Virus record (IMG/VR): IMGVR_UViG_3300045988_088177
Location: 1-45,808 of that record
Direction: 5' to 3' (one strand)
Length of the DNA stretch: 45,808 nt
From: a virus
The position numbers and the translations under genes are program-made. Every line of letters begins with the position of its first letter. Within the stretch, counting starts at the first letter, position 1. Positions 1-45,808 of this stretch are shown here, one piece after another. Under the pieces are notes generated by a model. The model was not told the DNA's origin and ran no database searches. It saw only the letters and a list, made by a program, of their open reading frames with translations.

Positions 1-64
1 GAAAAATAGCGGATGTCCTTCCAGAAGCGCTCCGCCTCCTGCTTCCGAAAGCGGCCCTGGAATA
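1..64. repeat. Terminal direct repeat, copy 1 (identical to 45745..45808); overlap of a circular or terminally redundant genome
   Basis: Bases 1-64 (gaaaaatagcggatgtcc...ccctggaata) recur exactly as the last 64 bases of the window. Confidence 0.95.
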
Positions 65-239
65 CGGCCTCTTTGAGCTTTTCCTGGGTTTTCACCCCCG
101 CTTCCCCATCTGCCGCCAGGCCCTCTGCCCGCTGGAAGGCCTCCACGGCGCTTTTCGTCTTCTCCCCCGCCACGCCGTCGATTTCTCCCGGGCTATAGCC
201 CAGATAACTCAGCAGAAGCTGCAGCTGCCTTACCGTCAA
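1..239 (-). CDS. Endolysin, 5' part (peptidoglycan-binding-domain-like N-terminus); continues at 45744..45420
   Basis: TTG start at 239 overlaps the upstream stop as TTGA, with GGAGG 9 nt upstream. Translation is TVRQLQLLLSYLGYSPGEIDGVAGEKTKSAVEAFQRAEGLAADGEAG (PG_binding_1-like). The frame runs off base 1 and rejoins in frame across the repeat (564 nt, 187 aa in total). Confidence 0.75.
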   Translation of the reverse strand, partial: MTVRQLQLLLSYLGYSPGEIDGVAGEKTKSAVEAFQRAEGLAADGEAGVKTQEKLKEAVFQGRFRKQEAERFWKDIRYF

Positions 240-400
240 GCGGCCTCGCCTCCATAGAGATCCGCTGTCAGAGCGGTGAGCTCTGTGTACTCATCGTCCG
301 TCAGGCGATTGCAGGCGAAAAACACATCCAGCTTGTTCTGCGCCTGCTCTGCAGTCCTATAGAACTTCTTTCCGATCAGAATTTTCATGCTTTTGTACAT
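236..400 (-). CDS. XkdX-like small phage protein
   Basis: MYKSMKILIGKKFYRTAEQAQNKLDVFFACNRLTDDEYTELT... resembles the XkdX family pattern and sits downstream of the tail fibres. GGAGGA lies 8 nt before the ATG at 400. An alternative ATG at 445 cannot be excluded. Confidence 0.6.
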   Translation of the reverse strand: MYKSMKILIGKKFYRTAEQAQNKLDVFFACNRLTDDEYTELTALTADLYGGEAA

Positions 401-449
401 AACAAATTTCCTCCAGTCAAAAATATTTACGGTAACGCCAAGCATAGCG

Positions 450-791
450 TTATCCCTCCTCGATCGCAGCCAGGTCCTGGTTGTACACGTCCTCCACCAT
501 GGCTGCCATGGCCTCCACCAGCTCGTCATTCTGGGCCTCCAGCGCGGCGACGCGCTCTCGCTCATAGGCCCGTTGGGCGGCGTCCAGCTCCGCCCAGGGC
601 TTCCAGGGAGTAATCATTTCGCCGGAATACACCGTGCCGTCCGCTGCCGTCCAGGTCTCCCCGGCCGGGACAAAGCGGTAGCCCTCGATATAGGCGGCGC
701 ACTTGCCATCAAAAAAGGCTGTTTCGACGGTTGCAAGCCCCTCCTTCGGGGCGGTATAGCACTTAAAATCAGCATCAATGTAAATTTGCAT
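450..791 (-). CDS. Hypothetical protein in the XkdW position, with a coiled-coil C-terminus
   Basis: ORF with ATG at 791 preceded by a G-rich RBS. Lies between the tail fibre genes and the XkdX-like gene. No recognisable motif. Confidence 0.6.
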   Translation of the reverse strand: MQIYIDADFKCYTAPKEGLATVETAFFDGKCAAYIEGYRFVPAGETWTAADGTVYSGEMITPWKPWAELDAAQRAYERERVAALEAQNDELVEAMAAMVEDVYNQDLAAIEEG

Positions 792-805
792 ATCGCTCCG
801 CCCCC

Positions 806-1516
806 TCACGTCAGCCAGACTTTGCTTACGTCAAAATTGTACGAAAAACTGCTTTGGCCGATACCGGTGTACAGCACAACATATCCATCGGATATTGCGC
901 TTACGTCCAGCTCACCGCTTCCACCGCTAGAGTAGGACAGAGTCTTCGACGCCAACACGCCCGAAACCTTTCCTGCCGCAGGCGGCTCGGAGGTTACATA
1001 GACCATATAGCCGCCACCGCCGGTTTTGCCGTTTATATGCAGGGCGGTAAAGCCGTCAATAGGCACTTTGTTATTCGTGTAAAGGATACCAACGCCACCA
1101 TCGGCCCTGGTGATACCTTTCAGCGTGGGGCTCTTCGATATCTCCGCGCCCACCGATGCATCGGCATTCCACTCGTCGTATCGCTCCCCGGCATCATACA
1201 AAATCCCGTCGAATTTGCTGCTGACCGTCACCCACTTCCCGCCAATGTACATACTGGCCTCCGCCGATTCCCACGCGCCGGATGTAAAAACATACGTACT
1301 GTAAGCAATGGATTTCGCTTTCGACAAAAATACGATGGTCCCATCAGCCGGGGTTTCGGGAAAAACCTCCGCAAAGACGTACTTCTTCCCGGCCTTGTCG
1401 GATTTTACCCAGATCATATTCTCCTTTGGGCTCCCCGGCTCAGTAAGGCCGGAGACGACATTCAGGCCAGCTCCGCCACCGCCGCCGCCTCGCCGTGAAA
1501 TAAAGCATTCTCCCAT
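806..1516 (-). CDS. Tail fibre-associated / distal receptor-binding candidate
   Basis: 236-aa ORF directly after the fibre gene. Glycine run near the N-terminus (RRGGGGGGAG). Function inferred from position only. Confidence 0.55.
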   Translation of the reverse strand: MGECFISRRGGGGGGAGLNVVSGLTEPGSPKENMIWVKSDKAGKKYVFAEVFPETPADGTIVFLSKAKSIAYSTYVFTSGAWESAEASMYIGGKWVTVSSKFDGILYDAGERYDEWNADASVGAEISKSPTLKGITRADGGVGILYTNNKVPIDGFTALHINGKTGGGGYMVYVTSEPPAAGKVSGVLASKTLSYSSGGSGELDVSAISDGYVVLYTGIGQSSFSYNFDVSKVWLT

Positions 1517-1518
1517 GA

Positions 1519-2841
1519 TTACACCGCCTTTACCTGTATCGGAATATCTACTGCCGGCTTGTCCGTTGCGTAAGCTACGATTTTATTTTCCTGTGCTACC
1601 ATCCGATAGATATGTCCGTAAGCTTCTATTTGTGTCTCTGCCGTAGCGTAGGTTGCGGAAGGGATGATATCTACGATAGGCTTGTCTACCGCTAAAAGAC
1701 CAGTAACGGTCATGTCACAAATGTAAGGGGCCGCCGAGCCTGTCCACCCGGAAGCGGGTATGGTAGCCGTATAGCTTCTGACCGGAGCCTGGTAGTCTGT
1801 TCCGGCAACAGCCTCCGACACGCCGCCGCTTCCATCGCCCTTCAAAAGTCCAGAAACCATGATTTTCTTTTGCTTTCCAGTCAACTCCTGCTCCACCGTG
1901 GTACCGGATGCAGTACGGATATTTGCTGCTCCAATCGTTACGGCTCCGGTATCATCTGGCTTTTGTCCGTTCACAGTTTTAACAGCCGCATTCAACGCTG
2001 CCTGCACACTCGTCCCGTTGCTGGTGGATATATCCTCCGCCAGCACACTCACGTTGCCGGTAGGATCAGGATTCTTACCATTAACGCTAGATACTGCACC
2101 GCTACCATCAATACCAAACCGAGAGACGGAGTAGGAAGTCACAGGGTTACCCGTGTTGAAGATAAGCACAGTTTTCGTCCACAGGTACTTACCTTGGGGG
2201 ACGTTAGGCACATCAGCTACCCAGGAACCAGAGGGAACGACGGTACCGGAGTCAGAGACCATGTAAGTTGTACTGTGACTTGTCAGTGTTGCAGCATCGC
2301 CCTTATCGCCTTTGTCGCCTTTGATGCGTACCCAGGTGTAGTCCTGCCAGCCAGAGGGCGGCGTGATACCAGCATAAAAGCCAAGCCATTCATCCGGCAC
2401 GTCACCCATGTTATGAGAAGTGTCCGTTGGTTTTTGAGAGGCGAATTTGAAGTACAGACGGTCGGCATCACCTTTGTCCCCCTTTTCGCCATTCTTCACT
2501 GTAAATACGAAGTCAGAACCAGCATTGAATTTCATGGTGTAGGTGTCAACCAACCCAGATGTGCCAGTCTTGGCAACACTGGTAATGCCTTTGCCGTCCG
2601 AAACGGTCATGTCAAAGTAGGTGTCATCCGCAAGAGTAATGCGGTAGGTCTTATTCAGCCCGGATGTACTTTGCAGGACAATGCTGGTAATACCGCCATG
2701 TCCCTGGGCAAGCTCTAGCAACCAGTTCTTCAGAACTTGCCCAGTCAGTTTCTTCGCCGTGCCGGACTGCTGCAGCACAAACAGGTCGCTAAGATACACT
2801 TTTTCAGCAGCATTTAACTGCTCTATGGATTTATCAGCCAT
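1519..2841 (-). CDS. Tail fibre protein with short collagen-like GxK/GDK repeats
   Basis: 440 aa with GEKGDKGDA and GDKGDKGDA motifs. Start is coupled to the upstream stop (ATGGCTGA). Located distal to the tape measure and tip genes. Confidence 0.75.
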   Translation of the reverse strand: MADKSIEQLNAAEKVYLSDLFVLQQSGTAKKLTGQVLKNWLLELAQGHGGITSIVLQSTSGLNKTYRITLADDTYFDMTVSDGKGITSVAKTGTSGLVDTYTMKFNAGSDFVFTVKNGEKGDKGDADRLYFKFASQKPTDTSHNMGDVPDEWLGFYAGITPPSGWQDYTWVRIKGDKGDKGDAATLTSHSTTYMVSDSGTVVPSGSWVADVPNVPQGKYLWTKTVLIFNTGNPVTSYSVSRFGIDGSGAVSSVNGKNPDPTGNVSVLAEDISTSNGTSVQAALNAAVKTVNGQKPDDTGAVTIGAANIRTASGTTVEQELTGKQKKIMVSGLLKGDGSGGVSEAVAGTDYQAPVRSYTATIPASGWTGSAAPYICDMTVTGLLAVDKPIVDIIPSATYATAETQIEAYGHIYRMVAQENKIVAYATDKPAVDIPIQVKAV

Positions 2842-3025
2842 CCTGTACGTCAGCTCCTTCCGTTTCTTCCTTTTTCTCCGCAGCGGGCAGCTGCTCCAGC
2901 TTTCGAATCACCGTCTTAATGGCCGTAGCACAGCCCACGAACTTGTCCTGATTATCAATACCAACTATAGAGATGGTCTCCATAGTTGCACCGATACGGG
3001 ATAACAGGTTGATGATTTCGTCCAT
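2834..3025 (-). CDS. Hypothetical small protein
   Basis: 63-aa ORF, translationally coupled to the fibre gene. Confidence 0.5.
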   Translation of the reverse strand: MDEIINLLSRIGATMETISIVGIDNQDKFVGCATAIKTVIRKLEQLPAAEKKEETEGADVQDG

Positions 3026-3028
3026 TTT

Positions 3029-3274
3029 TTACTCCTTTCCGAGAACTACACGGATTGCATCGGATTCAGGCACGATCGCAACAAGACGTGTGTAGTTCGC
3101 TGCGTATTGACTTTCGCACCACAATTGTATCGTTTCAGATGGGTTTGAAAATATCGCCGCCACTGTGGGAATCTGCTCATTTACAATCCGCAAATTGCAT
3201 TGTCCAGTTGGCTGGCATGGGTTGAAATAATCACAAGAAAATTCCTTGCCTGTTGCGGTTGTGAGCTTTTCCAT
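3029..3274 (-). CDS. Hypothetical protein
   Basis: 81-aa ORF packed tightly between tail genes. Confidence 0.5.
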   Translation of the reverse strand: MEKLTTATGKEFSCDYFNPCQPTGQCNLRIVNEQIPTVAAIFSNPSETIQLWCESQYAANYTRLVAIVPESDAIRVVLGKE

Positions 3275-3286
3275 TTTGCATCCCCC

Positions 3287-4486
3287 TTAATTAAGCCACG
3301 TAAGATACCTTAAAGATACCGTGCCCCCAGTTCCGTCTCTAAACGATGTAGAAGCTACAGCTACCCTGTGGCCTCCGATTACTAATCCTTTGTCTTCGGT
3401 TGATAAACTAGGTGCGGTATTCCACCCATTAAATACGCCATTTGCAAAATCCGCATACCCCAGAGATGTGTTCACGCCTCCTGCAAATTGCCCGGTACCG
3501 AGACTATTCCCTACGATTTTCCCTGCCCCTACAGAGCCACCGGACAGCCCGCCTCCGCTGAAATATCCAGCATCCCCGCCGTAGCTGATGCGCCCGGCAT
3601 ATACCTCCCCGGTAAACCGCCCGGAGGCGGCTTCCAGGTTTCCGGCCATGTCCACCTTGAAATTCCGGCCCAGCTGAATGCCACTTGTTCCAAAATAACC
3701 GCCCCAGCTATTAGTTCCACCCCAGGTCTGGCCGTTGTAGGACAGATAATCTTTCTGGATGTCAAACCCACCGATTTTCCCGGATGTAGCCCGGATTTCA
3801 CCCTCTACTATTGCGCCGCCCTCTTGAACGCTAAAAATGATTTTACTTTTGCTTCCAACGCTCCAACTGTTCGCTTGCAAGTCCCACCAGAAGTCAGAGG
3901 TTTTATCTCCTACCGTTTTTTCAACCCTAGCTTTAATGGCATCTGCCTGAACGCTCAAGGTTGCCCGGATAGCTTTATCTGCTGCTTCTCTTGCTTCCAC
4001 CTCTGCGGCAATTTTTGTTGCCGTGATGGCCAAGCTAGACCTAACAGATCGAGTGAAACGTTCATACTGACGATTCGTAGGAGACTGGATTTGGAACTCA
4101 TGTTCTATTTCTTCCTTGGAAGGGGCTTCCAATTCGCTGGTAATATCCCGCCCGTAAGTGGTTGCCCGCAGAAACACACCGCCGTAGGTATCGGCAATGG
4201 TAACAGCATCGCCAATTTCCACAGAGGGGTCAATGTGGGTTCCACTGGCATTGTATGGCTGGTAGCGGTAGCCACGGATTTTCTTATAAATTGCGTCGGC
4301 CTGAGCCTGAGAACCCCATTCATTGGTTATTTCCAAGAGAGTACCGGTCTTGTCTCCGGCCCGGTACTCGATGTTGTTTCCTTCGTCGTCCTGACCGGCG
4401 AAGATGACCACGCCGCTGTAAGCGGGCAGCTCCATGGATGTATCTAGACTGCTTACCCGACGCAGCAGGTTAAAGCTTTCTGCCAA
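3287..4486 (-). CDS. Tail tip / minor structural protein with a Gly-rich C-terminal domain
   Basis: 399 aa, TTG start. Central coiled coil (AEVEAREAADKAIRATLSVQADAIKARVEK) followed by a G-rich beta region. Lies downstream of the tape measure. Confidence 0.65.
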   Translation of the reverse strand: MAESFNLLRRVSSLDTSMELPAYSGVVIFAGQDDEGNNIEYRAGDKTGTLLEITNEWGSQAQADAIYKKIRGYRYQPYNASGTHIDPSVEIGDAVTIADTYGGVFLRATTYGRDITSELEAPSKEEIEHEFQIQSPTNRQYERFTRSVRSSLAITATKIAAEVEAREAADKAIRATLSVQADAIKARVEKTVGDKTSDFWWDLQANSWSVGSKSKIIFSVQEGGAIVEGEIRATSGKIGGFDIQKDYLSYNGQTWGGTNSWGGYFGTSGIQLGRNFKVDMAGNLEAASGRFTGEVYAGRISYGGDAGYFSGGGLSGGSVGAGKIVGNSLGTGQFAGGVNTSLGYADFANGVFNGWNTAPSLSTEDKGLVIGGHRVAVASTSFRDGTGGTVSLRYLTWLN

Positions 4487-4503
4487 CGGCTATCACCGCC
4501 TTT

Positions 4504-5304
4504 CTATACAAGAATGTAATAACCGCCAAAGGTAATTTTGTAGCCGTCGTCCGTTATCAGGTGCCTGGTCTCCGGAGGAAGGTCAAACATGCTGACGAGC
4601 CGAAGCATGCCGGTAGGGGAGATGATGAAGTTTCCGGCATAGGCTGCCGCAATCATGCAGAGAACTTCCCGCATGGAATAGCCGACAGGAAGCGGGAATT
4701 TATATCCGGCGGTCATAATATCCCACGTCCGTTCGTCTACCTGGATGCCGCTACCGTCTTCGTCGATTTTCATATTTGTGGCGATGTACTTTACCATCTC
4801 TGTGTCAAGCAGCGGGTAATCGTGGGTATCGTCGCTTGGGTACGTGACCTCTGCGAGCATCATTGCGTCATACCCGCTCAGGGTCAAGACGTCGAATCCA
4901 CGGTCGTCGTGCACCTGTTTCCGGGTGTCGATGTAGTAAACTCCCTGCTGTACCCACTCGGATTTCTCCGTGTCGCTCACTGCTCGGGAGTAGATGCAGA
5001 TGCGCCCTTTCCTGGGAATGTTGTACGGCGCAATCATCTTCACATCCACGGCGCCGGACGTTGCCGTTCCGACGCACGGCATGGAATCCTTGAAAAACGG
5101 GCTTTTTGTGCTCACGCTGAATAGCGCATCTTCCCGGAATCCGCTTTCCGGGCCGCCGGTATCAACGAGGATGGAATCTCCGCCAAAAAGAATCCGGTCT
5201 CCGGAATTATCTACCAGGCACCCATCGTCACCAATGGTGACGGATGTATCGAAGCTATGCGGCCCTTGCAATATCCGCTTGTATTTTTCGGATGTTTCTT
5301 GCAT
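4504..5304 (-). CDS. Tail-associated (baseplate/Tal-position) protein
   Basis: 266-aa ORF with an AAAGGTGG RBS. Function inferred from position. Confidence 0.6.
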   Translation of the reverse strand: MQETSEKYKRILQGPHSFDTSVTIGDDGCLVDNSGDRILFGGDSILVDTGGPESGFREDALFSVSTKSPFFKDSMPCVGTATSGAVDVKMIAPYNIPRKGRICIYSRAVSDTEKSEWVQQGVYYIDTRKQVHDDRGFDVLTLSGYDAMMLAEVTYPSDDTHDYPLLDTEMVKYIATNMKIDEDGSGIQVDERTWDIMTAGYKFPLPVGYSMREVLCMIAAAYAGNFIISPTGMLRLVSMFDLPPETRHLITDDGYKITFGGYYILV

Positions 5305-5313
5305 AAGCCACCT

Positions 5314-5682
5314 TTACCTTTCAATCAGTGGGAACGTGATGCCGCTCCACCAGTCATCTTCCGGCTTTTCAATCAGGAAGGAAGCGGGGTTATTGTTGGA
5401 ATACATGGATATTCCGCTCCTGTAGCCGCTCATGGGGTCGTAGTAGTCCACACTGACATACTCCGGGAGAATGGTCGTCAGGACCAATCTTGCTTCCTCA
5501 GCGGTCAGAGGGCGGCAGGTGATGTCCAGGCGGATTTTGGTAGCCACACGGCCACGCTGCATCTGCCCGTCCATGGTCCGCCCGGAGTTGGCGGCATCGA
5601 TGTCGTTGCGTTGCCATTTGACCCCCTGCTTTGCGATAAACGGCATGAAGTCCACGCCGTTTATCTTAAGCATCATCTTCAT
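5314..5682 (-). CDS. Distal tail protein-position gene
   Basis: 122-aa ORF immediately after the tape measure gene. Confidence 0.55.
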   Translation of the reverse strand: MKMMLKINGVDFMPFIAKQGVKWQRNDIDAANSGRTMDGQMQRGRVATKIRLDITCRPLTAEEARLVLTTILPEYVSVDYYDPMSGYRSGISMYSNNNPASFLIEKPEDDWWSGITFPLIER

Positions 5683-5704
5683 GCCGTTTCACGCTCCTTT
5701 CGTA

Positions 5705-8700
5705 TCAGCCATACATTCTTGCGTTCCTGCGCTGGGCATCCGCCACAGCACGGTCAAAATCGTAATTGCCGCCACCGTCGTTTCGTCCCTGCTCCCGCAT
5801 TTCCATGATGATTTGCTGGGCGACAGCGTACAGGGCGTTCACAACGTCATCGTTACCTTCCCGGACACCGTTGGTGATACCCTCGACGATCTGGTCATTG
5901 TTGGCAACTGCGGTTCTGCGCCCGATGGAGCCAACCATTTCTGCGCCGGCTTCCCGGGCAATGAAAAGCTGTCCTTGGTCTACATAGCCGCCGTTGGCAA
6001 GCATAGGGATTTTCGGAACACTGATTTCTCTCAACCCTGCAAATGGAGAGTATCCGGCGATACTGAAGTTTCTAAGACTGCTTAAAATTCCGTTGATTCC
6101 ACCAAACATCCAACTCAATGCGGAATTTAGAGCAGATATTACGCCGATCAGTGCCGATTTCACTGCGCCAACAAGGCCGTTAAACACCGTTGACACCGCA
6201 TGCCTCAACGGGGATATAAAGTGGGTATTGATGTAGTTGTATGCTGTTAAAAATCCATTGCAAATAGAATTCCATGTGTTGGATGCCCACCCTGTAATTC
6301 CAGACCAAAGAGAGGAAAACAGATTGGATAACGGCTGGATGACGTTTGAATCGAACCACATTCCAGATTCATAAAAAGCGTTTTTTATCCCATCCCACGC
6401 ATCATTCGCCCACGTCAGAACCCCTGCCCATAGGTTCGAGAAGAATTCTTCAACGGGGGCAATGACCGCTGTTTCTATCCATTGCGTAAATGTTCCCCAT
6501 GCGTTTTTGACGGATTCCCAAGACCCAACCGCCAATTCTGCCACGTCTGCCCACAGTCCGGAGAAGAACGTTTTTATTGGCTGGATGACATTCTCATACA
6601 TCCATTCAGAAAAAATTCCCCAAACAATTTTGATGGTTTCCAACGTTCCACGAGCAATTACTCCTATGTCATAGAAAACATCCTCAAATGTTTTGCTTAC
6701 GCTACCCCAAAGCTCAGAGAACCATTCAGCAGCAGGCGAAAAGAAATCTTTAATTCCTCTCCATGTGTCATGAGCCAATAAAGATACATTTTCCAGCAGT
6801 TCGGAAAAGAATCCAGATACAGGCTGTATTACAGTTTCGTCAAACCATCTTGCGGCATCTCCGAAAGCATCGGAAACGTTTTCCCAGCACTCAGTAGCAG
6901 ATGTGGAAATGTTTTCCCACAAGCCATCAAAGAAGTTTCCCATTGGTTGAATAAAATTTGTGTTAAACCATCCAGACAAACTGCTCCATGTGTTGGAAAG
7001 CGATTCCTTTGCAGAGGAAAAAGACTTAGATAACCAGGCGCTAATTTCATCCCATTTTTGATAAATCAGAATGCCAAGGTCTGTTAAGGCACCTACCGCT
7101 AGGCCAATCAATGCGCCTATTCCAGTGCCAATAGGGCCTCCCAAAGAGCCGATAATTGCGCCTATTCCTGCACCAGCCAGCGTAGAACCAGCAGGAATCA
7201 GTAGTCCATTCAGGATGTTCAAACCGTTCATAATGGAATCGTATATGCCAGTAACGAACATTGGGATTCCAGCCACAATCCCGCCGATAGCCGCGCCTAT
7301 CAGTGTAGTGCTGATTGTGCCGCCGCCAGCGGTGATTGCTTTTGCTATGGTGCTTTCCGAGAATGCTTTTGCTATAAACTGTCCGATTCCTTTGCCTAAC
7401 AATCCGGTTCCGGCTGTTCCGACTAAACCTCCAAGAATAATTTCCGAGAAATTAAAGCCGTTCAGTTTCTTTTCGATTGCATCCTTGATACCGCTGAATT
7501 CGATTTTGAATCCTGTTGCGGTCAGAATTGCTCCGGCGGTGATCGTAAGCGGTATTGACAATCCGTTTTGGGAAAGCGCTTTCAGCGCCGAGATGCCCGT
7601 CATGAGTTCGGTCGCAAGCCTCCACGCAAGCAGAGCTGTTCCAATTGTCGCAACCAATTCCAGAATCTCTTTGAGGTTGTCTTTCACAAAATTAACAAGC
7701 GGTTCCAGCTTTTTTTTCCACTCATCGATCTTGTTTCCAACTGCATTCTTCAGAAAGTCATACCCGGGCAAATCAATCCCCAGGTCTCCGCCGCCGCCCC
7801 CGGCAGAACCGCCGCTTCCGCCGCCCTGATTCTGGTCAGGCAGCACATTCAGCTCGTCAAATCCGGCAAGGTACTTTTTCAGTTCCTTGGCAGACCCAGC
7901 GGCAGAATCCATGTTGTCAGCAATCGCTCCGCTTCCTGCGGTTGCACCGCCAAAGGAATCTCCCCATTCTGGGGCTTGCAATGTCACGCCAAACAGACCG
8001 GCGATTGCTGCAATGATTTCTCTAAGGGCATTTGCAACGGCGATAGCGAAAGGAAGGACTTTCACCAGAATTGGAATAAACAGGTTGCCGATTGCCCTAG
8101 CGCACTGTTCAAACTGTGCTTTCAGCACTCTCAGCATATTTGCGGGCTGTTCCAGCGTCCGTGCCATATCACCCTGTACCTGTGTTACCTGGGTCATCAT
8201 GGCGTAGTACCGCAGCTGGGATTTTTCAGCCTGGGTCATGCTGGAAACGCTCTTGTCAATGCCGAGATTCAGCCGTTCCTGCTCCAAACGGGCTACTGAC
8301 AGATCGTAGCCGAGCCGCCGAAGTGGTTCCAATTCACCGGCAATGCCGGACTGCACCTTCTGCATGGCAGATTCAAAGTCCAGGTTATAGAAGGAAGCAA
8401 TGTCGTAACCCAACTGCGTCAGGTTCTTGGACATATACGCCGCCTTGTCCCCCGCAACGCCAAAGCCAGTGATAATCGTGTTGAACACGCCCTGATTCCG
8501 CATCCATTCAGCCGGGTCAATGCCCACGATTTCCGAAACCTTCTGTGCGTAGTCATACGCTTCCTCGGCGTACTTCCCCATTGAAACTGTGAACAGATTC
8601 AAATCTTCCGTATACTGGGACGATTTTGCGATTGCGGTGCTCATGAGCTTTGCCGCCGCCCTGTATATGGTCACAAAACTGATTGCTTTGATCGCACTGT

Positions 8701-9469
8701 TCCACGCATTTGTGCTTGTGGTTGCCCGCCTTACCGTACCGTTGTACTGCTCCGTGGAGGTGATCAGCCTTTGAATTCTGGTGGGGAATGCGGAGAACCC
8801 GGCGGCAACCTTGTTCATTTCGTCCGCAAGAGGCTTGATGGCTTCCGCAAAATCCTTCATCTGCTGAGTGAATTTATCCAAATCCACCTTGTCAAGCTCC
8901 TGGATGACCGCAGGAAGCTTTGAAAGCTGATTGGTGAAGGAAGTGAGCTTCGCCCGTTCCAGATCTCCAAGGGGCCGCAGCCCGTCAGCAAGGCCGGATA
9001 ACTTTGTGATTCCGCCAGCATCCAGCCCGGCAAGCGCCGTATTCAGTGCCGTAATATTCTTCGGCAGCGTTGCGGAAATCTTAGCCCCGCTGCTGTTCGC
9101 CACCGCCTGTAGGGCGCTGCCCAGCTGGACGATTTTCTCCGGCTGGATGTTCGCAACGGCGGCGTTTAAAGCGGTAATGTTCTTTGGCAGAGAAGAAGAA
9201 ATCTTTGCGTTTGGGCTGATATTCAGCTGGTTCACAGCGTCAGAAACGCCTTTCAGTTTATTGGCAATGCCGGATGTATCAATCCCGTCAAGAGCAGTCC
9301 GCAGCTTGGAAATAGCACTTCCGGCTCTCGATACGGCGGAAATCCCGCCCTTGACATTGATTTTCAGCTCCGCAAGGGCTTTCCCAAGCTGCTCAATGCT
9401 GTTGGTGGCCTCGTCGCTGTCATTGATGATTTGAAACTCAATGCCCTGCATTTCCACATTGTCAGCCAT
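5705..9469 (-). CDS. Tail tape measure protein
   Basis: About 1254 aa. Has a long helical N-terminus, hydrophobic G/A/I-rich central segments and Trp-periodic C-terminal repeats. ATG at 9469 is coupled to the chaperone stop (ATGGCTGA). The track start at 9493 is a TTG inside that upstream ORF. Confidence 0.9.
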   Translation of the reverse strand: MADNVEMQGIEFQIINDSDEATNSIEQLGKALAELKINVKGGISAVSRAGSAISKLRTALDGIDTSGIANKLKGVSDAVNQLNISPNAKISSSLPKNITALNAAVANIQPEKIVQLGSALQAVANSSGAKISATLPKNITALNTALAGLDAGGITKLSGLADGLRPLGDLERAKLTSFTNQLSKLPAVIQELDKVDLDKFTQQMKDFAEAIKPLADEMNKVAAGFSAFPTRIQRLITSTEQYNGTVRRATTSTNAWNSAIKAISFVTIYRAAAKLMSTAIAKSSQYTEDLNLFTVSMGKYAEEAYDYAQKVSEIVGIDPAEWMRNQGVFNTIITGFGVAGDKAAYMSKNLTQLGYDIASFYNLDFESAMQKVQSGIAGELEPLRRLGYDLSVARLEQERLNLGIDKSVSSMTQAEKSQLRYYAMMTQVTQVQGDMARTLEQPANMLRVLKAQFEQCARAIGNLFIPILVKVLPFAIAVANALREIIAAIAGLFGVTLQAPEWGDSFGGATAGSGAIADNMDSAAGSAKELKKYLAGFDELNVLPDQNQGGGSGGSAGGGGGDLGIDLPGYDFLKNAVGNKIDEWKKKLEPLVNFVKDNLKEILELVATIGTALLAWRLATELMTGISALKALSQNGLSIPLTITAGAILTATGFKIEFSGIKDAIEKKLNGFNFSEIILGGLVGTAGTGLLGKGIGQFIAKAFSESTIAKAITAGGGTISTTLIGAAIGGIVAGIPMFVTGIYDSIMNGLNILNGLLIPAGSTLAGAGIGAIIGSLGGPIGTGIGALIGLAVGALTDLGILIYQKWDEISAWLSKSFSSAKESLSNTWSSLSGWFNTNFIQPMGNFFDGLWENISTSATECWENVSDAFGDAARWFDETVIQPVSGFFSELLENVSLLAHDTWRGIKDFFSPAAEWFSELWGSVSKTFEDVFYDIGVIARGTLETIKIVWGIFSEWMYENVIQPIKTFFSGLWADVAELAVGSWESVKNAWGTFTQWIETAVIAPVEEFFSNLWAGVLTWANDAWDGIKNAFYESGMWFDSNVIQPLSNLFSSLWSGITGWASNTWNSICNGFLTAYNYINTHFISPLRHAVSTVFNGLVGAVKSALIGVISALNSALSWMFGGINGILSSLRNFSIAGYSPFAGLREISVPKIPMLANGGYVDQGQLFIAREAGAEMVGSIGRRTAVANNDQIVEGITNGVREGNDDVVNALYAVAQQIIMEMREQGRNDGGGNYDFDRAVADAQRRNARMYG

Positions 9470-9959
9470 TCCCTTCACCGCCCTTTCCCTCAAACTTCTT
9501 GTTGATGGAAACCATAAACATCTCCATCATGGCCTTTGCCTTTTTATCGCTCCTTTCTTCAACAGAGAGCGGCTTTTCTTGCTTTTTTTCCTGCTTCCTA
9601 GCCCCTGTGTGAATGTTGATAGGTTGGTCACGGTAGGGAATAGGTTTCGGAGGCTTCTTGTTAAAGCTAAACCGCAGAACCGGGGCGGCATCCAGTATGG
9701 CTTCGTAGATGTAAGCTCCCTGTAGCCATAGGTCTTGATTCCGCAAATCACGCTTGATTTTATCGGCTTCCCGGTATGCTTTTACAAGACACACATCCTG
9801 ATTCCAGAATTGGTCATAGGTCATGCCGATTGCAAGGTAGTATGGAAAAACCTTGTTGAAAATCTCTGTGTAAGCATAAGAGGGGGCAGGGGATGCCCCG
9901 CCCCCTCCATAAGTGGGAAGAATATCGCTTACTCTACTGCTTCCCAGCCGGGGTTTCCC
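9462..9959 (-). CDS. Tail assembly chaperone, -1 frameshift extension (gpGT-like C-terminal part, fused to the N-terminus encoded by 9929..10261)
   Basis: The -1 frame is closed by TGA at 9969-9971, then open from 9968 to 9462. It is entered at the G GGA AAC heptamer. The stop overlaps the tape measure start. Confidence 0.75.
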   Translation of the reverse strand, partial: GKPRLGSSRVSDILPTYGGGGASPAPSYAYTEIFNKVFPYYLAIGMTYDQFWNQDVCLVKAYREADKIKRDLRNQDLWLQGAYIYEAILDAAPVLRFSFNKKPPKPIPYRDQPINIHTGARKQEKKQEKPLSVEERSDKKAKAMMEMFMVSINKKFEGKGGEGNG

Positions 9960-10261
9960 TCGTTTTCCTCATCCTCGTCAGAAAGCAGGGTGTACACAGC
10001 CTCGGAGTACATTTCCGTCAGCACCTTCACAAGGCCGGACTTGTTGCCCATGCCATCGTAAATTTTGTTGATGGTAGCCACCTTGGTATTGGGATGGTTT
10101 GCGGCAAACGCACCAGAGAACAGCATGGGAATCATGGTAGCGGGCTTTTCGCTCAACTCGTTGATGGAAAAGCCAGCCTTTTCCATGGCAGAAACTGTAG
10201 ACCGGGTGAATTCCAGAACGTACTTCTTGCCGTTGTAGGGAATGGTGATTTTCTTAGCCAT
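9929..10261 (-). CDS. Tail assembly chaperone (gpG-like)
   Basis: 110 aa with an acidic C-terminus (SDEDEENEGNPGWEAVE). Lies between the major tail and tape measure genes. AGGAGGA RBS. Confidence 0.8.
   Translation of the reverse strand: MAKKITIPYNGKKYVLEFTRSTVSAMEKAGFSINELSEKPATMIPMLFSGAFAANHPNTKVATINKIYDGMGNKSGLVKVLTEMYSEAVYTLLSDEDEENEGNPGWEAVE
9953..9959 (-). promoter_or_regulatory. -1 programmed ribosomal frameshift slippery heptamer G GGA AAC
   Basis: Zero-frame codons are GAG GGA AAC CCC near the end of the gpG-like ORF, fitting the X XXY YYZ pattern. Confidence 0.75.
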
Positions 10262-10299
10262 TGCTAAATCCTCCTGTTATTTGTGTGGTTGAATTCTTA

Positions 10300-10734
10300 T
10301 CAGGTCTCGTCCAGCGTAATAGGCGTGGACGGGGCAATGGAGATGTTCAGGTCAACGACCTCGTTTACGCCGCCGCCAGTGGGGTAGCAGGTCAGCTGAC
10401 CGTCAAACTTGAACTTGCCGTCGCTGCCGGTGGGGGTCAGGGTGCTGCCCTCTTCCGTGCCGCCGAACCATACAGCCCAGCCTTCTGTCTTCCCGGCGTA
10501 CTCCAGCAGCTTCTTGTAGTCCGCCAAGGTGTAGTTGGCGGTGAATGCCAGGGCATCCATGGACTGGATACCGGCGATGTAGGTCTGCATCTTGTCGGAA
10601 AGCGTGGTGGTTTCCAGCATTTCCGGGTCGCCGCCCAGATCAGGGAATTCCTTGATGTCGATGACCTTTTCGTAGGTTTCCGCTACGCCGCTCTTCTTGT
10701 GCATAAGGAAAACCTTATAAGTAGAAATTGCCAA
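10300..10734 (-). CDS. Major tail protein
   Basis: 144 aa, TTG start after AGGAGGTAA. Sequence pattern (IAGIQSMDALAFTANYT) and position are typical of TP901-1/phi13-type major tail proteins. Confidence 0.75.
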   Translation of the reverse strand: MAISTYKVFLMHKKSGVAETYEKVIDIKEFPDLGGDPEMLETTTLSDKMQTYIAGIQSMDALAFTANYTLADYKKLLEYAGKTEGWAVWFGGTEEGSTLTPTGSDGKFKFDGQLTCYPTGGGVNEVVDLNISIAPSTPITLDET

Positions 10735-10740
10735 TATTCG

Positions 10741-11142
10741 TTACCTCCTATAAATATTTTTTCCGTCCGTTTCCGCCCTGTATCGGGCGTTCAATCGGTA
10801 AATGGTCCCGTTTTCCAGGTTGGGGATAGGGGATAGGGAAATGCGGGTGAAATTCCGTGCGTAGAGCATCTTGTCGATAAAACCCATGATCTCCCGGCAA
10901 ACAGACTTCTTGCTGCCCGACTTGTCGGAGTACACGTTGACCTCATACATCACCGTGGCGAACCGTTCTTCGTCGCCGCTGTCCAGATGGGCGGTGGTTG
11001 TGTAGTTATCCTGCTCGATGATGCTCACATACGGGAATTTGGAAGGGGCGTTCACATACTCGCCGCTGACGGTAACGCCATTGAACTGCTTTCGCAGCGC
11101 TTCAGCAATGGGGGTATAAACCTGTCTCTCAATGTCAATCAC
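10741..11142 (-). CDS. Tail terminator / tail completion protein
   Basis: 133 aa with a GTG start coupled to the upstream stop. Called from position in the head-tail joining block. Confidence 0.6.
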   Translation of the reverse strand: MIDIERQVYTPIAEALRKQFNGVTVSGEYVNAPSKFPYVSIIEQDNYTTTAHLDSGDEERFATVMYEVNVYSDKSGSKKSVCREIMGFIDKMLYARNFTRISLSPIPNLENGTIYRLNARYRAETDGKNIYRR

Positions 11143-11629
11143 CGGAAAACACCTCCCTTACGATTCTCGGAAGCTCCTGCTCTATCGCTTTTCTCGCCTC
11201 ATACATGGGCATTGCAGGAGGATTTCCGTAGGTGTGCATACCGCCCTTTTCCTTTGGCAGATACCAGCCTCTCGGGTCGTCCCAGTGGCCCTTCCCTTCC
11301 GGGTAGGTGCCAGGCCCCATGCCGTGTTGGCTGGCCTCCGGGTGCCCGGAGCCGTATGTCACGCCGGAACCGAACTCGATAAACAGCACGGATTCTCCGT
11401 CCGCTTTCACGGTATAGCCATTCGGGGCCGCCACGACGGACACGTTTGCGTCCTTCACCCCGGTGTATACCGCTCTCGAAAACCGTACAGAGGCAGTGGA
11501 TGCCCCAAGCATCGCCAGTCGCTCCGCCAGTTCCTTGGCTTTTCTCTGCTGCCAGGATTGGTATTTCTTCAGCTCCTTTTGCAGCTGACTGATGCCATCC
11601 ACCGACAGCGGGACAACGATTTTCTTCAC
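11135..11629 (-). CDS. HK97 gp10-like neck protein
   Basis: 164 aa with a GTGA-coupled start. Called from position and size in the connector block. Confidence 0.6.
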   Translation of the reverse strand: MKKIVVPLSVDGISQLQKELKKYQSWQQRKAKELAERLAMLGASTASVRFSRAVYTGVKDANVSVVAAPNGYTVKADGESVLFIEFGSGVTYGSGHPEASQHGMGPGTYPEGKGHWDDPRGWYLPKEKGGMHTYGNPPAMPMYEARKAIEQELPRIVREVFSGD

Positions 11630-12003
11630 GATACGCTCACCTTCGTCACGGCGTAAGAAATGGAATTCAGGGATTTCGCCACCCGTTTCACAATGTAGTC
11701 ATACAGGGGCCGCCCCTCCTCGCTGTATTCCGGTTCCTTGTCCAGAAATAGAACGGAGTGCTCGTCCATGGGGCAGGCCGTGTCATCGGTGACAATTACC
11801 TTGTCGTACCCGGACAGCGCCCCGAACTGCTCCACCTGGGAAGAACCGGTGGCCGCCGAAACATTGGCCCGGAAGGGAACGGCATCTCGGTAGACCACGG
11901 TTTCTTCTCCGGTCTCGTTGCCGTCCTCGTCCGTGACCGGCTCCTTCCGGTCGTAAAGCAGATAAAAGAATCCGACCTTGTTCCGCTCCATGGCCTTCAT
12001 CAC
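11626..12003 (-). CDS. Head closure / head-tail adaptor protein
   Basis: 125 aa, coupled start. Called from position. Confidence 0.6.
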   Translation of the reverse strand: MMKAMERNKVGFFYLLYDRKEPVTDEDGNETGEETVVYRDAVPFRANVSAATGSSQVEQFGALSGYDKVIVTDDTACPMDEHSVLFLDKEPEYSEEGRPLYDYIVKRVAKSLNSISYAVTKVSVS

Positions 12004-12311
12004 AGCACCCCCGCCATAGGGACGATTTGCTGCAGCAGGGTAGGGGGGACGTCCCCGTCCTCGTAGGAGCGGGAAATTCCGTTTTCGCTGTGGGCCGTTT
12101 CGCCCTCAGCCCCACGCTTGTTCAGCAAATACACAGCGATCTCCACCTGGGTAAACCCATACTGCTCCGGCACCTCCGTCACAGTAGGGTCGAAAGGGTA
12201 GGCTTTTCGGCAGATCTTGTTCCCGGCCATCCCCAGGTATGCAGAAACCGTGTTTTCATTGGTCTCTCCCGTCATGGCTTTCACCAGCTCGATCTTTTCC
12301 ACTTCCAGCAC
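12000..12311 (-). CDS. gp6-like head-tail connector protein
   Basis: 103 aa, GTG start after AAGGAGGTAA. The C-terminal ISRSYEDGDVPPTLLQQIVP pattern is typical of Phage_connect_1-type proteins. Confidence 0.7.
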   Translation of the reverse strand: MLEVEKIELVKAMTGETNENTVSAYLGMAGNKICRKAYPFDPTVTEVPEQYGFTQVEIAVYLLNKRGAEGETAHSENGISRSYEDGDVPPTLLQQIVPMAGVL

Positions 12312-12336
12312 GGTTCCTTACCTCCTTCCCGGCTTA

Positions 12337-13263
12337 TCAGGTGATTTCGAAGAAGCCCTCACTCTTGGGGTTGGTGGTGGGCTTGCCGACGATATAACCG
12401 GCGTCGGTCTGCTTGTAGTAGGTCTTTCCGCTCTGAACGGTTTCGTCCGTAGAAGCGGCAGCGGTACCCTTCTTGATAAGCACCGCCTTGGTAGCGTCAG
12501 TCAGAGCCACCAGGTAATACTTCCGGGAGTAGATTTCGTTCTCACGGGTGTTGGGCTCCCGCTTCTGCTCAATCTCGGTGCCCCGCTTGTTGAAGATGGT
12601 CACGGCCTCACGGGTAGCCACCACAACGGTGCCCTTGTCCGCATCCTTCTTGGTGTACACGCTGACACCGGCCACGGTGCCCACATAGCCGCTCCGGGCG
12701 AAAGCTTCCACGTACTTCAGTTCCTCGCCCAGGTTCTTCCGCAGCTCGGCGGTGTCTACGGGGTTGATGAACGCAAAAGCTCTGGGGGCCAGGTCTTCCG
12801 GTGCGTTGTCGGTGCTTTCAATGTTCAGGTTCGCCACAGCGTCCGCAAAAGCGGCGAAGTTGAACTTGGCGGCAGCGACGGCCATGGTGGCTTTCTTGAA
12901 CTCACCATAAACATCGCCGTTGACGGTGTTGAACATGTCGGTTCCCATGTGCCGGGTGCCCACAGGAACCAGCATGGGGTCGGTCATTTCCTGCTCGTCG
13001 TAGTACTTAAACCGGTTCTGAGCCATCTGGATTCTGTATTCCTGCTCGGTGTAGGAAACATCGATGCTCTTGCTGTTGCCAACGCCCATTGCCAGTTTCT
13101 CGGTGCCGTCGGTGGCTCTGTAGACGTGGATTTTGCGGAGCATACCCGCAGTGCCCACCAGGCTGTTGTCAACGGTACAGAACCGCTGCAAGTCCAGATG
13201 GGAATTGAACTGATCTTCTACCTCGTTGGACAGGTAGAAATTGTCGTAGATTGTATGTGCCAT
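12337..13263 (-). CDS. Major capsid protein
   Basis: 308 aa directly after the scaffold gene. Size and sequence are typical of HK97-fold capsid proteins of Gram-positive siphoviruses. Confidence 0.85.
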   Translation of the reverse strand: MAHTIYDNFYLSNEVEDQFNSHLDLQRFCTVDNSLVGTAGMLRKIHVYRATDGTEKLAMGVGNSKSIDVSYTEQEYRIQMAQNRFKYYDEQEMTDPMLVPVGTRHMGTDMFNTVNGDVYGEFKKATMAVAAAKFNFAAFADAVANLNIESTDNAPEDLAPRAFAFINPVDTAELRKNLGEELKYVEAFARSGYVGTVAGVSVYTKKDADKGTVVVATREAVTIFNKRGTEIEQKREPNTRENEIYSRKYYLVALTDATKAVLIKKGTAAASTDETVQSGKTYYKQTDAGYIVGKPTTNPKSEGFFEIT

Positions 13264-13266
13264 TCT

Positions 13267-13845
13267 TTATTCGTTACCTCCTGTTTCATAAAGTGCCCTG
13301 TATTCCTCCGGGTGTTCCTTGGAATACGCGAAGCGTTCGCTGGGGGACATTTTCCGGAACGTTTCTTTCGTCATCGCTCCGCCGGTGCCTCCGTCAGCGC
13401 CCCGTGGGGTTCCTTTCAGCTTCTCCGCAATGATTTTTTTTGCGTACCCTTCCAGGAACTTCTGGTTGTTGGCAAAAACCTTGCCCATGTCTCCGGATTC
13501 CATGGCAGCCGCTGTGGATGCCGCCAGAGCTTCGTCATAGCCCTGCTTCAAGAGCTGTGCTGTGTACTGGGAAACGGTCTTTTCCTTCCGCAGCCCGGCC
13601 AGCTCCTTTTCCATGTCGGCCCACTTTTCATCCGCTTCCTGCTTCTTCTGCTCCTCCTCGGAAAGAAGAGCGTTGTGCTTCTTCTTCCAGCTTGCAGCAT
13701 CGGAAGCCGCCTTGTCGTACAGGTCTTTCTTCACATAGCCGGAATAATCCGGGTCAGGAAAGTCAAAGCCCTGCAAGGCGGCGATTTTCTCCTCCGGGGT
13801 CATCTTGTCGAATCCGTCAATCTTGGAAATGTCGATTTTTGCCAT
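13267..13845 (-). CDS. Capsid scaffolding protein
   Basis: 192 aa, highly charged and helical (EEEQKKQEADEKWADMEKELAGLRKEK). Lies immediately upstream of the capsid gene. Confidence 0.8.
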   Translation of the reverse strand: MAKIDISKIDGFDKMTPEEKIAALQGFDFPDPDYSGYVKKDLYDKAASDAASWKKKHNALLSEEEQKKQEADEKWADMEKELAGLRKEKTVSQYTAQLLKQGYDEALAASTAAAMESGDMGKVFANNQKFLEGYAKKIIAEKLKGTPRGADGGTGGAMTKETFRKMSPSERFAYSKEHPEEYRALYETGGNE

Positions 13846-13921
13846 GGTGTTTACTTCCTTTCTGCGCTTAACAAGGCTGATCTCCCAGCACGATTTGCGG
13901 TTTGCGGCTTCTCTGCCGTTA

Positions 13922-13996
13922 TGGAGGGCTGTACAGGATTTGAACCTGTGACCTACGGATTAACAGTCCGTTGCTCTACCGCTGAGCTAACAACCC
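13922..13996 (-). tRNA. tRNA-Asn (anticodon GTT), CCA encoded
   Basis: RNA is GGGTTGT-TA-GCTC-AGCGGTA-GAGC-A-ACGGA-CTGTTAA-TCCGT-AGGTC-ACAGG-TTCAAAT-CCTGT-ACAGCCC-T-CCA. It folds into a full cloverleaf of 75 nt. Confidence 0.9.
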
Positions 13997-14081
13997 ATAT
14001 GGCCCTGGCTTACGGTGCCAGGGAACCGCTTTGCCCGTTTCCGGGTTTCATCGCCGATAGGGAGGCCATCGGCGATATATA

Positions 14082-14151
14082 TGGCGCGAGGCAGATTTGA
14101 ACGGCCTTCTGTGGGGGGGAGAGGTGAACCCCACTCGCTGTCTGCTGCGCC
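14082..14151 (-). other. Degenerate tRNA-like element (canonical T-loop, imperfect acceptor and T stems, no D-arm)
   Basis: RNA is GGCGCAG...GGCCG-TTCAAAT-CTGCC-TCGCGCC-A. The acceptor stem is 5 bp plus an A-C mismatch and a G-U pair. The T stem has one C-U mismatch. The only anticodon-like helix is GGGG/CCCC with a 9-nt loop. Confidence 0.3.
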
Positions 14152-14341
14152 AAATTTTAGTCTTCTATTCTTCATGTACTCGGCTTGTGGCCGAGTACAT
14201 GTTTTTGTGGGACGGGGCAAGCTACTTTGAGCTATCGTACGCTTATGTACACTTATCGTACAATGCTGTTCCTTCTCCTTCGCTTTGGCTGCCTTGCGCA
14301 TACAGCAGTTATCGGCGTGCTTGAATTGTCCAGCTCCCCGC

Positions 14342-14415
14342 TGGTTGCGGCAGAAAGAATCGAACTTCCATTACATGGGTCAAAACCATGTGCCTTACCT
14401 TTTGGCTATGCCGCA
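14342..14415 (-). tRNA. tRNA-Gln (anticodon TTG), CCA encoded
   Basis: RNA is TGCGGCA-TA-GCC-AAAAGGTAA-GGC-A-CATGG-TTTTGAC-CCATG-TAAT-GGAAG-TTCGATT-CTTTC-TGCCGCA-A-CCA. The U1-A72 pair and 3-bp D stem match bacterial tRNA-Gln. Confidence 0.9.
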
Positions 14416-14419
14416 GTGT

Positions 14420-14466
14420 AAAAAAGAAGGGCTTCCGACACCAATTTCAGGTATCGAAAGCCCTTC
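14420..14466 (-). terminator. Intrinsic terminator after the portal gene
   Basis: Minus RNA is GAAGGGCUUUCGA...UCGGAAGCCCUUC (13-bp stem with one G-U pair) followed by UUUUUU. tRNA-Gln starts 4 nt later. Confidence 0.8.
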
Positions 14467-14593
14467 GGCTGTAATCTCCCGCACTTCGGGAGCCGTCAAT
14501 TTTCAGTTTACCTTCTTCCGTCGAATCTCAATGACCACAAGCTGGCCCTGTTCGACTTTGATCTCCGCCTGGTTCCGGCGGTGGATGATTTCT

Positions 14594-16048
14594 TCAATCG
14601 CCCGAATTTCCTTGGTTGTCATTCGGATTGCCGATTTGGCTTCCGTTTCCATTGGCGTTCCCTCCGTTCTGTGCGGCCAGCTGCGCCGCTTTTTCTTCCT
14701 GCTCTTTCATGTAATCCATGCTCATGCGGTAAGCGAGCTGCGGGTCGCTGAACAATCCACAGTGGGTAAACGCCAATTCAGGGGCGATTTTCTCGCAAGC
14801 GAGCATCTGCGTTAGGACTGTTGCCTTTTGGGCAATGTTCTCGTAATTTCTACGGGTGAACCTAATTTCCAGAGCGGACAGCCGCAAGTTCAGATTGCCC
14901 ATGTCCCGGCAGATACGTAGCGTCAGCTTCAGGAACTCTTTTTCGGACTTCTTGAATACCGGTTCCGTGTCCTTCGCCCTGGCCTCCGCAGCAGACCAGC
15001 CGTCACGCATGATGACCGCCGTTCCAGTGTCAGATGTGGAGGTGCCGCCGTTCCGGTTTGGCATCCCGCAGATGGTCAACACGGTTTCATACATACTGTC
15101 CATCAGCGTCTGAGTCTGGGCCTGGTTCAGTTCGGAGTTCAGGTAGGATATCTCCGCTTTCATAGTAGCGTCAATGTCCTTGAACTTGATGCCGCCCAAC
15201 TCCTTCAATGCCTGGAACTTCTCTTCATCGATATCCACATTGTGAAACAGGATCAGGGACTGAATGAACTGCTCCACGCCGTCTACCCGGTTGCTCTCCG
15301 TCATGTTGATGGCATCCAGCAGCGGCACCACGATTTCAAAGGCCCCAAGCCTTGCCTGGTTCAGCGGGTATTCGATGATGGGAATGCCCAAAATCTGGTC
15401 TTCGCTGTGAATCACGTCCCAGGTGTTCCAGACCTCAAAATACCGGTCCTGCGTCCAGCAGGAGAACACAATGGTCTTGTCCTCCTTGATCACATACCGA
15501 ACCCCCATCATGGGCTTGTGCCCCAGCCCTACGGAGTACACCACAAAGGCATACCTTGGGTCAAGGGTGAAGATTTCAAAGGGGGCTTCGTCCTCCTCCA
15601 CATCCGCCATAGCGTCCGGCAGAACCATCCGATAGGCGGTGCCGCAAATGTGCATCCAGTCCGCCAGCTCTTTGTCCTGGGCCTGTTTGTCCTCGGAAAG
15701 CATGTAATCATTTAGCGTCAGCACCTCGGAAGCCGCCGCCTCGTCGTTACCCCGGCTCACATACTGGATGGGTTCGCCCACCAGATAGCCGGTCTTGAAG
15801 GAGACAATCTCGTTCGCCCGGTTCTCCACGATCATGTTGTTGATTTCCGGTCGGACTTCCTTCTTCCGCCCCAAAATCGGCTGGTCGCCCCGGTAGTACT
15901 TGTACAGGTAGTCAATTTCCGACTGATTTTGCAGGTGCGTAAACAGCGCCTTTTGCAGCACATCAATGATATTGCCCTCGTTGATTTCGGTCACTTCGGT
16001 ATAAATCACCCGCCGCCCGAATAACTTCCTGCTCGCCGTTTTCCGCAC
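14594..16048 (-). CDS. Portal protein (SPP1 gp6-like)
   Basis: 484 aa. N-terminal pattern (YLYKYYRGDQPILGRKKEVRPEINNMIVENRANEIVSFKTGY) is typical of SPP1-type portals. The exact start is uncertain because the GTG at 16048 abuts the G-run RBS. Confidence 0.9.
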   Translation of the reverse strand: MRKTASRKLFGRRVIYTEVTEINEGNIIDVLQKALFTHLQNQSEIDYLYKYYRGDQPILGRKKEVRPEINNMIVENRANEIVSFKTGYLVGEPIQYVSRGNDEAAASEVLTLNDYMLSEDKQAQDKELADWMHICGTAYRMVLPDAMADVEEDEAPFEIFTLDPRYAFVVYSVGLGHKPMMGVRYVIKEDKTIVFSCWTQDRYFEVWNTWDVIHSEDQILGIPIIEYPLNQARLGAFEIVVPLLDAINMTESNRVDGVEQFIQSLILFHNVDIDEEKFQALKELGGIKFKDIDATMKAEISYLNSELNQAQTQTLMDSMYETVLTICGMPNRNGGTSTSDTGTAVIMRDGWSAAEARAKDTEPVFKKSEKEFLKLTLRICRDMGNLNLRLSALEIRFTRRNYENIAQKATVLTQMLACEKIAPELAFTHCGLFSDPQLAYRMSMDYMKEQEEKAAQLAAQNGGNANGNGSQIGNPNDNQGNSGD

Positions 16049-16071
16049 CCCCTTATATGTTCTCTCGTATC

Positions 16072-16101
16072 ATTGTATCATAAGTAGCGAATGGTTGTAA
16101 A
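16072..16101 (-). promoter_or_regulatory. Sigma-70-type promoter upstream of portal
   Basis: On the minus strand: TTTACA (16101..16096), an 18-nt spacer, then TGaTACAAT extended -10 (16080..16072). The -35 lies inside a 23-nt element repeated at 17589..17611. Confidence 0.65.
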
Positions 16102-16131
16102 GTAAATTTATGTTCACTATAGCATTCGCTA

Positions 16132-16179
16132 CTAAAAGCACAAAGCGCATCGGGTGTAGTTCCCAACACCCAAATGCGC
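16132..16179 (-). terminator. Intrinsic terminator closing the antirepressor module
   Basis: Minus RNA is GCGCAUUUGGGUGU-UGGGAACU-ACACCCGAUGCGC followed by UUUGUGCUUUUAG. Confidence 0.75.
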
Positions 16180-16199
16180 TCACATTAAATATTCATTTT

Positions 16200-16412
16200 T
16201 TATCCTTTTCCAAGGAGGCTTGCCATTTCCTCCATTTTGGAGGAAATGAGGGCAAGTACATTCGTATATTGATTCACTCGTTTGCTGTTGATAACCAGCC
16301 TGTCTTCTTCCGTGTCGCAGTCCGCACACATCATATCCGACAACATTTCAACGGTGGACTGTGCCATTTTGGCATCCAGCCACAGCTTGTTAGAGGTGTG
16401 AACGTCAATCAT
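16200..16412 (-). CDS. Hypothetical small protein (last gene of the antirepressor module)
   Basis: 70-aa ORF whose start overlaps the upstream stop (ATGA). No motif recognised. Confidence 0.55.
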   Translation of the reverse strand: MIDVHTSNKLWLDAKMAQSTVEMLSDMMCADCDTEEDRLVINSKRVNQYTNVLALISSKMEEMASLLGKG

Positions 16413-17182
16413 GCCTTTTCCCCCTCCCGCAGAAACTTATTCAGGAAGTAGGTCTGTCCTTTTCCTGTGACCTTTGGCGTTTTGCTCAAAGAGGTATGCC
16501 CGTCGCTGTGGCTTACAACTGTCTCCTTGACCCGGAACAGGCCAAGCTCCATGCTGACCTGGGTAGGCATATTGTAGTCTGTTCCTGCCCGCTTGATTAA
16601 GTACCCGTTGTCCCGCATCCACTGGAACAGCCGCTTTTCTCCCATGTCCACGCCGTTCTGCTTGAGAATCTTCGCAAGCTCTCCCACAAGGACGGTACTC
16701 TTGGAAGCGGCCACACTGTCCGCAAACAGAACTTTGGGTGCATCGGCCTGGACTTTGGATTCCAGGGCTTTCCGCTTGTCCGTTTCCTCTTTCAGAGCGG
16801 TTGCCACTTTCAGCAGATAATCCGGGTTCAGAATCGCCGCTTCCAGCGTTTCCGGGGTCATGTACGCTCCGTGCTTGCGGATGGAGGGGAGAACCTCAGA
16901 AGTGACCCACTTGCGGAACGGCTTGGCTTCTGGTTTGTCGGAGCGAAGAATGACAGTGTAAAGACCGCTTTCACTGATGATTGTCATATCCTGTGCGCCT
17001 CCAAGGGTGTCCACCTTGACCGACCCCCTTTCATCAGGGTCAAGCCGTTCTGCTGTATCTCTGTATTTTCTGATTCCCAGAACACTGCACACATCTTTCA
17101 GCACAAACCACGGTTCGCCGGATTTCTGTACGGTACGGACGGAGTTTTCGTTGTAGTTGAATACCTGTAAATTGTTTTCCAT
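16409..17182 (-). CDS. Antirepressor (Bro-N domain plus KilAC/ANT-type C-terminal domain)
   Basis: ATG at 17182 follows AAGGAGGA. The N-terminus (FNYNENSVRTVQKSGEPWFVLKDVCSVLG...FRKWVTSEVLPSIRKHGAY) is Bro-N-like. The C-terminus (LFADSVAASKSTVLVGELAKILKQNGVDMGEKRLFQWMRDNGYL) is KilAC-like. Confidence 0.85.
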   Translation of the reverse strand: MENNLQVFNYNENSVRTVQKSGEPWFVLKDVCSVLGIRKYRDTAERLDPDERGSVKVDTLGGAQDMTIISESGLYTVILRSDKPEAKPFRKWVTSEVLPSIRKHGAYMTPETLEAAILNPDYLLKVATALKEETDKRKALESKVQADAPKVLFADSVAASKSTVLVGELAKILKQNGVDMGEKRLFQWMRDNGYLIKRAGTDYNMPTQVSMELGLFRVKETVVSHSDGHTSLSKTPKVTGKGQTYFLNKFLREGEKA

Positions 17183-17294
17183 AATTTTCCTCCTTGATTT
17201 CTGCCCGGAGGAATGGTAAAATGTATATACCATCCCTCTGGGATTGGTTTTTGGGTGGAGTGTCCACAACTTCTTGGCGGGAGAGTGGGCACTC

Positions 17295-17543
17295 TTACTT
17301 CATTTCGGAATCACCGAACATCTGCTGCTGAATCTGTTCCAGCACGGTTCGTACCTGAACCAACTGCTCACGGCTGACTGCGTTTTCTGCCATGAACTCC
17401 TGCTTCCCGGAATTGCGGTCAAGGTCATCAGAAATCAGCTTCGTGATATAGCCCTTGTAGGTCAAGTCCAGGTTTGCAATCCGTCTGCGGACAAACTTAT
17501 ACAGCTTTTCGTCCACCCGAACGGAAATGGTCTTATCTGCCAT
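17295..17543 (-). CDS. Ribbon-helix-helix DNA-binding protein (Arc/CopG-like)
   Basis: The N-terminus MADKTISVRVDEKLYKFVRRRI is a typical RHH beta-strand plus helix. It is the first gene of the antirepressor operon. Confidence 0.7.
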   Translation of the reverse strand: MADKTISVRVDEKLYKFVRRRIANLDLTYKGYITKLISDDLDRNSGKQEFMAENAVSREQLVQVRTVLEQIQQQMFGDSEMK

Positions 17544-17566
17544 TTTCTTTCCTCCTTTCTGCCACT

Positions 17567-17595
17567 ATTTTATCAAAAAAGACCGCTTTTGTAAA
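17567..17595 (-). promoter_or_regulatory. Sigma-70-type promoter of the RHH-antirepressor operon
   Basis: On the minus strand: TTTACA (17595..17590), a 17-nt spacer, then TAAAAT (17572..17567). The -35 lies inside the 23-nt element shared with the portal promoter. Confidence 0.65.
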
Positions 17596-17697
17596 GTAAA
17601 TTTAAGTTCACGATTCACCGCCCTTTGCAAGCCAGAAGAAACGATTGAGATATTACCGTTTCTTCTGGCTTTTCCGTGTTTTGCAGGAGTCCAATGT

Positions 17698-17880
17698 TCA
17701 GGATTCCTGCTTTTCTTTTTCCAGAAGAAGATGAACACCACGCCTGATTGCTTCCGTTCGTGTGATTCCATGGACTTCACAATAGGCAATAAGACGCTCG
17801 TGCATTTCCTTATCGAACCGCACTTTTACGTCAACATCTTTTGGGTTATCTGCTTTTGGCCTTCCTGTTCTCGGAGACAT
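17698..17880 (-). CDS. Ribbon-helix-helix protein (CopG/Mnt-like)
   Basis: 60 aa. RTGRPKADNPKDVDVKVRFDKEMHERLIAYCEVHGITRTEAIRRGV has the classic CopG-type RHH layout. GAGGTGA RBS. Confidence 0.75.
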   Translation of the reverse strand: MSPRTGRPKADNPKDVDVKVRFDKEMHERLIAYCEVHGITRTEAIRRGVHLLLEKEKQES

Positions 17881-17892
17881 AAGTTCACCTCA

Positions 17893-17943
17893 CTTTTTGT
17901 GTTCCGATAATTGGATTATATATTATGGAACACAAAAAGTCAA
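17893..17943 (-). promoter_or_regulatory. Consensus promoter with an embracing 13-bp inverted-repeat operator
   Basis: On the minus strand: TTGACT (17943..17938), a 17-nt spacer, then TATAAT (17920..17915). The perfect inverted repeat CTTTTTGTGTTCC / GGAACACAAAAAG (17893-17905 and 17927-17939) brackets the -10. Confidence 0.75.
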
Positions 17944-17951
17944 GCATTATT

Positions 17952-19604
17952 TTAGAACGGCCTTGCAAAAACCTCCACGCTGCCCCCATTCAGCGATTGG
18001 GCGTACTCAGCGAACATCGCCATGCCGTCCGGAACATCGTCGTGCTTATTTTTGCCAGCCACCGTGTAGGAACAGAGCATATCCATCATGCGCCCGTAGT
18101 CCGTGTTCCGCTTGTATTTGCTTTCGTCCAGGAACAGGCAGTGTTCCTTCACCCACGCCGAATTGACGATGATTTTGGTCTCCTTGTTGGCCGTGGTGAA
18201 TTTGGTGGTAATGTTGGTCACACCGCCCAGACGCTTGACCTCGCCCTGTATCTTCTCCGCCACCCTGCGCCCGGCGGAGTTACTTTCAAACCGGCAAGCC
18301 TTTACCTTGTCCCGCACCAGAATATCCGTTAGCCGGGCATCCACCGTGTCCGGAAGGCCGTTGTCGCACACGCAGTCCGCAATGTAGTAATCCTGTCCGT
18401 ACACATACCCAACCGGGAGAAAAGCGTAGTCATTGCCCTTGTCCTTGGTATCGCACACGCCGATGATGGCATCCGGTTCCTCCCGGGGCAGCTCAAAAAA
18501 CCGTCTCAACTCATCCGGGTGGTAAACAAGGCCCTCCCGTTCAATGGGCTGGTTCATATACAGCGCTTTCCAGCTGATGCTGTCCATAATGTCCCGCTGC
18601 TCCCGGTAGAACTTGGTGGAGAAGCCCACACCGTACTGGTAATCAAAATTACTCTCGTCGTTCTCATTCATGGCAGGAATACGGATGAACTTCGCCCGGT
18701 CGTTCTTCTCATACTCCCGTTCCAGCCGTCCGATCACATCATGGACGCTCCACCGGGTGGCAATGTGCAGCTCCTTACAGTGGTCTCCGATTTTACGCTG
18801 CCTCAAGTCCGTGGTGTAGGTCTCCCACAGCTTATCCAGCCGTTCTTTGGACAGGGCCACTTCGATGCCGGAAACCAGGTCATCGCAGTAGAGCAGGGTA
18901 GCTGCCCGGTACAGACCGGCGTTGCCCGTGCCGATGGAGGTAAATTCCAGTGTCTCAAACCGCTGCCTCTTGTCAAAATCAATGCGGCAGTCCTTGGCGT
19001 TGGTCCCGGACACGGCGATTCCCGGGAATACATCGTGCCACAGGTATTCCCCTTGTGGGTCAACCAGCCGCAGCACTTCGTCGTAGCACCCCCGGATAAA
19101 GGCGTTGGAGTGACTGCCCGTCAAGATGGGACTGTTCGGCTCTCGCCCCGCCAGAAACGCCAGAAAGAACAGCGCCAGGGTCGTCTTTCCGGAACCAGGG
19201 GGCAAACTCACCGCCAGCAAGTCCAGCTTGTCGTCCACGCACAGCGCTTGCAGATCGTCCACCACGGTTTTCAGTACCTTCCGCCTGGGCTGGTAAAACC
19301 GCTTCTTCGCCTCCCGGTTCAGCTCCATGTATTGCAAGAAGCTGTCAAAATCATGTGGCGCCTCAAACAGCAAACTCAGCCGCCATTGCTCATGAAATGC
19401 CGACATCGTCAAAATATCAGTTCCATTCCGATTCATTTCCGTGTTGCACATATCCCGCAGCCGCTTATTCATCCTATGTGCCGCCTGGAAGTCCGTCTCC
19501 GCCCAAGACTGACACAGGCCGAATAAATCCATGTAAGCCTCAACATCCGTCCTGCGCCGCTCTATGGCCCCCAGAATGGAAGCAGATACCTTTTCGTAGT
19601 CCAT
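17952..19604 (-). CDS. terL: Terminase large subunit
   Basis: 550 aa with Walker A SLPPGSGKTT. Size and position upstream of portal are typical. Confidence 0.9.
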   Translation of the reverse strand: MDYEKVSASILGAIERRRTDVEAYMDLFGLCQSWAETDFQAAHRMNKRLRDMCNTEMNRNGTDILTMSAFHEQWRLSLLFEAPHDFDSFLQYMELNREAKKRFYQPRRKVLKTVVDDLQALCVDDKLDLLAVSLPPGSGKTTLALFFLAFLAGREPNSPILTGSHSNAFIRGCYDEVLRLVDPQGEYLWHDVFPGIAVSGTNAKDCRIDFDKRQRFETLEFTSIGTGNAGLYRAATLLYCDDLVSGIEVALSKERLDKLWETYTTDLRQRKIGDHCKELHIATRWSVHDVIGRLEREYEKNDRAKFIRIPAMNENDESNFDYQYGVGFSTKFYREQRDIMDSISWKALYMNQPIEREGLVYHPDELRRFFELPREEPDAIIGVCDTKDKGNDYAFLPVGYVYGQDYYIADCVCDNGLPDTVDARLTDILVRDKVKACRFESNSAGRRVAEKIQGEVKRLGGVTNITTKFTTANKETKIIVNSAWVKEHCLFLDESKYKRNTDYGRMMDMLCSYTVAGKNKHDDVPDGMAMFAEYAQSLNGGSVEVFARPF

Positions 19605-19613
19605 GTCGTCACC

Positions 19614-19985
19614 TCACAGAGCGTCTGCTTGCTCAAATGCTTTCAGCAGTTTGGGGAACTGAATTGCAATCCAGTCCACCATTTCCTCATTCTTTGCCCA
19701 TGCGGAATCAGGGGTGAAACTGTTCCATTGCAGCCCGCTTTCGTTCAGAAAAGCGTGTACGATTTCGTGCCGCAGCGTGGTTCGCTGTAGATGCTCTATC
19801 CTTTCTTCTGGCTCATTCTCCCATTCCTCATGCGTTTTGAGCAGGAGAACATAAATTTCGTGGCTATTAGCGGAGCAATACCCCCCGTAGTGCATCTTGT
19901 CCATGTATTCATCCTGCCCGGCTTCTACAAAACGGACGGTGTACTCCGTACCCAGAACCGAAATCTTTTTTGCCCTTGTATCCAT
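19614..19985 (-). CDS. Small HExxH zinc-metallopeptidase-like protein
   Basis: 123 aa with LRHEIVHAFLNESG (HExxH motif). GGAGGG RBS. It is the first gene after the 20032..20076 terminator. Confidence 0.6.
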   Translation of the reverse strand: MDTRAKKISVLGTEYTVRFVEAGQDEYMDKMHYGGYCSANSHEIYVLLLKTHEEWENEPEERIEHLQRTTLRHEIVHAFLNESGLQWNSFTPDSAWAKNEEMVDWIAIQFPKLLKAFEQADAL

Positions 19986-20006
19986 AATACCCTCCTTGTG
20001 TCAGAC

Positions 20007-20030
20007 CATTTTCGTGAAGCCACGAAAATG
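20007..20030 (-). promoter_or_regulatory. Conserved palindrome/hairpin, copy 1 (CATTTTCGTG-N4-CACGAAAATG)
   Basis: Perfect 10-bp arms with a 4-nt loop, 21 nt upstream of the 19985 start. A near-identical copy lies at 31874..31897. Confidence 0.7.
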
Positions 20031-20031
20031 A

Positions 20032-20076
20032 TAAAAAAGAAGGGCTACCCGTGCGTTTCCACACGAATAGCCCTTC
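20032..20076 (-). terminator. Intrinsic terminator ending the leftward accessory operon
   Basis: Minus RNA is GAAGGGCUA...UAGCCCUUC followed by UUUUUUA. Both arms and flanks are shared with the 14420..14466 terminator. Confidence 0.8.
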
Positions 20077-20106
20077 GGCTGTCAGCGCTGCCCTTGCAGC
20101 GCCCTC

Positions 20107-20403
20107 TTATTCTTCCAACTCATCCTCGTCACCCGGTCGAGTGGTCCACTCTTTTAGGATTTCGATTGCCTCGTCAGGCATATTCGGCAAATCTCTTAAC
20201 TGCTCAAAATCACGATATGCTTCGGTCTTGATTCTTTTTAGCTGTGCAATCTCTTTATCTTTCAGATAAGTATTGCTTCTGTCAAGAATCCGTTTTTCCT
20301 CGTCGGATAAGCTTCCAATATCGACACCAAGCCCCAACATATATACTGGCTGCGTATCGTCAATCATTGTACATTCCAAAAGGTGAGGGCAATAATCATC
20401 CAT
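20107..20403 (-). CDS. Hypothetical acidic protein
   Basis: 98-aa ORF with an AAGGAGGA RBS. Confidence 0.55.
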   Translation of the reverse strand: MDDYCPHLLECTMIDDTQPVYMLGLGVDIGSLSDEEKRILDRSNTYLKDKEIAQLKRIKTEAYRDFEQLRDLPNMPDEAIEILKEWTTRPGDEDELEE

Positions 20404-20463
20404 TCAAATCCTCCTTTCAAATGTAGCCCTTCTGCTTGCCTACCGCCCTTGCGGTAGGCTTAT

Positions 20464-21015
20464 TTAATCCCAAATATGCTCGTCGCAATACGCCGACCAT
20501 TCGGATTCCATTTCTTCCAGAACGGCATCACAGTCCTCACCGTTTATAATCCGTTCAAGCGCTTTCTTTCCAGCAGATGCTTTCGCATAATTTGCAGCAC
20601 GGCTGTATGCCTCCGCTTTCAGATATGCGCTTGCTCTCGGATACTTTCTGTACAGTTCCTCGAAATCGTACTGCGGCTTCGGACGAACACCCATGCCTCC
20701 TACATCCTTGAAACTTTCCTCAAACTCATACTGCCAGTTCTCCAAGTCTGTCTTTGCAGCCTGAATTTCTTTCAGGCCAGGGATAGCGTTGATTTTTGCC
20801 TCTCGTTCCTCCGCTGCCAGCTGCTCTTCTTCAAACTCTCGAAGCAGAGTAGCCTTGATTTCCTCTTTTGCGGAAACAATCTTTTCCCAATCACCATTCT
20901 CTCTTGCAAGCAAACCGTCAGCAATATAAAGCTTACCGGTGGGGGTGCGCTTTCCGCCCCTGTACTCAACATCCAGCCTGATTCTGTATCGGTTTATCAG
21001 CTCATTCGGCGCCAT
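20464..21015 (-). CDS. Hypothetical protein
   Basis: ATG at 21015 follows GAGGAGG. The track start at 21030 is a GTG inside that RBS. 183 aa, helical and charged. Confidence 0.6.
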   Translation of the reverse strand: MAPNELINRYRIRLDVEYRGGKRTPTGKLYIADGLLARENGDWEKIVSAKEEIKATLLREFEEEQLAAEEREAKINAIPGLKEIQAAKTDLENWQYEFEESFKDVGGMGVRPKPQYDFEELYRKYPRASAYLKAEAYSRAANYAKASAGKKALERIINGEDCDAVLEEMESEWSAYCDEHIWD

Positions 21016-21016
21016 G

Positions 21017-21364
21017 TCAATCCTCCTCACTTACTTTTTCGGCATCTGCGCACGCCAGTTTCTTCTCCCGGCACTTCCGGATTCTTTGTGCATTCACCGT
21101 CTGGCTTGGAGTTATCATAATGCCACGCTCATAGGGCGTGTTGATGTTCACCCAGGTTGTAGAAATTCCCAATTGTTCTGCGATCTCGTTCTGTGGAACT
21201 CCGGCTTCTATAAGCTCCGCAACCGTCTGCGTGAGCGGCGTTTCAAGCAGCCCATGGGAAATCAGGCACTTTCGGACAACACCATGGGAAACATCCAGCC
21301 TCCGGGCCGTTTCTTTGATGCTGTTCCATTTTTGGTATTCTGCAACGACATCTTCTGTTGTCAT
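21017..21364 (-). CDS. Double helix-turn-helix DNA-binding protein
   Basis: 115 aa with two HTH-like segments (IKETARRLDVSHGVVRKCL and VPQNEIAEQLGISTTWVNI). Confidence 0.6.
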   Translation of the reverse strand: MTTEDVVAEYQKWNSIKETARRLDVSHGVVRKCLISHGLLETPLTQTVAELIEAGVPQNEIAEQLGISTTWVNINTPYERGIMITPSQTVNAQRIRKCREKKLACADAEKVSEED

Positions 21365-21441
21365 GTTGAGCCTCCTATTTGTGGCGTATAAGTTCTGCCA
21401 GAACCATGATAGGGAAGACCAGAATTAAAAACAGCTCCATG

Positions 21442-22008
21442 TTAGGCCTCCGGTTCGCCAATTTTTGTGTCAATCCCGTTTCTTGTGAATGATATTTGAA
21501 TGCCCATTTTCTTGCCGGTGGAGACATCTACTGCTATGCTCCCGTGTCTGTTTTCCTTTCCTAGGCCAGACTTCTGCTGGTAATACACAGTATGGATTCC
21601 ATCTGGCAGATTGAATCTAGCAGACCCGCCGTTTGCAATATCCACTTGCGGTTTATCATCCACTTTCACAGAAAGAAGAACCGCGCTTCCTGTTTTGCAC
21701 GGTTTTCGAGTAATACGTAGATTATACTCAGATTCCTCATCCGGCCTTGTAGCAGTCTTACAGTTCTCAACAGTCCCAGAGTACCCGCAGTCTTGGCAGG
21801 TCAAAACGCTCTGATATGCCTGCGGGATGACGGCCTTCACGATTGCAGAGACAATCAGCCCAAGAAGAGCGCCTGCAATAGCTCCGGCAATTCCTAGAAA
21901 CATCGTTCCGAACCCGATAAATACGAGCAATATCGGGCCGGTAAGCTTTGGCTTGTATTCTCTTGATTGAATTTGAACATTCTCAGACCCGCATTTTGGG
22001 CATTTCAT
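21442..22008 (-). CDS. Zinc-ribbon membrane protein
   Basis: ATG at 22008 follows GAAGGAG. Has MKCPKCGSENV...CQDCGYSG (two CxxC pairs flanking two predicted TM segments) and a beta-rich C-terminal domain. Confidence 0.65.
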   Translation of the reverse strand: MKCPKCGSENVQIQSREYKPKLTGPILLVFIGFGTMFLGIAGAIAGALLGLIVSAIVKAVIPQAYQSVLTCQDCGYSGTVENCKTATRPDEESEYNLRITRKPCKTGSAVLLSVKVDDKPQVDIANGGSARFNLPDGIHTVYYQQKSGLGKENRHGSIAVDVSTGKKMGIQISFTRNGIDTKIGEPEA

Positions 22009-22028
22009 AGCTGTCACTCCTTCAAATT

Positions 22029-22787
22029 TTATGTTTCCAGAATTGGTTCGTGCTGGCCCTTGACCCATTCGCCGTCCTCGCCGTATCTGTATTCACCACG
22101 GTATGTCCGCTCGTTGTTCCAGATACTCTGCACTGTGGAGATTACAAATGGTTTTCCACGCCGTGTATGATACCCAGCCTCATTCAGGGCTTTGACAGTT
22201 CCAAGCATCGTGTCACCAGCGAATTTATGCTTGAATATGAAACGCACAACCTCCGCTTCTGGTTCATTGATAACAAGATGCTTATCTACGACCTTGTAGC
22301 CCATAGGAGCCTGCCCGCCAGCGTAGCCACCGGCTTTTGCTTTCTGCTTTCTTCCTCCGGTCATGCGGGAGCGGATATTCTCACGCTCAATCTGAGCGAC
22401 CATTGCCATAAAGTTCTCCAAAATCATGGCAGTCAGCTTGTCCTGCGCTGACCAATCCTCTTTGACGCTGAGAATTTCCAGCCCCAGTTCGTTCAGCCGC
22501 ATCTTAAATCCGTAGTAAAGGCAAATGTCACGGGAAAGCCGGTCCGCTCTGGCCACCACAACGTAATCCGTCGGAGGGTTTGTCACTTCTCCGCTCAAAA
22601 TCTTGTCGAGAGCCGGACGGCGTACTTTGGCACCGCTGACAGCTTCGTCGATATACCAGTTTACGACTTCTATGTCGTGCGCCTCACAGTATTCTTTAAT
22701 GTCAGACCGTTGCGCTTCAATGCCATAAGCATCTTCGCCAGTTTGCCCTTTTGTGGACACTCTCAGGTAAGCAACAGCACGTTTCAT
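22029..22787 (-). CDS. Short serine recombinase: resolvase catalytic domain plus recombinase domain, lacking the zinc-ribbon and coiled-coil
   Basis: MKRAVAYLRVSTKGQ...ARADRLSRD catalytic motifs. It ends right after ...WVKGQHEPILET, where large serine recombinases continue. ATG at 22787 follows GAGGTGA. The ATG at 22805 abuts the -10 box. Confidence 0.8.
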   Translation of the reverse strand: MKRAVAYLRVSTKGQTGEDAYGIEAQRSDIKEYCEAHDIEVVNWYIDEAVSGAKVRRPALDKILSGEVTNPPTDYVVVARADRLSRDICLYYGFKMRLNELGLEILSVKEDWSAQDKLTAMILENFMAMVAQIERENIRSRMTGGRKQKAKAGGYAGGQAPMGYKVVDKHLVINEPEAEVVRFIFKHKFAGDTMLGTVKALNEAGYHTRRGKPFVISTVQSIWNNERTYRGEYRYGEDGEWVKGQHEPILET

Positions 22788-22805
22788 ACTTATCACCTCG
22801 CCCAT

Positions 22806-22834
22806 AATATATCACAATTACGTCTATATGTCAA
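22806..22834 (-). promoter_or_regulatory. Consensus promoter of the recombinase operon with operator in the spacer
   Basis: On the minus strand: TTGACA (22834..22829), a 17-nt spacer containing TAGACGTAATTGT, then TATATT (22811..22806). Confidence 0.75.
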
Positions 22835-23080
22835 TACGTAAATGTAAATAATCCTTTTTTATTTTTCCGGGATTTTTTGAAAAGTAGGTGAGGGGAGGCG
22901 TTTTTATTCCTGCGGATACTTACGGCACTAACCCCGCCGGAACGCCCAGGCCTATATCCCCCGCCCCCGGCCCTGCCAACATGGCGCACGGCTGGAGGCC
23001 TGGGAGGGCCGCCGCCGGAAACGTGGGACGGTCCGGAATTGGGAAAATAAAAATAGTTACGTCTAATTAAAAATAAACTA

Positions 23081-23109
23081 TTGACAATTACGTCTAATCG
23101 TTGTATAAT
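23081..23109 (+). promoter_or_regulatory. Perfect consensus promoter of the plus-strand operon with operator in the spacer
   Basis: TTGACA, spacer attacgtctaatcgttg (17 nt), then TATAAT. The motif ACAATTACGTCTA (23084-23096) also occurs at 22814-22826, and TTACGTCTA at 23057-23065. Confidence 0.8.
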
Positions 23110-23221
23110 GTCAACGTAAACAAAAAAGCGCCCCGGCAGCCGTAGGAAGCCCGGGACGCACCACACAAGGAGGCCCCTACATTGTAGCACGGCCCCCGGA
23201 AGAATGCAAGGAGGAAATACC

Positions 23222-23422
23222 ATGGAACAGAAAGTAAAACAGATCGTGAAGAAATGGGGCGGCTACAGGGAACTGGACGTAATGAGCAAGCCGCACACCC
23301 TGACAAAGGGAACGTGGAACAGTGAGCACAAGGTTATCTACGTAACGGAAAAAGCAGTCCAGGAAGACGGGTACAGCAACGGATTCGCTGTGGACCTCGT
23401 CACCGGCTCTATTTGCGGATAA
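23222..23422 (+). CDS. Hypothetical small protein
   Basis: 66 aa, with ATG after AAGGAGGA. Confidence 0.6.
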   Translation: MEQKVKQIVKKWGGYRELDVMSKPHTLTKGTWNSEHKVIYVTEKAVQEDGYSNGFAVDLVTGSICG

Positions 23423-23440
23423 TGTAAGGGGGATTCGAAA

Positions 23441-24160
23441 ATGGAAAAATATGTTGATATTCTGGCCGCTATTGCCGACACCCGGGCCGCTATGGTAGAC
23501 CCCGAAAAGAGCGAGAAAGAATTTGCTAGAAATGCGGTAAAAATCGCTTACAAGACCGGCACGGATGCCGAACTAGCCGCAGCAGAGGCCGCCTATAAGG
23601 CCGCAGAAGAAAAATACGTTGCTGATTGCAAACATAACGAGGGCTTAAAAATAGCCCTTGAAATCCTTAAAGATAACGCAGCCAACGCCTTTTTTGCGGA
23701 GTCCATCGGCACTATTTGCACCATCTGGAATAAATACGCCGGGAAGCCGCACGGCGAAAAGACCGCTGAAAAAATCCGGAAGGAACTTTTCGAGGCCCTG
23801 GGCGTTAGGGTGTATATCACAAACAAGTATGATGATGCTTGTATAACTTGCTATGATTTGGGCCGAAATGCCCCGTTTCGGCAGCTGGAATTTTACGCAA
23901 GCCGCAAAGCTGGCGTAAACGTCCCGGCCCTTGTTGGCAACAAAGTGCAGGCATTAAACCCCGATTGTTTCCGGCTGTATTGCTGTGGCGGCTACGTCGA
24001 CGACGTGCCCGCCCAGGTGGAGGCGATCAGGGCGGCCCACGAAAAGGCCAGAGAAGCAGAAGCGGCTTTTTCCGCTGCCGTATCCGCTTATAACAACCTA
24101 ACCCGCGGGAATATCGTCAGAGCGTCCACCCGTGAGGGCGTGAAAAGCTGGCTTATTTGA
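23441..24160 (+). CDS. Hypothetical protein (Ala-rich helical N- and C-termini)
   Basis: 239-aa ORF with a GGGGGA RBS. No motif recognised. Confidence 0.65.
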   Translation: MEKYVDILAAIADTRAAMVDPEKSEKEFARNAVKIAYKTGTDAELAAAEAAYKAAEEKYVADCKHNEGLKIALEILKDNAANAFFAESIGTICTIWNKYAGKPHGEKTAEKIRKELFEALGVRVYITNKYDDACITCYDLGRNAPFRQLEFYASRKAGVNVPALVGNKVQALNPDCFRLYCCGGYVDDVPAQVEAIRAAHEKAREAEAAFSAAVSAYNNLTRGNIVRASTREGVKSWLI

Positions 24161-24174
24161 TGGGGGTGCAACCA

Positions 24175-24441
24175 ATGGACATCAACGCAACAATGGCCGA
24201 ACTGGCCCAATATATCCGGATGCAGGAGGAGGCCTCCGCAATGGTGGAGGCCCTGAAAGACCAGCTAAAAACCTATATGCAGGCCGCCGGGGTTGATACC
24301 CTGGCGGGTGCCGAACACAAGGCCGCATATAAGGCCGTAACGTCTAACCGCATCGACACGGCGGCCCTAAAGCGGGACTTGCCGGAGGTTGCCCAGCAGT
24401 ACACCAGGGCCACGGAAACCCGCCGGTTTACGTTTGCATAG
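24175..24441 (+). CDS. Hypothetical protein (coiled-coil N-terminus, C-terminal ...TSNRIDTAALKRDLPEVAQQYTRATETRRFTF)
   Basis: ATG at 24175 follows GGGGGTG. The track start at 24157 is a TTG overlapping the upstream stop. Confidence 0.6.
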   Translation: MDINATMAELAQYIRMQEEASAMVEALKDQLKTYMQAAGVDTLAGAEHKAAYKAVTSNRIDTAALKRDLPEVAQQYTRATETRRFTFA

Positions 24442-24453
24442 GGGGGCGGTGCA

Positions 24454-24528
24454 GTGGTCAACCTCCATTTCTGGGCGCTCCTTCTGGCCGTCCTGGCCGC
24501 CATTTTCACCCCGTCTGGTGCTATGTAG
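24454..24528 (+). CDS. Micro-ORF, hydrophobic 24-aa peptide (MVNLHFWALLLAVLAAIFTPSGAM)
   Basis: GTG start 7 nt after TAGGGGGG. Below the track cutoff and read manually. Confidence 0.35.
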   Translation: MVNLHFWALLLAVLAAIFTPSGAM

Positions 24529-24540
24529 GGGGGTGATACC

Positions 24541-24606
24541 GTGATATTAGCAATCATCCTCTTCCCGTTTTTTGTCCTGGTGGAAATCCTCAAAAACTGT
24601 AAATAA
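24541..24606 (+). CDS. Micro-ORF, hydrophobic 21-aa peptide (MILAIILFPFFVLVEILKNCK)
   Basis: GTG start after TAGGGGGGTGA, the same initiation architecture as 24454. Confidence 0.35.
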   Translation: MILAIILFPFFVLVEILKNCK

Positions 24607-24728
24607 TTCTGTTATAGGCCCCGGAAACGGGGCCGGAAAGGTTGAAACTATGGAAAAAGCCAATAAATACGCCGTTAACAGCTGGCCGCCCTGCGATCTG
24701 CGCAGCTGCTCCCCGTTTCCATCAGCTC

Positions 24729-24757
24729 CCCGCCCATCGTGGCGGGATTTCTTTTGC
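24729..24757 (+). terminator. Intrinsic terminator of the plus-strand operon
   Basis: CCCGCC-catcgt-GGCGGG followed by ATTTCTTTTG. Confidence 0.6.
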
Positions 24758-25107
24758 CTATTCCGTGTGGCGGCTCTGGTGGCGTTTTAAGCGGTTTATT
24801 TTTCTGTGGTATCATTTGCCGTTTTCCTATATAATCGGCTTGTATGAGATTTCTAGTGCCGTCACGGAATAGGCGGCGCATAATTACGCTATTACAAGGG
24901 CGGCACAAGTCCTATACAGGCCGTTTTCATGGCGTGGTAAGCTGGCACCATACCCGGGATTTTGTGCAGCCCTGCACCGTCTGGGCGGCTCCCAGGGGGC
25001 AGGGTTCAACCGTGGTGGTCATTCCCAGCCCCGGAAACCCGCCGATTTTTCTTCGGAAATCTGAAAGATTTTTGTCAGGGAATTTTTTCTCGGATTTTTC
25101 GCCGGTC

Positions 25108-25158
25108 ATAGTCGATAGTCGATAGCCATTTTTCGAAAATCATAGTCGTTCATAGTTG
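25108..25158. repeat. ATAGTCG repeat cluster
   Basis: ATAGTCG at 25108, 25115 and 25142 (and at 25199 inside the HNH 3' end). Variants are ATAGCCA at 25122 and ATAGTTG at 25152. Confidence 0.7.
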
Positions 25159-25159
25159 A

Positions 25160-25191
25160 AAGAAAATCCCACCGGCAAAAAGTCGGTGGGA
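25160..25191 (-). terminator. Intrinsic terminator after the HNH gene
   Basis: Minus RNA is UCCCACCG-ACUUUUUGC-CGGUGGGA followed by UUUUCUU. Confidence 0.75.
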
Positions 25192-25196
25192 TAATT

Positions 25197-25781
25197 CTAT
25201 AGTCGTTCTAGTTCTGCTTCCAACTCCATGATTTGCTTTCTGATAACATAACGCTTCCTATCTCTGACATAGTCGGAGAACATTTCGCAAGCCGGTTCCC
25301 ATTTGTAACCGCCAGCCGTTGATGCCGTCCCCTCGCAACATCTGGAAATGCAAATTGGGGTTACGCCAACGCTCTTTGCAGCAAGTGACTGGTTCGCCCA
25401 GATTGCCACGATTTCCCCAGACATGGTCGTTTGACATACAGGCTTTGTAGAAAAGTCGATGCCAAGTTCTTCTCTTGCGTGGCGGTTGTTATAGCCCTTT
25501 GTGCACCATTCCAAGTTTTCCAGAGAGTTGTTCAGTTTGTTCCCATCAATGTGATTCACACACTCATAGTCGTTCGGGTTCGGAATGAAAGTCAATGCCA
25601 AAAGTCGGTGAAGCTTGCAATCTTTCTTGCATCCATCTTTCGTCAGCGAAACAACCTTGTACCCGTGTGAGTTCACATTGCCGTGCATGACAGCTCCCGT
25701 TTTCTTGTTCCATACGCACCCGTTTTCGGATATCACATAGCTACCCTCATACCCTGGAATGTCACAAACCATCATATCCAT
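25197..25781 (-). CDS. HNH homing-type endonuclease (NUMOD4-like N-terminus plus HNH)
   Basis: IPGYEGSYVISENGCVWN (NUMOD4-like) and CVNHIDGNKLNNSLENLEW (HNH). Adjacent to terS. Confidence 0.85.
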   Translation of the reverse strand: MDMMVCDIPGYEGSYVISENGCVWNKKTGAVMHGNVNSHGYKVVSLTKDGCKKDCKLHRLLALTFIPNPNDYECVNHIDGNKLNNSLENLEWCTKGYNNRHAREELGIDFSTKPVCQTTMSGEIVAIWANQSLAAKSVGVTPICISRCCEGTASTAGGYKWEPACEMFSDYVRDRKRYVIRKQIMELEAELERL

Positions 25782-25784
25782 GCC

Positions 25785-26354
25785 TTATTTTGCCTCCTCC
25801 GCATCAATAATCTTGTCCGCATCAGCCCCGTACACATCTTCCAGATACTTCCGCCGCAGCTCCTCCGGGTCTTTGGATTCACCCAGGGGATTTTCAGGCC
25901 GCAGAACCACCTCCTGCTGGTCTGTGTAGTTCATATTGTTTTTCATCAGAAAAATTCCGGCAACGGGGTTAATCTTGCCATTTTGCATAAAATCTTCCAT
26001 CTGAGCGTTGATTAAATCCCTCGCTTTTTTGATGGTGTCACGAATAGAGTCGCTTAATTTCCTACTTTCTGGGTGATTATTGCACCATCTCCACATAGTC
26101 ATCCTGTCCACACCGAACGCCAAAGCGAACCCGGCAAAAGTCGGTTTCATATCGTTCTGAGCGCAAAGGTTAAAATAGTCGTAGCACCGTTCCTGTACAG
26201 CCTCCAAGCTATTCATATCCGGTGTTTTCCATTTCATGATCGTCATGGAATGGTTGATATACTTGGTATTGTCACCCGGCTCTAACTCAGGCAACTGATA
26301 CGGTTTCTTCTTCGGCTTATCCTCTTTCTTCGTGGCAATTTTCTTCTCTGCCAA
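25785..26354 (-). CDS. terS: Terminase small subunit (Terminase_2-like)
   Basis: TTG start after AAGGAGG. KPTFAGFALAFGVDRMTMWRW...INPVAGIFLMKNNMNYTDQQEV matches the conserved pattern of this TerS family. Confidence 0.8.
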   Translation of the reverse strand: MAEKKIATKKEDKPKKKPYQLPELEPGDNTKYINHSMTIMKWKTPDMNSLEAVQERCYDYFNLCAQNDMKPTFAGFALAFGVDRMTMWRWCNNHPESRKLSDSIRDTIKKARDLINAQMEDFMQNGKINPVAGIFLMKNNMNYTDQQEVVLRPENPLGESKDPEELRRKYLEDVYGADADKIIDAEEAK

Positions 26355-26418
26355 AGTCGTTTCCTCCTTTACTTTTTAAGTAAATTTAATATATACTTTA
26401 CTATAACACATACACACT

Positions 26419-26465
26419 ACAAGATATAAGATTTATATATATTATATATATTAAATATATCTTGT
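26419..26465. repeat. AT-rich palindrome upstream of terS
   Basis: ACAAGATATA (26419-26428) and TATATCTTGT (26456-26465) flank a pure-AT 27-nt core. Confidence 0.8.
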
Positions 26466-26478
26466 TAATAAGATAGGC

Positions 26479-26742
26479 TCACATTTCTATCAGCGTGAAC
26501 TTGCGCTTCTTTTTAAGGAACTTCCCCGTGAAGGTTCCGTCCGCCGTCCTGCCGCCGTTCACGAAAATAATGCAGTCCTCCATGCGGCTGATATAGACCT
26601 GGTATTCCTTCCCGTCCACCTTCAAGGTCCCTGTGTACTGGTCCTCCTCAAAATCGGCCTCTACTGTCCCGCCGTTGTATTTCGTCCCGCAGAACCGACA
26701 CGTGCGGTCTGTGAGAACGGCCCCACAGTTGATACATTTCAT
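26479..26742 (-). CDS. Zinc-ribbon protein (paralogue of 26756..27031)
   Basis: MKCINCGAVLTDRTCRFCGTKY, followed by a beta-rich domain. Confidence 0.65.
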   Translation of the reverse strand: MKCINCGAVLTDRTCRFCGTKYNGGTVEADFEEDQYTGTLKVDGKEYQVYISRMEDCIIFVNGGRTADGTFTGKFLKKKRKFTLIEM

Positions 26743-26755
26743 CTTTGTTTCCTCC

Positions 26756-27031
26756 TCACACCGACACCAATTCCAGATTCACCCGCAGCGTCGGCTTCGA
26801 TGGCAGGAAGCGAGCGCTTCTGTCTCCTATGTCCGTTACTTCGATTGTCTCACATGATACGCCAATGTTGATGTTTTCCACACACATCTTGGCCGTGAAT
26901 TCCTTTCCACGGTATCTCATTTTCACGTCGCAGACCTTCCCAGGCTCAAAGTCGATGATGTTCAGCAGCGTATAGCCGCAGTATCCGCATTTGTCTCCCT
27001 CTATGGGGGCACCACAATTTGGGCAGTTCAT
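26756..27031 (-). CDS. Zinc-ribbon protein (paralogue of 26479..26742)
   Basis: MNCPNCGAPIEGDKCGYCGYT, followed by a beta-rich domain. Confidence 0.65.
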   Translation of the reverse strand: MNCPNCGAPIEGDKCGYCGYTLLNIIDFEPGKVCDVKMRYRGKEFTAKMCVENINIGVSCETIEVTDIGDRSARFLPSKPTLRVNLELVSV

Positions 27032-27058
27032 TTGTTCCTCCTTTTACTTTCTTAGATA

Positions 27059-27122
27059 AATCCCTGTATATGAATATAATACATACACACAGGAATAATA
27101 TAATATATATTTAACAGGGATT
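27059..27122. repeat. AT-rich region bracketed by the 9-bp inverted repeat AATCCCTGT / ACAGGGATT
   Basis: Arms at 27059-27067 and 27114-27122. Contains an 18-nt element (27073-27090) that is 16/18 identical to 26400-26417. Confidence 0.8.
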
Positions 27123-27152
27123 GTATTTGACAGATAACCTGCACGGAAGCGT

Positions 27153-27716
27153 CTACGTTGGCTCCTGGTCGCTTTCGCTTTCCTCGAATCTGCACACGCC
27201 GGGGTAATCCACTACTGGGCAGAAGTCGGCACGTACTGGGCACGATGCGTTTGTGCAGACCTCTTCGTAGCACCATTTGCACCCGCCGCTCCCAGCGGCC
27301 TTGGTTCCTGTTGCCGTCTTTGGCGCATCTATGATCCCATGCCTGAGTTTGTAACTTTTCACAATCTCCCGGTTCGGCTCGTAGACCGTCTTGTCCCATC
27401 GTTCGGCCATGCGTTGAAATTCCGCACGGTCGTCTTTCTCTTTCGCAGCCCTCGACTTATTGTCAGCCCTTCCTTTGCCGAAGAAACAATTGCTTGGTGA
27501 GAAGGGGAGTGCGCTGTCGAATCTTAGAACAGACATTCCTAATTGGAAGCCGTTTGCAACGGCGTGTTCTAGGAATGGCCAAAAGGATTCTCTCCATTCC
27601 GCAGTTGCATCGTACCTTACGGCTCTTCTCCAACGGTCCCACAGATAGAACGCTTCCTCGTCCGTCAGTTTCCCGTCGAATTTATCAACGATTTCTTCAA
27701 TTTGCTTTATGCTCAC
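27153..27716 (-). CDS. Hypothetical protein with a Cys-rich C-terminus
   Basis: 187-aa ORF with C-terminal CKWCYEEVCTNASCPVRADFCPVVDYPGVC. Confidence 0.6.
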   Translation of the reverse strand: MSIKQIEEIVDKFDGKLTDEEAFYLWDRWRRAVRYDATAEWRESFWPFLEHAVANGFQLGMSVLRFDSALPFSPSNCFFGKGRADNKSRAAKEKDDRAEFQRMAERWDKTVYEPNREIVKSYKLRHGIIDAPKTATGTKAAGSGGCKWCYEEVCTNASCPVRADFCPVVDYPGVCRFEESESDQEPT

Positions 27717-27722
27717 TTGTTG

Positions 27723-27974
27723 TCACCTCTGTTTTCTTCCGTTTACCCATCTTCTGTGTTCTATGAACCGTTCCCGTTCCAGTTGCTCAGCGGCTCTCTT
27801 TATGGATTTTGCCATAAAATAATCCAGGCACTTGTCTGAGCAGCAAGGGTGGCGGTTTTTGCAGTTCTCACAGCACTTGAAATATTGCAGCCTGTAGTCG
27901 TACACTACGTCCACCCCCATAGGACTGATTTTGCCCAGCCCGGGAAGGGTAGGGCGCTTACGAAGCGTACCCAC
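27723..27974 (-). CDS. Hypothetical Cys-rich protein (start uncertain: 27974 GTG or 27920 ATG)
   Basis: Contains FKCCENCKNRHPCCSDKC. Confidence 0.45.
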   Translation of the reverse strand: MGTLRKRPTLPGLGKISPMGVDVVYDYRLQYFKCCENCKNRHPCCSDKCLDYFMAKSIKRAAEQLERERFIEHRRWVNGRKQR

Positions 27975-28084
27975 CCCAGGCGGTCGTAGTGGCTCCAGGC
28001 GGCGCAGAAGACCACCAGGAGCATGATTACGTCCAGCATGATTAAAAGCCCGTCAGCAATGTCACGGCGGCGGTCAGGTGGCAT
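27905..28084 (-). CDS. Small membrane protein
   Basis: ATG at 28084 is 8 nt after GGAGGTGGAG. Has one strongly hydrophobic segment (LLIMLDVIMLLVVFCAAW). Confidence 0.45.
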   Translation of the reverse strand: MPPDRRRDIADGLLIMLDVIMLLVVFCAAWSHYDRLGWVRFVSALPFPGWAKSVLWGWT

Positions 28085-28373
28085 CGGCTCCACCTCCATC
28101 CATATAGCGCACGTCCGCGGATTGGCCACGGCGCTCTCCCCGGCTGCAATAGTCTGAGTCTCTGGTAAACTTCATCCCATTTCGATGGATGCAGAAGGAT
28201 ATAGTTGCACCGGGCACGGCATAATACCTGCACTCCCGGCACCGCACCACCGGCACGGCATCCACGGTGGGGCAAGCATCAATTACTCCGCTCACTTCAT
28301 CCAACGGACAAAGCGCGGCAAATTCGTTGTCGTAAAGCATATCGACCAGTTTATCGGCATCAATCAACCGCAT
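28074..28373 (-). CDS. Hypothetical phage protein (MRLIDADKL... family, CxxC)
   Basis: ATG at 28373 follows GGAGGG. Its architecture resembles 29849..30160. Confidence 0.6.
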   Translation of the reverse strand: MRLIDADKLVDMLYDNEFAALCPLDEVSGVIDACPTVDAVPVVRCRECRYYAVPGATISFCIHRNGMKFTRDSDYCSRGERRGQSADVRYMDGGGADAT

Positions 28374-28386
28374 TTTTTTTACCCTC

Positions 28387-28662
28387 CTATACATCGAATT
28401 GATAATGCTCAAACAGCCATCGCAGGGCTTGTTGCAGTTCATCTTTTGTAATGCCGTTCAGCGTTTCAAAGGATGCAATTTTTTCAATGGCAAGGACTTT
28501 TGCCCAGATCGGGACTGTTTCATCGCCCATACGATATTTGAAAATGTCAAAGGCTTGTCCGAGGCTCAAATTCCCGGTACACGGGAATGGAATCACAGCC
28601 GGTTCTGGCTCATCGGTGATTTCCTGTGGAAATCCGTCCATTTTGGTTTGCAAGGTCATCAA
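28387..28662 (-). CDS. Hypothetical protein
   Basis: 91-aa ORF. Confidence 0.5.
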   Translation of the reverse strand: MMTLQTKMDGFPQEITDEPEPAVIPFPCTGNLSLGQAFDIFKYRMGDETVPIWAKVLAIEKIASFETLNGITKDELQQALRWLFEHYQFDV

Positions 28663-28991
28663 GGCAATACCTCCTCCGGCGGTTCGGGAAGCGGCATCCA
28701 GAAAAGAACTTTGGTATCTCTGCCAGAGGAAACCTCACCGCCCCAATTCCCGTTGTACTGGAATCCGATACCATATGTCTGCCACAGTCTGTTGTAGTTA
28801 CCGTACCGGAAATACTGGTACCAACACAAAACATCTTGCCCGTCCACTGGCAACCTCTCGCTGCACGGAATCCACTTTGTCTGTTTCAGCGCCTCCATGC
28901 CCATCCGGCAAGCCTCGTTTAACTCGTCCAGGCTGTCATAATGTTCCCGGTGTTCCGGGTTGAGAATTTCAATTGCTCGGTCAATCGTCAT
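28659..28991 (-). CDS. DUF551-like protein
   Basis: The C-terminal part (WIPCSERLPVDGQDVLCW...VLFWMPLPEPP) matches the usual DUF551 pattern. Confidence 0.6.
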   Translation of the reverse strand: MTIDRAIEILNPEHREHYDSLDELNEACRMGMEALKQTKWIPCSERLPVDGQDVLCWYQYFRYGNYNRLWQTYGIGFQYNGNWGGEVSSGRDTKVLFWMPLPEPPEEVLP

Positions 28992-29164
28992 TGTTCATCA
29001 CTCCAATCTAACGGTTTATGACACATCGGGCATTCATCCGGTTTTTCGTCTTTGGCAATAAGCCCCAGTTGCCGCTTACAGTGCGGGCAAAACGGAATGT
29101 TCCACCAACCATAAGTAGACCCAATGCGCCATTTTCTTTTTTTGTATGTTGGCTTGTTATCCAT
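28988..29164 (-). CDS. Small zinc-ribbon protein
   Basis: ATG at 29164 overlaps the upstream stop (ATGGATAA). Contains CPHC...CPMC. Confidence 0.5.
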   Translation of the reverse strand: MDNKPTYKKRKWRIGSTYGWWNIPFCPHCKRQLGLIAKDEKPDECPMCHKPLDWSDEQ

Positions 29165-29852
29165 TTTCACCCTCCATTTCTTTTCGTAGGGATTCTTTGA
29201 TATAGTAGTCCATCCCAAGTTTAAGGCACAGCCGCTCTGCCTCCTGGCCGAACTTCTTCCAGTCAATATTCGACTTATGGTAGTTCAGCTTTCCGATTTT
29301 CACTTTATCGATAATATCGTGGCAATTGGATAGCATATCCAGGACAGCGACCGGATTTATAACAGGCTCACAGGATACCCATGTACTGATACCGCACTCT
29401 TTCGCAGAGTATAGGTCAATCAGTCTGTCCGACGGCTCATAAATGCCATGGCTGGAGCCATCGTATGTAATCCCATACCAGTCGTTCCCATCCAATAGGT
29501 CAAAGTCTCGGCTTCCATCACCCTTGGTGAGGATCTGGACATTGTTCCCGCTCTCTTTGATGGCTTGGATGACGGCCATGGTGGTGGAAGTGTCGTAGCC
29601 CGTTGGGTACGGATCACAGGTAAAGCACAGGTGAATCAGCTGGTCTTTGATGTTCGCACGCTCCAACTGCTGCTTTAGGGCTTCCACCAGCCCAGGGCGG
29701 GGTTCTACATGGGTGTGAAAAGTTTCCCTGTCTCGGTGCAGCACATTCGGCGCAAAGCAGTAATAGCACCTGTGCGGACAGCCGGTGTAGATATTCACGG
29801 CATAATCGCCGTACTCCTTGGCCTTGCCTTTCGGCACATATAACGGTTTCAT
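29157..29852 (-). CDS. Radical SAM enzyme 1 (CxxxCxxC; SplB/'DNA repair photolyase'-like N-terminus)
   Basis: MKPLYVPKGKAKEYGDYAVNIYTGCPHRCYYCF. The ATG is coupled to the upstream stop (ATGA). Confidence 0.75.
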   Translation of the reverse strand: MKPLYVPKGKAKEYGDYAVNIYTGCPHRCYYCFAPNVLHRDRETFHTHVEPRPGLVEALKQQLERANIKDQLIHLCFTCDPYPTGYDTSTTMAVIQAIKESGNNVQILTKGDGSRDFDLLDGNDWYGITYDGSSHGIYEPSDRLIDLYSAKECGISTWVSCEPVINPVAVLDMLSNCHDIIDKVKIGKLNYHKSNIDWKKFGQEAERLCLKLGMDYYIKESLRKEMEGENG

Positions 29853-30160
29853 TTCAATTCCTCCAAATCCATTTTCGCACCGCAATGGCAGTAGGGGTAT
29901 CCACGGCAAGCCTCGCCGTATTCTCCGAGTTCCAGCAGATGGCGCAGATCAGTGTTCACTACCCTGCGACCACATACTGAGCATTCCAGGCACAAGGTCG
30001 ATTCATCCGAAAGCCGGATATTCCAGTTCCCATGCCGCACCGGCTCCACATCGGCGGCGGGGGTTCGATTTATCGCATCAGTTAAACTTGATATCGATGC
30101 AGGTTTCGGCATACTTCTCCAAACCGAAAATATTTTATCCCGGCTGATGTAATCACTCAT
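29849..30160 (-). CDS. Hypothetical Cys-rich protein
   Basis: ATG at 30160 is coupled (ATGA). Contains ...ADVEPVRHGNW...CLECSVCG...CHCG. Confidence 0.55.
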   Translation of the reverse strand: MSDYISRDKIFSVWRSMPKPASISSLTDAINRTPAADVEPVRHGNWNIRLSDESTLCLECSVCGRRVVNTDLRHLLELGEYGEACRGYPYCHCGAKMDLEELK

Positions 30161-30726
30161 TTCAGTTCCTCCACATAACACCAGCTCTGGGGCGGGCGCT
30201 TAATATGACCGCCATTTTCGCATAATGCACACCCAAATTCATCACACGTTTTGCCTATGCAGTTTTCAAACGGGCGTGAAAACTTGCTCAGCTCCTTCGG
30301 CGTATCGTAGATTTTCAGGTTGGAAATGTGCCATGCGTACCCGCCTCCGCCGCCCAAATATTGTTCGATTCTTTCAGTGCTCATGCAAGTCGCTGAAAAA
30401 TCAAAATTGGGTTCCAGCTCTATCGGATTATCCGCCTTGTAGGCTCGAAGTACAGGTTTTTTGCCGCTGCCAGAATACCCAACGTGCGTAATGCTATTGA
30501 TTCTGTCGCAAGTAAACTCTGCAAGGATCTTCCCGCGCCCACGGAATATCATGTGCCCGTCTTCGTCAATCCATGGGGTATCGCTCTTTCCTTGTGTCTC
30601 GTAAATATAGCACTTAAACGGAGTTCCAAGATTCGGACGGGTCTTTCGGATTTCCACCGTTTTCTCGTCGGTGACGATCTTCTGCACCCACTCCGGGCGG
30701 ATGCTGATAAGTACCGCTTTAGCCAT
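30157..30726 (-). CDS. ASCH (PUA-like) domain protein
   Basis: The N-terminus MAKAVLISIRPEWVQKIVTDEKTVEIRKTRP is the typical ASCH opening. Confidence 0.7.
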   Translation of the reverse strand: MAKAVLISIRPEWVQKIVTDEKTVEIRKTRPNLGTPFKCYIYETQGKSDTPWIDEDGHMIFRGRGKILAEFTCDRINSITHVGYSGSGKKPVLRAYKADNPIELEPNFDFSATCMSTERIEQYLGGGGGYAWHISNLKIYDTPKELSKFSRPFENCIGKTCDEFGCALCENGGHIKRPPQSWCYVEELK

Positions 30727-30955
30727 GGTCAGCCCTCCGGTTCCAGATTTTCACAGTCGGTGCGTAGTTCCCACAAATCATACAGGTCACGCCATGCCGG
30801 AACGTCTTTCGATACCACCGGATGATCTTCGGTGCCCCAACGGAACACGGCTTTCCGTAGGCAAGTATCCGTCTGCCGCATTTTGGACACGGCTTCACTG
30901 TGTAATTGCAAATGTCCGGGATTCCGGTTGCAGCTGCGTAATTTTCAAGTTTCAT
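30719..30955 (-). CDS. lar: Lar-family restriction alleviation protein
   Basis: ATG at 30955 follows AAGGAG. Contains CPKCG...CMICG...KIWNRR, the Lar-type zinc ribbon with the WNRR tail. Confidence 0.65.
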   Translation of the reverse strand: MKLENYAAATGIPDICNYTVKPCPKCGRRILAYGKPCSVGAPKIIRWYRKTFRHGVTCMICGNYAPTVKIWNRRADHG

Positions 30956-31013
30956 ATTATCTCCTTTCCGCCCGGGTTTCCCCGGGCTTTTAACCGTGTC
31001 GATTTCGATGCCT

Positions 31014-31859
31014 TTAAGTTCTATTCGCCCAGAAGTCCGCATATTTTCTCCCAACAATCACAGCGTTTGCCCATTCCCTCTGGAATTTTCGCCACGCCGG
31101 GTCACGCCTCCCTGTTTCGTCCCGGTAGAGCATGGCGAAGGGCAGAAATCCCAACTCCATGATTTGTTCGGCTCGTTTCTCCGCTGCATCCATGCTGTCC
31201 TCCGGATAGCCGCACAGCAGATAACACTTTACCTGGTGGCTTTTCCAGCTTAGCCCCGCATTATGCAACATGTCCGACATAGCCATTAAATGCTCGTAGT
31301 CGTCCATGGTATCATACGCCGTATACATCGTCTGTGGCCTAACGGACATAAGCTGCTCTGCCTTCCACGGGGTCATGTACTCCGGTTCCAGCCCGCCGGA
31401 AAATACCGGCCTTTGTTTTTGCCGTTTGAGCATATCGATCACGGCCCGGAAATGCACGTCAGAGGTCGCCAAAATGTTGTCGTCCAGGATGTTCCATCCG
31501 TCCCGCACTGGTAGCTCGATAACCCTGCCGTTGGCGCATTTTCCCACATCGCAGAACCAGCAATCTTTTGGACAGCCCCGGCTTGTGATCGTCATGCCCT
31601 CACGCAGGTACATTCCAGGGGTAAACGTGTCGCCCATCCGGTCGCCAAACGCAGGCCCACCCACTTCCACGGGAACACCCAACATTTCCCACTGGTAATA
31701 CAGCTCGTCGGCCTTTTCCAGGTCCCAGCTAAACGTGACAGAGATATGCACTTCCTCCGGCTCTGCTGCCATAGCTTCAATGGTCGGCGGCCCAAAGAAT
31801 GCCAGTGGATCAGTGGGCGACATAGATGTTTTCGTTGGAAATACTCTTGCTATCTTCAT
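31014..31859 (-). CDS. Radical SAM enzyme 2 (TSRGCPxxCxFC type)
   Basis: ATG at 31859 follows GGAGG. Contains MTITSRGCPKDCWFCDV (CxxxCxxC). Confidence 0.75.
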   Translation of the reverse strand: MKIARVFPTKTSMSPTDPLAFFGPPTIEAMAAEPEEVHISVTFSWDLEKADELYYQWEMLGVPVEVGGPAFGDRMGDTFTPGMYLREGMTITSRGCPKDCWFCDVGKCANGRVIELPVRDGWNILDDNILATSDVHFRAVIDMLKRQKQRPVFSGGLEPEYMTPWKAEQLMSVRPQTMYTAYDTMDDYEHLMAMSDMLHNAGLSWKSHQVKCYLLCGYPEDSMDAAEKRAEQIMELGFLPFAMLYRDETGRRDPAWRKFQREWANAVIVGRKYADFWANRT

Positions 31860-31873
31860 GTTTGCCTCCATAA

Positions 31874-31897
31874 CATTTCCGTGAGGCCACGAAAATG
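31874..31897 (-). promoter_or_regulatory. Conserved palindrome/hairpin, copy 2
   Basis: CATTTCCGTG-aggc-CACGAAAATG. On the minus-strand RNA the single difference from copy 1 becomes a U-G pair. It lies 14 nt upstream of the 31859 start. Confidence 0.7.
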
Positions 31898-31898
31898 A

Positions 31899-32547
31899 TC
31901 ATCCCCATTGTTCTGCCATAGCTTTGGCAATTCCGGTGAATGTTTTGGAGCGTTCCTTTGGACTTCGCCGCCCTTTGTTTTCCCATTCTCCCGGTCGAGC
32001 TGCCCGTCCATGCGGTGTGGCGTCTACCCATTTTCCAGTCGGCACCACGCAATCCGTCGCCATCAGCAAGGGCAGGTTTTTGAGCCATAGGCACGTCCTT
32101 TTGCACCAGGCCTCTCCGAACATAAACGGTTGGATAATCTGGGAGTAGGGGGGGGAGCCCATGAACGCTGCCGGGAACTGGATTTTCAACTGCAATTCTC
32201 GGAATGTCGGCATTCAGCATGGCCATAAATAGTGCCTTTGCCGCTTTTGCTTTTTGCATGCGTCCCTCCTGTATTTCACCGTTTATCCGCAGCCGATTGG
32301 CCCCGGCGTTGCTGAGATATGTACACGGCGGGTGTGCAATCAGCAAATCCCACCGCCCAACATCATGCGTCCGTCCATCCATGGTGGTCACTTGCCCCTC
32401 GATGGCTTCCAGGGCATCCCCCAGGATGTGCCACTCCGGGTGCCCGCCTGACGGCTCCTGGATATCGCAGGAATAGGCCTCATGCCCCCGCTCCCGGAAC
32501 GCAGTACAGACGGTCTGGGATTCCTCGCAGGCGACCAGAACTTTCAT
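31899..32547 (-). pseudogene. C5 DNA methyltransferase-like gene interrupted by a +1 frameshift in a G8/C8 homopolymer
   Basis: The N-terminal part (MKVLVACEESQ...LIAHPPCTYLS...IAVENPV) and C-terminal part (...YSQIIQPFMFGEAWCKRTCLWLKNLP...TFTGIAKAMAEQWG) lie in frames that differ by 1 nt at 32148-32155. The span is 649 nt, which is not a multiple of 3. Confidence 0.7.
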
Positions 32548-32900
32548 TTCTCGCCATCCTCCACCGGGGAGCGGAGCCAGTCGAGCCAGCAGGTCTCGCA
32601 GCGCTCGTTGCACTTTGCTCCTCCCGGAGGGCATCCGCCGTTAAGGATTTTTGCTAGTTCCTTATCCGTCATGTCTCGGATTCTGTCTCTGTTTGTTTTC
32701 GGCTTCACTTTTCTCTGAGATTCAAGCTTCCACTTTGCTTCAAGCGCATCCTGAAAGCAATTGGCCGCTTCGTGGAGGCCCGCTGCCCATACCTGGTGCA
32801 TCATTTCCATTTCCCATTCCCTGGGGTTTTTGCAGCACCCATTTTCTCCATGCTCGTGGGTTACTGGGTTTGGCGTAAGCTGTTCTACCACGTTGATCAT
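32544..32900 (-). CDS. Hypothetical protein (C-terminal DRIRDM...CWLDWL domain)
   Basis: 118 aa. The C-terminal domain is paralogous to 32897..33100. Confidence 0.55.
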   Translation of the reverse strand: MINVVEQLTPNPVTHEHGENGCCKNPREWEMEMMHQVWAAGLHEAANCFQDALEAKWKLESQRKVKPKTNRDRIRDMTDKELAKILNGGCPPGGAKCNERCETCWLDWLRSPVEDGEK

Positions 32901-33100
32901 TCCTCTGCCTCGCTTTCCAGCCAGTCGAACCAGTCATCCGTTGTGCGGAAAGTTCCGTTGCACAACTGCTCCACCGGGCATTCAAAGCAAGTGGAGCCGC
33001 AGCAGCATTGACGGATAATTTGGGCCAGCACCTCATTGGGCAGCTCCCGGATTCTGTCCGCATTTGTCCGCGTTTTCTCGGAGTTCTCAGAGTTTCTCAC
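32897..33100 (-). CDS. Hypothetical protein (NADRIREL...WFDWL domain)
   Basis: 67 aa with a GTG start. Confidence 0.5.
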   Translation of the reverse strand: MRNSENSEKTRTNADRIRELPNEVLAQIIRQCCCGSTCFECPVEQLCNGTFRTTDDWFDWLESEAEE

Positions 33101-33584
33101 AGTTTTTCATCCTTTCCGCTCTGCGCTTCTTGCTCTCCCGCTCACTTTTCATGGCCCCGATGTGGGCGCATTCCGGGGTGCAATATTTGCGCATGTTGCT
33201 GGGCAGCGGTTCGCCGCAGATGGCGCAGCGGCGCAGGGGCTTTTCTTGGGCCGCTTTGGCTGCCTTGGCCTTGTCGTGGGCGGCTTTGGCCGACTGCCGG
33301 TTGAATTCCGCCTGACATTCCAGGCTGCACAGGGTGCGCCGCCCGCTTTCCGGTGGAATGGGCTTGCCGCAGATACGGCAGATCTTTTCGGAATTCATAA
33401 CCGGCAGCTCCCGCAGGGGTGTGACCGTCACCGGAAGCACATAGGGCCGGGGTTTGGCGGCCATGTAGTCGCCGTAGTGCATCCCGTTCAGCGTCGCCAT
33501 GTACGCGTCATGGCAGGAGCGGCAGCGGCCCCGGTCGTCCAGCTCGTCCCGGGTGTGGGATGTGTGACAGATTTTGCAGTTCAT
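33087..33584 (-). CDS. Multi-zinc-finger protein
   Basis: 165 aa with several CxxC pairs (CKIC, CRSC, CRIC, CAIC). Confidence 0.6.
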   Translation of the reverse strand: MNCKICHTSHTRDELDDRGRCRSCHDAYMATLNGMHYGDYMAAKPRPYVLPVTVTPLRELPVMNSEKICRICGKPIPPESGRRTLCSLECQAEFNRQSAKAAHDKAKAAKAAQEKPLRRCAICGEPLPSNMRKYCTPECAHIGAMKSERESKKRRAERMKNCEKL

Positions 33585-33633
33585 GGGGTGTCACCTGATT
33601 CCGCTTTGATATTCATTTTGGTTCCTCCTAAAT

Positions 33634-34563
33634 TCATTTCAGCCCCAGCATTTCCCGCATTTCACCCCAGTTTTCGGCAGCGGCGGCTCTGCGGCGGCTT
33701 TTTCCGGTGACCTCTACCGGGACGCAACGTTCAAGCAGCCGGTCATATGTCCGTGCGGTTGTAATGTCGGGGGCCTTACTCAGCTCGTCCCTGGTCAGGT
33801 TCGTGGTGACGATCATCGGTACGCCCGCCACATACCGGGCGTTGACGATTTTGTACACCATCTCCTGCATATACTCGGTCTTTCGTTCGGCCCCAAGATC
33901 ATCTAAAACAAGCAGATGGTATTTGCACAGGTCGGCTATGTACTCGTCTTTGCTGGGTGCGTTCCACAGCTCGTCAGAGATTGCAGAGAAGCTAGTCATA
34001 CGCACTTTGTAGCCATTTTTTAGCAGTTCATTAGCAATGCAAGCCGCAAGGAAAGTTTTGCCTGTTCCTACAGGGCCGTAGAACAGGATTCCTGCCCCTT
34101 TCTGGTAGCTGACGTGAAAAGTATCGGCATATTTTTTCACCGCTGTAATCAGCTTTGTGGGCGTGTCAGCGTCAGCGGAATCGAATGTGCATTTCCGCAG
34201 CTCCTCGAATCCCTGGAAGCAAACGCTCCGGTTCCGGCTGATGGTCACGTCCTTCTCCCGCTCCTTGGCTTTGTCGAATTCCGTCGGGCATTGGCACCAG
34301 CAGCGGATTTTCCTTGGCACTGCCCCCTCGAATGGGAGCTGGATAACGGTTTGCCGTTTGCCGCCACAGATTTTGCAATGGAGCAGCCCGTCTTCGGCCA
34401 GATACTCGGTATCGGTTTCTGCGGCTTGCTCCGCATTGGAAGCAAGGGTATCGATCATGGCTTCCGCAAGCTCGTTCCTGGGGGTTGGCTCCGGCGTTAC
34501 CCCGTGGAGCCGCTGCATCCGCCGTTGCAGGTCCAGCAGCTCCTTTGCCTCGTCAGCGTTCAT
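33634..34563 (-). CDS. DnaC/IstB-like AAA+ helicase loader
   Basis: Walker A GILFYGPVGTGKTF and Walker B LLVLDDLG. Confidence 0.85.
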   Translation of the reverse strand: MNADEAKELLDLQRRMQRLHGVTPEPTPRNELAEAMIDTLASNAEQAAETDTEYLAEDGLLHCKICGGKRQTVIQLPFEGAVPRKIRCWCQCPTEFDKAKEREKDVTISRNRSVCFQGFEELRKCTFDSADADTPTKLITAVKKYADTFHVSYQKGAGILFYGPVGTGKTFLAACIANELLKNGYKVRMTSFSAISDELWNAPSKDEYIADLCKYHLLVLDDLGAERKTEYMQEMVYKIVNARYVAGVPMIVTTNLTRDELSKAPDITTARTYDRLLERCVPVEVTGKSRRRAAAAENWGEMREMLGLK

Positions 34564-34576
34564 CTGTGCTCACCAC

Positions 34577-35335
34577 CTAAAAATATTTCACCAGATCATC
34601 ATCCGGCTGGGTGTAGTTACCCCGGTTTCCGGAGCCGTTGTGTCCACGCCCTTCTGAGCGTTCCCACGTCCGTACAGCGGCTTTCCAGTCCCGCATGGGG
34701 TTCTTGCCCACCATCCATCCTTTCGAGGCGTAGAAGTCCACGAACGCCTCAGGATTTACCCTGTTGCCACGTTCTTGGCAATAGGCCGTTACTTCGGCAA
34801 CGGTCGGTGGAACAAAACGCTTTGCTTTCGTCTTCTTCGGCAAGGATTTTTGGTCGCTGCACTCGTCAGAGTGCCCTATACAATCCGTTAGGATTGTATT
34901 ATTAACCTCTCCTATACTATCCTTATCTAATCTATCCTTACCTGGGGCAACCATTTGGCAACCATTTGGCAACCGTCCGGCAACCATTTGACAACCATCT
35001 GTATACGAGCCATCATCCGAAATTCCCAATTTTGCAAACTCTTCACGGAAATTTGTGGGTGTATATCGGTCTTTTCGTAGTGTATTGTGCATTCTCCAAT
35101 GACGAATGACAATCACGCCGCTTTCAAATCGGATGATGAATTTCTTCACCATAAGCACCTTCAAATCATCAAGACTTGCGTGCGCCTTGAATAGGGCGTT
35201 CTGAATCTGATTGTTGAATCCGTCATCGTCAGCGCTCTGGTTCAGGTGGAAGTAGAGCGCTTGCGCAGAAGCGGAAAGCTCGATGAACTGGTCACTATCT
35301 GTGACTTTTTTGGAAAACATGCGTCGTTCAGCCAT
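34577..35335 (-). CDS. Phage replisome organiser / replication initiator
   Basis: The N-terminus MAERRMFSKKVTDSDQFIELSASAQALYFHL is typical of the replisome-organiser N-domain. The C-terminus is DnaD-like (FVDFYASKGWMVG). Contains the iterons. Confidence 0.8.
   Translation of the reverse strand: MAERRMFSKKVTDSDQFIELSASAQALYFHLNQSADDDGFNNQIQNALFKAHASLDDLKVLMVKKFIIRFESGVIVIRHWRMHNTLRKDRYTPTNFREEFAKLGISDDGSYTDGCQMVAGRLPNGCQMVAPGKDRLDKDSIGEVNNTILTDCIGHSDECSDQKSLPKKTKAKRFVPPTVAEVTAYCQERGNRVNPEAFVDFYASKGWMVGKNPMRDWKAAVRTWERSEGRGHNGSGNRGNYTQPDDDLVKYF
34947..35001. repeat. Five tandem 11-bp iterons (candidate origin of replication)
   Basis: gcaaccatttg, gcaaccatttg, gcaaccgtccg, gcaaccatttg, acaaccatctg. 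Confidence 0.8.
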
Positions 35336-35552
35336 CGTTACCGCCCTCTACCAAGGAATACCTCGCAAAGCTTGTCCGCTTCCCGTACCGGTTCTTTCCA
35401 GTGACGGTTTCGCTCTTGATGGGTATGCCCTGGGCTTTCAAGTCCCAGATTCTTGCTCCGAGCCTGTAACAGCCGTACTCGGCAACAGCCTCGGCCTGGG
35501 TAATGCTTCCATAGTCCTGCAAATGCCGCAGGATACGCTCACACTGTGTCAC
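35328..35552 (-). CDS. Winged-helix DNA-binding protein (HTH_39-like)
   Basis: ILRHLQDYGSITQAEAVAEYGCYRLGARIWDLKAQGIPI. Confidence 0.65.
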   Translation of the reverse strand: MTQCERILRHLQDYGSITQAEAVAEYGCYRLGARIWDLKAQGIPIKSETVTGKNRYGKRTSFARYSLVEGGNDG

Positions 35553-35935
35553 GGCACTACCTCCCGTATTTCAACCTGTATGTAATCCTCATCGTGGAAA
35601 TTGTGGGAAACGCTTTTCAGCCAGCGCCGGTTATCGTCCTCGATGACACGACCTTTCATTGCGTCCACGATCATCTTTCCCATGATCGCGTGATTATCGA
35701 TATCCAGCCTATCATTCCAGTAGAATGTAACGGCTACGGGCAGTTTAAAGGGCGTTTTGCGAATGTCCTGAGCGTTCATGGCTGCCAGCGTAAGCCAGTG
35801 CCAGAACTCAGCGTCTTTTTTTCGCAATGCCCAATGTTTCCCGGCATAATACGAATTCATGCCGTACTCCTTCGCCCACTTTTTCTTTTCCGCGCCAGTC
35901 TTCGGGTAGGCGATTCTGAAAACTTCTTTTGCCAC
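35549..35935 (-). CDS. rusA: RusA-family Holliday junction resolvase
   Basis: LDIDNHAIMGKMIVDAMKGRVIEDDN matches the RusA catalytic Asp pattern. GTG start after AGGAGGA. Confidence 0.75.
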   Translation of the reverse strand: MAKEVFRIAYPKTGAEKKKWAKEYGMNSYYAGKHWALRKKDAEFWHWLTLAAMNAQDIRKTPFKLPVAVTFYWNDRLDIDNHAIMGKMIVDAMKGRVIEDDNRRWLKSVSHNFHDEDYIQVEIREVVP

Positions 35936-36032
35936 GATTTTCCTCCTTTCTTTGGAGTTGCGGTTTGACCTCCCACCGCAAAGGTTGCAAGTATAGGTGT
36001 GATTTTTTCAGATAAAGATTGATTATTTGGAA

Positions 36033-36455
36033 CTAGAAAGGCAATTGCGTATCTGCATCTTCAAGCATGGCATAGTCATTCGTCTGCGCGGGATATGCCA
36101 TGTCAGGCTCACTGTGACTCTGTGCGCCGTTTTTATTGTCACCGCAGAAATACACATTGCCGACAAGAATTTCCGCCGTGCGACGCTTCTGTCCGTTCTT
36201 ATCCGTCCAATCCCGGTTCTGGAGCCGACCAGTGAGGTTAATCATGCGGCCCTTGGGGAAATGCTTCTCGACGACCTCTGCCGTTCCGCCCCAGGCCACG
36301 CAGTTGATAAAGTCAACCTCTTTCTTCCCGGTCTGCTTGTCGGCGAAATCCCGCTCACAGGCAACAGAGAAACTTGTCACAGCCTTGCCGGAATTGGTTC
36401 TCCGCAGCTCCGGGTCACGGGCGACTCTTCCCGTGATGCAAATTACATTCTGCAT
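36033..36455 (-). CDS. ssb: Single-stranded DNA-binding protein
   Basis: The OB-fold opening (NVICITGRVARDPELRRTNSGKAVTSFSVA) and acidic tail ending DTQLPF are characteristic. Confidence 0.9.
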   Translation of the reverse strand: MQNVICITGRVARDPELRRTNSGKAVTSFSVACERDFADKQTGKKEVDFINCVAWGGTAEVVEKHFPKGRMINLTGRLQNRDWTDKNGQKRRTAEILVGNVYFCGDNKNGAQSHSEPDMAYPAQTNDYAMLEDADTQLPF

Positions 36456-36606
36456 TCTGCATTACCTCCTTTTTGGTGATTCGTTTCCCATTCAGCCGGA
36501 TTGTGTGGCCGGAATTGAGAAGCGACAATTCCGTTTTCGCGTCATACCGAAAATCCATAGCAGACTGCATCAGCAGCGTTCCGTCCTGTCCGTGTACTGT
36601 GTACAT
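36415..36606 (-). CDS. Hypothetical small protein (3' end overlaps the ssb start by 41 nt)
   Basis: 63-aa ORF. Confidence 0.4.
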   Translation of the reverse strand: MYTVHGQDGTLLMQSAMDFRYDAKTELSLLNSGHTIRLNGKRITKKEVMQNAECNLHHGKSRP

Positions 36607-37421
36607 CAGGCGTTCTCCGGGGTTTCTGGTTCAATGACCTCACCGGTGTTGGAATCCACCTCGATATACTCCGTAACATCCGGGATTTCGGACATATCGG
36701 CGGCGAGTTCCGTCTTGGTGGTTCCGTCCTGGGAGACTCCACGGACAAAATCGGATTTCAGGGGAGCGTATTTCAGCACCTTTTTCAGCACGGTTTTCTT
36801 CGCCATTTCGTCAAAATTGGTCTGCCACGGGCCGTTTCCGTAGCTCTTGCTGAACTTCCGGGCGTGTTCCGTCACGTCTTCCATGCTCATGACCTGGAAG
36901 CCGTAGCCGTCGTCCTTGGTTTTGAACATGGCATAGTAGGCAATGGGCTTGCCCCGGTTGCTCTTGGCGGGAACGTGCCGCAGCTTCGGGTCAATGCCAA
37001 GCTCATACTGGAATTCGTCGTTCTCGTAGACTGTGTGTGCTTGGACGATGGACACTTCACCGGAACGGTAGGCCAGGTCAATGAGGCCTTTGTAGCCCAA
37101 CTGGAACTGACATTCCAGCCGCCCATGGTTCTTGAAGGGAATCAAGTAGGCTTGTCCAAGGGGAGTGTTGGGTTCCAAGCCCAGCTGTGCGGCGGTCATC
37201 ATGGCTCCCAAGAAGGACTGCGGTGTGCATTCTTTGAGCTTCGGGTTGGCGCTCAGAGCAGACAGGGTAATGCGGCTGAACCGCTCCGGGGTCATAACGC
37301 TGGGTAGCGCCGCCTTGATAGCAGGGGCCATCACAGTGATGTAGTCCTGAATAGACTGAGGGGCTTTCTTCTTGGCAACTGCTTGGGTAGAGGCAGCGGC
37401 GTTTTGAATCATGTTTTCCAT
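36606..37421 (-). CDS. recT: RecT-family single-strand annealing protein
   Basis: ...SFLGAMMTAAQLGLEPNTPLGQAYLIPF...GYKGLIDLA... is the typical RecT core. Confidence 0.85.
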   Translation of the reverse strand: MENMIQNAAASTQAVAKKKAPQSIQDYITVMAPAIKAALPSVMTPERFSRITLSALSANPKLKECTPQSFLGAMMTAAQLGLEPNTPLGQAYLIPFKNHGRLECQFQLGYKGLIDLAYRSGEVSIVQAHTVYENDEFQYELGIDPKLRHVPAKSNRGKPIAYYAMFKTKDDGYGFQVMSMEDVTEHARKFSKSYGNGPWQTNFDEMAKKTVLKKVLKYAPLKSDFVRGVSQDGTTKTELAADMSEIPDVTEYIEVDSNTGEVIEPETPENA

Positions 37422-38360
37422 TTACACGTTCTCCTTTTTGAATCGGAAAGTCCTGCTTTCCGAAGTTTTCAAATATTCCTCTGGGATATTCCTGTGGTCT
37501 TTCTCCCACCGTTTCCGGTCGAAGGTCTGCCGCTTGCCGCTCTTCCAGCTCACGGAGTAACCGGCGTAGCCGCCACGTTCGGCGGTGCCCATAGCTTCCA
37601 TGATTCGTGCCTGGGCGGCGGCTTTCTTCACCTCCAGGGTCTTGATTTGCTGTCCGCATTCGTCCAATATCGCCAGATCGGCGGCGCAGCCCGTCAGGTC
37701 AATTTCCGTGTCCGGCTCGCTTACCGGGAACACGGCGTTGACCGCATCAATGGTGGAATCCATGCCGTCGATTTCCGGTGGCAAGTCTTTTTGCACCATG
37801 TCCCAGAAATTTTCCTCCGCCATTTTCAGGGCGGCGATCTCGTTCTCGTCCCGCTCAATGGTGAACACATAGAATCCGATGCCCAGGACCAGAACCGCCA
37901 GATACCAGCGGTCGAGGCCGGAGACCATCAGATAGTGAACGCACTGGCAGTAGTAGGTTGCCGGGAACTCGCCGTTCTTGAACTTCGTCAGGTTCAGGGC
38001 ATTGGTGGTCTTGATTTCAAGCCCCGCCCGTTCGCCGATCACAAGCCGGTCATAATTTGCGTGTGCGTAGGGCATATCGTCCCGGAAGACGGTGTAGTTC
38101 TCCCGGCGGACCTTCTTGCCGGTGGCCTCCATAAACCTGCGTGCCACATAGTCCTCAAGGTCTGTGCCAAGCCGTACCGCCTCTTTCCCGGAAATGTCCT
38201 CCGGGACGACCTTACCGGTTTTCTCCGCCCACAGGGCGTATGGGGACTTGTGTGGGTTCAGCCCCAGAATAGCGGCGGCATCCGACCCACCGATGGTGGA
38301 GGAGCGGAGCTTCGTCCACTCTTCCTTGCTCATATTGGAGGTAGGAATTTTTCTCAGCAT
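37422..38360 (-). CDS. YqaJ-like (lambda Exo-type, PD-(D/E)xK) recombination exonuclease
   Basis: ...IGGSDAAAILGLNPHKSPYALW...GLEIKTT... motifs. ATG at 38360 is coupled (ATGA). Confidence 0.8.
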   Translation of the reverse strand: MLRKIPTSNMSKEEWTKLRSSTIGGSDAAAILGLNPHKSPYALWAEKTGKVVPEDISGKEAVRLGTDLEDYVARRFMEATGKKVRRENYTVFRDDMPYAHANYDRLVIGERAGLEIKTTNALNLTKFKNGEFPATYYCQCVHYLMVSGLDRWYLAVLVLGIGFYVFTIERDENEIAALKMAEENFWDMVQKDLPPEIDGMDSTIDAVNAVFPVSEPDTEIDLTGCAADLAILDECGQQIKTLEVKKAAAQARIMEAMGTAERGGYAGYSVSWKSGKRQTFDRKRWEKDHRNIPEEYLKTSESRTFRFKKENV

Positions 38361-38572
38361 CACTCCACCTCCGCAGCCTCGTTGAATTCCTCCATCGCCT
38401 CAATGCAGCTCAGGTGATAGAATTCATCGTGCTTCGCAATGTAAATGAGCTTGGAATCCGTGATAGGGGAGCAGCAGTGGGCGCATACCGGGAACCGAGA
38501 GAGGTAGTTGTCCCAGTCGGATTCTCTGGCATCTGCCTGCCTCCACGGCTCATAGCATTCCGGGATGTTCAT
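38360..38572 (-). CDS. Hypothetical Cys-containing protein
   Basis: 70-aa ORF. Confidence 0.5.
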   Translation of the reverse strand: MNIPECYEPWRQADARESDWDNYLSRFPVCAHCCSPITDSKLIYIAKHDEFYHLSCIEAMEEFNEAAEVE

Positions 38573-38889
38573 TTCTGTACCTCCCTTGCCACCTGGGTAA
38601 CGGCCCCAGCCATAGCCACACCAGCCGCAGCCACGGCGTAACCCATAGGCACGGCCCCGGTGCTACCCAGGATTGCCGCCGCCCCGGCGGTTGCCATCAT
38701 GCCTGTTGCAACGATGACGCTTTCCAGGCTCGGTTCCTTGCCCTGCTCCACGAAAGGGACACGATTGGCCTTACAGGCCATGGCAACGGCCTGGTCCATT
38801 TCCAGCTCGTACCGCCTGTCAGATTGCCGCTTGCTGATGCGTTCCCGCATGGCGGCGATTTCCTCCGGTGTGGCATCCTTGATGCTCAT
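38569..38889 (-). CDS. Hypothetical protein with a Gly/Ala-rich hydrophobic C-terminus
   Basis: ATG at 38889 is coupled (ATGA). Confidence 0.5.
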   Translation of the reverse strand: MSIKDATPEEIAAMRERISKRQSDRRYELEMDQAVAMACKANRVPFVEQGKEPSLESVIVATGMMATAGAAAILGSTGAVPMGYAVAAAGVAMAGAVTQVAREVQK

Positions 38890-39560
38890 TTTTTGGCCTC
38901 CTTGTAAGGCGCTAAATCTTTTGGACTGACAAATTGCCAATGAGCGTCAGGGCTGTACGAGAGTGCTTCGCAGAAGTAGTTCCCGTATTCGCTCACGCCT
39001 GCAACTTTAACAACAGTCCCAATTTTGAAGAAGTGGGGCATATCGCTGCTATTCCCGATCACCTTAAACTTCTTGCCGAACGCATTCGGGTATTTATAAG
39101 AGGAATCTTGATGCTTCTTCTCAAACAGTCGGTTCACGGCGACCTTGGACCCTTCGCCACGGTCGTAGGTGTCCTTCGGGCTGCACCGGGCATTTGCAAC
39201 CTTCACGACCTTGCTGCCCTTCATCAGCTCTGCCACGGTCAGAGGACCGCAGAAACGGATATGTACGGAGATGGGCTCACCGGGGATTTCCTTCGATTCC
39301 TTGGGCTCTTCGGCCAGGCCGGAAATCCATTTCTCACTCCAAACCCAGCCGTCGGCAATGTCGGCGAGAAGCACCCTTGCGAGTAGGAATTCATGCAATC
39401 CTTTGTCTTCCTCCATCTTGTACGACGGATTATCGGATTCAATGACATTGCGGATGGTCATAACCGTACCAAGATACTTGCACATATCGTCAACGAACCC
39501 GCAAGAGGAGGGCCGCTCACTCACAATCCGCACCTTATCTCCAACCTTATACTTTGCCAT
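38886..39560 (-). CDS. Hypothetical early protein
   Basis: 224-aa ORF with an AAGGAG RBS. Confidence 0.6.
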   Translation of the reverse strand: MAKYKVGDKVRIVSERPSSCGFVDDMCKYLGTVMTIRNVIESDNPSYKMEEDKGLHEFLLARVLLADIADGWVWSEKWISGLAEEPKESKEIPGEPISVHIRFCGPLTVAELMKGSKVVKVANARCSPKDTYDRGEGSKVAVNRLFEKKHQDSSYKYPNAFGKKFKVIGNSSDMPHFFKIGTVVKVAGVSEYGNYFCEALSYSPDAHWQFVSPKDLAPYKEAKK

Positions 39561-39661
39561 AAAAATCTCCTTTCATAGTTCCGGCTTCACACCGTATTTT
39601 TCAAAAAACCATTCTTCGTAGGCCCCAACATCGGCCATTACAAAAGCCAGGGTCAGTTTGC

Positions 39662-39934
39662 CTATGTCCCGGATTGCTGCCTGGTGGGAAAGCTCTGCCT
39701 GTATCGCTTGCAGATTCTCTCCGCCCGCATCAGGAACTCGTCCGCCTTTGGGCTTACCAGGCTCCCCGCCAGAGCGCTGCTCACGGTGGTCTTGCTGATT
39801 GAAAAGCCCTCGCTGGCAAGCTCCTGGATGAGCCAGCTGTATGTCAGCTTGTTCATCTCCACGGTCATGCGTATGAATGTTGCCTTCTGCACCCGCTCCT
39901 CGGGAGTTCGTGGCAGCGTTGCTACTTCTTCCAA
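39662..39934 (-). CDS. First early gene; HTH protein (Cro-position)
   Basis: TTG start. The HTH-like segment is LTYSWLIQELASEGFSISKTTVSSAL. The -1 frame stays open to 39573 (see findings). Confidence 0.55.
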   Translation of the reverse strand: MEEVATLPRTPEERVQKATFIRMTVEMNKLTYSWLIQELASEGFSISKTTVSSALAGSLVSPKADEFLMRAERICKRYRQSFPTRQQSGT

Positions 39935-39989
39935 CTTTCAAAACACTCCTTCCTTTCTTGGTGAATTTGAACAAAATTCAGAAAAACGG

Positions 39990-40018
39990 TTGCTTTTCCG
40001 AGTGGCGTATGCTATATT
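39990..40018 (+). promoter_or_regulatory. Candidate rightward (repressor-side) promoter
   Basis: TTGCTT, a 17-nt spacer, then TATATT. Confidence 0.45.
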
Positions 40019-40136
40019 GGTTTTGCTGAAACAAATAAACCATTCGCCACTCGCCGGAGCCGGAACCTCTGAAAAATGGGGTTCCTACCCCGAGGATTTT
40101 TGTACTCATTTTTCGTGAACTGGTGTTCATGGCTGT

Positions 40137-40165
40137 ATTATAGTTCGGCAAGTTAAGAAAGTCAA
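40137..40165 (-). promoter_or_regulatory. Consensus leftward early promoter (PR-like)
   Basis: On the minus strand: TTGACT (40165..40160), a 17-nt spacer, then TATAAT (40142..40137). Confidence 0.75.
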
Positions 40166-40184
40166 GAACATTAGTTAAGAAAGT
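40151..40184. repeat. Two direct 12-bp repeats AGTTAAGAAAGT (candidate operators)
   Basis: Copies at 40151-40162 (overlapping the -35 and spacer of the leftward promoter) and 40173-40184, 22 bp apart. Confidence 0.7.
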
Positions 40185-40228
40185 TCTCTTTCTACCATCT
40201 GCACAAAAATGGAAGGTGTTTTTACACT

Positions 40229-40555
40229 ATGTTTTACAAAAAGTTTATCGGACTATGCAACGAGAACAGAGTAACCCCTTCTTACGTTGGAAATCAAATA
40301 GGCGTATCAAAGGCGGCTGTATCTGGGTGGAAAACAGGTTCCATGCCTAGAGACACCCAGCTGGCAAAGATCGCTGACTACTTCGGTGTTCCTGTCTCCT
40401 ACTTCTCTGAGGAAACCCCGGAAACGGAAAAATCCCCGGCTCCCGACAGGGAAACCGAGGAGTTCGCCAGATACTTCGCCATGCTCACGCCGGAGCATCA
40501 GCAGCAGATTCGTTCTGCAATGGCTGAGTTGATAAAAGAGCAGCTTCAAGGGTAA
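40229..40555 (+). CDS. XRE-family HTH repressor (CI-position)
   Basis: NENRVTPSYVGNQIGVSKAAVSGWKTGSMPRDTQLAKIADYFGV is a classic XRE HTH. Confidence 0.85.
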   Translation: MFYKKFIGLCNENRVTPSYVGNQIGVSKAAVSGWKTGSMPRDTQLAKIADYFGVPVSYFSEETPETEKSPAPDRETEEFARYFAMLTPEHQQQIRSAMAELIKEQLQG

Positions 40556-40886
40556 GTATCTTCCTCTTATTCTCTTCGTTCAGCTGTTCCCACATTTCCA
40601 AAACCTCTTCCAACATTGTCGCCGCCCCTTTACAAGTTATTATCGAATGTACGTTCAATTCATACCTTATGTATAGCACTTGAAATGTCCGATAAAACGG
40701 ACTAATAATTGCCCCGCCGCCCGTGCCACAAGGCAGCGGGGCTGCCACCGGATGCGTTTATCCCTTGCCGGTTGGCGTACCATTATGGTACTCTGCGACG
40801 GTAGGTTTCGTAAATACGCACATCAGAAATTCCGGTGCTCTCATGAAAATCCACCGTTCTGTATTAGAAATGTAAGGGGGCAAACC

Positions 40887-41516
40887 ATGGCAAACCAGCA
40901 AATCATTCAGCAAATTTCTACAATTTGCGAAAATCTTCCTACGAAAATGAAGAACGCCAAGGAAGACCAGCGTAAAACGAACCAGCAAATCATAGACAGC
41001 ACCGGGCTGAGCGAATCTACCGTCAAAAAATTTTTCTCAGGGCATCTATCCGGGCCAAGCATCTATGATGTTACGGCCATAGCCATTGATCTGGGCCTTT
41101 CTCTTGATGAACTGATGGAGATTTCACCGCCAAGGCAAGACCAAAGCGCTGAAATTGCGCAGCTAAAAACCGAGCTCGCCCACAAAGAGGAAATGATTGC
41201 TGAGAAGGGCAAAGCCATATCCAGGCTGGAAGACAGAAGCCACATAATGGAAAATGAAATTTCTACAGTCCGTAGTAACTGGAAGGAAATTGCCTATGTA
41301 ACATCTGGTCTTTCTGTGCTGTTTGGTTTGCTCCTGATGGTATATGTAACCTTGGACGCTAGGAATCCAAATCTTGGCCTAATTAGGGGCACCACAACAG
41401 CCCCAATTGTGTACGTTGCGGCTTTTTCCATTATCGGAATGTGCTTGTATATCGTCCGAACAGTGGCAAGGCGAAACGCAAAAGGGAGGAAACGGGATGC
41501 AAACAATGCCCATTGA
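40887..41516 (+). CDS. Membrane-anchored HTH protein (XRE-like HTH, coiled coil, two TM helices)
   Basis: ATG at 40887 follows GGGGG. HTH is QQIIDSTGLSESTVKKFFSG...IYDVTAIAIDLGLSLDEL. TM segments are VTSGLSVLFGLLLMVYV and IVYVAAFSIIGMCLYIV. Confidence 0.7.
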   Translation: MANQQIIQQISTICENLPTKMKNAKEDQRKTNQQIIDSTGLSESTVKKFFSGHLSGPSIYDVTAIAIDLGLSLDELMEISPPRQDQSAEIAQLKTELAHKEEMIAEKGKAISRLEDRSHIMENEISTVRSNWKEIAYVTSGLSVLFGLLLMVYVTLDARNPNLGLIRGTTTAPIVYVAAFSIIGMCLYIVRTVARRNAKGRKRDANNAH

Positions 41517-43161
41517 CCTGTCGGCGCTGACTCCGGAGGAAAGGCAGCAGTTTGCGGAGAATCCTTCTGTGCTGTCCACAGACTGCGTGGCCACCTGCTG
41601 CCTGTATATGCGCTATTCCTCCGACCGGCAATCGGAACAGTCCATAGAGGGCCAGCTCCGGGAATTGATATCATACTGTATCCGGCAAGAATACCGTATT
41701 GCCGCCGTGTATGTGGACCGGGCAATATCTGCCCATACCAGCATGGCAAAACGTGTAGCATTTCAGCAGATGCTTGCAGACAGCAAGCGAGCCGCATGGA
41801 ACACCGTGCTCGTGTGGAAGCTTGACCGCTTCGCCCGGAACCGTCAGGACAGCGCCGCCGCCCGTGCCCTTCTGTACAAAAACGGCTGCGGCGTGGAATC
41901 CGCCACGGAGGCCATTTCCGCCACCAAGGAGGGCCGTCTCCTGGAATCTGTCTTGGAGGGTCTGAATGAATATTACTCCGACGAACTCCGGGAGAAAATC
42001 ATCCGCGGCAACCGGGAAAGCGCCCTAAAAGGGAACGCCCTGGGTGGTTCTGTTCCTCTTGGTTACAAAATCGAAAACAAAAAATGGGCAATTGACCCAC
42101 TAACCGCACCATTGGTGTCTGAGGCTTTCGACAGATACGCCAGCGGGGATACTGTAGCCGCCATCTGCGATGATTTTAACGCCAGAGGCTACCGTACAGC
42201 AAAGGGTGCTAAATTTAATAAAAGCAGTTTCAAGAATATCTTCCGAAACGAGAAATACATTGGCGTGTACAAATACAAGGATATTCGCCAGGAAGATTCT
42301 GTTCCGAGAATTGTCACAGACGATGTGTGGGCAAAGGTAAAAGCTCGTCTGAAAGTCAATGAGTCAGCCCCTGCCAGGGGAAAAGCCAAGGTGCCATATC
42401 TACTCGCCGGTAAGATTTTCTGTGGCCATTGCGGCTCTCAGATGGTCGGAGAGTGTGGCAGGAGCAAGAACGGCCATACCTACAATTACTACTCCTGCGC
42501 AGGTCGCAAAATCCGAAGGGACTGTAATAAAAAGCCAGTCCCGAAGGACTGGATAGAGGATATTGTTGTCCAGGATGCCTTGGAGGTCCTGACGGATGAT
42601 GTCATTGATTATGTCGCTACCGTCGCCGCCCGCCAGTCAGAAGAGGAAATACAGCAGAATACCAACATCCCCGCTATCCGGGAGCAGATCGCCGATATTG
42701 AACGCAAGGTGCGTAACCTGACCAAGGCTATAGAGACCAGCGGAATGGCCCCTGACACGCTGGTATCCAGGATTGCAGAATTGGAGTCCCAACGCAAAGG
42801 ATTATCCGCCCAGCTGTTGGAAGAGCAGCATTCCGTCATCCACCTAACCAAGGAAATGGTGGTCTACTACCTGGAATCCGTTCGTAAGCAGGCCGTCCCG
42901 CTGGAAACCCAGAAAAAGATGCTCATAGACCTGTTTGTCAACTCCGTCACAGTTTACGACGATGACCAGGGCTATTTCAAAATCATAACCGCTTACAATT
43001 TATCAGAAGTTCCGACAAAAACATATCGTGTTTCTACATCATTTGTAGAAGCCGGGAGTTCGGATACGGGGCCGAATGGTCCACCATTGGACGCAAATCC
43101 GAACACGATAACCGTTTCCGGAATGGTCTTCGTCCAAACCAGAAAACACGCCTTGCCGTAA
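41497..43161 (+). CDS. int: Large serine recombinase (integrase)
   Basis: ATG follows GGGAGG. Has the resolvase core (YMRYSSDRQ...WKLDRFARN), a recombinase domain, a zinc ribbon (CGHCGS...YYSCAGRKIRRDC) and a coiled coil. 554 aa. Confidence 0.9.
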   Translation: MQTMPIDLSALTPEERQQFAENPSVLSTDCVATCCLYMRYSSDRQSEQSIEGQLRELISYCIRQEYRIAAVYVDRAISAHTSMAKRVAFQQMLADSKRAAWNTVLVWKLDRFARNRQDSAAARALLYKNGCGVESATEAISATKEGRLLESVLEGLNEYYSDELREKIIRGNRESALKGNALGGSVPLGYKIENKKWAIDPLTAPLVSEAFDRYASGDTVAAICDDFNARGYRTAKGAKFNKSSFKNIFRNEKYIGVYKYKDIRQEDSVPRIVTDDVWAKVKARLKVNESAPARGKAKVPYLLAGKIFCGHCGSQMVGECGRSKNGHTYNYYSCAGRKIRRDCNKKPVPKDWIEDIVVQDALEVLTDDVIDYVATVAARQSEEEIQQNTNIPAIREQIADIERKVRNLTKAIETSGMAPDTLVSRIAELESQRKGLSAQLLEEQHSVIHLTKEMVVYYLESVRKQAVPLETQKKMLIDLFVNSVTVYDDDQGYFKIITAYNLSEVPTKTYRVSTSFVEAGSSDTGPNGPPLDANPNTITVSGMVFVQTRKHALP

Positions 43162-43184
43162 TTGGCAGGGCGTGTCCTTTTTAT
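43146..43184 (+). terminator. Intrinsic terminator after int
   Basis: ACACGCCTTGCC-gtaatt-GGCAGGGCGTGT (one G-U pair) followed by CCTTTTTAT. Confidence 0.75.
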
Positions 43185-43188
43185 GTTC

Positions 43189-43214
43189 TAAACTGGTCGA
43201 TTTCGGCCAGTTTA
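43189..43214. repeat. Perfect 8-bp inverted repeat TAAACTGG-N10-CCAGTTTA (attP-core candidate)
   Basis: Read directly from the sequence. It lies between the int terminator and the converging gene's stop codon. Confidence 0.35.
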
Positions 43215-43529
43215 CTTTTTGTACATCCCTTGCAGGACACCGACCTTCTCCGCTTTCTCGATCGCCCGCTTATGCAGGTACTCGTAGACCGCCATCATGT
43301 CCGCAGGCGGTTCACCCTTCTCCCGGCGGTAAGCATCGATCAGGCGGACCACGTTCTTATGCAGGGCGTTCATGTGATTCATTTCCTCACCGGATAGCTT
43401 GTAGAAAAGTTCCGCCGTCTCCGGGTCTGTGGTGCGGTATTCTAAAGCTAGCTCCGCATAGGTGTGAGCGTCGCGCAGCTCGTCCTCTATGTGCTCCATC
43501 AGAATTTTGATTTCCTTCATTTCTTTCAC
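43212..43529 (-). CDS. Hypothetical helical protein
   Basis: 105-aa ORF. Confidence 0.55.
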   Translation of the reverse strand: MKEMKEIKILMEHIEDELRDAHTYAELALEYRTTDPETAELFYKLSGEEMNHMNALHKNVVRLIDAYRREKGEPPADMMAVYEYLHKRAIEKAEKVGVLQGMYKK

Positions 43530-43858
43530 GCCTCCCGTATATATTCCATCAACCGGTCCACCTCGGCCCGGTCGAAGCTCATCCGCCCCAAAAAGGGCAC
43601 ATCGATTTCCATGGGCTTCACGATCTTCGGCGCATAGGCCGCATAGACCGCCTCAGCGTCCACCATGCCGTTTTCGATTACTCCCAATGCCTTTACCGCC
43701 GGATTCTTTTCCAGCTCATCCAGCAGCCCGGGGGCCCTTCTTGCAAGCAGTGCCGCAGCCCCCGCCACCGCCAGCGCCTTCATTTCCGGCAGTCTGGGCA
43801 GGATTTCCTTTTCTATGTACATTGCCGCACCGGCAATTACCTTCTCTTTTGCAATCAT
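43526..43858 (-). CDS. Hypothetical protein
   Basis: ATG at 43858 follows GGAGGA. The track start at 43870 is a TTG. Confidence 0.55.
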   Translation of the reverse strand: MIAKEKVIAGAAMYIEKEILPRLPEMKALAVAGAAALLARRAPGLLDELEKNPAVKALGVIENGMVDAEAVYAAYAPKIVKPMEIDVPFLGRMSFDRAEVDRLMEYIREA

Positions 43859-43904
43859 ATTATCCTCCAATCAGGGGCGGCCTTCGCCGCCCCCCTTTGG
43901 CCTA

Positions 43905-44363
43905 TTAGGTGGAAGCCGCCGCAGCGGGAGCCGTCCAGCTGTTCTTAGCAGGCATAGGCTCCGGGCACACGTTGCCGATGGGGATGACGGTCTTCGTCAG
44001 CCCGGACAGCGTGGCGATCTGGTTCTGCATGCAGCTGATGTTCGCCGTGATCTGGGCGTTCACAACTGCCTGTGCAGAAATCTGCCCCTCGACGCCCCGC
44101 AGCCGCCCGTCAAGATACTGGTACATTTCCAGAATCTTGCTGTCGGTGTAGGTGTTGGCGTCCCGCAGTTTGATGTCGGATTTCAGGGCCGCGATCTCCG
44201 CAGCCTGTCCGGCCTCGTAGCGGTTCACAACGTGGTCGCCCTCGGAACCGGCGCAGCCGTTCAGGATACCGCCGTTTCCGGCCATACCCAGCAGCGTGGC
44301 AATGCCGCCGATGTAGCCGCCAATGCCGCCCACCCGGTCAGCTGCCGTAAAGTTCAGTGCCAT
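43905..44363 (-). CDS. Hypothetical protein (Gly-rich hydrophobic N-terminus, coiled-coil centre)
   Basis: ATG at 44363 follows GGAGGA. Confidence 0.55.
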   Translation of the reverse strand: MALNFTAADRVGGIGGYIGGIATLLGMAGNGGILNGCAGSEGDHVVNRYEAGQAAEIAALKSDIKLRDANTYTDSKILEMYQYLDGRLRGVEGQISAQAVVNAQITANISCMQNQIATLSGLTKTVIPIGNVCPEPMPAKNSWTAPAAAAST

Positions 44364-44417
44364 AGTGATTCCTCCAAATCTAAATTCAGAGTGGGCCCTC
44401 TCTGTACCCATATCATA

Positions 44418-44458
44418 GCAAAAACCCCGGCGATGGAATCCTCATCCATTCGCCGGGG
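44418..44458 (-). terminator. Intrinsic terminator (A-tract/T-tract flanked, possibly bidirectional)
   Basis: CCCCGGCGATGGA...TCCATTCGCCGGGG. The minus RNA is followed by UUUUUGC. Confidence 0.7.
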
Positions 44459-44493
44459 TTTCGTCATATTTTCGTCAGCGAATTGCAGGCAAG

Positions 44494-44730
44494 TTAGAAT
44501 TTCAAGTTTTCCGGCAGCTTATCACTGTATTTCCGGCAGAATTCATACTTTTGCCTTAATTTTCTGACCGTTCGTGTAATTGTGGCAAGGGACACATGAA
44601 ACTTGTGGCACTGTTTCGCTTGGCTCCATCCGGCGGCCCGGGTGCGGAGTATCTGTTCTTCCAGCGGCGTTAAAATCGCCAGGGAGCAGAATTCTTCCAG
44701 TATCACCCGGTTCCAGGGAACCGTGTCCAC
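44494..44730 (-). CDS. Small sigma-70 region-4 / LuxR-like HTH protein (candidate phage transcription regulator)
   Basis: LTPLEEQILRTRAAGWSQAKQCHKFHVSLATITRTVRKLRQKY. Confidence 0.55.
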   Translation of the reverse strand: MDTVPWNRVILEEFCSLAILTPLEEQILRTRAAGWSQAKQCHKFHVSLATITRTVRKLRQKYEFCRKYSDKLPENLKF

Positions 44731-44737
44731 TCAGCCG

Positions 44738-45091
44738 TCAATCCTCCTTTTCTTCTTCGCCCTCTTCAGCCGCACCAGGCAGCGCCACAGCCTCAAAGAC
44801 CTCCTGCTGCATATCCCGGACAGTGGCCTCGATCAGTGCGTCCACGGTATCGATATCCAGCTTGTAGCCCTTGGATTCCAGGAACCTGCGTACGTAATTT
44901 TTCTTCACATCGCCCATGCCGGATTCGTTGTAGATCATCTCTGCGGCCTTCACGCCGACAGCGGTCCACTTCTGGATCTCTTTCAGCTTTTCGTTACTGA
45001 TTTTCGTCCGAATCCACGGAATCAGGAAGGTGGTCAGCAGCAGCCCGATCAGGGTGATAAAAGCGTTTACAATAGGGGTAAGATCAATCAT
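44738..45091 (-). CDS. Holin (LL-H-like: N-terminal TM plus charged tail)
   Basis: MIDLTPIVNAFITLIGLLLTTFLIPWI with an acidic C-terminus. GAGGAGGA RBS. Confidence 0.65.
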   Translation of the reverse strand: MIDLTPIVNAFITLIGLLLTTFLIPWIRTKISNEKLKEIQKWTAVGVKAAEMIYNESGMGDVKKNYVRRFLESKGYKLDIDTVDALIEATVRDMQQEVFEAVALPGAAEEGEEEKED

Positions 45092-45104
45092 TTTTATTTC
45101 CTCC

Positions 45105-45404
45105 TCAGTTATTATGTAACGGTAGTTTCTTTACCTCCTCCATTACCCTTTTCGCAGAGCCGTTTCCCCCGGCTGCTGCGTAGGGCTCGTAGAGGTAATC
45201 GTTCAAATTCTCGTACTCGTCCTGGGTGATGGAGCCTCGCTCCACGTATTTCATGCCCAGGTAGGTAATTCTGTCGTGGGCAATACCCACCAGCAGACGG
45301 GTGTTCGCGTCCTTCTTGGCTCTGCGGGCTTCCAGGTAGCCCCAAAATCCAGCAGAGCCCAGCAGGGTGAGCACCACAGTCAAAACCGTTTGCTTCCAGT
45401 CCAT
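45105..45404 (-). CDS. Single-pass membrane protein of the lysis cassette
   Basis: MDWKQTVLTVVLTLLGSAGFWGYL forms the TM segment. AAGGAGAG RBS. Confidence 0.55.
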   Translation of the reverse strand: MDWKQTVLTVVLTLLGSAGFWGYLEARRAKKDANTRLLVGIAHDRITYLGMKYVERGSITQDEYENLNDYLYEPYAAAGGNGSAKRVMEEVKKLPLHNN

Positions 45405-45419
45405 TGGCCTCTCTCCTTT

Positions 45420-45808
45420 TTAGTTCCCGATATCCATATGCACATGCTGCGCATCGATGGCGTAGCAGTACACCACGTTTTTCTGCTTCCGCACAATGCT
45501 CAGCACCTCAGCCGCCGACAGCCCCGGGATGCGAAAATCCATAGCGTGCCCCAGCAGGTGCCGGGAGTTCCACACGCCCCCAACCTCCGCGTTGTGGGTC
45601 TTGCACCGCACCGTGCTCGTGGGGACCATGGGCTTTCCCGCCGCCTCCCGCACCGCGTCCGCAAGCCGCATCAGCTTTTCTGCGGGCTCCACCGGGAAGC
45701 CGCCGCACTTGCCGCAGGAGCAGGCAATGTAGGGCTCGTTCCTGGAAAAATAGCGGATGTCCTTCCAGAAGCGCTCCGCCTCCTGCTTCCGAAAGCGGCC
45801 CTGGAATA
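45420..45808 (-). CDS. Endolysin, 3' part (peptidase M15-type catalytic domain); 5' part is at 239..1
   Basis: ...CSCGKCGGFPVEP...VRCKTHNAEVGGVWNSRHLLGHAMDFRI... matches the zinc D,D-/L,D-peptidase pattern (H..G.A.D). The frame is open to the window end. Confidence 0.75.
   Translation of the reverse strand, partial: FQGRFRKQEAERFWKDIRYFSRNEPYIACSCGKCGGFPVEPAEKLMRLADAVREAAGKPMVPTSTVRCKTHNAEVGGVWNSRHLLGHAMDFRIPGLSAAEVLSIVRKQKNVVYCYAIDAQHVHMDIGN
45745..45808. repeat. Terminal direct repeat, copy 2 (identical to 1..64)
   Basis: Exact 64/64 identity. Confidence 0.95.

Follow-up and report, generated by a model that had tools for sequence, protein, structure and literature searches.

A Bro-N/KilAC cassette inserted between terL and portal of a gut Clostridia siphovirus, with probable gating by RHH proteins and a predicted antisense RNA

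The terL and portal genes usually lie next to each other, as a sequence-only reading of the DNA studied here had assumed: the gap between them is at most 364 nt in 72 of 79 relatives. In the viral stretch analysed (IMGVR_UViG_3300045988_088177:1-45808; 45,808 nt, hereafter the window), the two genes are instead held apart by 1.82 kb of minus-strand DNA. This raises the question of how the additional unit arrived, how it is controlled, and what its cargo does. The carrier is a siphovirus of gut Clostridia, with a Gram-positive host. Phages of Oscillospiraceae- and Ruminococcus-type bacteria are abundant in human metagenomes, and to our knowledge lysogeny control and prophage interplay are almost unstudied in these gut bacteria.

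17952-19604, minus strand: terL (phrog_38, 2e-62)
14594-16048, minus strand: portal (SPP1_portal, 9e-78)
16130-17952, minus strand: inserted cassette ("ant moron"), absent in near-identical relatives

The window and its relative L001, compared by blastn, are ~96% identical in DNA up to position 17953 and again from position 16129, and at the position of the cassette L001 has 11 nt instead. The site is empty in relatives L001-L003, with exact breakpoints at 17953 and 16129, and terL is joined to portal through ~95 nt in the empty-site relatives (~96% DNA identity). This comparison with contiguous terL-portal relatives bears out the proposal that a self-contained unit splits the two genes; the whole of it lies on the minus strand and constitutes an accessory unit, or moron. 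All parts that had been named from the sequence are present, on the minus strand, and the region contains eight promoter-like sites compared with 2.1 ± 1.8 expected by chance. The terL-portal junction is a recurrent insertion hot spot, being filled in other relatives by different Ant cassettes, a GIY-YIG endonuclease, a methyltransferase-like ORF, or a Zn-ribbon ORF. The cassette junctions are all mosaic across relatives.

17943-17915, minus strand: promoter P1, TTGACT-17-TATAAT, 11 of 12 consensus matches
17892-17940: putative operator O1, a perfect inverted repeat with 14-nt arms (17892-17905 and 17927-17940) on either side of the -10 element of P1
17698-17880, minus strand: rhh1, encoding a 60-aa CopG-family RHH protein with an N-terminal MSPRTGRP arm
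17629-17671: perfect 15-bp hairpin 3' of rhh1, with a U-tract on the plus strand

The cassette opens with a consensus promoter set in a perfect inverted repeat, as had been described, except that the repeat is 14 nt in length rather than 13. Exact copies of the O1 half-site were found nowhere else in the window. The 60-aa product of rhh1 proves to be CopG/Mnt-like, as proposed. It matches phrog_876 (1.6e-16); many of its >313 homologous clusters had been annotated previously with PF10723 or PF01402 or named "CopG family"; and its profile matches ParG, SvtR, ORF56, and CopG. The AlphaFold model of RHH1 (pLDDT 82) has an extended segment at residues 15-22 and helices at residues 24-37 and 41-59. 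Nearly all Foldseek matches of the model are RHH proteins, among them TacA1, ORF56, ParG, AmrZ, Arc, and CopG (TM 0.65-0.88), with the weak E-values (>0.1) of a very small protein.

A CTTGACT...TATAAT scaffold precedes every RHH allele in related cassettes, and each of the ~17 alleles has its own matching repeat around the -10 element of this constant promoter. Judged from this allele/operator covariation (~17 pairs), RHH1 is almost certainly the autorepressor of palindromic P1, with O1 as the site that it would bind. Covariation between RHH and operator in relatives having a single RHH gene likewise supports autorepression. The hairpin 3' of rhh1 (-25.7 kcal/mol, z = -7.9) shows compensatory changes in L217 and L218, and may be a remnant antisense terminator or a read-through catcher.

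17567-17595, minus strand: promoter P2, TTTACA-17-TGaTAAAAT, from the promoter scan
17589-17611, minus strand: 23-nt element, copy 1, overlapping the -35 element of P2
17295-17543, minus strand: rhh2, encoding an 82-aa RHH protein with a C-terminal helix (residues 58-80)
16095-16117, minus strand: 23-nt element, copy 2, within the P3 region
16072-16133, minus strand: native portal promoter P3, TTTACA-18-TGaTACAAT, part of the backbone and outside the cassette

The second promoter expected ahead of the 82-aa gene is present at 17595-17567 as P2, and the ant operon begins with rhh2. The RHH2 family is small, with only 14 representatives in 1.8 billion proteins. Its members match CopG_antitoxin, NikA, Omega, RHH_10, and ParD in Pfam, and the family aligns with that of RHH1 in a profile-profile comparison (hhalign, E=1.6e-4). 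The AlphaFold model of RHH2 (pLDDT 79) has an extended segment at residues 3-10 and helices at residues 12-25, 29-44, and 58-80; its top Foldseek matches are DinJ, TacA1, CdbA, and RelB, at weak E-values (>1). Both small proteins are thus RHH proteins as modeled by AlphaFold, with a strand-helix-helix of about 45 residues. The 82-aa protein had been called Arc-like, and here the fold stands while the likeness to Arc does not, the build being Mnt-like with an extra C-terminal helix. Wherever homologues of RHH2 occur, the gene order is invariably terL, RHH2, Ant, orf70, and portal.

The P2 and P3 regions share ~60 nt of homology. This includes the 23-nt element, whose two copies in the window are identical at 22 of 23 positions (none expected by chance). 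P3 is flanked by an 11-nt inverted repeat (16083-16093 and 16123-16133) and is present in the empty-site relatives L001-L003; its promoter hexamers and the co-varying flanking repeat are kept across relatives. P2 is kept together with rhh2 in L217 and L218. Judging by the homology, P2 arose as a captured duplicate of the portal promoter. The 23-nt element had been put forward as an operator of the cassette, a role that has to be withdrawn: it belongs to the native portal promoter, from which P2 received its copy, and phages with an empty site have it too. No palindrome or RHH2 operator is visible at P2. The element common to P2 and the portal promoter is putatively bound by a factor that the cassette does not encode, and the timing of ant may therefore track the head genes rather than a burst at entry.

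17194-17222, plus strand: antisense promoter Pas, TTGATT-17-TGgTAAAAT, from the promoter scan
17229-17305, plus strand: predicted antisense RNA of ~77 nt, with a 5' tail, a terminator hairpin (17257-17294), and a U-rich tail
17204-17242, minus strand: ant leader hairpin, with 3' arm AUUCCUCCGGGC, an anti-Shine-Dalgarno sequence
17190-17324, minus strand: hit of covariance model R1, which describes the intergenic element between RHH gene and cargo (48.3 bits, E ~1e-8)

The spacer between rhh2 and ant is predicted to contain an antisense RNA gene. The Pas pattern, consisting of TTGnnN (mostly TTGAyN), a 16-18-nt spacer, and TGnTA(G/A)AAT, occurs in 42 of 42 unique related cassettes, with the -10 variant TAAACT in three cassettes, and is conserved even in variants whose loop sequence differs (the window, L217, and L029). 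The predicted RNA folds at -31.6 kcal/mol (z = -3.4). Its terminator lies at the rhh2 stop codon and has a weak U-tract in the window (UUACUUCAUUUC). The equivalent RNAs predicted in relatives are 68-77 nt in length; their hairpins fold at -18 to -24 kcal/mol and their T-runs count 4-7 residues, and T-rich hairpin flanks are confined to the antisense strand (5.3 vs 0.15 T per 9 nt). Rfam families gave no match in the region, so that no known antisense RNA family matches. The predicted RNA starts 34 nt upstream of the ant Shine-Dalgarno (SD) sequence, so the SD itself would not be covered.

The ant leader hairpin (-26.2 kcal/mol, z = -4.5) co-varies: 88% of cells are paired compared with 69% in shuffles, and double-change cells number 51 compared with 17.5 ± 4 (reached by 0 of 500 shuffles), measures that rest on related sequences and on a hairpin whose two strands fold about equally well. 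The 3' arm pairs with its own SD at -12.0 kcal/mol in the window, and the family mean is -9.7 compared with -4.2 ± 2.0 for shuffled arms; this signal is partly generic, as cross-variant pairings still average -7.6 kcal/mol. Model R1 was built without window-type sequences, and its match in the spacer is the sole significant one in the window. Dozens of viral contigs have the same front end of RHH gene, predicted antisense RNA, and leader ahead of a Bro-N, Rha, or KilAC gene, and most cassettes of the family have a single RHH gene. The repressor/operator pairs number at least 17 and the leader stems at least 8.

16409-17182, minus strand: ant, encoding a 257-aa Bro-N + ANT/KilAC protein
16200-16412, minus strand: orf70, encoding 70 aa, with an ATGA overlap with the ant stop codon
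16133-16181, minus strand: cassette terminator, a hairpin (16143-16181) followed by a U-rich tail

The cargo gene ant is the single Bro-N/KilAC gene of the window, and its proposed domains are found in Pfam with Bro-N at residues 15-99 (2e-25) and ANT/KilAC at residues 141-251 (3e-37). The protein also matches phrog_130, "anti-repressor Ant" (9e-108). Homology to P22 Ant was considered and rejected, with P22_AR_N at E=0.015 and 15.9 bits, below the cut-off of 30.7, and no P22_AR_C. By its domain architecture Ant appears AriS-like, as in Firmicutes proteins, so modulation of the SOS response rivals antirepression. The 70-aa gene is present as described and belongs to no assigned family, having no Pfam, PHROG, PADLOC, or NCBIfam match; its ATGA overlap predicts translational coupling to ant. 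The strong terminator said to close the unit is likewise there: its hairpin (-23.5 kcal/mol, z = -4.3) is followed by UUUGUGCUUUU and is kept in L217, L218, and L221.

Among ten loci on the same backbone, the KilAC half of Ant is 94-100% conserved, whereas the Bro-N half is swapped (26-100% identity). Similarly, orf70 is constant in these loci (94-100% identical), and a 100% identical copy occurs in 105 blocks of the collection, always 3' of ant in the contigs shown. This constancy speaks against a selfish passenger that has no role for the phage, recombines into permissive intergenic sites, and is regulated merely to limit the cost to its carrier. The terL-portal junction does gather unrelated inserts, including a homing endonuclease, and the mosaic junctions would suit such a passenger. 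However, no gene for a recombinase or endonuclease lies within the cassette, and the elaboration and diversity of its specificity pairs speak for selection acting on function. We regard a mere passenger as very improbable.

The cargo could also be a restrained toxic module of the addiction or abortive-infection type. The KilAC protein, with or without orf70, would then be harmful, the RHH proteins and antisense RNA would be antitoxin-like brakes, and release of these (through decay of the labile RNA after prophage loss, or through superinfection) would arrest or kill the cell. A pair of negative controls, one an RHH protein and the other a short antisense RNA, is typical for restraining harmful genes, the RHH2 family weakly matches antitoxin RHH families (CopG_antitoxin, ParD, HicB, and TacA), and phi11 Gp07 (Bro + KilA) inhibits growth via its KilA domain (PMC5944126). 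We nonetheless consider a toxic module unlikely. None of the four cassette proteins has a PADLOC match or a recognisable toxin domain, and searches with Ant and orf70 gave no toxin or defence match in PADLOC, Pfam, or NCBIfam. In addition, the same front end is followed in several cases by cargoes that lack KilAC (Bro-N or Rha proteins) or are unrelated (such as TnpB and HNH-like ORFs), and growth inhibition on overexpression in E. coli is weak evidence of a toxin role.

We favor as probable a horizontally acquired ant moron, set precisely between the stop codon of terL and the portal promoter, whose AriS-like cargo is gated by RHH proteins and an antisense RNA. A dimer of RHH1 would bind the 14-nt palindrome around the -10 element and switch off its own strong promoter P1, and the rhh2-ant-orf70 operon would be transcribed from P2, probably also via read-through from P1. 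The constitutive ~77-nt RNA from Pas would base-pair with the ant leader, close to the ribosome-binding site on its upstream side. Such pairing would open the leader hairpin, free its 3' anti-SD arm, and occlude the ribosome-binding site of ant, so that ant and orf70 would be silenced and the RHH genes spared. On entry of the DNA into a cell without the cognate repressor and RNA, a burst of cargo would be expected, as for CopG/RNAII-repB of pMV158 and arc/sar-ant of P22; lysogens, and cells in which the same allele is already present, would keep the cargo low. The many repressor/operator and RNA/target specificities on near-identical phages fit a trans-acting function of the immunity type. The conserved KilAC half and orf70 most likely act on a host function that is itself conserved, namely the SOS/RecA pathway, a role extrapolated for KilAC from Listeria proteins that are ~30% identical to one another. 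The swappable Bro-N half may direct the protein to a repressor or to DNA in a phage-specific way, and the two halves together would tune induction of the phage itself and of co-resident prophages.

That many alleles occur on near-identical backbones suggests that selection favors immunity or incompatibility among phages in competition. It is possible, and we suggest it tentatively, that RHH gene, countertranscript, and structured leader together make up a portable "immunity front end" resembling plasmid copy control, which comes in many incompatible specificities and gates Bro-N, Rha, and KilAC genes in the structural operons of gut Clostridia phages. It would then be a widespread, undescribed system of secondary immunity or incompatibility working through an antisense-triggered anti-SD switch, a mode not described for P22 sar or pMV158 RNAII. 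If so, the front end would decide which co-resident or incoming phage switches others on or mutes the host SOS response. The cassette offers testable material in its matched repressor/operator pairs, the predicted 70-80-nt antisense RNA, the co-varying target hairpin, and natural empty-site controls.

Three known systems resemble parts of the cassette. AriS-like proteins combine an N-terminal AntA/B, Bro-N, or pRha domain with ANT/KilAC as the C-terminal domain, and KilAC inhibits the SOS response (PMC9043618); examples are Listeria phi10403S AriS, L. innocua Lin2418, and S. aureus phi11 Gp07. These proteins have a conserved KilAC half and an interchangeable N-terminal domain (PMC9043618), the pattern seen in Ant, which is built of Bro-N and KilAC and has Rha and Bro-N alternatives in sister cassettes. 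Unlike ant, which is in the packaging operon, AriS-type genes and the KilAC genes of C. difficile phiCDKH01 are located in the early/lysogeny-control region (PMC11172241). The phiCDKH01 genes are repressed by the main XRE repressor (PMC11172241), whereas ant would be under RHH/antisense control of its own and is coupled to a 70-aa ORF.

The mnt/arc/ant logic of P22 immI, to which the sequence-only reading had likened the unit, holds in part: the putative RHH control and the predicted sar-like RNA agree with it, while homology of the proteins, Ant among them, to those of P22 and a divergent mnt arrangement are lacking. Through the predicted sar-like gene, the analogy would be stronger than that reading had it. 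The P22 ant moron is an accessory unit in the late operon and is variable among related phages (PMC2629481), just as the cassette is a late-operon unit present in some close relatives and absent from others. In both, ant is under RHH repressor control (putative here), with an RHH gene first in the ant operon, and a small antisense RNA gene (here predicted) between the RHH gene and ant. Both units end in a terminator, so downstream late genes need re-initiation or read-through. The differences are several. In P22, mnt is divergent and its promoter overlaps the ant promoter, whereas rhh1 is co-directional, upstream, and has its own promoter; P22 Ant is P22_AR_N/P22_AR_C, whereas Ant here is Bro-N + KilAC; and sar pairs with the ant ribosome-binding site, whereas the RNA predicted here covers the leader upstream. 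The cassette is further distinguished by a siphovirus carrier with a Clostridia host, by the 70-aa partner gene, and by a promoter copied from that of portal.

Secondary immunity fully of the P22 type would require that Ant inactivate the XRE-type main repressor and those of related prophages, with RHH1 as Mnt (repression in the lysogen), RHH2 as Arc (turning ant off after the burst), and the antisense RNA as sar. A moron in the late/packaging operon, two RHH proteins, a predicted antisense RNA, and an ant-annotated gene do amount to the P22 parts list (PMC2629481), the phrog_130 match agrees, and the swapped Bro-N half is as expected of a specificity domain. The candidate main repressor (40229-40555), a 108-aa HTH (XRE-type) protein, has no self-cleavage domain and hence would need a non-proteolytic route to induction, which makes an antirepressor plausible and also speaks for the gated cargo that we favor. 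We still think this account rather unlikely. Beyond the insignificant P22_AR matches and the orientation of rhh1, the RHH1 operator is limited to its own promoter in the window, most cassettes have only one RHH gene, and the predicted RNA ends short of the ribosome-binding site in a region with no Rfam match. Moreover, the sole Firmicutes Bro-N + KilAC proteins to have been tested inhibited SOS or growth rather than a phage repressor (PMC9043618, PMC5944126), and "antirepressor" labels on such phage proteins should not be taken to mean a P22-Ant-like function.

For the gated AriS-like cargo that we favor, the closest match in design is arguably the CopG/RNAII module of pMV158, in which copG, antisense RNAII, and repB control the copy number of a rolling-circle plasmid (PMC4485353). 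The first gene of the plasmid module specifies a CopG-family RHH protein that acts through a symmetric operator to repress its own promoter, as RHH1 would here. As predicted for the cassette, a short countertranscript with a 5' tail that is single-stranded and with an intrinsic terminator lies in the spacer between RHH and cargo, and is complementary to the mRNA directly upstream of the translation start signals of the cargo (PMC4485353). Relatives of RHH1 also include proteins with PF10723, the family of RCR-plasmid replication regulators. The cargo of pMV158 is a replication initiator, whereas that of the cassette is a phage Bro-N/KilAC regulator with a 70-aa ORF, and the plasmid RNA is 48 nt, compared with the 68-77 nt predicted here. 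The phage version further has a co-varying leader hairpin with an anti-SD arm, a location in a structural operon, many specificity alleles, and, in the window, two stacked RHH tiers. P22 immI and the pMV158 CopG/RNAII module share a counterpart in this cassette, an exchangeable module at the terL-portal hot spot.

The cassette, an "ant moron" on the minus strand (16130–17952), lies between terL and portal. Every gene from terL to portal is on this strand, in the transcription order terL, rhh1, rhh2, ant, orf70, portal. A consensus scan of the region found eight promoter-like sites, as compared with 2.1 ± 1.8 expected. The parts listed by the sequence-only reading are present once their lengths and coordinates are slightly adjusted (e.g., to 14 nt for the inverted repeat around P1).

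Genes and signals of the terL–portal region.
19604–17952, minus: terL (phrog_38, 2e-62)
17943–17915, minus: P1, the rhh1 promoter, TTGACT-17-TATAAT (consensus scan)
17892–17905 and 17927–17940: perfect 14-nt inverted repeat around P1
17880–17698, minus: rhh1, 60-aa gene
17595–17567, minus: P2, the rhh2 promoter, TTTACA-17-TGaTAAAAT (consensus scan)
17543–17295, minus: rhh2, 82-aa gene
17194–17199, then 17 nt, ending at 17222, plus: Pas, antisense promoter in the rhh2–ant spacer, TTGATT and TGgTAAAAT (consensus scan)
17182–16409, minus: ant, 257-aa gene (Pfam Bro-N 2e-25 and ANT/KilAC 3e-37; phrog_130 9e-108)
16412–16200, minus: orf70, 70-aa gene, with an ATGA overlap with the ant stop codon
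16101–16072, minus: P3, ahead of portal, TTTACA-18-TGaTACAAT (consensus scan)
16048–14594, minus: portal (SPP1_portal, 9e-78)

At the end of the cassette, UUUGUGCUUUU follows a hairpin of −23.5 kcal/mol (z = −4.3). Its Ant is the sole Bro-N/KilAC gene in the 45.8-kb window, and the half-site of the P1 inverted repeat has no further copy in the whole window. Searches of Ant, Orf70, and RHH2 against PADLOC and NCBIfam gave no useful match, and an HMM search found no relation between Orf70 and the small ORFs accompanying Bro-N genes in other cassettes.

terL and portal are normally adjacent, as had been proposed. Scanning IMG/VR by TerL identified 80 related loci, 79 of which contain both genes, and the distance between the two is at most 364 nt in 72 of these 79. 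The closest relatives (L001–L003, TerL 96–99% identical) have a gap of 95 nt and provide the empty site. By blastn, L001 and the window are ~96% identical up to 17953 and again from 16129, and the cassette site is 11 nt in L001 versus 1,822 bp in the window. The empty site already has P3, the 23-nt element discussed below, and a flanking inverted repeat. Other Ant cassettes fill the junction in L005/L006 and L012–L014, and it is occupied in further loci by a methyltransferase-like ORF (L070 1429–2103), a Zn-ribbon ORF (L071 4161–4328), and a GIY-YIG/NUMOD3 homing endonuclease (L090 3996–4841). Judging from these alignments, the terL–portal junction is an insertion hot spot and the cassette is an insertion there. 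MAGs of Oscillospiraceae and Ruminococcus contain TerL relatives. Among GenBank phages, megablast with 14500–19700 gave no match, and the TerL protein identified only distant relatives (identity ≤44%).

Two other features were noted in this part of the genomes. A repeat-rich noncoding element of ~270 nt, further cargo of the terL–portal junction, lies directly 3' of the terL stop codon in L218 (2894–3130) and L221 (3232–3470). Genes for tRNA-Asn and tRNA-Gln (13922–13996 and 14342–14415, minus strand) are located between the portal and scaffold genes; at 13996–14422 the window has 425 nt, including tRNA-Gln, as compared with ~111 nt in the near-identical L001. The tRNA-Gln stretch is thus replaced in L001, and constitutes a second presence/absence difference.

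The 23-nt element pointed out in the sequence-only reading does exist in two copies (17589–17611 and 16095–16117; none expected by chance), but its suggested role as a cassette operator did not hold. The element is found in empty sites and therefore is part of the native portal promoter; this quasi-palindrome is recognized by a factor that the cassette does not encode. The P2 and P3 regions are homologous across ~60 nt, with a core identical at 22 of 23 positions, and P2 has been carried along with rhh2 into other backbones. The P2 of L217 matches the window's portal element at 21 of 23 positions and L217's own at 18 of 23, which argues against co-evolution of the element at P2 and at the portal promoter within one genome, and instead for capture. 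P2 is best read, from its sequence, as a captured copy of the portal promoter. We looked for an RHH2 operator at P2, and none was visible. By eye, the 23-nt element matches a LexA (Cheo) box only in part (GAAC-N4-ATTT). The native portal promoter (16072–16133 in the window, 3296–3360 in L001) is conserved in all relatives, with the same junction in L002–L062. The inverted repeat that brackets it covaries between lineages (GGCGAATG/CATTCGCC, GCCGATGGTT/AACCATCCGC, and CTCTCCAATGGTT/AACCATAGGAGAG), and the 23-nt element is located between its arms.

Both small proteins had been proposed to have ribbon-helix-helix (RHH) folds, and structure prediction and profile comparisons bear this out. RHH1 has homologs in more than 313 90% clusters, many of them already annotated as PF10723 or PF01402 or named as CopG family, and a profile of RHH1 alleles matches ParG, SvtR, ORF56, and CopG-family chains in the PDB. 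Its AlphaFold model (pLDDT 82), for which database homologs were used, has an extended segment (amino acids 15–22) followed by two helices (24–37 and 41–59). Nearly all Foldseek matches to this model are RHH proteins (TacA1, ORF56, CopA, AmrZ, ParG, NikA, Arc, and CopG), with TM-scores of 0.65–0.88 and rmsd of ~1 Å, at E-values that are weak for so small a fold. RHH2 is rare: a search of 1.8 billion proteins gave 14 representatives at E≤1e-3. Its assignment as an RHH protein comes from Pfam matches among family members (CopG_antitoxin, NikA-like, Omega repressor, RHH_10, and ParD), from alignment of its profile with that of RHH1 across the RHH core (hhalign, E=1.6e-4), and from its AlphaFold model (pLDDT 79), which has a strand (3–10), two helices (12–25 and 29–44), a linker, and an extra helix (58–80). 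PDB searches with the single sequences of RHH1 and RHH2 were uninformative, and a search of the PDB with the RHH2 profile had no success. On these models and profiles, RHH1 and RHH2 are RHH proteins. Mnt, unlike Arc, is built as an RHH domain followed by a C-terminal helix, and RHH2 accordingly resembles Mnt rather than Arc, to which it had been likened.

Ten loci with the identical 70-amino acid protein share one phage backbone and differ in their front ends, that is, the RHH gene, predicted antisense RNA, and structured leader preceding the cargo gene. The promoter scaffold is constant across cassettes (CTTGACT...TATAAT...AAAG(T)GAGGTGA-ATG). The repeat bracketing the −10 element varies together with the RHH allele, in ~17 allele/repeat pairs, five of which are as follows.

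RHH strand sequences and their operator repeats.
VKVRFD: TTTTTGTGTTCC / GGAACACAAAAA
FSVRLD: TTTTTGTCACGC / GCGTGACAGAAA
LKIRAD: TTTCTGTGTACAC / GTGTACACAGAAA
LRVRMD: TTTTCTGTTGCTACA / TGTAGCAACAGAAAA
LTVRVD: TTTTGACnGTC / GACnGTCAAAA

Because allele and operator repeat covary, we infer that RHH1 is an autorepressor. The only RHH gene in L221 encodes a relative of RHH2 (44% identical), and the scaffold-type promoter ahead of it carries a palindrome of its own (CTGCATG...CATGCAG). The RHH2 family thus represents simply one more front-end allele. A single RHH gene is present in most cassettes, and two occur only in the window type, L082/L087, L217/L218, and L013. The last is a full tandem (8686–10345), with two complete front ends (RHH, antisense promoter, and leader) before one ant–orf69 pair, the first leader running directly into P1 of the second front end. 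The repeats around the P1 −10 element are direct rather than inverted in L134, L154/L168, and L203 (e.g., GCCAGACAAAA twice and GTGGTTAGCTAC twice), which suggests that these few RHH alleles bind with a different geometry.

An antisense promoter equivalent to Pas is present in all 42 unique related cassettes, with the form TTGnnN (mostly TTGAyN), 16–18 nt, and TGnTA(G/A)AAT (TAAACT in three). It is kept even where the sequence around it is different, as in the window, in L217, and, by eye, in L029. A hairpin follows each RHH stop codon and has a T-run on the antisense strand only (mean of 5.3 versus 0.15 T per 9 nt), with stems of −18 to −24 kcal/mol. From the position and stems of these terminators, RNAs of 68–77 nt are predicted. 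The one predicted for the window runs on the plus strand from ~17229 to 17305, includes a hairpin at 17257–17294, and folds with −31.6 kcal/mol (z = −3.4); its U-tract is weak. A second plus-strand promoter in the first ant codons (17157–17185, TTGAAT-17-CATAAT) is poorly conserved among relatives and was not adopted. Also observed was a perfect 15-bp hairpin 3' of rhh1 (17629–17671, −25.7 kcal/mol), whose U-tract is on the antisense strand; L217 and L218 show compensatory changes in it. There is no antisense promoter between this hairpin and rhh2; the hairpin may be left over from the terminator of an earlier front end, or it may catch read-through from Pas.

The antisense promoter's spacer and the sequence past its start site form a covarying leader hairpin of 12–19 bp, which by its layout is possible only in the leader of the sense mRNA. 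When 22 variants are aligned without gaps, paired cells make up 88%, as compared with 69% in shuffles and 27–57% in slid controls. There are 51 double-change cells versus 17.5 ± 4, and the observed score was reached by 0 of 500 shuffles. CCUC(C/U) is present in every 3' arm, and this arm is predicted to be able to pair with the cargo's own Shine-Dalgarno region (mean of −9.7 kcal/mol, as compared with −4.2 ± 2.0 when arms are shuffled and −7.6 when variants are crossed; −12.0 kcal/mol in the window). As an independent test, a covariance model of the RHH–cargo intergenic element (R1) was built without window-type sequences; its sole significant match in the window is at 17190–17324 on the minus strand (48.3 bits, E ~1e-8). 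An evalue-mode Rfam scan of 15900–18100 yielded no significant family. The best match, to the plasmid countertranscript family ctRNA_pT181 (17216–17309, plus strand, 24.5 bits), coincides in strand and place with the predicted antisense RNA, and was treated as chance at E=2.5. In the mechanism we propose, the antisense RNA would pair with the 5' arm and upstream part of the leader, releasing the anti-Shine-Dalgarno arm to sequester the ribosome-binding site of ant, and translation of the RHH genes would be unaffected.

A scan of viral contigs with a 16-nt loop motif gave at least 120 matches. About 70 of the 120 listed were chance matches inside unrelated genes and were removed by context; genuine elements comprised at least ~50 stretches, or at least 35 unique instances after filtering. 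All of the filtered instances have the same order: RHH stop codon, antisense terminator, leader hairpin, ATCAAG, Shine-Dalgarno sequence, and start codon. The cargo consists of small ORFs, and then Bro-N+HTH, Rha, Bro-N, or Bro-N+KilAC proteins. Among the matches listed, a few front ends precede HNH-like or TnpB genes and several adjoin head genes. By these contexts, the front end is portable, and in most cases its cargo is a regulator of the Bro-N or Rha type. Among the ten loci with a shared backbone, identity is 94–100% for the KilAC half of Ant, 26–100% for its Bro-N half, and 100% for Orf70. Elsewhere in the window, a plus-strand 239-amino acid ORF (23441–24160) with no Pfam match lies within a minus-strand gene block and for this reason may be another moron. 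Just upstream, model R1 has a weak match (23098–23213, E=0.11), which lacks the leader motif and was dismissed.

The candidate main repressor of the phage (40229–40555, plus strand) is a 108-amino acid HTH_3 protein that has no cleavage or peptidase domain. On its 3' side (module 40229–41516, plus strand) is a 278-amino acid ORF with weak HTH matches and a hydrophobic C-terminal stretch, read from these features as a membrane-anchored HTH protein. The lysogeny module also encodes a 584-amino acid large serine recombinase (41407–43161, plus strand), and a 258-amino acid Resolvase+Recombinase serine recombinase (22029–22805, minus strand), found in relatives too, is located just upstream of the packaging genes.

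The best-supported reading is that the cassette is an exchangeable immunity-type moron. Its control would be exerted by an autorepressing CopG-like RHH protein, by a second RHH tier in this phage, and by a countertranscript whose target is a structured leader, and by analogy it would deliver an AriS-like Bro-N/KilAC regulator together with a 70-amino acid partner. Near-identical backbones carry diverse cognate repressor/operator and RNA/target pairs. This suggests that specificity in trans is under selection, and hence interplay between co-resident or incoming phages.

The analogy to P22 immI drawn in the sequence-only reading is largely apt as to regulatory logic but does not extend to family membership, for which homology tests failed. 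The P22 "ant moron" belongs to the late operon and differs from one relative to another (PMC2629481); it is made up of two repressor genes (mnt and arc), ant, and sar, which specifies an antisense RNA (PMC2629481; PMC13397905). The cassette shares this parts list and placement. Unlike P22 immI, it has neither a P22_AR domain nor a divergent mnt, and its predicted antisense RNA leaves the ribosome-binding site uncovered. The architecture of Ant is that of AriS-like proteins of Firmicutes. Inhibition of the SOS response has been shown in Listeria for the KilAC domain, also when it comes from a Bro-N+KilAC protein, and the interchangeable N-terminal domain of the AriS-like protein regulates the phage itself (PMC9043618). 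Gp07 of phi11 (Bro and KilA) causes growth inhibition (PMC5944126). In the C. difficile phage phiCDKH01, KilAC genes lie beside an XRE repressor that represses them (PMC11172241), whereas ant in the cassette does not adjoin such a repressor. In plasmid pMV158, the first gene is copG, whose product represses the copG promoter. The copG–repB spacer encodes RNAII, a 48-nt RNA that has a 5' tail and an intrinsic terminator and whose sequence complements the mRNA immediately ahead of the start signals of repB (PMC4485353). Although its cargo is unlike that of the cassette, the pMV158 module appears, by analogy of design, to match the cassette more closely than does P22 immI.

Follow-up and report, generated by a model that had tools for sequence, protein, structure and literature searches.

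Positions 19986-25196 of a 45,808-nucleotide viral contig (IMGVR_UViG_3300045988_088177; the whole stretch is here called the window) are the local version of a swap-in/swap-out variable-cargo site that a phage family keeps between its small and large terminase genes, terS and terL. Its members are uncultured siphophages of gut Clostridia and appear to be temperate. The constant parts of the locus are non-coding, namely back-to-back promoters, a 118-bp block, and a leader of ~95 nt, which make up a control region of ~430 bp. Around this fixed scaffold, we judge it somewhat more probable than otherwise that a recombinase binds sites embedded in the promoters and represses both operons. From sequence comparisons, the regulator appears to be an unusually short serine recombinase rather than a double-helix-turn-helix (double-HTH) protein.

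A variable locus between terS and terL

Searching with terL retrieved 80 IMG/VR relatives, 58 of which hold both terS and terL, giving 59 loci with the window included. Related loci from metagenome-assembled genomes (MAGs) carry the labels Faecousia, Oscillibacter, Eubacteriales, and Clostridia. The flanks and bounding terminators in the window are as follows:

17952-19604, minus strand: terL, large terminase (TIGR01630, 2.9e-14)
19614-19985, minus strand: p123, HExxH protein, left-hand conserved flank, not cargo (phrog_1233, 3.4e-21)
20039-20076, minus strand: strong intrinsic terminator with a 17-bp stem, closing the leftward operon
25160-25191, minus strand: intrinsic terminator, hairpin then U-run, ending the terS-HNH transcript
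25197-25781, minus strand: free-standing HNH homing endonuclease, 194 aa, itself an insertion (HNH_3 and NUMOD4)
25785-26354, minus strand: terS, small terminase, right-hand conserved flank (Pfam GP3_package, 4.8e-12)

A terS homolog is present in 58 related loci, an SPP1-type portal gene comes after terL, and p123 lies beside terL in most relatives (identity 44-94%) and travels with it. The terS-terL gap measures 2.8-7.8 kb in all 58 IMG/VR relatives with both genes; it is 2.65 kb in Clostridium phage Maintenon, whose terL is 42% identical. Because all 58 relatives have the gap, the locus is a variable site of the whole family rather than an insertion. The sequence-only reading had correctly placed the genes, both consensus promoters, a common TTACGTCTA motif, and the terminators, but it had described an island splitting terS from terL. 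Instead, every family member keeps the two genes at least 2.8 kb apart, with this regulatory scaffold in between. The gap itself is kept in all relatives with both flanks, and the gene content differs between them. That the region is accessory holds, with p183, the double-HTH protein, the zinc-ribbon/membrane protein, p239, and p98 each in 0-3 scanned relatives.

Both bounding terminators fold stably (20030-20085, minus strand: -31.1 kcal/mol, z -6.75; 25150-25200, minus strand: -18.4 kcal/mol, z -5.15). The one at 25160-25191, however, is on the minus strand and ends the terS-HNH transcript, not the rightward operon. The HNH gene (phrog_59, 1.4e-43; PADLOC HEase, 6.4e-28), once taken for a partner of terS, forms a singleton cluster and occupies this position in 1 of the 59 loci. 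It is a lone homing endonuclease; in relatives, the slot is filled by a 72-aa zinc-ribbon gene. Selfish elements (HNH genes) accumulate at the terS-terL locus.

Two promoters with shared half-sites

The control region contains the following elements:

22806-22843, minus strand: leftward promoter P_L, inverted half-sites flanking the -35, ACGT centers 16 bp apart
22853-22970, no strand: block 1, conserved non-coding, 118 bp, between P_L and P_R
23053-23121, plus strand: rightward promoter P_R with half-sites TTACGT 23057-62, TTACGT 23088-93, and ACGTAA 23114-19; ACGT centers 24 bp apart
23116-23221, plus strand: conserved leader of the rightward operon, ~95 nt

P_R (23081-23109; TTGACA-17-TATAAT, -35 at 23081-86, -10 at 23104-09) matches the consensus at 12 of 12 positions, and P_L (22834-22806; TTGACA-17-TATATT plus an extended TG, -35 at 22834-22829, -10 at 22811-22806) at 11 of 12. 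No other site in the 10.5 kb scanned scores higher than these; two, both outside the island, equal P_L at 11/12. The two divergent sigma-70 promoters with a common operator in their spacers, as originally described, are both present, with TTACGTCTA in each spacer. The intergenic region is also present, although its reported 415 bp becomes ~434 bp when measured between the start of p66 (23222) and the likely start of the recombinase gene (ATG 22787). A third TTACGTCTA copy lies at 23053-23065, and a search allowing at most one mismatch gives 6 matches versus 1.09 expected. The 45.8 kb contain exactly two copies of the inverted pair TTACGT-N(6-22)-ACGTAA (0.01 expected), one at each promoter, where the half-site pairs overlap core promoter elements.

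Block 1 is 68-84% identical in ~30 loci, and its core motif can be recognized even in MAG prophages with terL identities as low as 34-44%; RNA folding of the block gives no signal. The leader is 69-94% identical in ~45 loci and precedes at least 10 different, unrelated first genes. A hairpin in the leader, P1, is conserved and includes one covarying pair; thermodynamic folding of the leader gives no signal (z -0.46), and it has no Rfam match.

Invertible promoter switches are common in gut bacteria, and here each core promoter is cut through by one of two pseudo-palindromic sites next to a serine recombinase gene. Flipping of the ~270-bp P_L-P_R segment by the recombinase would uncouple the -35 and -10 elements and toggle both operons. 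We find such a switch scarcely credible: the orientation of block 1 relative to the leader and the recombinase gene is constant in all ~30 loci with block 1, the half-site spacing of the two sites differs by 8 bp, and the shared 13-mer is direct, not inverted.

A short serine recombinase heads the leftward operon

22029-22787, minus strand: short serine recombinase, 252 aa (258-aa ORF), first leftward gene (Resolvase, 1.2e-30; Recombinase, 6.3e-10)

The recombinase aligns to positions 5-245 of the 542 in the CcrB model (2e-38), to the TP901-1 integrase catalytic domain (8.8e-12), and to the phrog_95 integrase (3.8e-68); its identity to the 584-aa integrase that the phage itself encodes is only 26%. 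A Pfam scan of the protein finds no Zn_ribbon_recom. It ends at a HEPIL motif, which we take to be the normal end of the recombinase domain in large serine recombinases, after which the zinc ribbon would follow. At least 748 proteins of the short form make up a coherent family, and purifying selection clearly acts on their catalytic residues and length. Among the best 120 of the at least 748 homologs, nearly all are ~250-300 aa (one is 348 aa) and contain Resolvase and Recombinase domains only, and none has a zinc ribbon. Like the large serine recombinases (the TP901-1, A118, and Bxb1 integrases and CcrB), the protein has homologous catalytic and Recombinase domains with conserved catalytic residues. 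Unlike them, it lacks the zinc-ribbon domain and the coiled-coil motif (att recognition, directionality) and is not encoded beside an attP site. To our knowledge, specific DNA binding has not been demonstrated for a recombinase with only the Recombinase domain.

A serine recombinase gene lies just upstream of terL in 41 of the 59 loci, at this position in four MAG prophages with terL 34-44% identical, and in all seven further contexts checked. Across the family, the slot is occupied by different types, including 190-199-aa HTH forms and ~250-aa forms. The remaining 18 loci have no recombinase, and several of them head the leftward operon with a small HTH protein. In two distant relatives (L054 and L058), the recombinase gene is inside a co-directional operon with no P_L-type promoter ahead of it. 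These loci and those without a recombinase count against repression by the recombinase. In L091, it is the sole leftward gene, which indicates that the double-HTH protein is not required.

Operators vary with the recombinase allele

The half-sites differ between recombinase alleles:

G1 recombinase group (window, L029, L095): half-sites TTACGT(CTAAT)
G2 recombinase group (L002, L007, L031, and others): half-sites TTACGG / CCGTAA
G3 recombinase group (L003, L012, L051, and others): half-sites TTACA / TGTAA
63% recombinase allele (L096): half-sites TTGTGCGGATAAT
Further recombinase allele (L091): half-sites GTGCCTATAAT

The site architecture is alike in every group. In these related, hence non-independent, genomes, recombinase identity co-varies with promoter/operator identity (Mantel r 0.95 at P_L and 0.94 at P_R, p = 2e-4), versus r = 0.25 for the leader, which abuts P_R. 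Linkage alone could account for the correlation at P_L, which adjoins the recombinase gene; between P_R and that gene lies block 1, which is less allele-specific. Exactly the recombinase and the operators set the window apart from L002, the two being near-identical elsewhere (terL 96%, terS 93%, p187 96%). The TTACGTCTAAT sites of the window recur in L029 and L095, whose recombinases are 72-74% identical to that of the window and which lack the double-HTH gene. Thus, the operator goes with the recombinase, and the double-HTH protein is not required; the half-sites track the recombinase allele. The correspondence has exceptions. L093 has a recombinase 86% identical, yet its P_L half-sites read CA/TG where the window has CG, and therefore specificity is looser than a strict code; L094 (recombinase 76%) fits the co-variation only partly.

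A regulator encoded elsewhere, either the main phage repressor or a host factor, might instead bind the operators, in which case the recombinase would be a selfish or relic neighbor. Some 20 kb was examined per relative, and the operators could be linked to a distant repressor allele. Moreover, loci that lack this recombinase type share the CGTAAAC of the P_R start site, and HNH genes show that selfish DNA gathers here. We nonetheless consider an outside regulator quite unlikely, given that two separate operator patches change with the recombinase, while block 1 and the leader, between and beside them, do not. The window-L002 comparison, in which recombinase and operators alone differ, and the purifying selection on catalytic residues and length in at least 748 homologs argue in the same direction.

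Cargo genes are exchanged between phages

Beyond the recombinase, the locus in the window contains these features:

20107-20403, minus strand: p98, passenger, 98 aa, no family match
20464-21015, minus strand: p183, passenger, 183 aa, no assigned function
21017-21364, minus strand: double-HTH protein, passenger, 115 aa (HTH_23, 8.8e-6, and a NUMOD1-like N-terminal HTH)
21442-22008, minus strand: zinc-ribbon/two-transmembrane (Zn/TM) membrane protein, passenger, 188 aa (ATG 22008), weak zinc-ribbon matches
23222-23422, plus strand: p66, passenger, first rightward gene (ORF from 23204), no family match
23441-24160, plus strand: p239, passenger, found in three scanned relatives
24175-24441, plus strand: p88 (ORF from 24157), stand-alone homolog of a RecE-like exonuclease C-terminal domain (phrog_6244, 5e-11)
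24454-24528, plus strand: hydrophobic micro-ORF 1, 24 aa, conserved in L003
24541-24606, plus strand: hydrophobic micro-ORF 2, 21 aa, MILAIILFPFFVLVEILKNCK, from codon comparison with L002
24651-24790, plus strand: remnant of a deleted cargo gene plus the rightward terminator, from comparison with L003
24729-24746, plus strand: the rightward operon's own, weaker terminator (hairpin -12.6 kcal/mol, z -2.1)
24760-25159, no strand: non-coding spacer with ATAGTCG-type short repeats

All members of the leftward operon and the rightward 66-, 239-, and 88-aa genes are present as first listed. The Zn/TM protein has two hydrophobic helices between CxxC pairs and a C-terminal part that matches phrog_890 ("lipoprotein"); its gene occurs in one scanned relative (L003, 95% identical), and a similar N-terminal module occurs in cluster c25. 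Among IMG/VR relatives, the double-HTH protein is found only in L028 (59%) and p183 in none of 80, although p183 has 124 homologs, some with PF07410 Phage_Gp111. p98 is clearly present in three relatives (L001-L003, 86-91% identical). In L018 and L027, the p66 sequence makes up the C-terminal end of a 179-aa protein, and p239 and a p66-like gene recur together at the same locus in other phages. At least 250 homologs of p239 exist, none with a Pfam family. p88 also matches phrog_434 positions 271-360 and residues 231-308 of the phage's RecE-like exonuclease (37422-38363; 24% identity, E 8e-5), and has homologs in 18 relatives, on either strand. Micro-ORF 1 in L003 has an ATG start, an AGGAGG ribosome-binding site, and mostly synonymous changes; micro-ORF 2 shows 8 synonymous and 1 non-synonymous differences from L002. 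The first nine codons of the remnant (MEKANKYAV) match a 94-aa gene of L003, relative to which the window is shorter by ~307 bp at this point. Hence the "about 400 bp of non-coding DNA" reported earlier does exist as a spacer, but part of it is a gene remnant. Positions 24760-25159 contain no credible ORF and no Rfam match and are ~82% conserved in L002, L005, L006, L018, and L019.

Starting from the sequence-only reading, one could take the eight genes as one self-regulated, lysogeny-expressed defense or anti-defense system, with the double-HTH protein binding the operators. Strong host-type promoters, common operators, and insulation by terminators favor the idea, as does the lack of any packaging or structural family match among the products. 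Relatives carry recognizable defense or anti-defense genes at the same locus (Mrr_cat, which is Mrr-like, Lar, AcrIC5, and HicB/Panacea). Furthermore, the AF2 models of p183 (pLDDT 92.2) and p239 (pLDDT 85.6) are confident folds with no PDB match (for p239, no significant one), and in BFVD the only significant matches of the p239 model, distant ones, are two uncharacterized phage proteins. We nevertheless find a single system very doubtful. The rightward operon recurs in L002 (98-100%) beside a recombinase 46% identical, different operators, and entirely different leftward genes, and L003, with a recombinase 36% identical, has in common only the Zn/TM gene (95%) and p98. The eight genes assort independently among relatives and are therefore passengers, not one system. 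In addition, genomes with identical operators lack the double-HTH protein, and PADLOC on the window's products was negative except for the HNH ("HEase"); no passenger has a match among known defense families. Individual passengers may still be defense genes.

Breakpoints locate the exchange: divergence between L012 and L015 starts after GCGCCCCCG, and identity between the window and L002 starts at AAACAAAAAAGCGCC. These comparisons show that cargo is exchanged between phages, mostly through homologous recombination in the conserved leader and flanks.

Predicted regulation and its relation to known systems

In the explanation we favor, recombinase dimers would bind the inverted TTACGT/ACGTAA half-sites. 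Bound half-sites would straddle the -35 at P_L; at P_R, they would cover the start site as well as the spacer, and one more half-site lies 31 bp upstream. Binding would repress both operons, as Tn3/gamma-delta resolvase does at res, and DNA entering a cell without the recombinase would produce a burst of expression that then falls to a low, self-limited level. On both sides, the genes are independent passengers insulated by terminators. Half-site centers 16 and 24 bp apart fit serine-recombinase subsites of unequal length such as those of res, which are 28, 34, and 25 bp long.

The parallel with the TnpR-res module of Tn3/gamma-delta goes further. Both have a recombinase gene divergent from its neighbors, an intergenic region that holds both promoters, and several inverted-repeat sites of unequal half-site spacing that overlap them, and autoregulation of both transcripts with a burst in a naive cell is the prediction for the phage. 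In Tn3, res holds both divergent promoters, TnpR autoregulates both, and passenger genes adjoin the site, as they do here (PMC7157771). By contrast, the phage locus has no DDE transposase and no terminal inverted repeats, its enzyme has a large-serine-recombinase-type Recombinase domain in place of a C-terminal HTH, and its sites span ~300 bp around the 118-bp block rather than a compact 120-bp res. The phage module also sits in the packaging region, where binding and any resolution by its recombinase are putative.

Catalytic residues are invariant across 26 distinct recombinase alleles and would be needless for a pure repressor, which implies an additional role in recombination. Compatible with our explanation, the sites could be mainly res- or lox-like recombination substrates, with promoter repression a side effect. 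They could serve in multimer resolution, in cyclizing terminally redundant genomes after injection (P1 Cre-lox-like, near pac), or in recombining co-infecting phages. Beyond the invariant residues, one or other serine recombinase type (190-199-aa HTH or ~250-aa) fills the slot family-wide, the P_L site, with its 16-bp centers, is ~28 bp long like a crossover site, and the locus adjoins terS. The P22 gp3-like type of this terS and the SPP1-type portal point to headful packaging. Tn3-family transposons are known to swap passenger modules by recombining at res (PMC7157771). We regard recombination as the main function as plausible but unlikely, since the 45.8-kb window has no second copy of the site elsewhere, cargo breakpoints lie in the conserved leader and not at site centers, and RecT and a RecE-like exonuclease already equip the phage for circularization, alongside a separate large serine integrase. 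Contig ends near terS are AT-rich or adapter artifacts and so map no pac site or genome ends. P1 Cre-lox resembles the locus in placing a site-specific recombinase and its site close to packaging genes, here in a probable headful phage, but the phage enzyme is a serine, not a tyrosine, recombinase; the parallel is an analogy only, with lox-like repeat, pac site, and terminal redundancy all hypothetical here.

Returning to the variable-cargo locus, we note that it resembles prophage morons and accessory hotspots: content varies between otherwise collinear phages, there are dedicated promoters and terminators, and the cargo includes membrane proteins and, in relatives, defense or anti-defense domains. 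What sets it apart is a conserved scaffold of bidirectional promoters, leader, and swappable regulator. Because this scaffold is reused for many cargo sets, the locus is more than a series of independent promoter-gene-terminator insertions.

An ancestral gap with variable content

The window comprises a siphophage genome whose genes lie almost entirely on the minus strand. The features that frame the island are:

25785-26354: terS (GP3_package)
17952-19604: terL (TIGR01630)
14594-16048: SPP1-type portal gene, downstream of terL
41407-43161: large serine integrase of 584 amino acids, carrying zinc-ribbon domain PF13408
20039-20076, minus strand: intrinsic terminator, z -6.8, thermodynamically strong
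25160-25191, minus strand: intrinsic terminator, z -5.2
24729-24746: hairpin of the rightward operon, weaker than the two minus-strand terminators

A near-identity DNA search against GenBank phages and plasmids gave no match; among isolated phages, the closest shares less than 45% identity in terL. A terL search of IMG/VR yielded 80 loci at 59-99% identity. The sequence-only reading of this DNA had proposed a single self-regulated island inserted so as to split terS and an HNH partner from terL. The genes between terS and terL are exactly those it listed. However, a terS-terL gap of 2.8-7.8 kb exists in 58/58 IMG/VR loci containing both genes, and the distant isolated phage Maintenon has a gap of 2.65 kb. 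Thus, the gap is ancestral, and it is the content that varies.

Content differs among otherwise collinear relatives, and most passengers of the window occur in zero to four of them: among those scanned, p183 (a leftward product) was found in none, the double-HTH protein in one, the zinc-ribbon/two-TM protein in one, the rightward product p239 in three, and the leftward p98 clearly in three. Spurious antisense clusters (c8-c11, c15, and c85), a by-product of greedy longest-ORF calling, were left out after inspection. The passengers assort independently among relatives, and the region is neither one system nor an insertion. What survives is an accessory region, predicted to be self-promoted and operator-controlled. 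Like prophage morons and accessory hotspots, it combines variable content with its own promoter and terminator, both by prediction. The two minus-strand terminators, which had been taken as its boundaries, are indeed strong; the one at 25160-25191 ends the terS-HNH transcript, and the rightward operon has its own hairpin.

No promoter is recognizable at 19986-20038, between the 20039-20076 terminator and the genes for terL and p123, an HExxH protein that travels with it. Antitermination or an unrecognized promoter type is therefore probably needed for the packaging and structural genes to be transcribed late. Several contigs end ~119 nt before the terS match, which we considered as a pac or cos clue; these ends lie in an AT-rich tract, one with a Nextera adapter, and are thus assembly artifacts.

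Two further features lie downstream of terL. Phage tRNA genes for Asn-GTT and Gln-TTG (13922-13996 and 14342-14415, minus strand) directly follow the portal gene. A second accessory patch, at 16409-17880 between terL and the portal gene, encodes small proteins (60 and 82 amino acids) and a Bro-N/KilAC antirepressor; in most relatives it is missing, and the portal gene directly follows terL.

Divergent promoters on a conserved scaffold

As the sequence-only reading described, two divergent consensus promoters share a motif, TTACGTCTA, in their spacers. Specifically, the rightward promoter P_R (23081-23109) matches the consensus at 12/12 positions, and the leftward promoter P_L (22834-22806) at 11/12 with an extended TG. 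Within the 10.5 kb scanned, no other site exceeds either of them in its match to the consensus. A third copy of TTACGTCTA lies upstream, 31 bp from the P_R copy, and ACGTAA accompanies each promoter copy as an inverted partner. At P_L, the inverted pair flanks the -35 element, with ACGT centers 16 bp apart; at P_R, the pair spans the spacer and start site, with centers 24 bp apart. The pattern TTACGT-N(6-22)-ACGTAA occurs only twice in 45.8 kb, at P_L and P_R, against an expectation of 0.01. Together, the candidate sites (two clear inverted pairs, overlapping P_L and P_R, and the third half-site) are dispersed across ~300 bp. A pattern scan for the P_R site matched only the contig of the relative L029 and the window's near-twin. 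A possible inverted repeat flanking the rightward operon (23174-23189 and 24516-24531; 16 nt, 81% complementarity) was discarded because dozens of pairs match as well by chance.

When the island was tiled against its relatives, the most widely shared DNA proved to be noncoding rather than a gene. Between the promoters, a 118-bp block (block 1, 22853-22970) is present in ~30 loci. Its core, …CTAACCCC…ATATCCCCCGCCCCC…, together with a duplicated A/T tract adjoining the P_L -35 element, is still recognizable in prophages of metagenome-assembled genomes (MAGs) with very divergent terminases. The block could be pac, bind an activator, or act as a late promoter or an UP element. To the right, P_R with a ~95-nt leader and ribosome-binding site (23078-23219) recurs in ~45 loci, and the leader (23116-23221) precedes at least 10 unrelated first genes across the family.

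A hairpin at the 5' end of the leader is conserved, as is a mismatch within it, and the leader may act as a translational or stability element. It also contains a duplicated AAGGAGG, with a CCUCC able to pair with either copy. Support for RNA structure comes from the P1 hairpin only, with one covarying pair; the leader and block 1 gave no thermodynamic signal of structured RNA (z -0.46, +1.07, and +0.04), and the leader had no match in Rfam. At the gathering threshold, Rfam identified just the two tRNAs, which lie elsewhere, and 22700-25300 gave nothing at E up to 1.

Cargo breakpoints fall inside the leader: the relatives L012 and L015 are identical as far as GCGCCCCCG and divergent beyond it, and the window and the relative L002 are identical rightwards starting at AAACAAAAAAGCGCC. 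Homologous recombination at conserved linkers thus exchanges the cargo, and the leader doubles as the homology used.

Operators that vary with the recombinase allele

Of the genes at the locus, that for a serine recombinase recurs most often (41/59 loci), and the half-site sequence varies with its allele.

Half-sites at P_L and P_R by recombinase allele; percentages are recombinase identities
TTACGT(CTAAT): window, L029 (72%), L095 (74%)
TTACGG / CCGTAA: group of L002, L007, and L031
TTACA / TGTAA: group of L003, L012, and L051
TTGTGCGGATAAT: L096 (63%)
GTGCCTATAAT: L091

The architecture is constant across alleles: at P_R, one half-site ~31 bp upstream, another directly after the -35 element, and an inverted one directly after the -10 element; at P_L, an inverted pair around the -35 element. 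Among 14 distinct genomes, which are related and not independent, recombinase identity tracks promoter/operator identity with r = 0.95 at P_L and 0.94 at P_R (Mantel p = 2e-4), versus only 0.25 for the abutting leader. The window and L002 are closely matched, at 96% identity in terL, 93% in terS, and 98-100% in the rightward operon; what sets them apart is precisely the recombinase (46%) and the two operator patches. In L093, whose recombinase identity is 86%, CA/TG replaces the CG of the window P_L, and L094 fits the pattern only in part.

The double-HTH protein is not a general regulator, because L029 and L095 share the window's sites without encoding it, and L091 has no leftward gene other than that for the recombinase. 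The covariation thus suggests that regulation is probably exerted by the recombinase rather than by the double-HTH protein.

Several loci lacking the recombinase (L004, L005, L010, L013, L016, L023, L056, and L062) have, first in the leftward operon, a gene for a ~78-amino-acid HTH protein (MQI[SN]KAIR…). In L013 and L062, a CCAAAT…ATTTGG palindrome is present at both promoters. This arrangement suggests that unrelated DNA-binding proteins can fill the regulator slot.

A short serine recombinase with conserved catalytic residues

The window recombinase comprises 252 amino acids from the ATG at 22787 (Pfam Resolvase, 1.2e-30). Its similarity to large serine recombinases covers their first half (CcrB model positions 5-245 of 542, phrog_95, and the TP901-1 catalytic domain), and its C-terminal half is the PF07508 'Recombinase' domain rather than a C-terminal HTH. 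It terminates in a HEPIL motif, the point at which large serine recombinases complete their recombinase domain and normally continue into a zinc-ribbon domain. Unlike large serine recombinases and phage integrases, the protein has neither the zinc ribbon nor the coiled-coil motif after the 'Recombinase' domain; PF13408 is absent from it and from its 120 best homologs. At least 748 homologs exist, and nearly all of the best 120 are ~250-300 amino acids (one has 348) with Resolvase plus Recombinase domains. Some relatives encode the classical form with a C-terminal HTH (190-199 amino acids).

Residues Y6, R8, S10, Q14, R45, R68, R71, E118, and R125 show no variation across 26 distinct alleles; the γδ sequence served as the reference for the catalytic comparison. 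The short form is not a pseudogene, given the predominance of this form among the best 120 of at least 748 homologs, the catalytic residues invariant in 26 alleles, and only 26% identity to the phage's own integrase. That low identity also rules out a recent truncated copy of the integrase. The gene further occurs in four MAG prophages (Faecousia, Oscillibacter, Eubacteriales, and Clostridia) with terL only 34-44% identical, where, as in the family, a few hundred bases separate it from terL downstream, and it was seen in 7/7 further contexts looked up.

Proposed autoregulation, and what catalysis might be for

In the res regions of Tn3 and γδ, the promoters of divergent genes lie inside resolvase binding sites, and TnpR represses both; a burst of expression occurs in a naive cell, and passenger genes reside beside res (PMC7157771). 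The island's layout resembles this one, which leads us to propose that the short recombinase autoregulates both operons. What the data show is the anatomy, its conservation in the family, the covariation of sites with the recombinase, and the independent assortment of passengers; binding, repression, and the timing of expression are inferred. The consensus promoters and terminators would make each side a self-contained, insulated cassette. Like the Tn3-type module, the window recombinase has an intact catalytic pocket (S10, R8, R68, R71, and others). Unlike that module, it lacks the C-terminal HTH DNA-binding domain. Nor does the island carry a DDE transposase or terminal inverted repeats: its products matched no transposase family, and a search for long flanking inverted repeats gave none. 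We read the island as a moron hotspot combined with putative resolvase/res autoregulation, built around uncharacterized short serine recombinases.

Autoregulation would cover the regulatory side and does not account for the conserved catalysis. A recombination role could lie in multimer resolution, in Cre-lox-like cyclization near pac, or in exchange between phages. An invertible switch of the Hin/Gin type, operating between the two promoter sites, is unlikely because ~30 loci show a single orientation and the half-site spacing of the two sites differs by 8 bp. A more ambitious reading seems to us improbable: that the short zinc-ribbon-less enzymes, as a phage-carried uncharacterized family of at least 748 members, are both master regulators and recombination enzymes of a passenger-gene platform, acting via promoter-embedded sites of ~28-36 bp. 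Site binding would then set the expression of cargo on both sides, and site-specific recombination would take place at those same sites. The partners could be co-infecting or resident relatives or terminally redundant genome ends, and the effect would be to reshuffle early and late genome halves and cargo, or to cyclize the genome. For a serine recombinase, such a regulator-enzyme would be unusually compact, and its site would be simple.

Passengers and homing endonucleases

The leftward passengers are the zinc-ribbon/two-TM membrane protein, the double-HTH protein, p183, and p98. On the rightward side, p66 and p239 recur together at the locus in other phages. The third product, p88 (24175-24441), is free-standing and homologous to the RecE-like exonuclease that the phage itself encodes (37422-38363), over the C-terminal ~85 residues of that enzyme; present in 18 relatives, on either strand, p88 could act on RecE/RecT-type recombination as a decoy or modulator. 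A recT gene (36606-37421) adjoins that of the exonuclease. Two hydrophobic micro-ORFs follow p88:

24454-24528: 24 amino acids
24541-24606: 21 amino acids

Relative to L002, the second shows 8 synonymous changes versus 1 nonsynonymous. Purifying selection on it is clear, and it is thus very probably a real small membrane peptide. The stretch 24651-24790 is what remains of a cargo gene for 94 amino acids, which L003 has in full (MEKVNKYAV…); ~307 bp are deleted in the window.

Searches of PADLOC, Pfam, NCBIfam, and PHROGs assigned no function to p66, p239, p183, or p98. The models of p239 and p183 are confident (pLDDT 85.6 and 92.2), and fold searches found no structural relative of either in the PDB; in BFVD, searched with p239, the matches were uncharacterized phage proteins. 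Defense cargo had been suggested for the island. Among its products, only the HNH protein matched the PADLOC-DB 2.0 defense models, as 'HEase'.

That HNH protein (25197-25781) has the NUMOD4 plus HNH_3 architecture of a homing endonuclease and is a singleton among 59 loci; relatives carry a gene for a 72-amino-acid zinc-ribbon protein in its slot. A role as packaging partner of terS, of the HK97 gp74 type, is rejected on these grounds. Different HNH homing endonucleases have landed independently in the terS-terL interval of different family members (the window; L007, L009, L016, and L056 cluster c34). Four or five copies of a short (C)ATAGTCG repeat (25100-25215) lie downstream of or overlap the HNH stop codon; a homing site or a protein-binding repeat is one possibility.

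Relatives encode Mrr_cat/NA-iREase1, Lar, AcrIC5, HicB plus Panacea, and Bro-N proteins at the locus, along with a recurrent FtsK/SpoIIIE-like ATPase; ten of their rightward cargo proteins gave nothing in Pfam. The locus plausibly trades in defense and counter-defense genes. That the window's own passengers belong to this trade is a guess.

Implications

The split between terS and terL is ancestral in this phage family rather than the result of an island insertion. The ~250-amino-acid serine recombinases constitute a large uncharacterized class with short candidate sites and, if active, might be of interest to genome engineers. Confidently folded and lacking a PDB fold match, p239 and p183 form a short list of proteins worth testing, and the locus provides a defined place to search for new defense and counter-defense genes in uncultured phages of gut Clostridia (with relatives in MAGs labeled Faecousia and Oscillibacter). 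If the recombinase is the regulator, the island would be a phage counterpart of the Tn3 TnpR/res logic: one enzyme gating a reusable, bidirectional expression platform that, in gut phages, takes changing sets of unknown genes, with restriction, anti-restriction, anti-CRISPR, and toxin-antitoxin-type cargo among relatives.

Follow-up and report, generated by a model that had tools for sequence, protein, structure and literature searches.

Two radical SAM genes in a probable mosaic accessory region of a temperate phage from gut Clostridia

A 3.4-kb stretch of viral DNA (positions 29157–32547 of the window, by which we mean the whole 45,808-nucleotide IMG/VR record IMGVR_UViG_3300045988_088177) carries genes for two radical SAM proteins, here called RS1 and RS2, a Lar-like and an ASCH-like protein, a Cys-rich protein and a C5-methyltransferase-like (MTase-like) protein. 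Do these six genes serve one pathway, or are they neighbors that came together piece by piece? The initial annotation suggested a single pathway encoded by one operon. The ORF listing of the window contains all six elements on the minus strand at or very near the positions it had given, and its domain calls are essentially correct. The ORFs are co-directional and tightly packed, with overlapping or short junctions, and a search for a minus-strand terminator inside the region found no convincing one; a single operon is thus plausible, though short of proof. The stretch belongs to a temperate phage that also encodes a serine integrase, and is flanked by DnaD/DnaC-like replication genes on one side and by terminase genes on the other. 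RecE/RecT, SSB, DnaD-like and DnaC-like genes lie upstream, and HNH, TerS and TerL genes downstream. The features are as follows:

32544..32900, minus strand: conserved 118-aa gene; the variable slot has its left boundary at the 3' end of this gene
31899..32547, minus strand: minimal C5-methyltransferase-like gene (phrog_757) with a +1 frameshift
32148..32155, minus strand: C8 homopolymer responsible for the frameshift; a C7 run would be in frame
31014..31871, minus strand: RS1, 285-aa radical SAM protein with a Rossmann-like N-domain (~residues 1–75) followed by a CX3CX2C barrel
30961..30987, minus strand: conserved GC-rich hairpin, GCCCGGG-GAAA-CCCGGGC, with a ribosome-binding site after it; the first variable slot has its right boundary here
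30719..30955, minus strand: Lar-like zinc-ribbon protein, 78 aa, with its start at ATG 30955; the ORF reaches upstream to TTG 31057
30157..30726, minus strand: ASCH-like (PUA-like) protein of 189 aa; its C-terminal part is rich in Cys and its RPPQSWCYVEE tail is conserved
29849..30160, minus strand: Cys-rich 103-aa protein of unknown function, phrog_22543
29157..29852, minus strand: RS2, 231-aa minimal radical SAM protein, SPL/COG1533/DUF5131-like
28988..29164, minus strand: 58-aa zinc-ribbon protein directly downstream of RS2
28659..28991, minus strand: DUF551 protein, a frequent resident of the variable region

We conclude that the stretch is probably a hypervariable accessory region of a siphovirus-like temperate phage of gut Clostridia (Oscillospiraceae-type), assembled from single-gene cassettes and not encoding one pathway. 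Replacement of cassettes is seen directly in a sibling phage, L208, which is 99.8% and 96% identical in the flanks, up to window position 32544. Beyond that point a PAPS-reductase-like (PAPS_reduct) gene stands in place of the MTase-like and RS1 genes, swapped as one block. Homology stops at 32544 and is restored at the 60-bp hairpin junction and once more at 28701; L208 has no RS2. The junction hairpin is seen again in at least 27 loci.

Unbiased samples of loci anchored on individual genes reveal almost no linkage among them. Partners were detected at E ≤ 1e-5 within 5–8 kb on each side, limits that distant or remote partners would escape, and the loci come mostly from one large gut virome set (IMG/VR 3300045988) and from related phages, which leaves the counts non-independent. 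Within 8 kb, 2 of 30 RS1 loci contain RS2 and 1 of 88 RS2 loci contains RS1. RS1, RS2 and the MTase-like gene are all missing from 67 of 80 ASCH-anchored loci, only three of which contain a radical SAM gene, and MTase-anchored loci contain RS1 in 2/80 and RS2 in 0/80 cases. No specific partner cluster for RS1 or RS2 emerged among the sampled loci.

These counts bear on the proposal of a single pathway, encoded by the six genes as one operon, that would introduce or process a hypermodification of DNA or RNA and so shield the phage genome. The tight packing and shared direction of the genes speak for it, as do the nucleic-acid-flavored annotations throughout and the precedent of an SPL-like radical SAM enzyme that sculpts DNA hypermodification in phage M6. 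However, the proposal fails because the genes almost never occur together in the sampled loci. In addition, three of them (MTase-like, RS1 and RS2) are missing from L208, and on each of the seven contigs with the C8 allele the MTase-like gene carries the frameshift. The initial annotation had itself remarked that the usual hypermodification partners are absent, and indeed no hydroxymethylase, kinase, aGPT-Pplase, PLP enzyme, QueC/D, FolE or DpdA is seen among the called genes. We therefore regard a single pathway as highly improbable. Genes whose products cooperate need not be linked, and in this one phage the products could still work jointly.

The MTase-like gene is disrupted by a frameshift in this phage lineage. 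Its N-terminal part starts at ATG 32547, the C-terminal part is read in a different frame as far as 31899, and the match to phrog_757 (‘DNA methyltransferase’) is divided between the two frames; the ORF as found gives a 245-aa product ending at 31810. Deleting one C from the C8 run yields a 215-aa protein collinear with intact homologues, which number in the thousands and are ~215 aa long. The initial annotation was right about the family and missed the disruption. An ENA assembly made independently has the identical C8, and seven contigs encode this frameshifted product, so that all seven carriers of the allele are in the off state. Homologous genes are intact in 79/80 cases of the MTase-anchored sample. 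The protein has conserved PPC and ENP motifs and lacks the FxGxG motif I, and because of the missing motif its methyltransferase activity is unproven. Phase-variable DNA methyltransferases (simple-sequence contingency loci) likewise carry frameshifts within homopolymers, but here no length heterogeneity is seen, with 7/7 contigs off, and the activity of a protein without motif I is putative.

Because the MTase-like and RS1 genes are exchanged as a single block in L208, they could form a two-gene unit, in which the C5-MTase fold presents or activates a pyrimidine, RS1 modifies it and the C tract phase-switches expression. The two genes also adjoin each other in L007, L009 and L015, and in ~7 related loci RS1 or RS2 is directly preceded by an intact MTase-like gene. 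A switch is consistent with the homopolymers of 7–8 nt in 47 of the 79 intact genes and with two other homologues frameshifted at G10 and (CA)n repeats. Nevertheless, about 20 of the 30 RS1 loci have no MTase-like gene or a mere 35-aa stub, RS1 is rare around MTase-like genes as given above, and the frame is off in every carrier of this allele, which makes such a unit quite unlikely.

What, then, might the radical SAM proteins do? The initial annotation's assignment of RS1 to this superfamily is borne out by the motif C100-x3-C104-x2-C107, conserved across 80 diverse homologues, a match to phrog_9298 (‘radical SAM domain protein’, E 4e-18) and an AlphaFold model (pLDDT 87.8) containing a radical SAM barrel, whose best PDB matches are radical SAM enzymes. 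We place the start at 31871; the earlier choice of 31859 is equally plausible. RS1 itself scores 17.7 bits against a cut-off of 29.5 for Pfam Radical_SAM, a model matched at E < 0.01 by 54/80 family members. Foldseek matches include MgmA (E 7e-8), RimO and AprD4, the profile finds MgmA, RimO and MiaB in the PDB, and family members weakly match B12-binding radical SAM and MiaB/RimO models. Distant homology, with bit scores at ~10% of family cut-offs and Foldseek TM-scores of 0.5–0.6, suggests a position near the B12-binding/methylthiotransferase branch, and RS1 falls below the cut-off of every characterized family. It has the same domain order as MgmA (9CCB), RimO (4JC0) and AprD4 (6FD2), a Rossmann-like N-domain and then the barrel, and shares GGP and DDN-type motifs with the class B (B12-binding) methylases and MiaB/RimO, its best Foldseek and profile matches. 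In contrast to these enzymes of 420–450 aa, RS1 has 285 aa with an N-domain of only ~75 aa, and no PF02310 match, N-terminal three-Cys auxiliary cluster, TRAM or C-terminal domain; TM-scores to their structures are only 0.50–0.56. RS1 may thus be a compact relative of this branch, most likely carrying out C–H functionalization, for example methylation, on a macromolecular or nucleotide substrate.

RS2 was likewise correctly recognized as a radical SAM protein. Its cluster cysteines C25/C29/C32 are invariant in 52 homologues, as are Cys76, Cys79 and Cys209; the Pfam Radical_SAM score is 29.9 bits (cut-off 29.5), and the AlphaFold model (pLDDT 88.6) is a radical SAM barrel matching radical SAM cores. 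All 52 members match the PA0069, Rv2578c and rSAM_mob_pairB models at 1e-10 to 1e-13, and RS2 matches DUF5131 at E 9e-5, below the cut-off of every characterized family; SPL is not among its top 50 Foldseek matches. RadicalSAM.org lists DUF5131, MJ0683-like proteins and SPL as sub-clusters 5-1 to 5-3 of Megacluster-5. Judged by sequence, RS2 is short and distantly related to the SPL/COG1533/DUF5131 branch, in line with the resemblance to SplB and ‘DNA repair photolyase’ noted earlier. It has in common with the SPL/COG1533 clade the N-terminal (N/Y)xYxGCxHxCxYC cluster loop and the (T/C)DP(Y/F) strand motif that follows it, but is 231 aa long against ~320–350 aa, aligns only in its N-terminal half and scores ~40 bits against family cut-offs of 360–430.

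Members of this branch that are characterized or whose regulation is known either have DNA as their target or respond to damage to it: Rv2578c and PA0069 are LexA/SOS genes, and SPL-like gp53 of Pseudomonas phage M6 isomerizes a base adduct, N-alpha-glycinylthymidine, on DNA. The RS2 profile is collinear with gp53 over 139 columns that include the cluster and FT.DP motifs, at an hhalign E of only 0.011; gp53 has 480 aa and lies in a 5-hmdU/kinase/aGPT-Pplase/PLP-decarboxylase cluster, partners that have no counterpart here. RS2 is plausibly DNA-directed, a prediction from distant homology with bit scores at ~10% of family cut-offs and Foldseek TM-scores of 0.5–0.6, and this shortened spore-photoproduct-lyase-like relative would act on a lesion or base adduct. 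Cys76 and Cys79 in its FTCDPYP motif are candidate hydrogen-atom relay residues. The ‘radical SAM mobile pair’ A/B (TIGR04471/TIGR04470) also places two radical SAM genes on a mobile element, and RS2 members weakly match pair B (52/52) and pair A (16/52), at ~32 bits against cut-offs of 355–410. RS1 matches neither model, however, and its pairing with RS2 is not conserved. Each would work alone, with reductive SAM cleavage at a [4Fe-4S] cluster giving a 5'-deoxyadenosyl radical.

One or both proteins might instead be auxiliary metabolic or activating enzymes with non-nucleic-acid targets, modifying a cofactor, lipid or peptide or activating a glycyl-radical enzyme of the anaerobic host. The nearest relatives of RS1 act on protein (MgmA), ribosomal protein or tRNA (RimO, MiaB) and small molecules (AprD4, PhpK, HpnJ/R), the best Foldseek matches of RS2 are enzymes that modify peptides, SuiB and SkfB among them, and the median pI of close homologues is acidic in both families (5.3 and 5.9). 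Against this, both proteins lack SPASM/twitch and peptide-recognition domains and fall outside the NrdG/PflA families, their genes lie amid DNA-related accessory genes, and sequence relatives of RS2 are SOS-regulated or DNA-directed. We consider such a role possible but doubtful.

A role in counter-defence, in which the radical SAM proteins destroy or alter a host immune molecule within an anti-defence island that includes the Lar-like gene, seems unlikely. It would fit a slot holding interchangeable MTase-like, PAPS-reductase-like and Lar-like cassettes, and DNA methyltransferases of several types lie near 26–39% of radical SAM loci, compared to 16% of ASCH-anchored controls. This enrichment is weak and uncorrected for phylogeny, however, no PADLOC model or known anti-defence family is matched beyond noise, and we found no precedent in the literature.

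The ASCH and Lar assignments are supported by profile and pairwise evidence only. The Pfam ASCH match has an E of only 0.11, and a profile of 13 sequences matches the Zymomonas ASCH structure 5GUQ/5GUS at E 1.5e-4. The Pfam Lar model is matched at E 0.4, yet over its whole span, and BLASTP pairs the protein with a Pfam-positive Lar protein at E 3e-6, both having the CPxCG...WNRRA motifs. Both proteins may be small accessories, independent of each other and of the rest, with roles related to nucleic acids or restriction.

The nin region of lambdoid phages is a variable accessory region of temperate phages. The stretch studied here occupies the same position, between replication and late/packaging genes, and resembles it in its numerous small genes, which overlap, run in one direction and include Lar-like, DUF551, methyltransferase and HNH genes, and in mosaic exchange at conserved junctions. 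It differs in belonging to another host lineage, Clostridia, and in having cassettes that include two uncharacterized radical SAM families. In such a mosaic region the cassettes would recombine independently at conserved junctions, and the region would act as a recombination hot spot.

All credible genes between 28.6 and 33 kb of the window are encoded by the minus strand, and neighbours overlap or directly adjoin. In transcription order they are:

32544-32900, minus strand, gene for a 118-aa protein
31899-32547, minus strand, minimal C5-methyltransferase-like (MTase-like) gene, starting at 32547
31014-31871, minus strand, RS1, one of two radical SAM proteins
30719-30955, minus strand, Lar-like zinc ribbon
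30157-30726, minus strand, ASCH-like gene
29849-30160, minus strand, Cys-rich 103-aa gene
29157-29852, minus strand, RS2, the other radical SAM protein
3′ of RS2, minus strand, 58-aa zinc ribbon followed by a DUF551 gene

The initial annotation proposed that six of these adjacent genes form one DNA-modification or anti-restriction pathway. Its gene list and domain calls are largely correct, as judged from motifs, models and profiles, but it missed a frameshift in the MTase-like gene.

The window, JGI metagenome contig 3300055987 Ga0250204_00320 (45.8 kb), belongs to a temperate phage. Upstream of the cluster are genes for RecE/RecT, SSB and DnaD-like and DnaC-like proteins; downstream are those for HNH, both terminase subunits (small and large), portal and tail. 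The phage also encodes a serine integrase of the large type, 584 aa long (41407-43161). Megablast of the region against 50,697 GenBank phages returned only two 190-bp matches, and tblastn gave 4 weak matches for RS1 and 8 for RS2, labelled merely "radical SAM". There is no cultured relative to lean on. A profile scan of genome contigs with a narrower alignment found RS1 relatives on 8 contigs from MAGs, all of them Clostridia/Oscillospiraceae. Elsewhere in the window, about five tandem 11-nt repeats (GGCAACCATTT) at 34946-35001 within the DnaD-like replication gene are probably origin iterons. The structural module holds two tRNA genes, Asn-GTT and Gln-TTG, at 13922-13996 and 14342-14415, both on the minus strand. 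A small island near the terminase genes, apart from the integrase, carries a second serine-recombinase-like gene (22029-22805, minus strand) with Resolvase and Recombinase domains in just 258 aa, directly followed by an overlapping 208-aa ORF (21442-22068, minus strand); the second gene may be a split or truncated recombinase.

The first annotation of RS1 and RS2 as radical SAM proteins holds for both. The CX3CX2C motif of RS2 (C25/C29/C32) is kept in 100% of 52 homologues, and that of RS1 (C100/C104/C107) in 100%, 99% and 100% of 80. The AlphaFold models have pLDDT values of 88.6 for RS2 and 87.8 for RS1, and in both cases the top Foldseek matches are radical SAM enzymes with a probability of 1.00. 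Against the 29.5-bit gathering threshold of Pfam PF04055, RS2 scores 29.9 bits, barely above it, and RS1 17.7 bits, below it; 54 of the 80 RS1-family members match PF04055 at E<0.01. In NCBIfam, RS2 weakly matches PA0069/Rv2578c, and neither protein reaches the cut-off of a characterised family. Searching the PDB with single sequences or with profiles of close homologues returned nothing significant for either. PADLOC gave noise-level matches only for both proteins, and no publication on counter-defence by phage radical SAM proteins turned up in a literature search.

RS2 (231 aa) represents at least 4,700 clusters (4710) at 90% identity. All 52 family members match the PA0069, Rv2578c and "mobile pair B" models, with E-values of 1e-10 to 1e-13, which bears out the early remark that RS2 resembles the SPL/"DNA repair photolyase" group, as a relative within the clade and not as SPL itself. 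The scores of RS2 against PA0069 and Rv2578c (COG1533), 38.8 and 40.2 bits, are about 10% of the NCBIfam cut-offs (360 and 430) and cover only the N-terminal 105 residues, half of the protein. The match to DUF5131 (phage Gp37/Gp68, PF07505) is 22.5 bits (E 9e-5) with a threshold of 28.9; a few RS2 homologues have a precomputed PF07505 match, and a literature search on DUF5131 found nothing functional. SPL itself (TIGR03886, ~340 aa) aligns only with residues 11-39 of RS2 (E 0.2-0.5), leaving the C-terminal substrate-binding half of SPL unmatched. No SPL model is matched by the RS2 family in NCBIfam, and SPL is absent from the Foldseek top 50. Structurally RS2 resembles a generic minimal core, with Foldseek matches to SuiB, SkfB, BlsE, QueE and viperin at E-values of 1e-4 to 1e-3 and only generic radical SAM matches in BFVD.

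Residues 74-83 of RS2, H-L-C-F-T-C-D-P-Y-P, are invariant and contain two extra cysteines, Cys76 and Cys79; Cys209 is invariant too. These three residues could form an auxiliary metal site or are candidate radical-relay residues. The spacing of Cys76/Cys79 to the last cluster cysteine (44 residues) may resemble that of the hydrogen-donor Cys140/141 of SPL. RS2 is related to the one clade of radical SAM enzymes for which activity on DNA is known. From this clade membership the substrate of RS2 may be DNA, carrying a lesion or base adduct, an assignment that is tentative and that we rate at somewhat below an even chance. RadicalSAM.org places DUF5131, MJ0683-like and SPL proteins in sub-clusters 5-1 to 5-3 of Megacluster-5, and both Rv2578c and PA0069 are LexA/SOS-regulated. 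In phage M6, a glycyl adduct carried by DNA is isomerised by the SPL-like enzyme gp53 (PMC8989533). In an hhalign comparison, gp53 is collinear with the RS2 profile over 139 columns including the FT.DP motif, at an E-value of just 0.011. Whereas gp53 acts in a multi-enzyme context, RS2 is pictured as a stand-alone enzyme.

RS1 belongs to a well-delimited family of ~280 aa, with 4221 clusters at 90% identity and at least 1,650 (1654) at 50%, for which there is no specific Pfam or NCBIfam model. In the model, the barrel is preceded by a short N-domain of Rossmann-like fold. The top Foldseek matches are the B12-dependent methylase MgmA (E 7e-8), RimO and AprD4, with TM-scores of 0.50-0.56, and a broad family profile searched against the PDB recovers MgmA, RimO and MiaB independently. 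RS1-family members also weakly match B12-binding radical SAM and MiaB/RimO models. Class B cobalamin-dependent methylases have a Rossmann B12 domain of ~130 aa, whereas the N-domain in the RS1 model has ~75 aa and four short strands, and the B12-binding family PF02310 is matched by neither RS1 nor its 80 relatives. MiaB and RimO carry a UPF0004 domain with a three-Cys auxiliary cluster and a TRAM domain. The RS1 family has neither: no conserved cysteine precedes residue 100, there is no TRAM, and RS1 ends at residue 285. Weak matches combined with the lack of PF02310, the Cys triad and TRAM place RS1 near the B12, MiaB and RimO families but in none of them. At most, RS1 can be likened to enzymes that add methyl or methylthio groups to unactivated carbons, be it in proteins, in RNA or in small molecules. 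A search upstream of RS1 found no cobalamin or SAM riboswitch. Domain fusions in longer relatives were uninformative except for one intein, which in the 550-aa homologue P0247 carries an HNH endonuclease and is inserted near the cluster-binding region.

The two smaller calls rest on similarity. The ASCH-like protein scores 13.7 bits (E 0.11) against PF04266, with a cut-off of 21.2, and its family profile matches Zymomonas ZmASCH (5GUQ/5GUS) with an E-value of 1.5e-4, a match confined to the 46 N-terminal residues. The Lar-like protein scores 11.4 bits (E 0.4) against PF14354, below the threshold of 28.6, yet the match spans the full model. BLASTP relates it to a Pfam-positive Lar protein of a related locus (E 3e-6), with which it has CPxCG and WNRRA motifs in common; a role in restriction alleviation is putative.

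In the MTase-like gene, the match to phrog_757 ("DNA methyltransferase") is divided between two reading frames. The frame is broken by a C8 run at 32148-32155. Once a single C is removed, the gene encodes 215 aa that are collinear with the intact versions in relatives and with over 8000 homologues in databases, which range from 205 to 232 aa. An assembly error was considered and rejected: the same C8 allele recurs in an independent ENA assembly with 100% identity over 7.85 kb, and the frameshifted product is encoded on 7 contigs, that assembly included, all in the off state, so the frameshift is a real allele. Three members of the family are frameshifted at simple repeats, namely C8 in the window, G10 at locus L104 (~1545-1560) and (CA)n at locus L106 (~1790-1810), and 47 of 79 intact genes contain homopolymers of 7-8 nt. 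Phase variation may lie behind this pattern. Motifs IV (HPPCT, PPC) and VI (ENP) are retained in the family, while an invariant ACEESQ replaces the SAM-binding motif I (FxGxG). Because of this replacement the family may not be a SAM-dependent methyltransferase at all. The protein falls short of PF00145 (E 0.17), and neither the complete motif set of a C5-methyltransferase (I FxGxG, IV PCQ, VI ENV, VIII and X) nor its intact frame is present. The profile found no C5-MTase in the PDB; at NCBI, "DNA cytosine methyltransferase" is the name given to one homologue.

The cluster was also compared with known systems that pair radical SAM enzymes or hypermodify DNA. The mobile pair A/B (TIGR04471/TIGR04470) consists of two cognate genes that are always adjacent, unlike RS1 and RS2; with 32 bits for RS2, where the cut-off is 410, and no match for RS1, the two do not qualify as such a pair. 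The 7-deazaguanine route combines QueE with QueC/QueD/FolE/DpdA, a set that is absent here: neither RS1 nor RS2 matches NCBIfam QueE, none of the partner Pfam families occurs among the called genes of the contig or its siblings, and the Foldseek match of RS2 to QueE is generic (E 1e-3). Thymidine hypermodification in phages M6 and ViI brings together dUMP hydroxymethylase, the 5-HMUDK kinase, aGPT-Pplase and tailoring enzymes (PMC8989533). In contrast to those clusters, the contig and its siblings have no thymidylate-synthase-like, kinase or PLP-enzyme Pfam matches. The absence of the usual partners had been stated correctly.

The reading of the region as one pathway fails when the genes are followed across phages. 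We collected loci around RS1 (30 loci, 8 kb on each side), RS2, ASCH (80 loci) and the MTase-like gene (80 loci), the last two capped at that number, whereas IMG/VR contains roughly 600+ loci of these genes and Lar. Since the samples come mostly from one gut virome data set, many loci are mutually related, and very divergent partners would escape counts made at these detection thresholds. RS2 is present in 2 of the 30 RS1 loci, and RS1 in 1 of the 88 RS2 loci, on the same contig. In the sample of 80 ASCH-anchored viral loci, 67 lack RS1, RS2 and the MTase-like gene; 10 have the MTase-like gene only, 2 have RS2 and 1 has RS1. Clustering of all neighbours gave no partner specific to RS1 or RS2. 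Seemingly enriched neighbour clusters were rejected as overlapping-frame artefacts or as a single clonal phage group, and a seeming association of RS2 with DNA methyltransferases, when counted with seeds, fell to 26%, compared with 16% in controls. Genes unlinked across phages can still cooperate within one phage.

A near-identical sibling phage, L208, captures the exchange directly. Its RecT is identical to that of the window, and the DNA is 99.8% and 96% identical down to 32544. Beyond this point a PAPS-reductase-family gene (PF01507; L208:14844-15740) stands in place of the MTase-like gene and RS1. Homology returns at a 60-bp junction and then at 28701, and RS2 is wholly missing. This swap points to a slot in which cassettes can replace one another, perhaps with a link to DNA modification. 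The junction contains the hairpin GCCCGGG-GAAA-CCCGGGC (30961-30987, minus strand; GAAA tetraloop, ΔG –17.3 kcal/mol, z –3.95), directly followed by a ribosome-binding site. The same element, ~33 nt long, is found where cassettes meet in at least 27 related loci. It may serve as a recombination linker or in the processing or stability of mRNA. That RS1 and RS2 share precisely one slot was considered and dropped, as relatives carry RS1 before and RS2 after the hairpin.

The joint replacement of the MTase-like gene and RS1 in L208, together with their adjacency in some relatives, would fit a two-gene unit. However, RS1 occurs in only 2 of the 80 sampled MTase-anchored loci (RS2 in 0, ASCH in 21) and the MTase-like frame is broken in the window phage, which makes such a unit unlikely. 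Some relatives retain just a 35-aa stub of the MTase-like gene ahead of RS1 or RS2. Rare co-occurrence, the swap in L208, the stubs and the recurrent hairpin are the hallmark of a recombination hot spot whose cassettes are independent of one another.

By analogy with superfamily chemistry, each enzyme would cleave SAM reductively at a [4Fe-4S] cluster, and the resulting 5′-deoxyadenosyl radical would abstract a hydrogen atom from the substrate; in RS2, Cys76 and Cys79 of the FTCDPYP strand are candidate relay residues. RS2, and perhaps RS1, might then be a stand-alone DNA enzyme that installs or removes a base modification, or reverses a lesion or defence-inflicted adduct, a proposal that we rate as an outside chance. 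If true, it would define a new and very abundant DNA-directed class of radical SAM enzymes in gut phages, and the slot common to the MTase-like and PAPS-reductase-like cassettes would serve DNA protection with exchangeable contents. A second, lesser lead is the minimal C5-MTase-like family, which is prone to frameshifts and lacks motif I. Adjacency in phage early regions is no proof of a pathway, as four anchored samples and a near-isogenic sibling show the genes moving independently. The lasting value of the region lies in two large and abundant gut-phage radical SAM families without a characterised member. Establishing the substrate of RS2 would add a further case of radical chemistry on DNA to those of SPL and M6 gp53.
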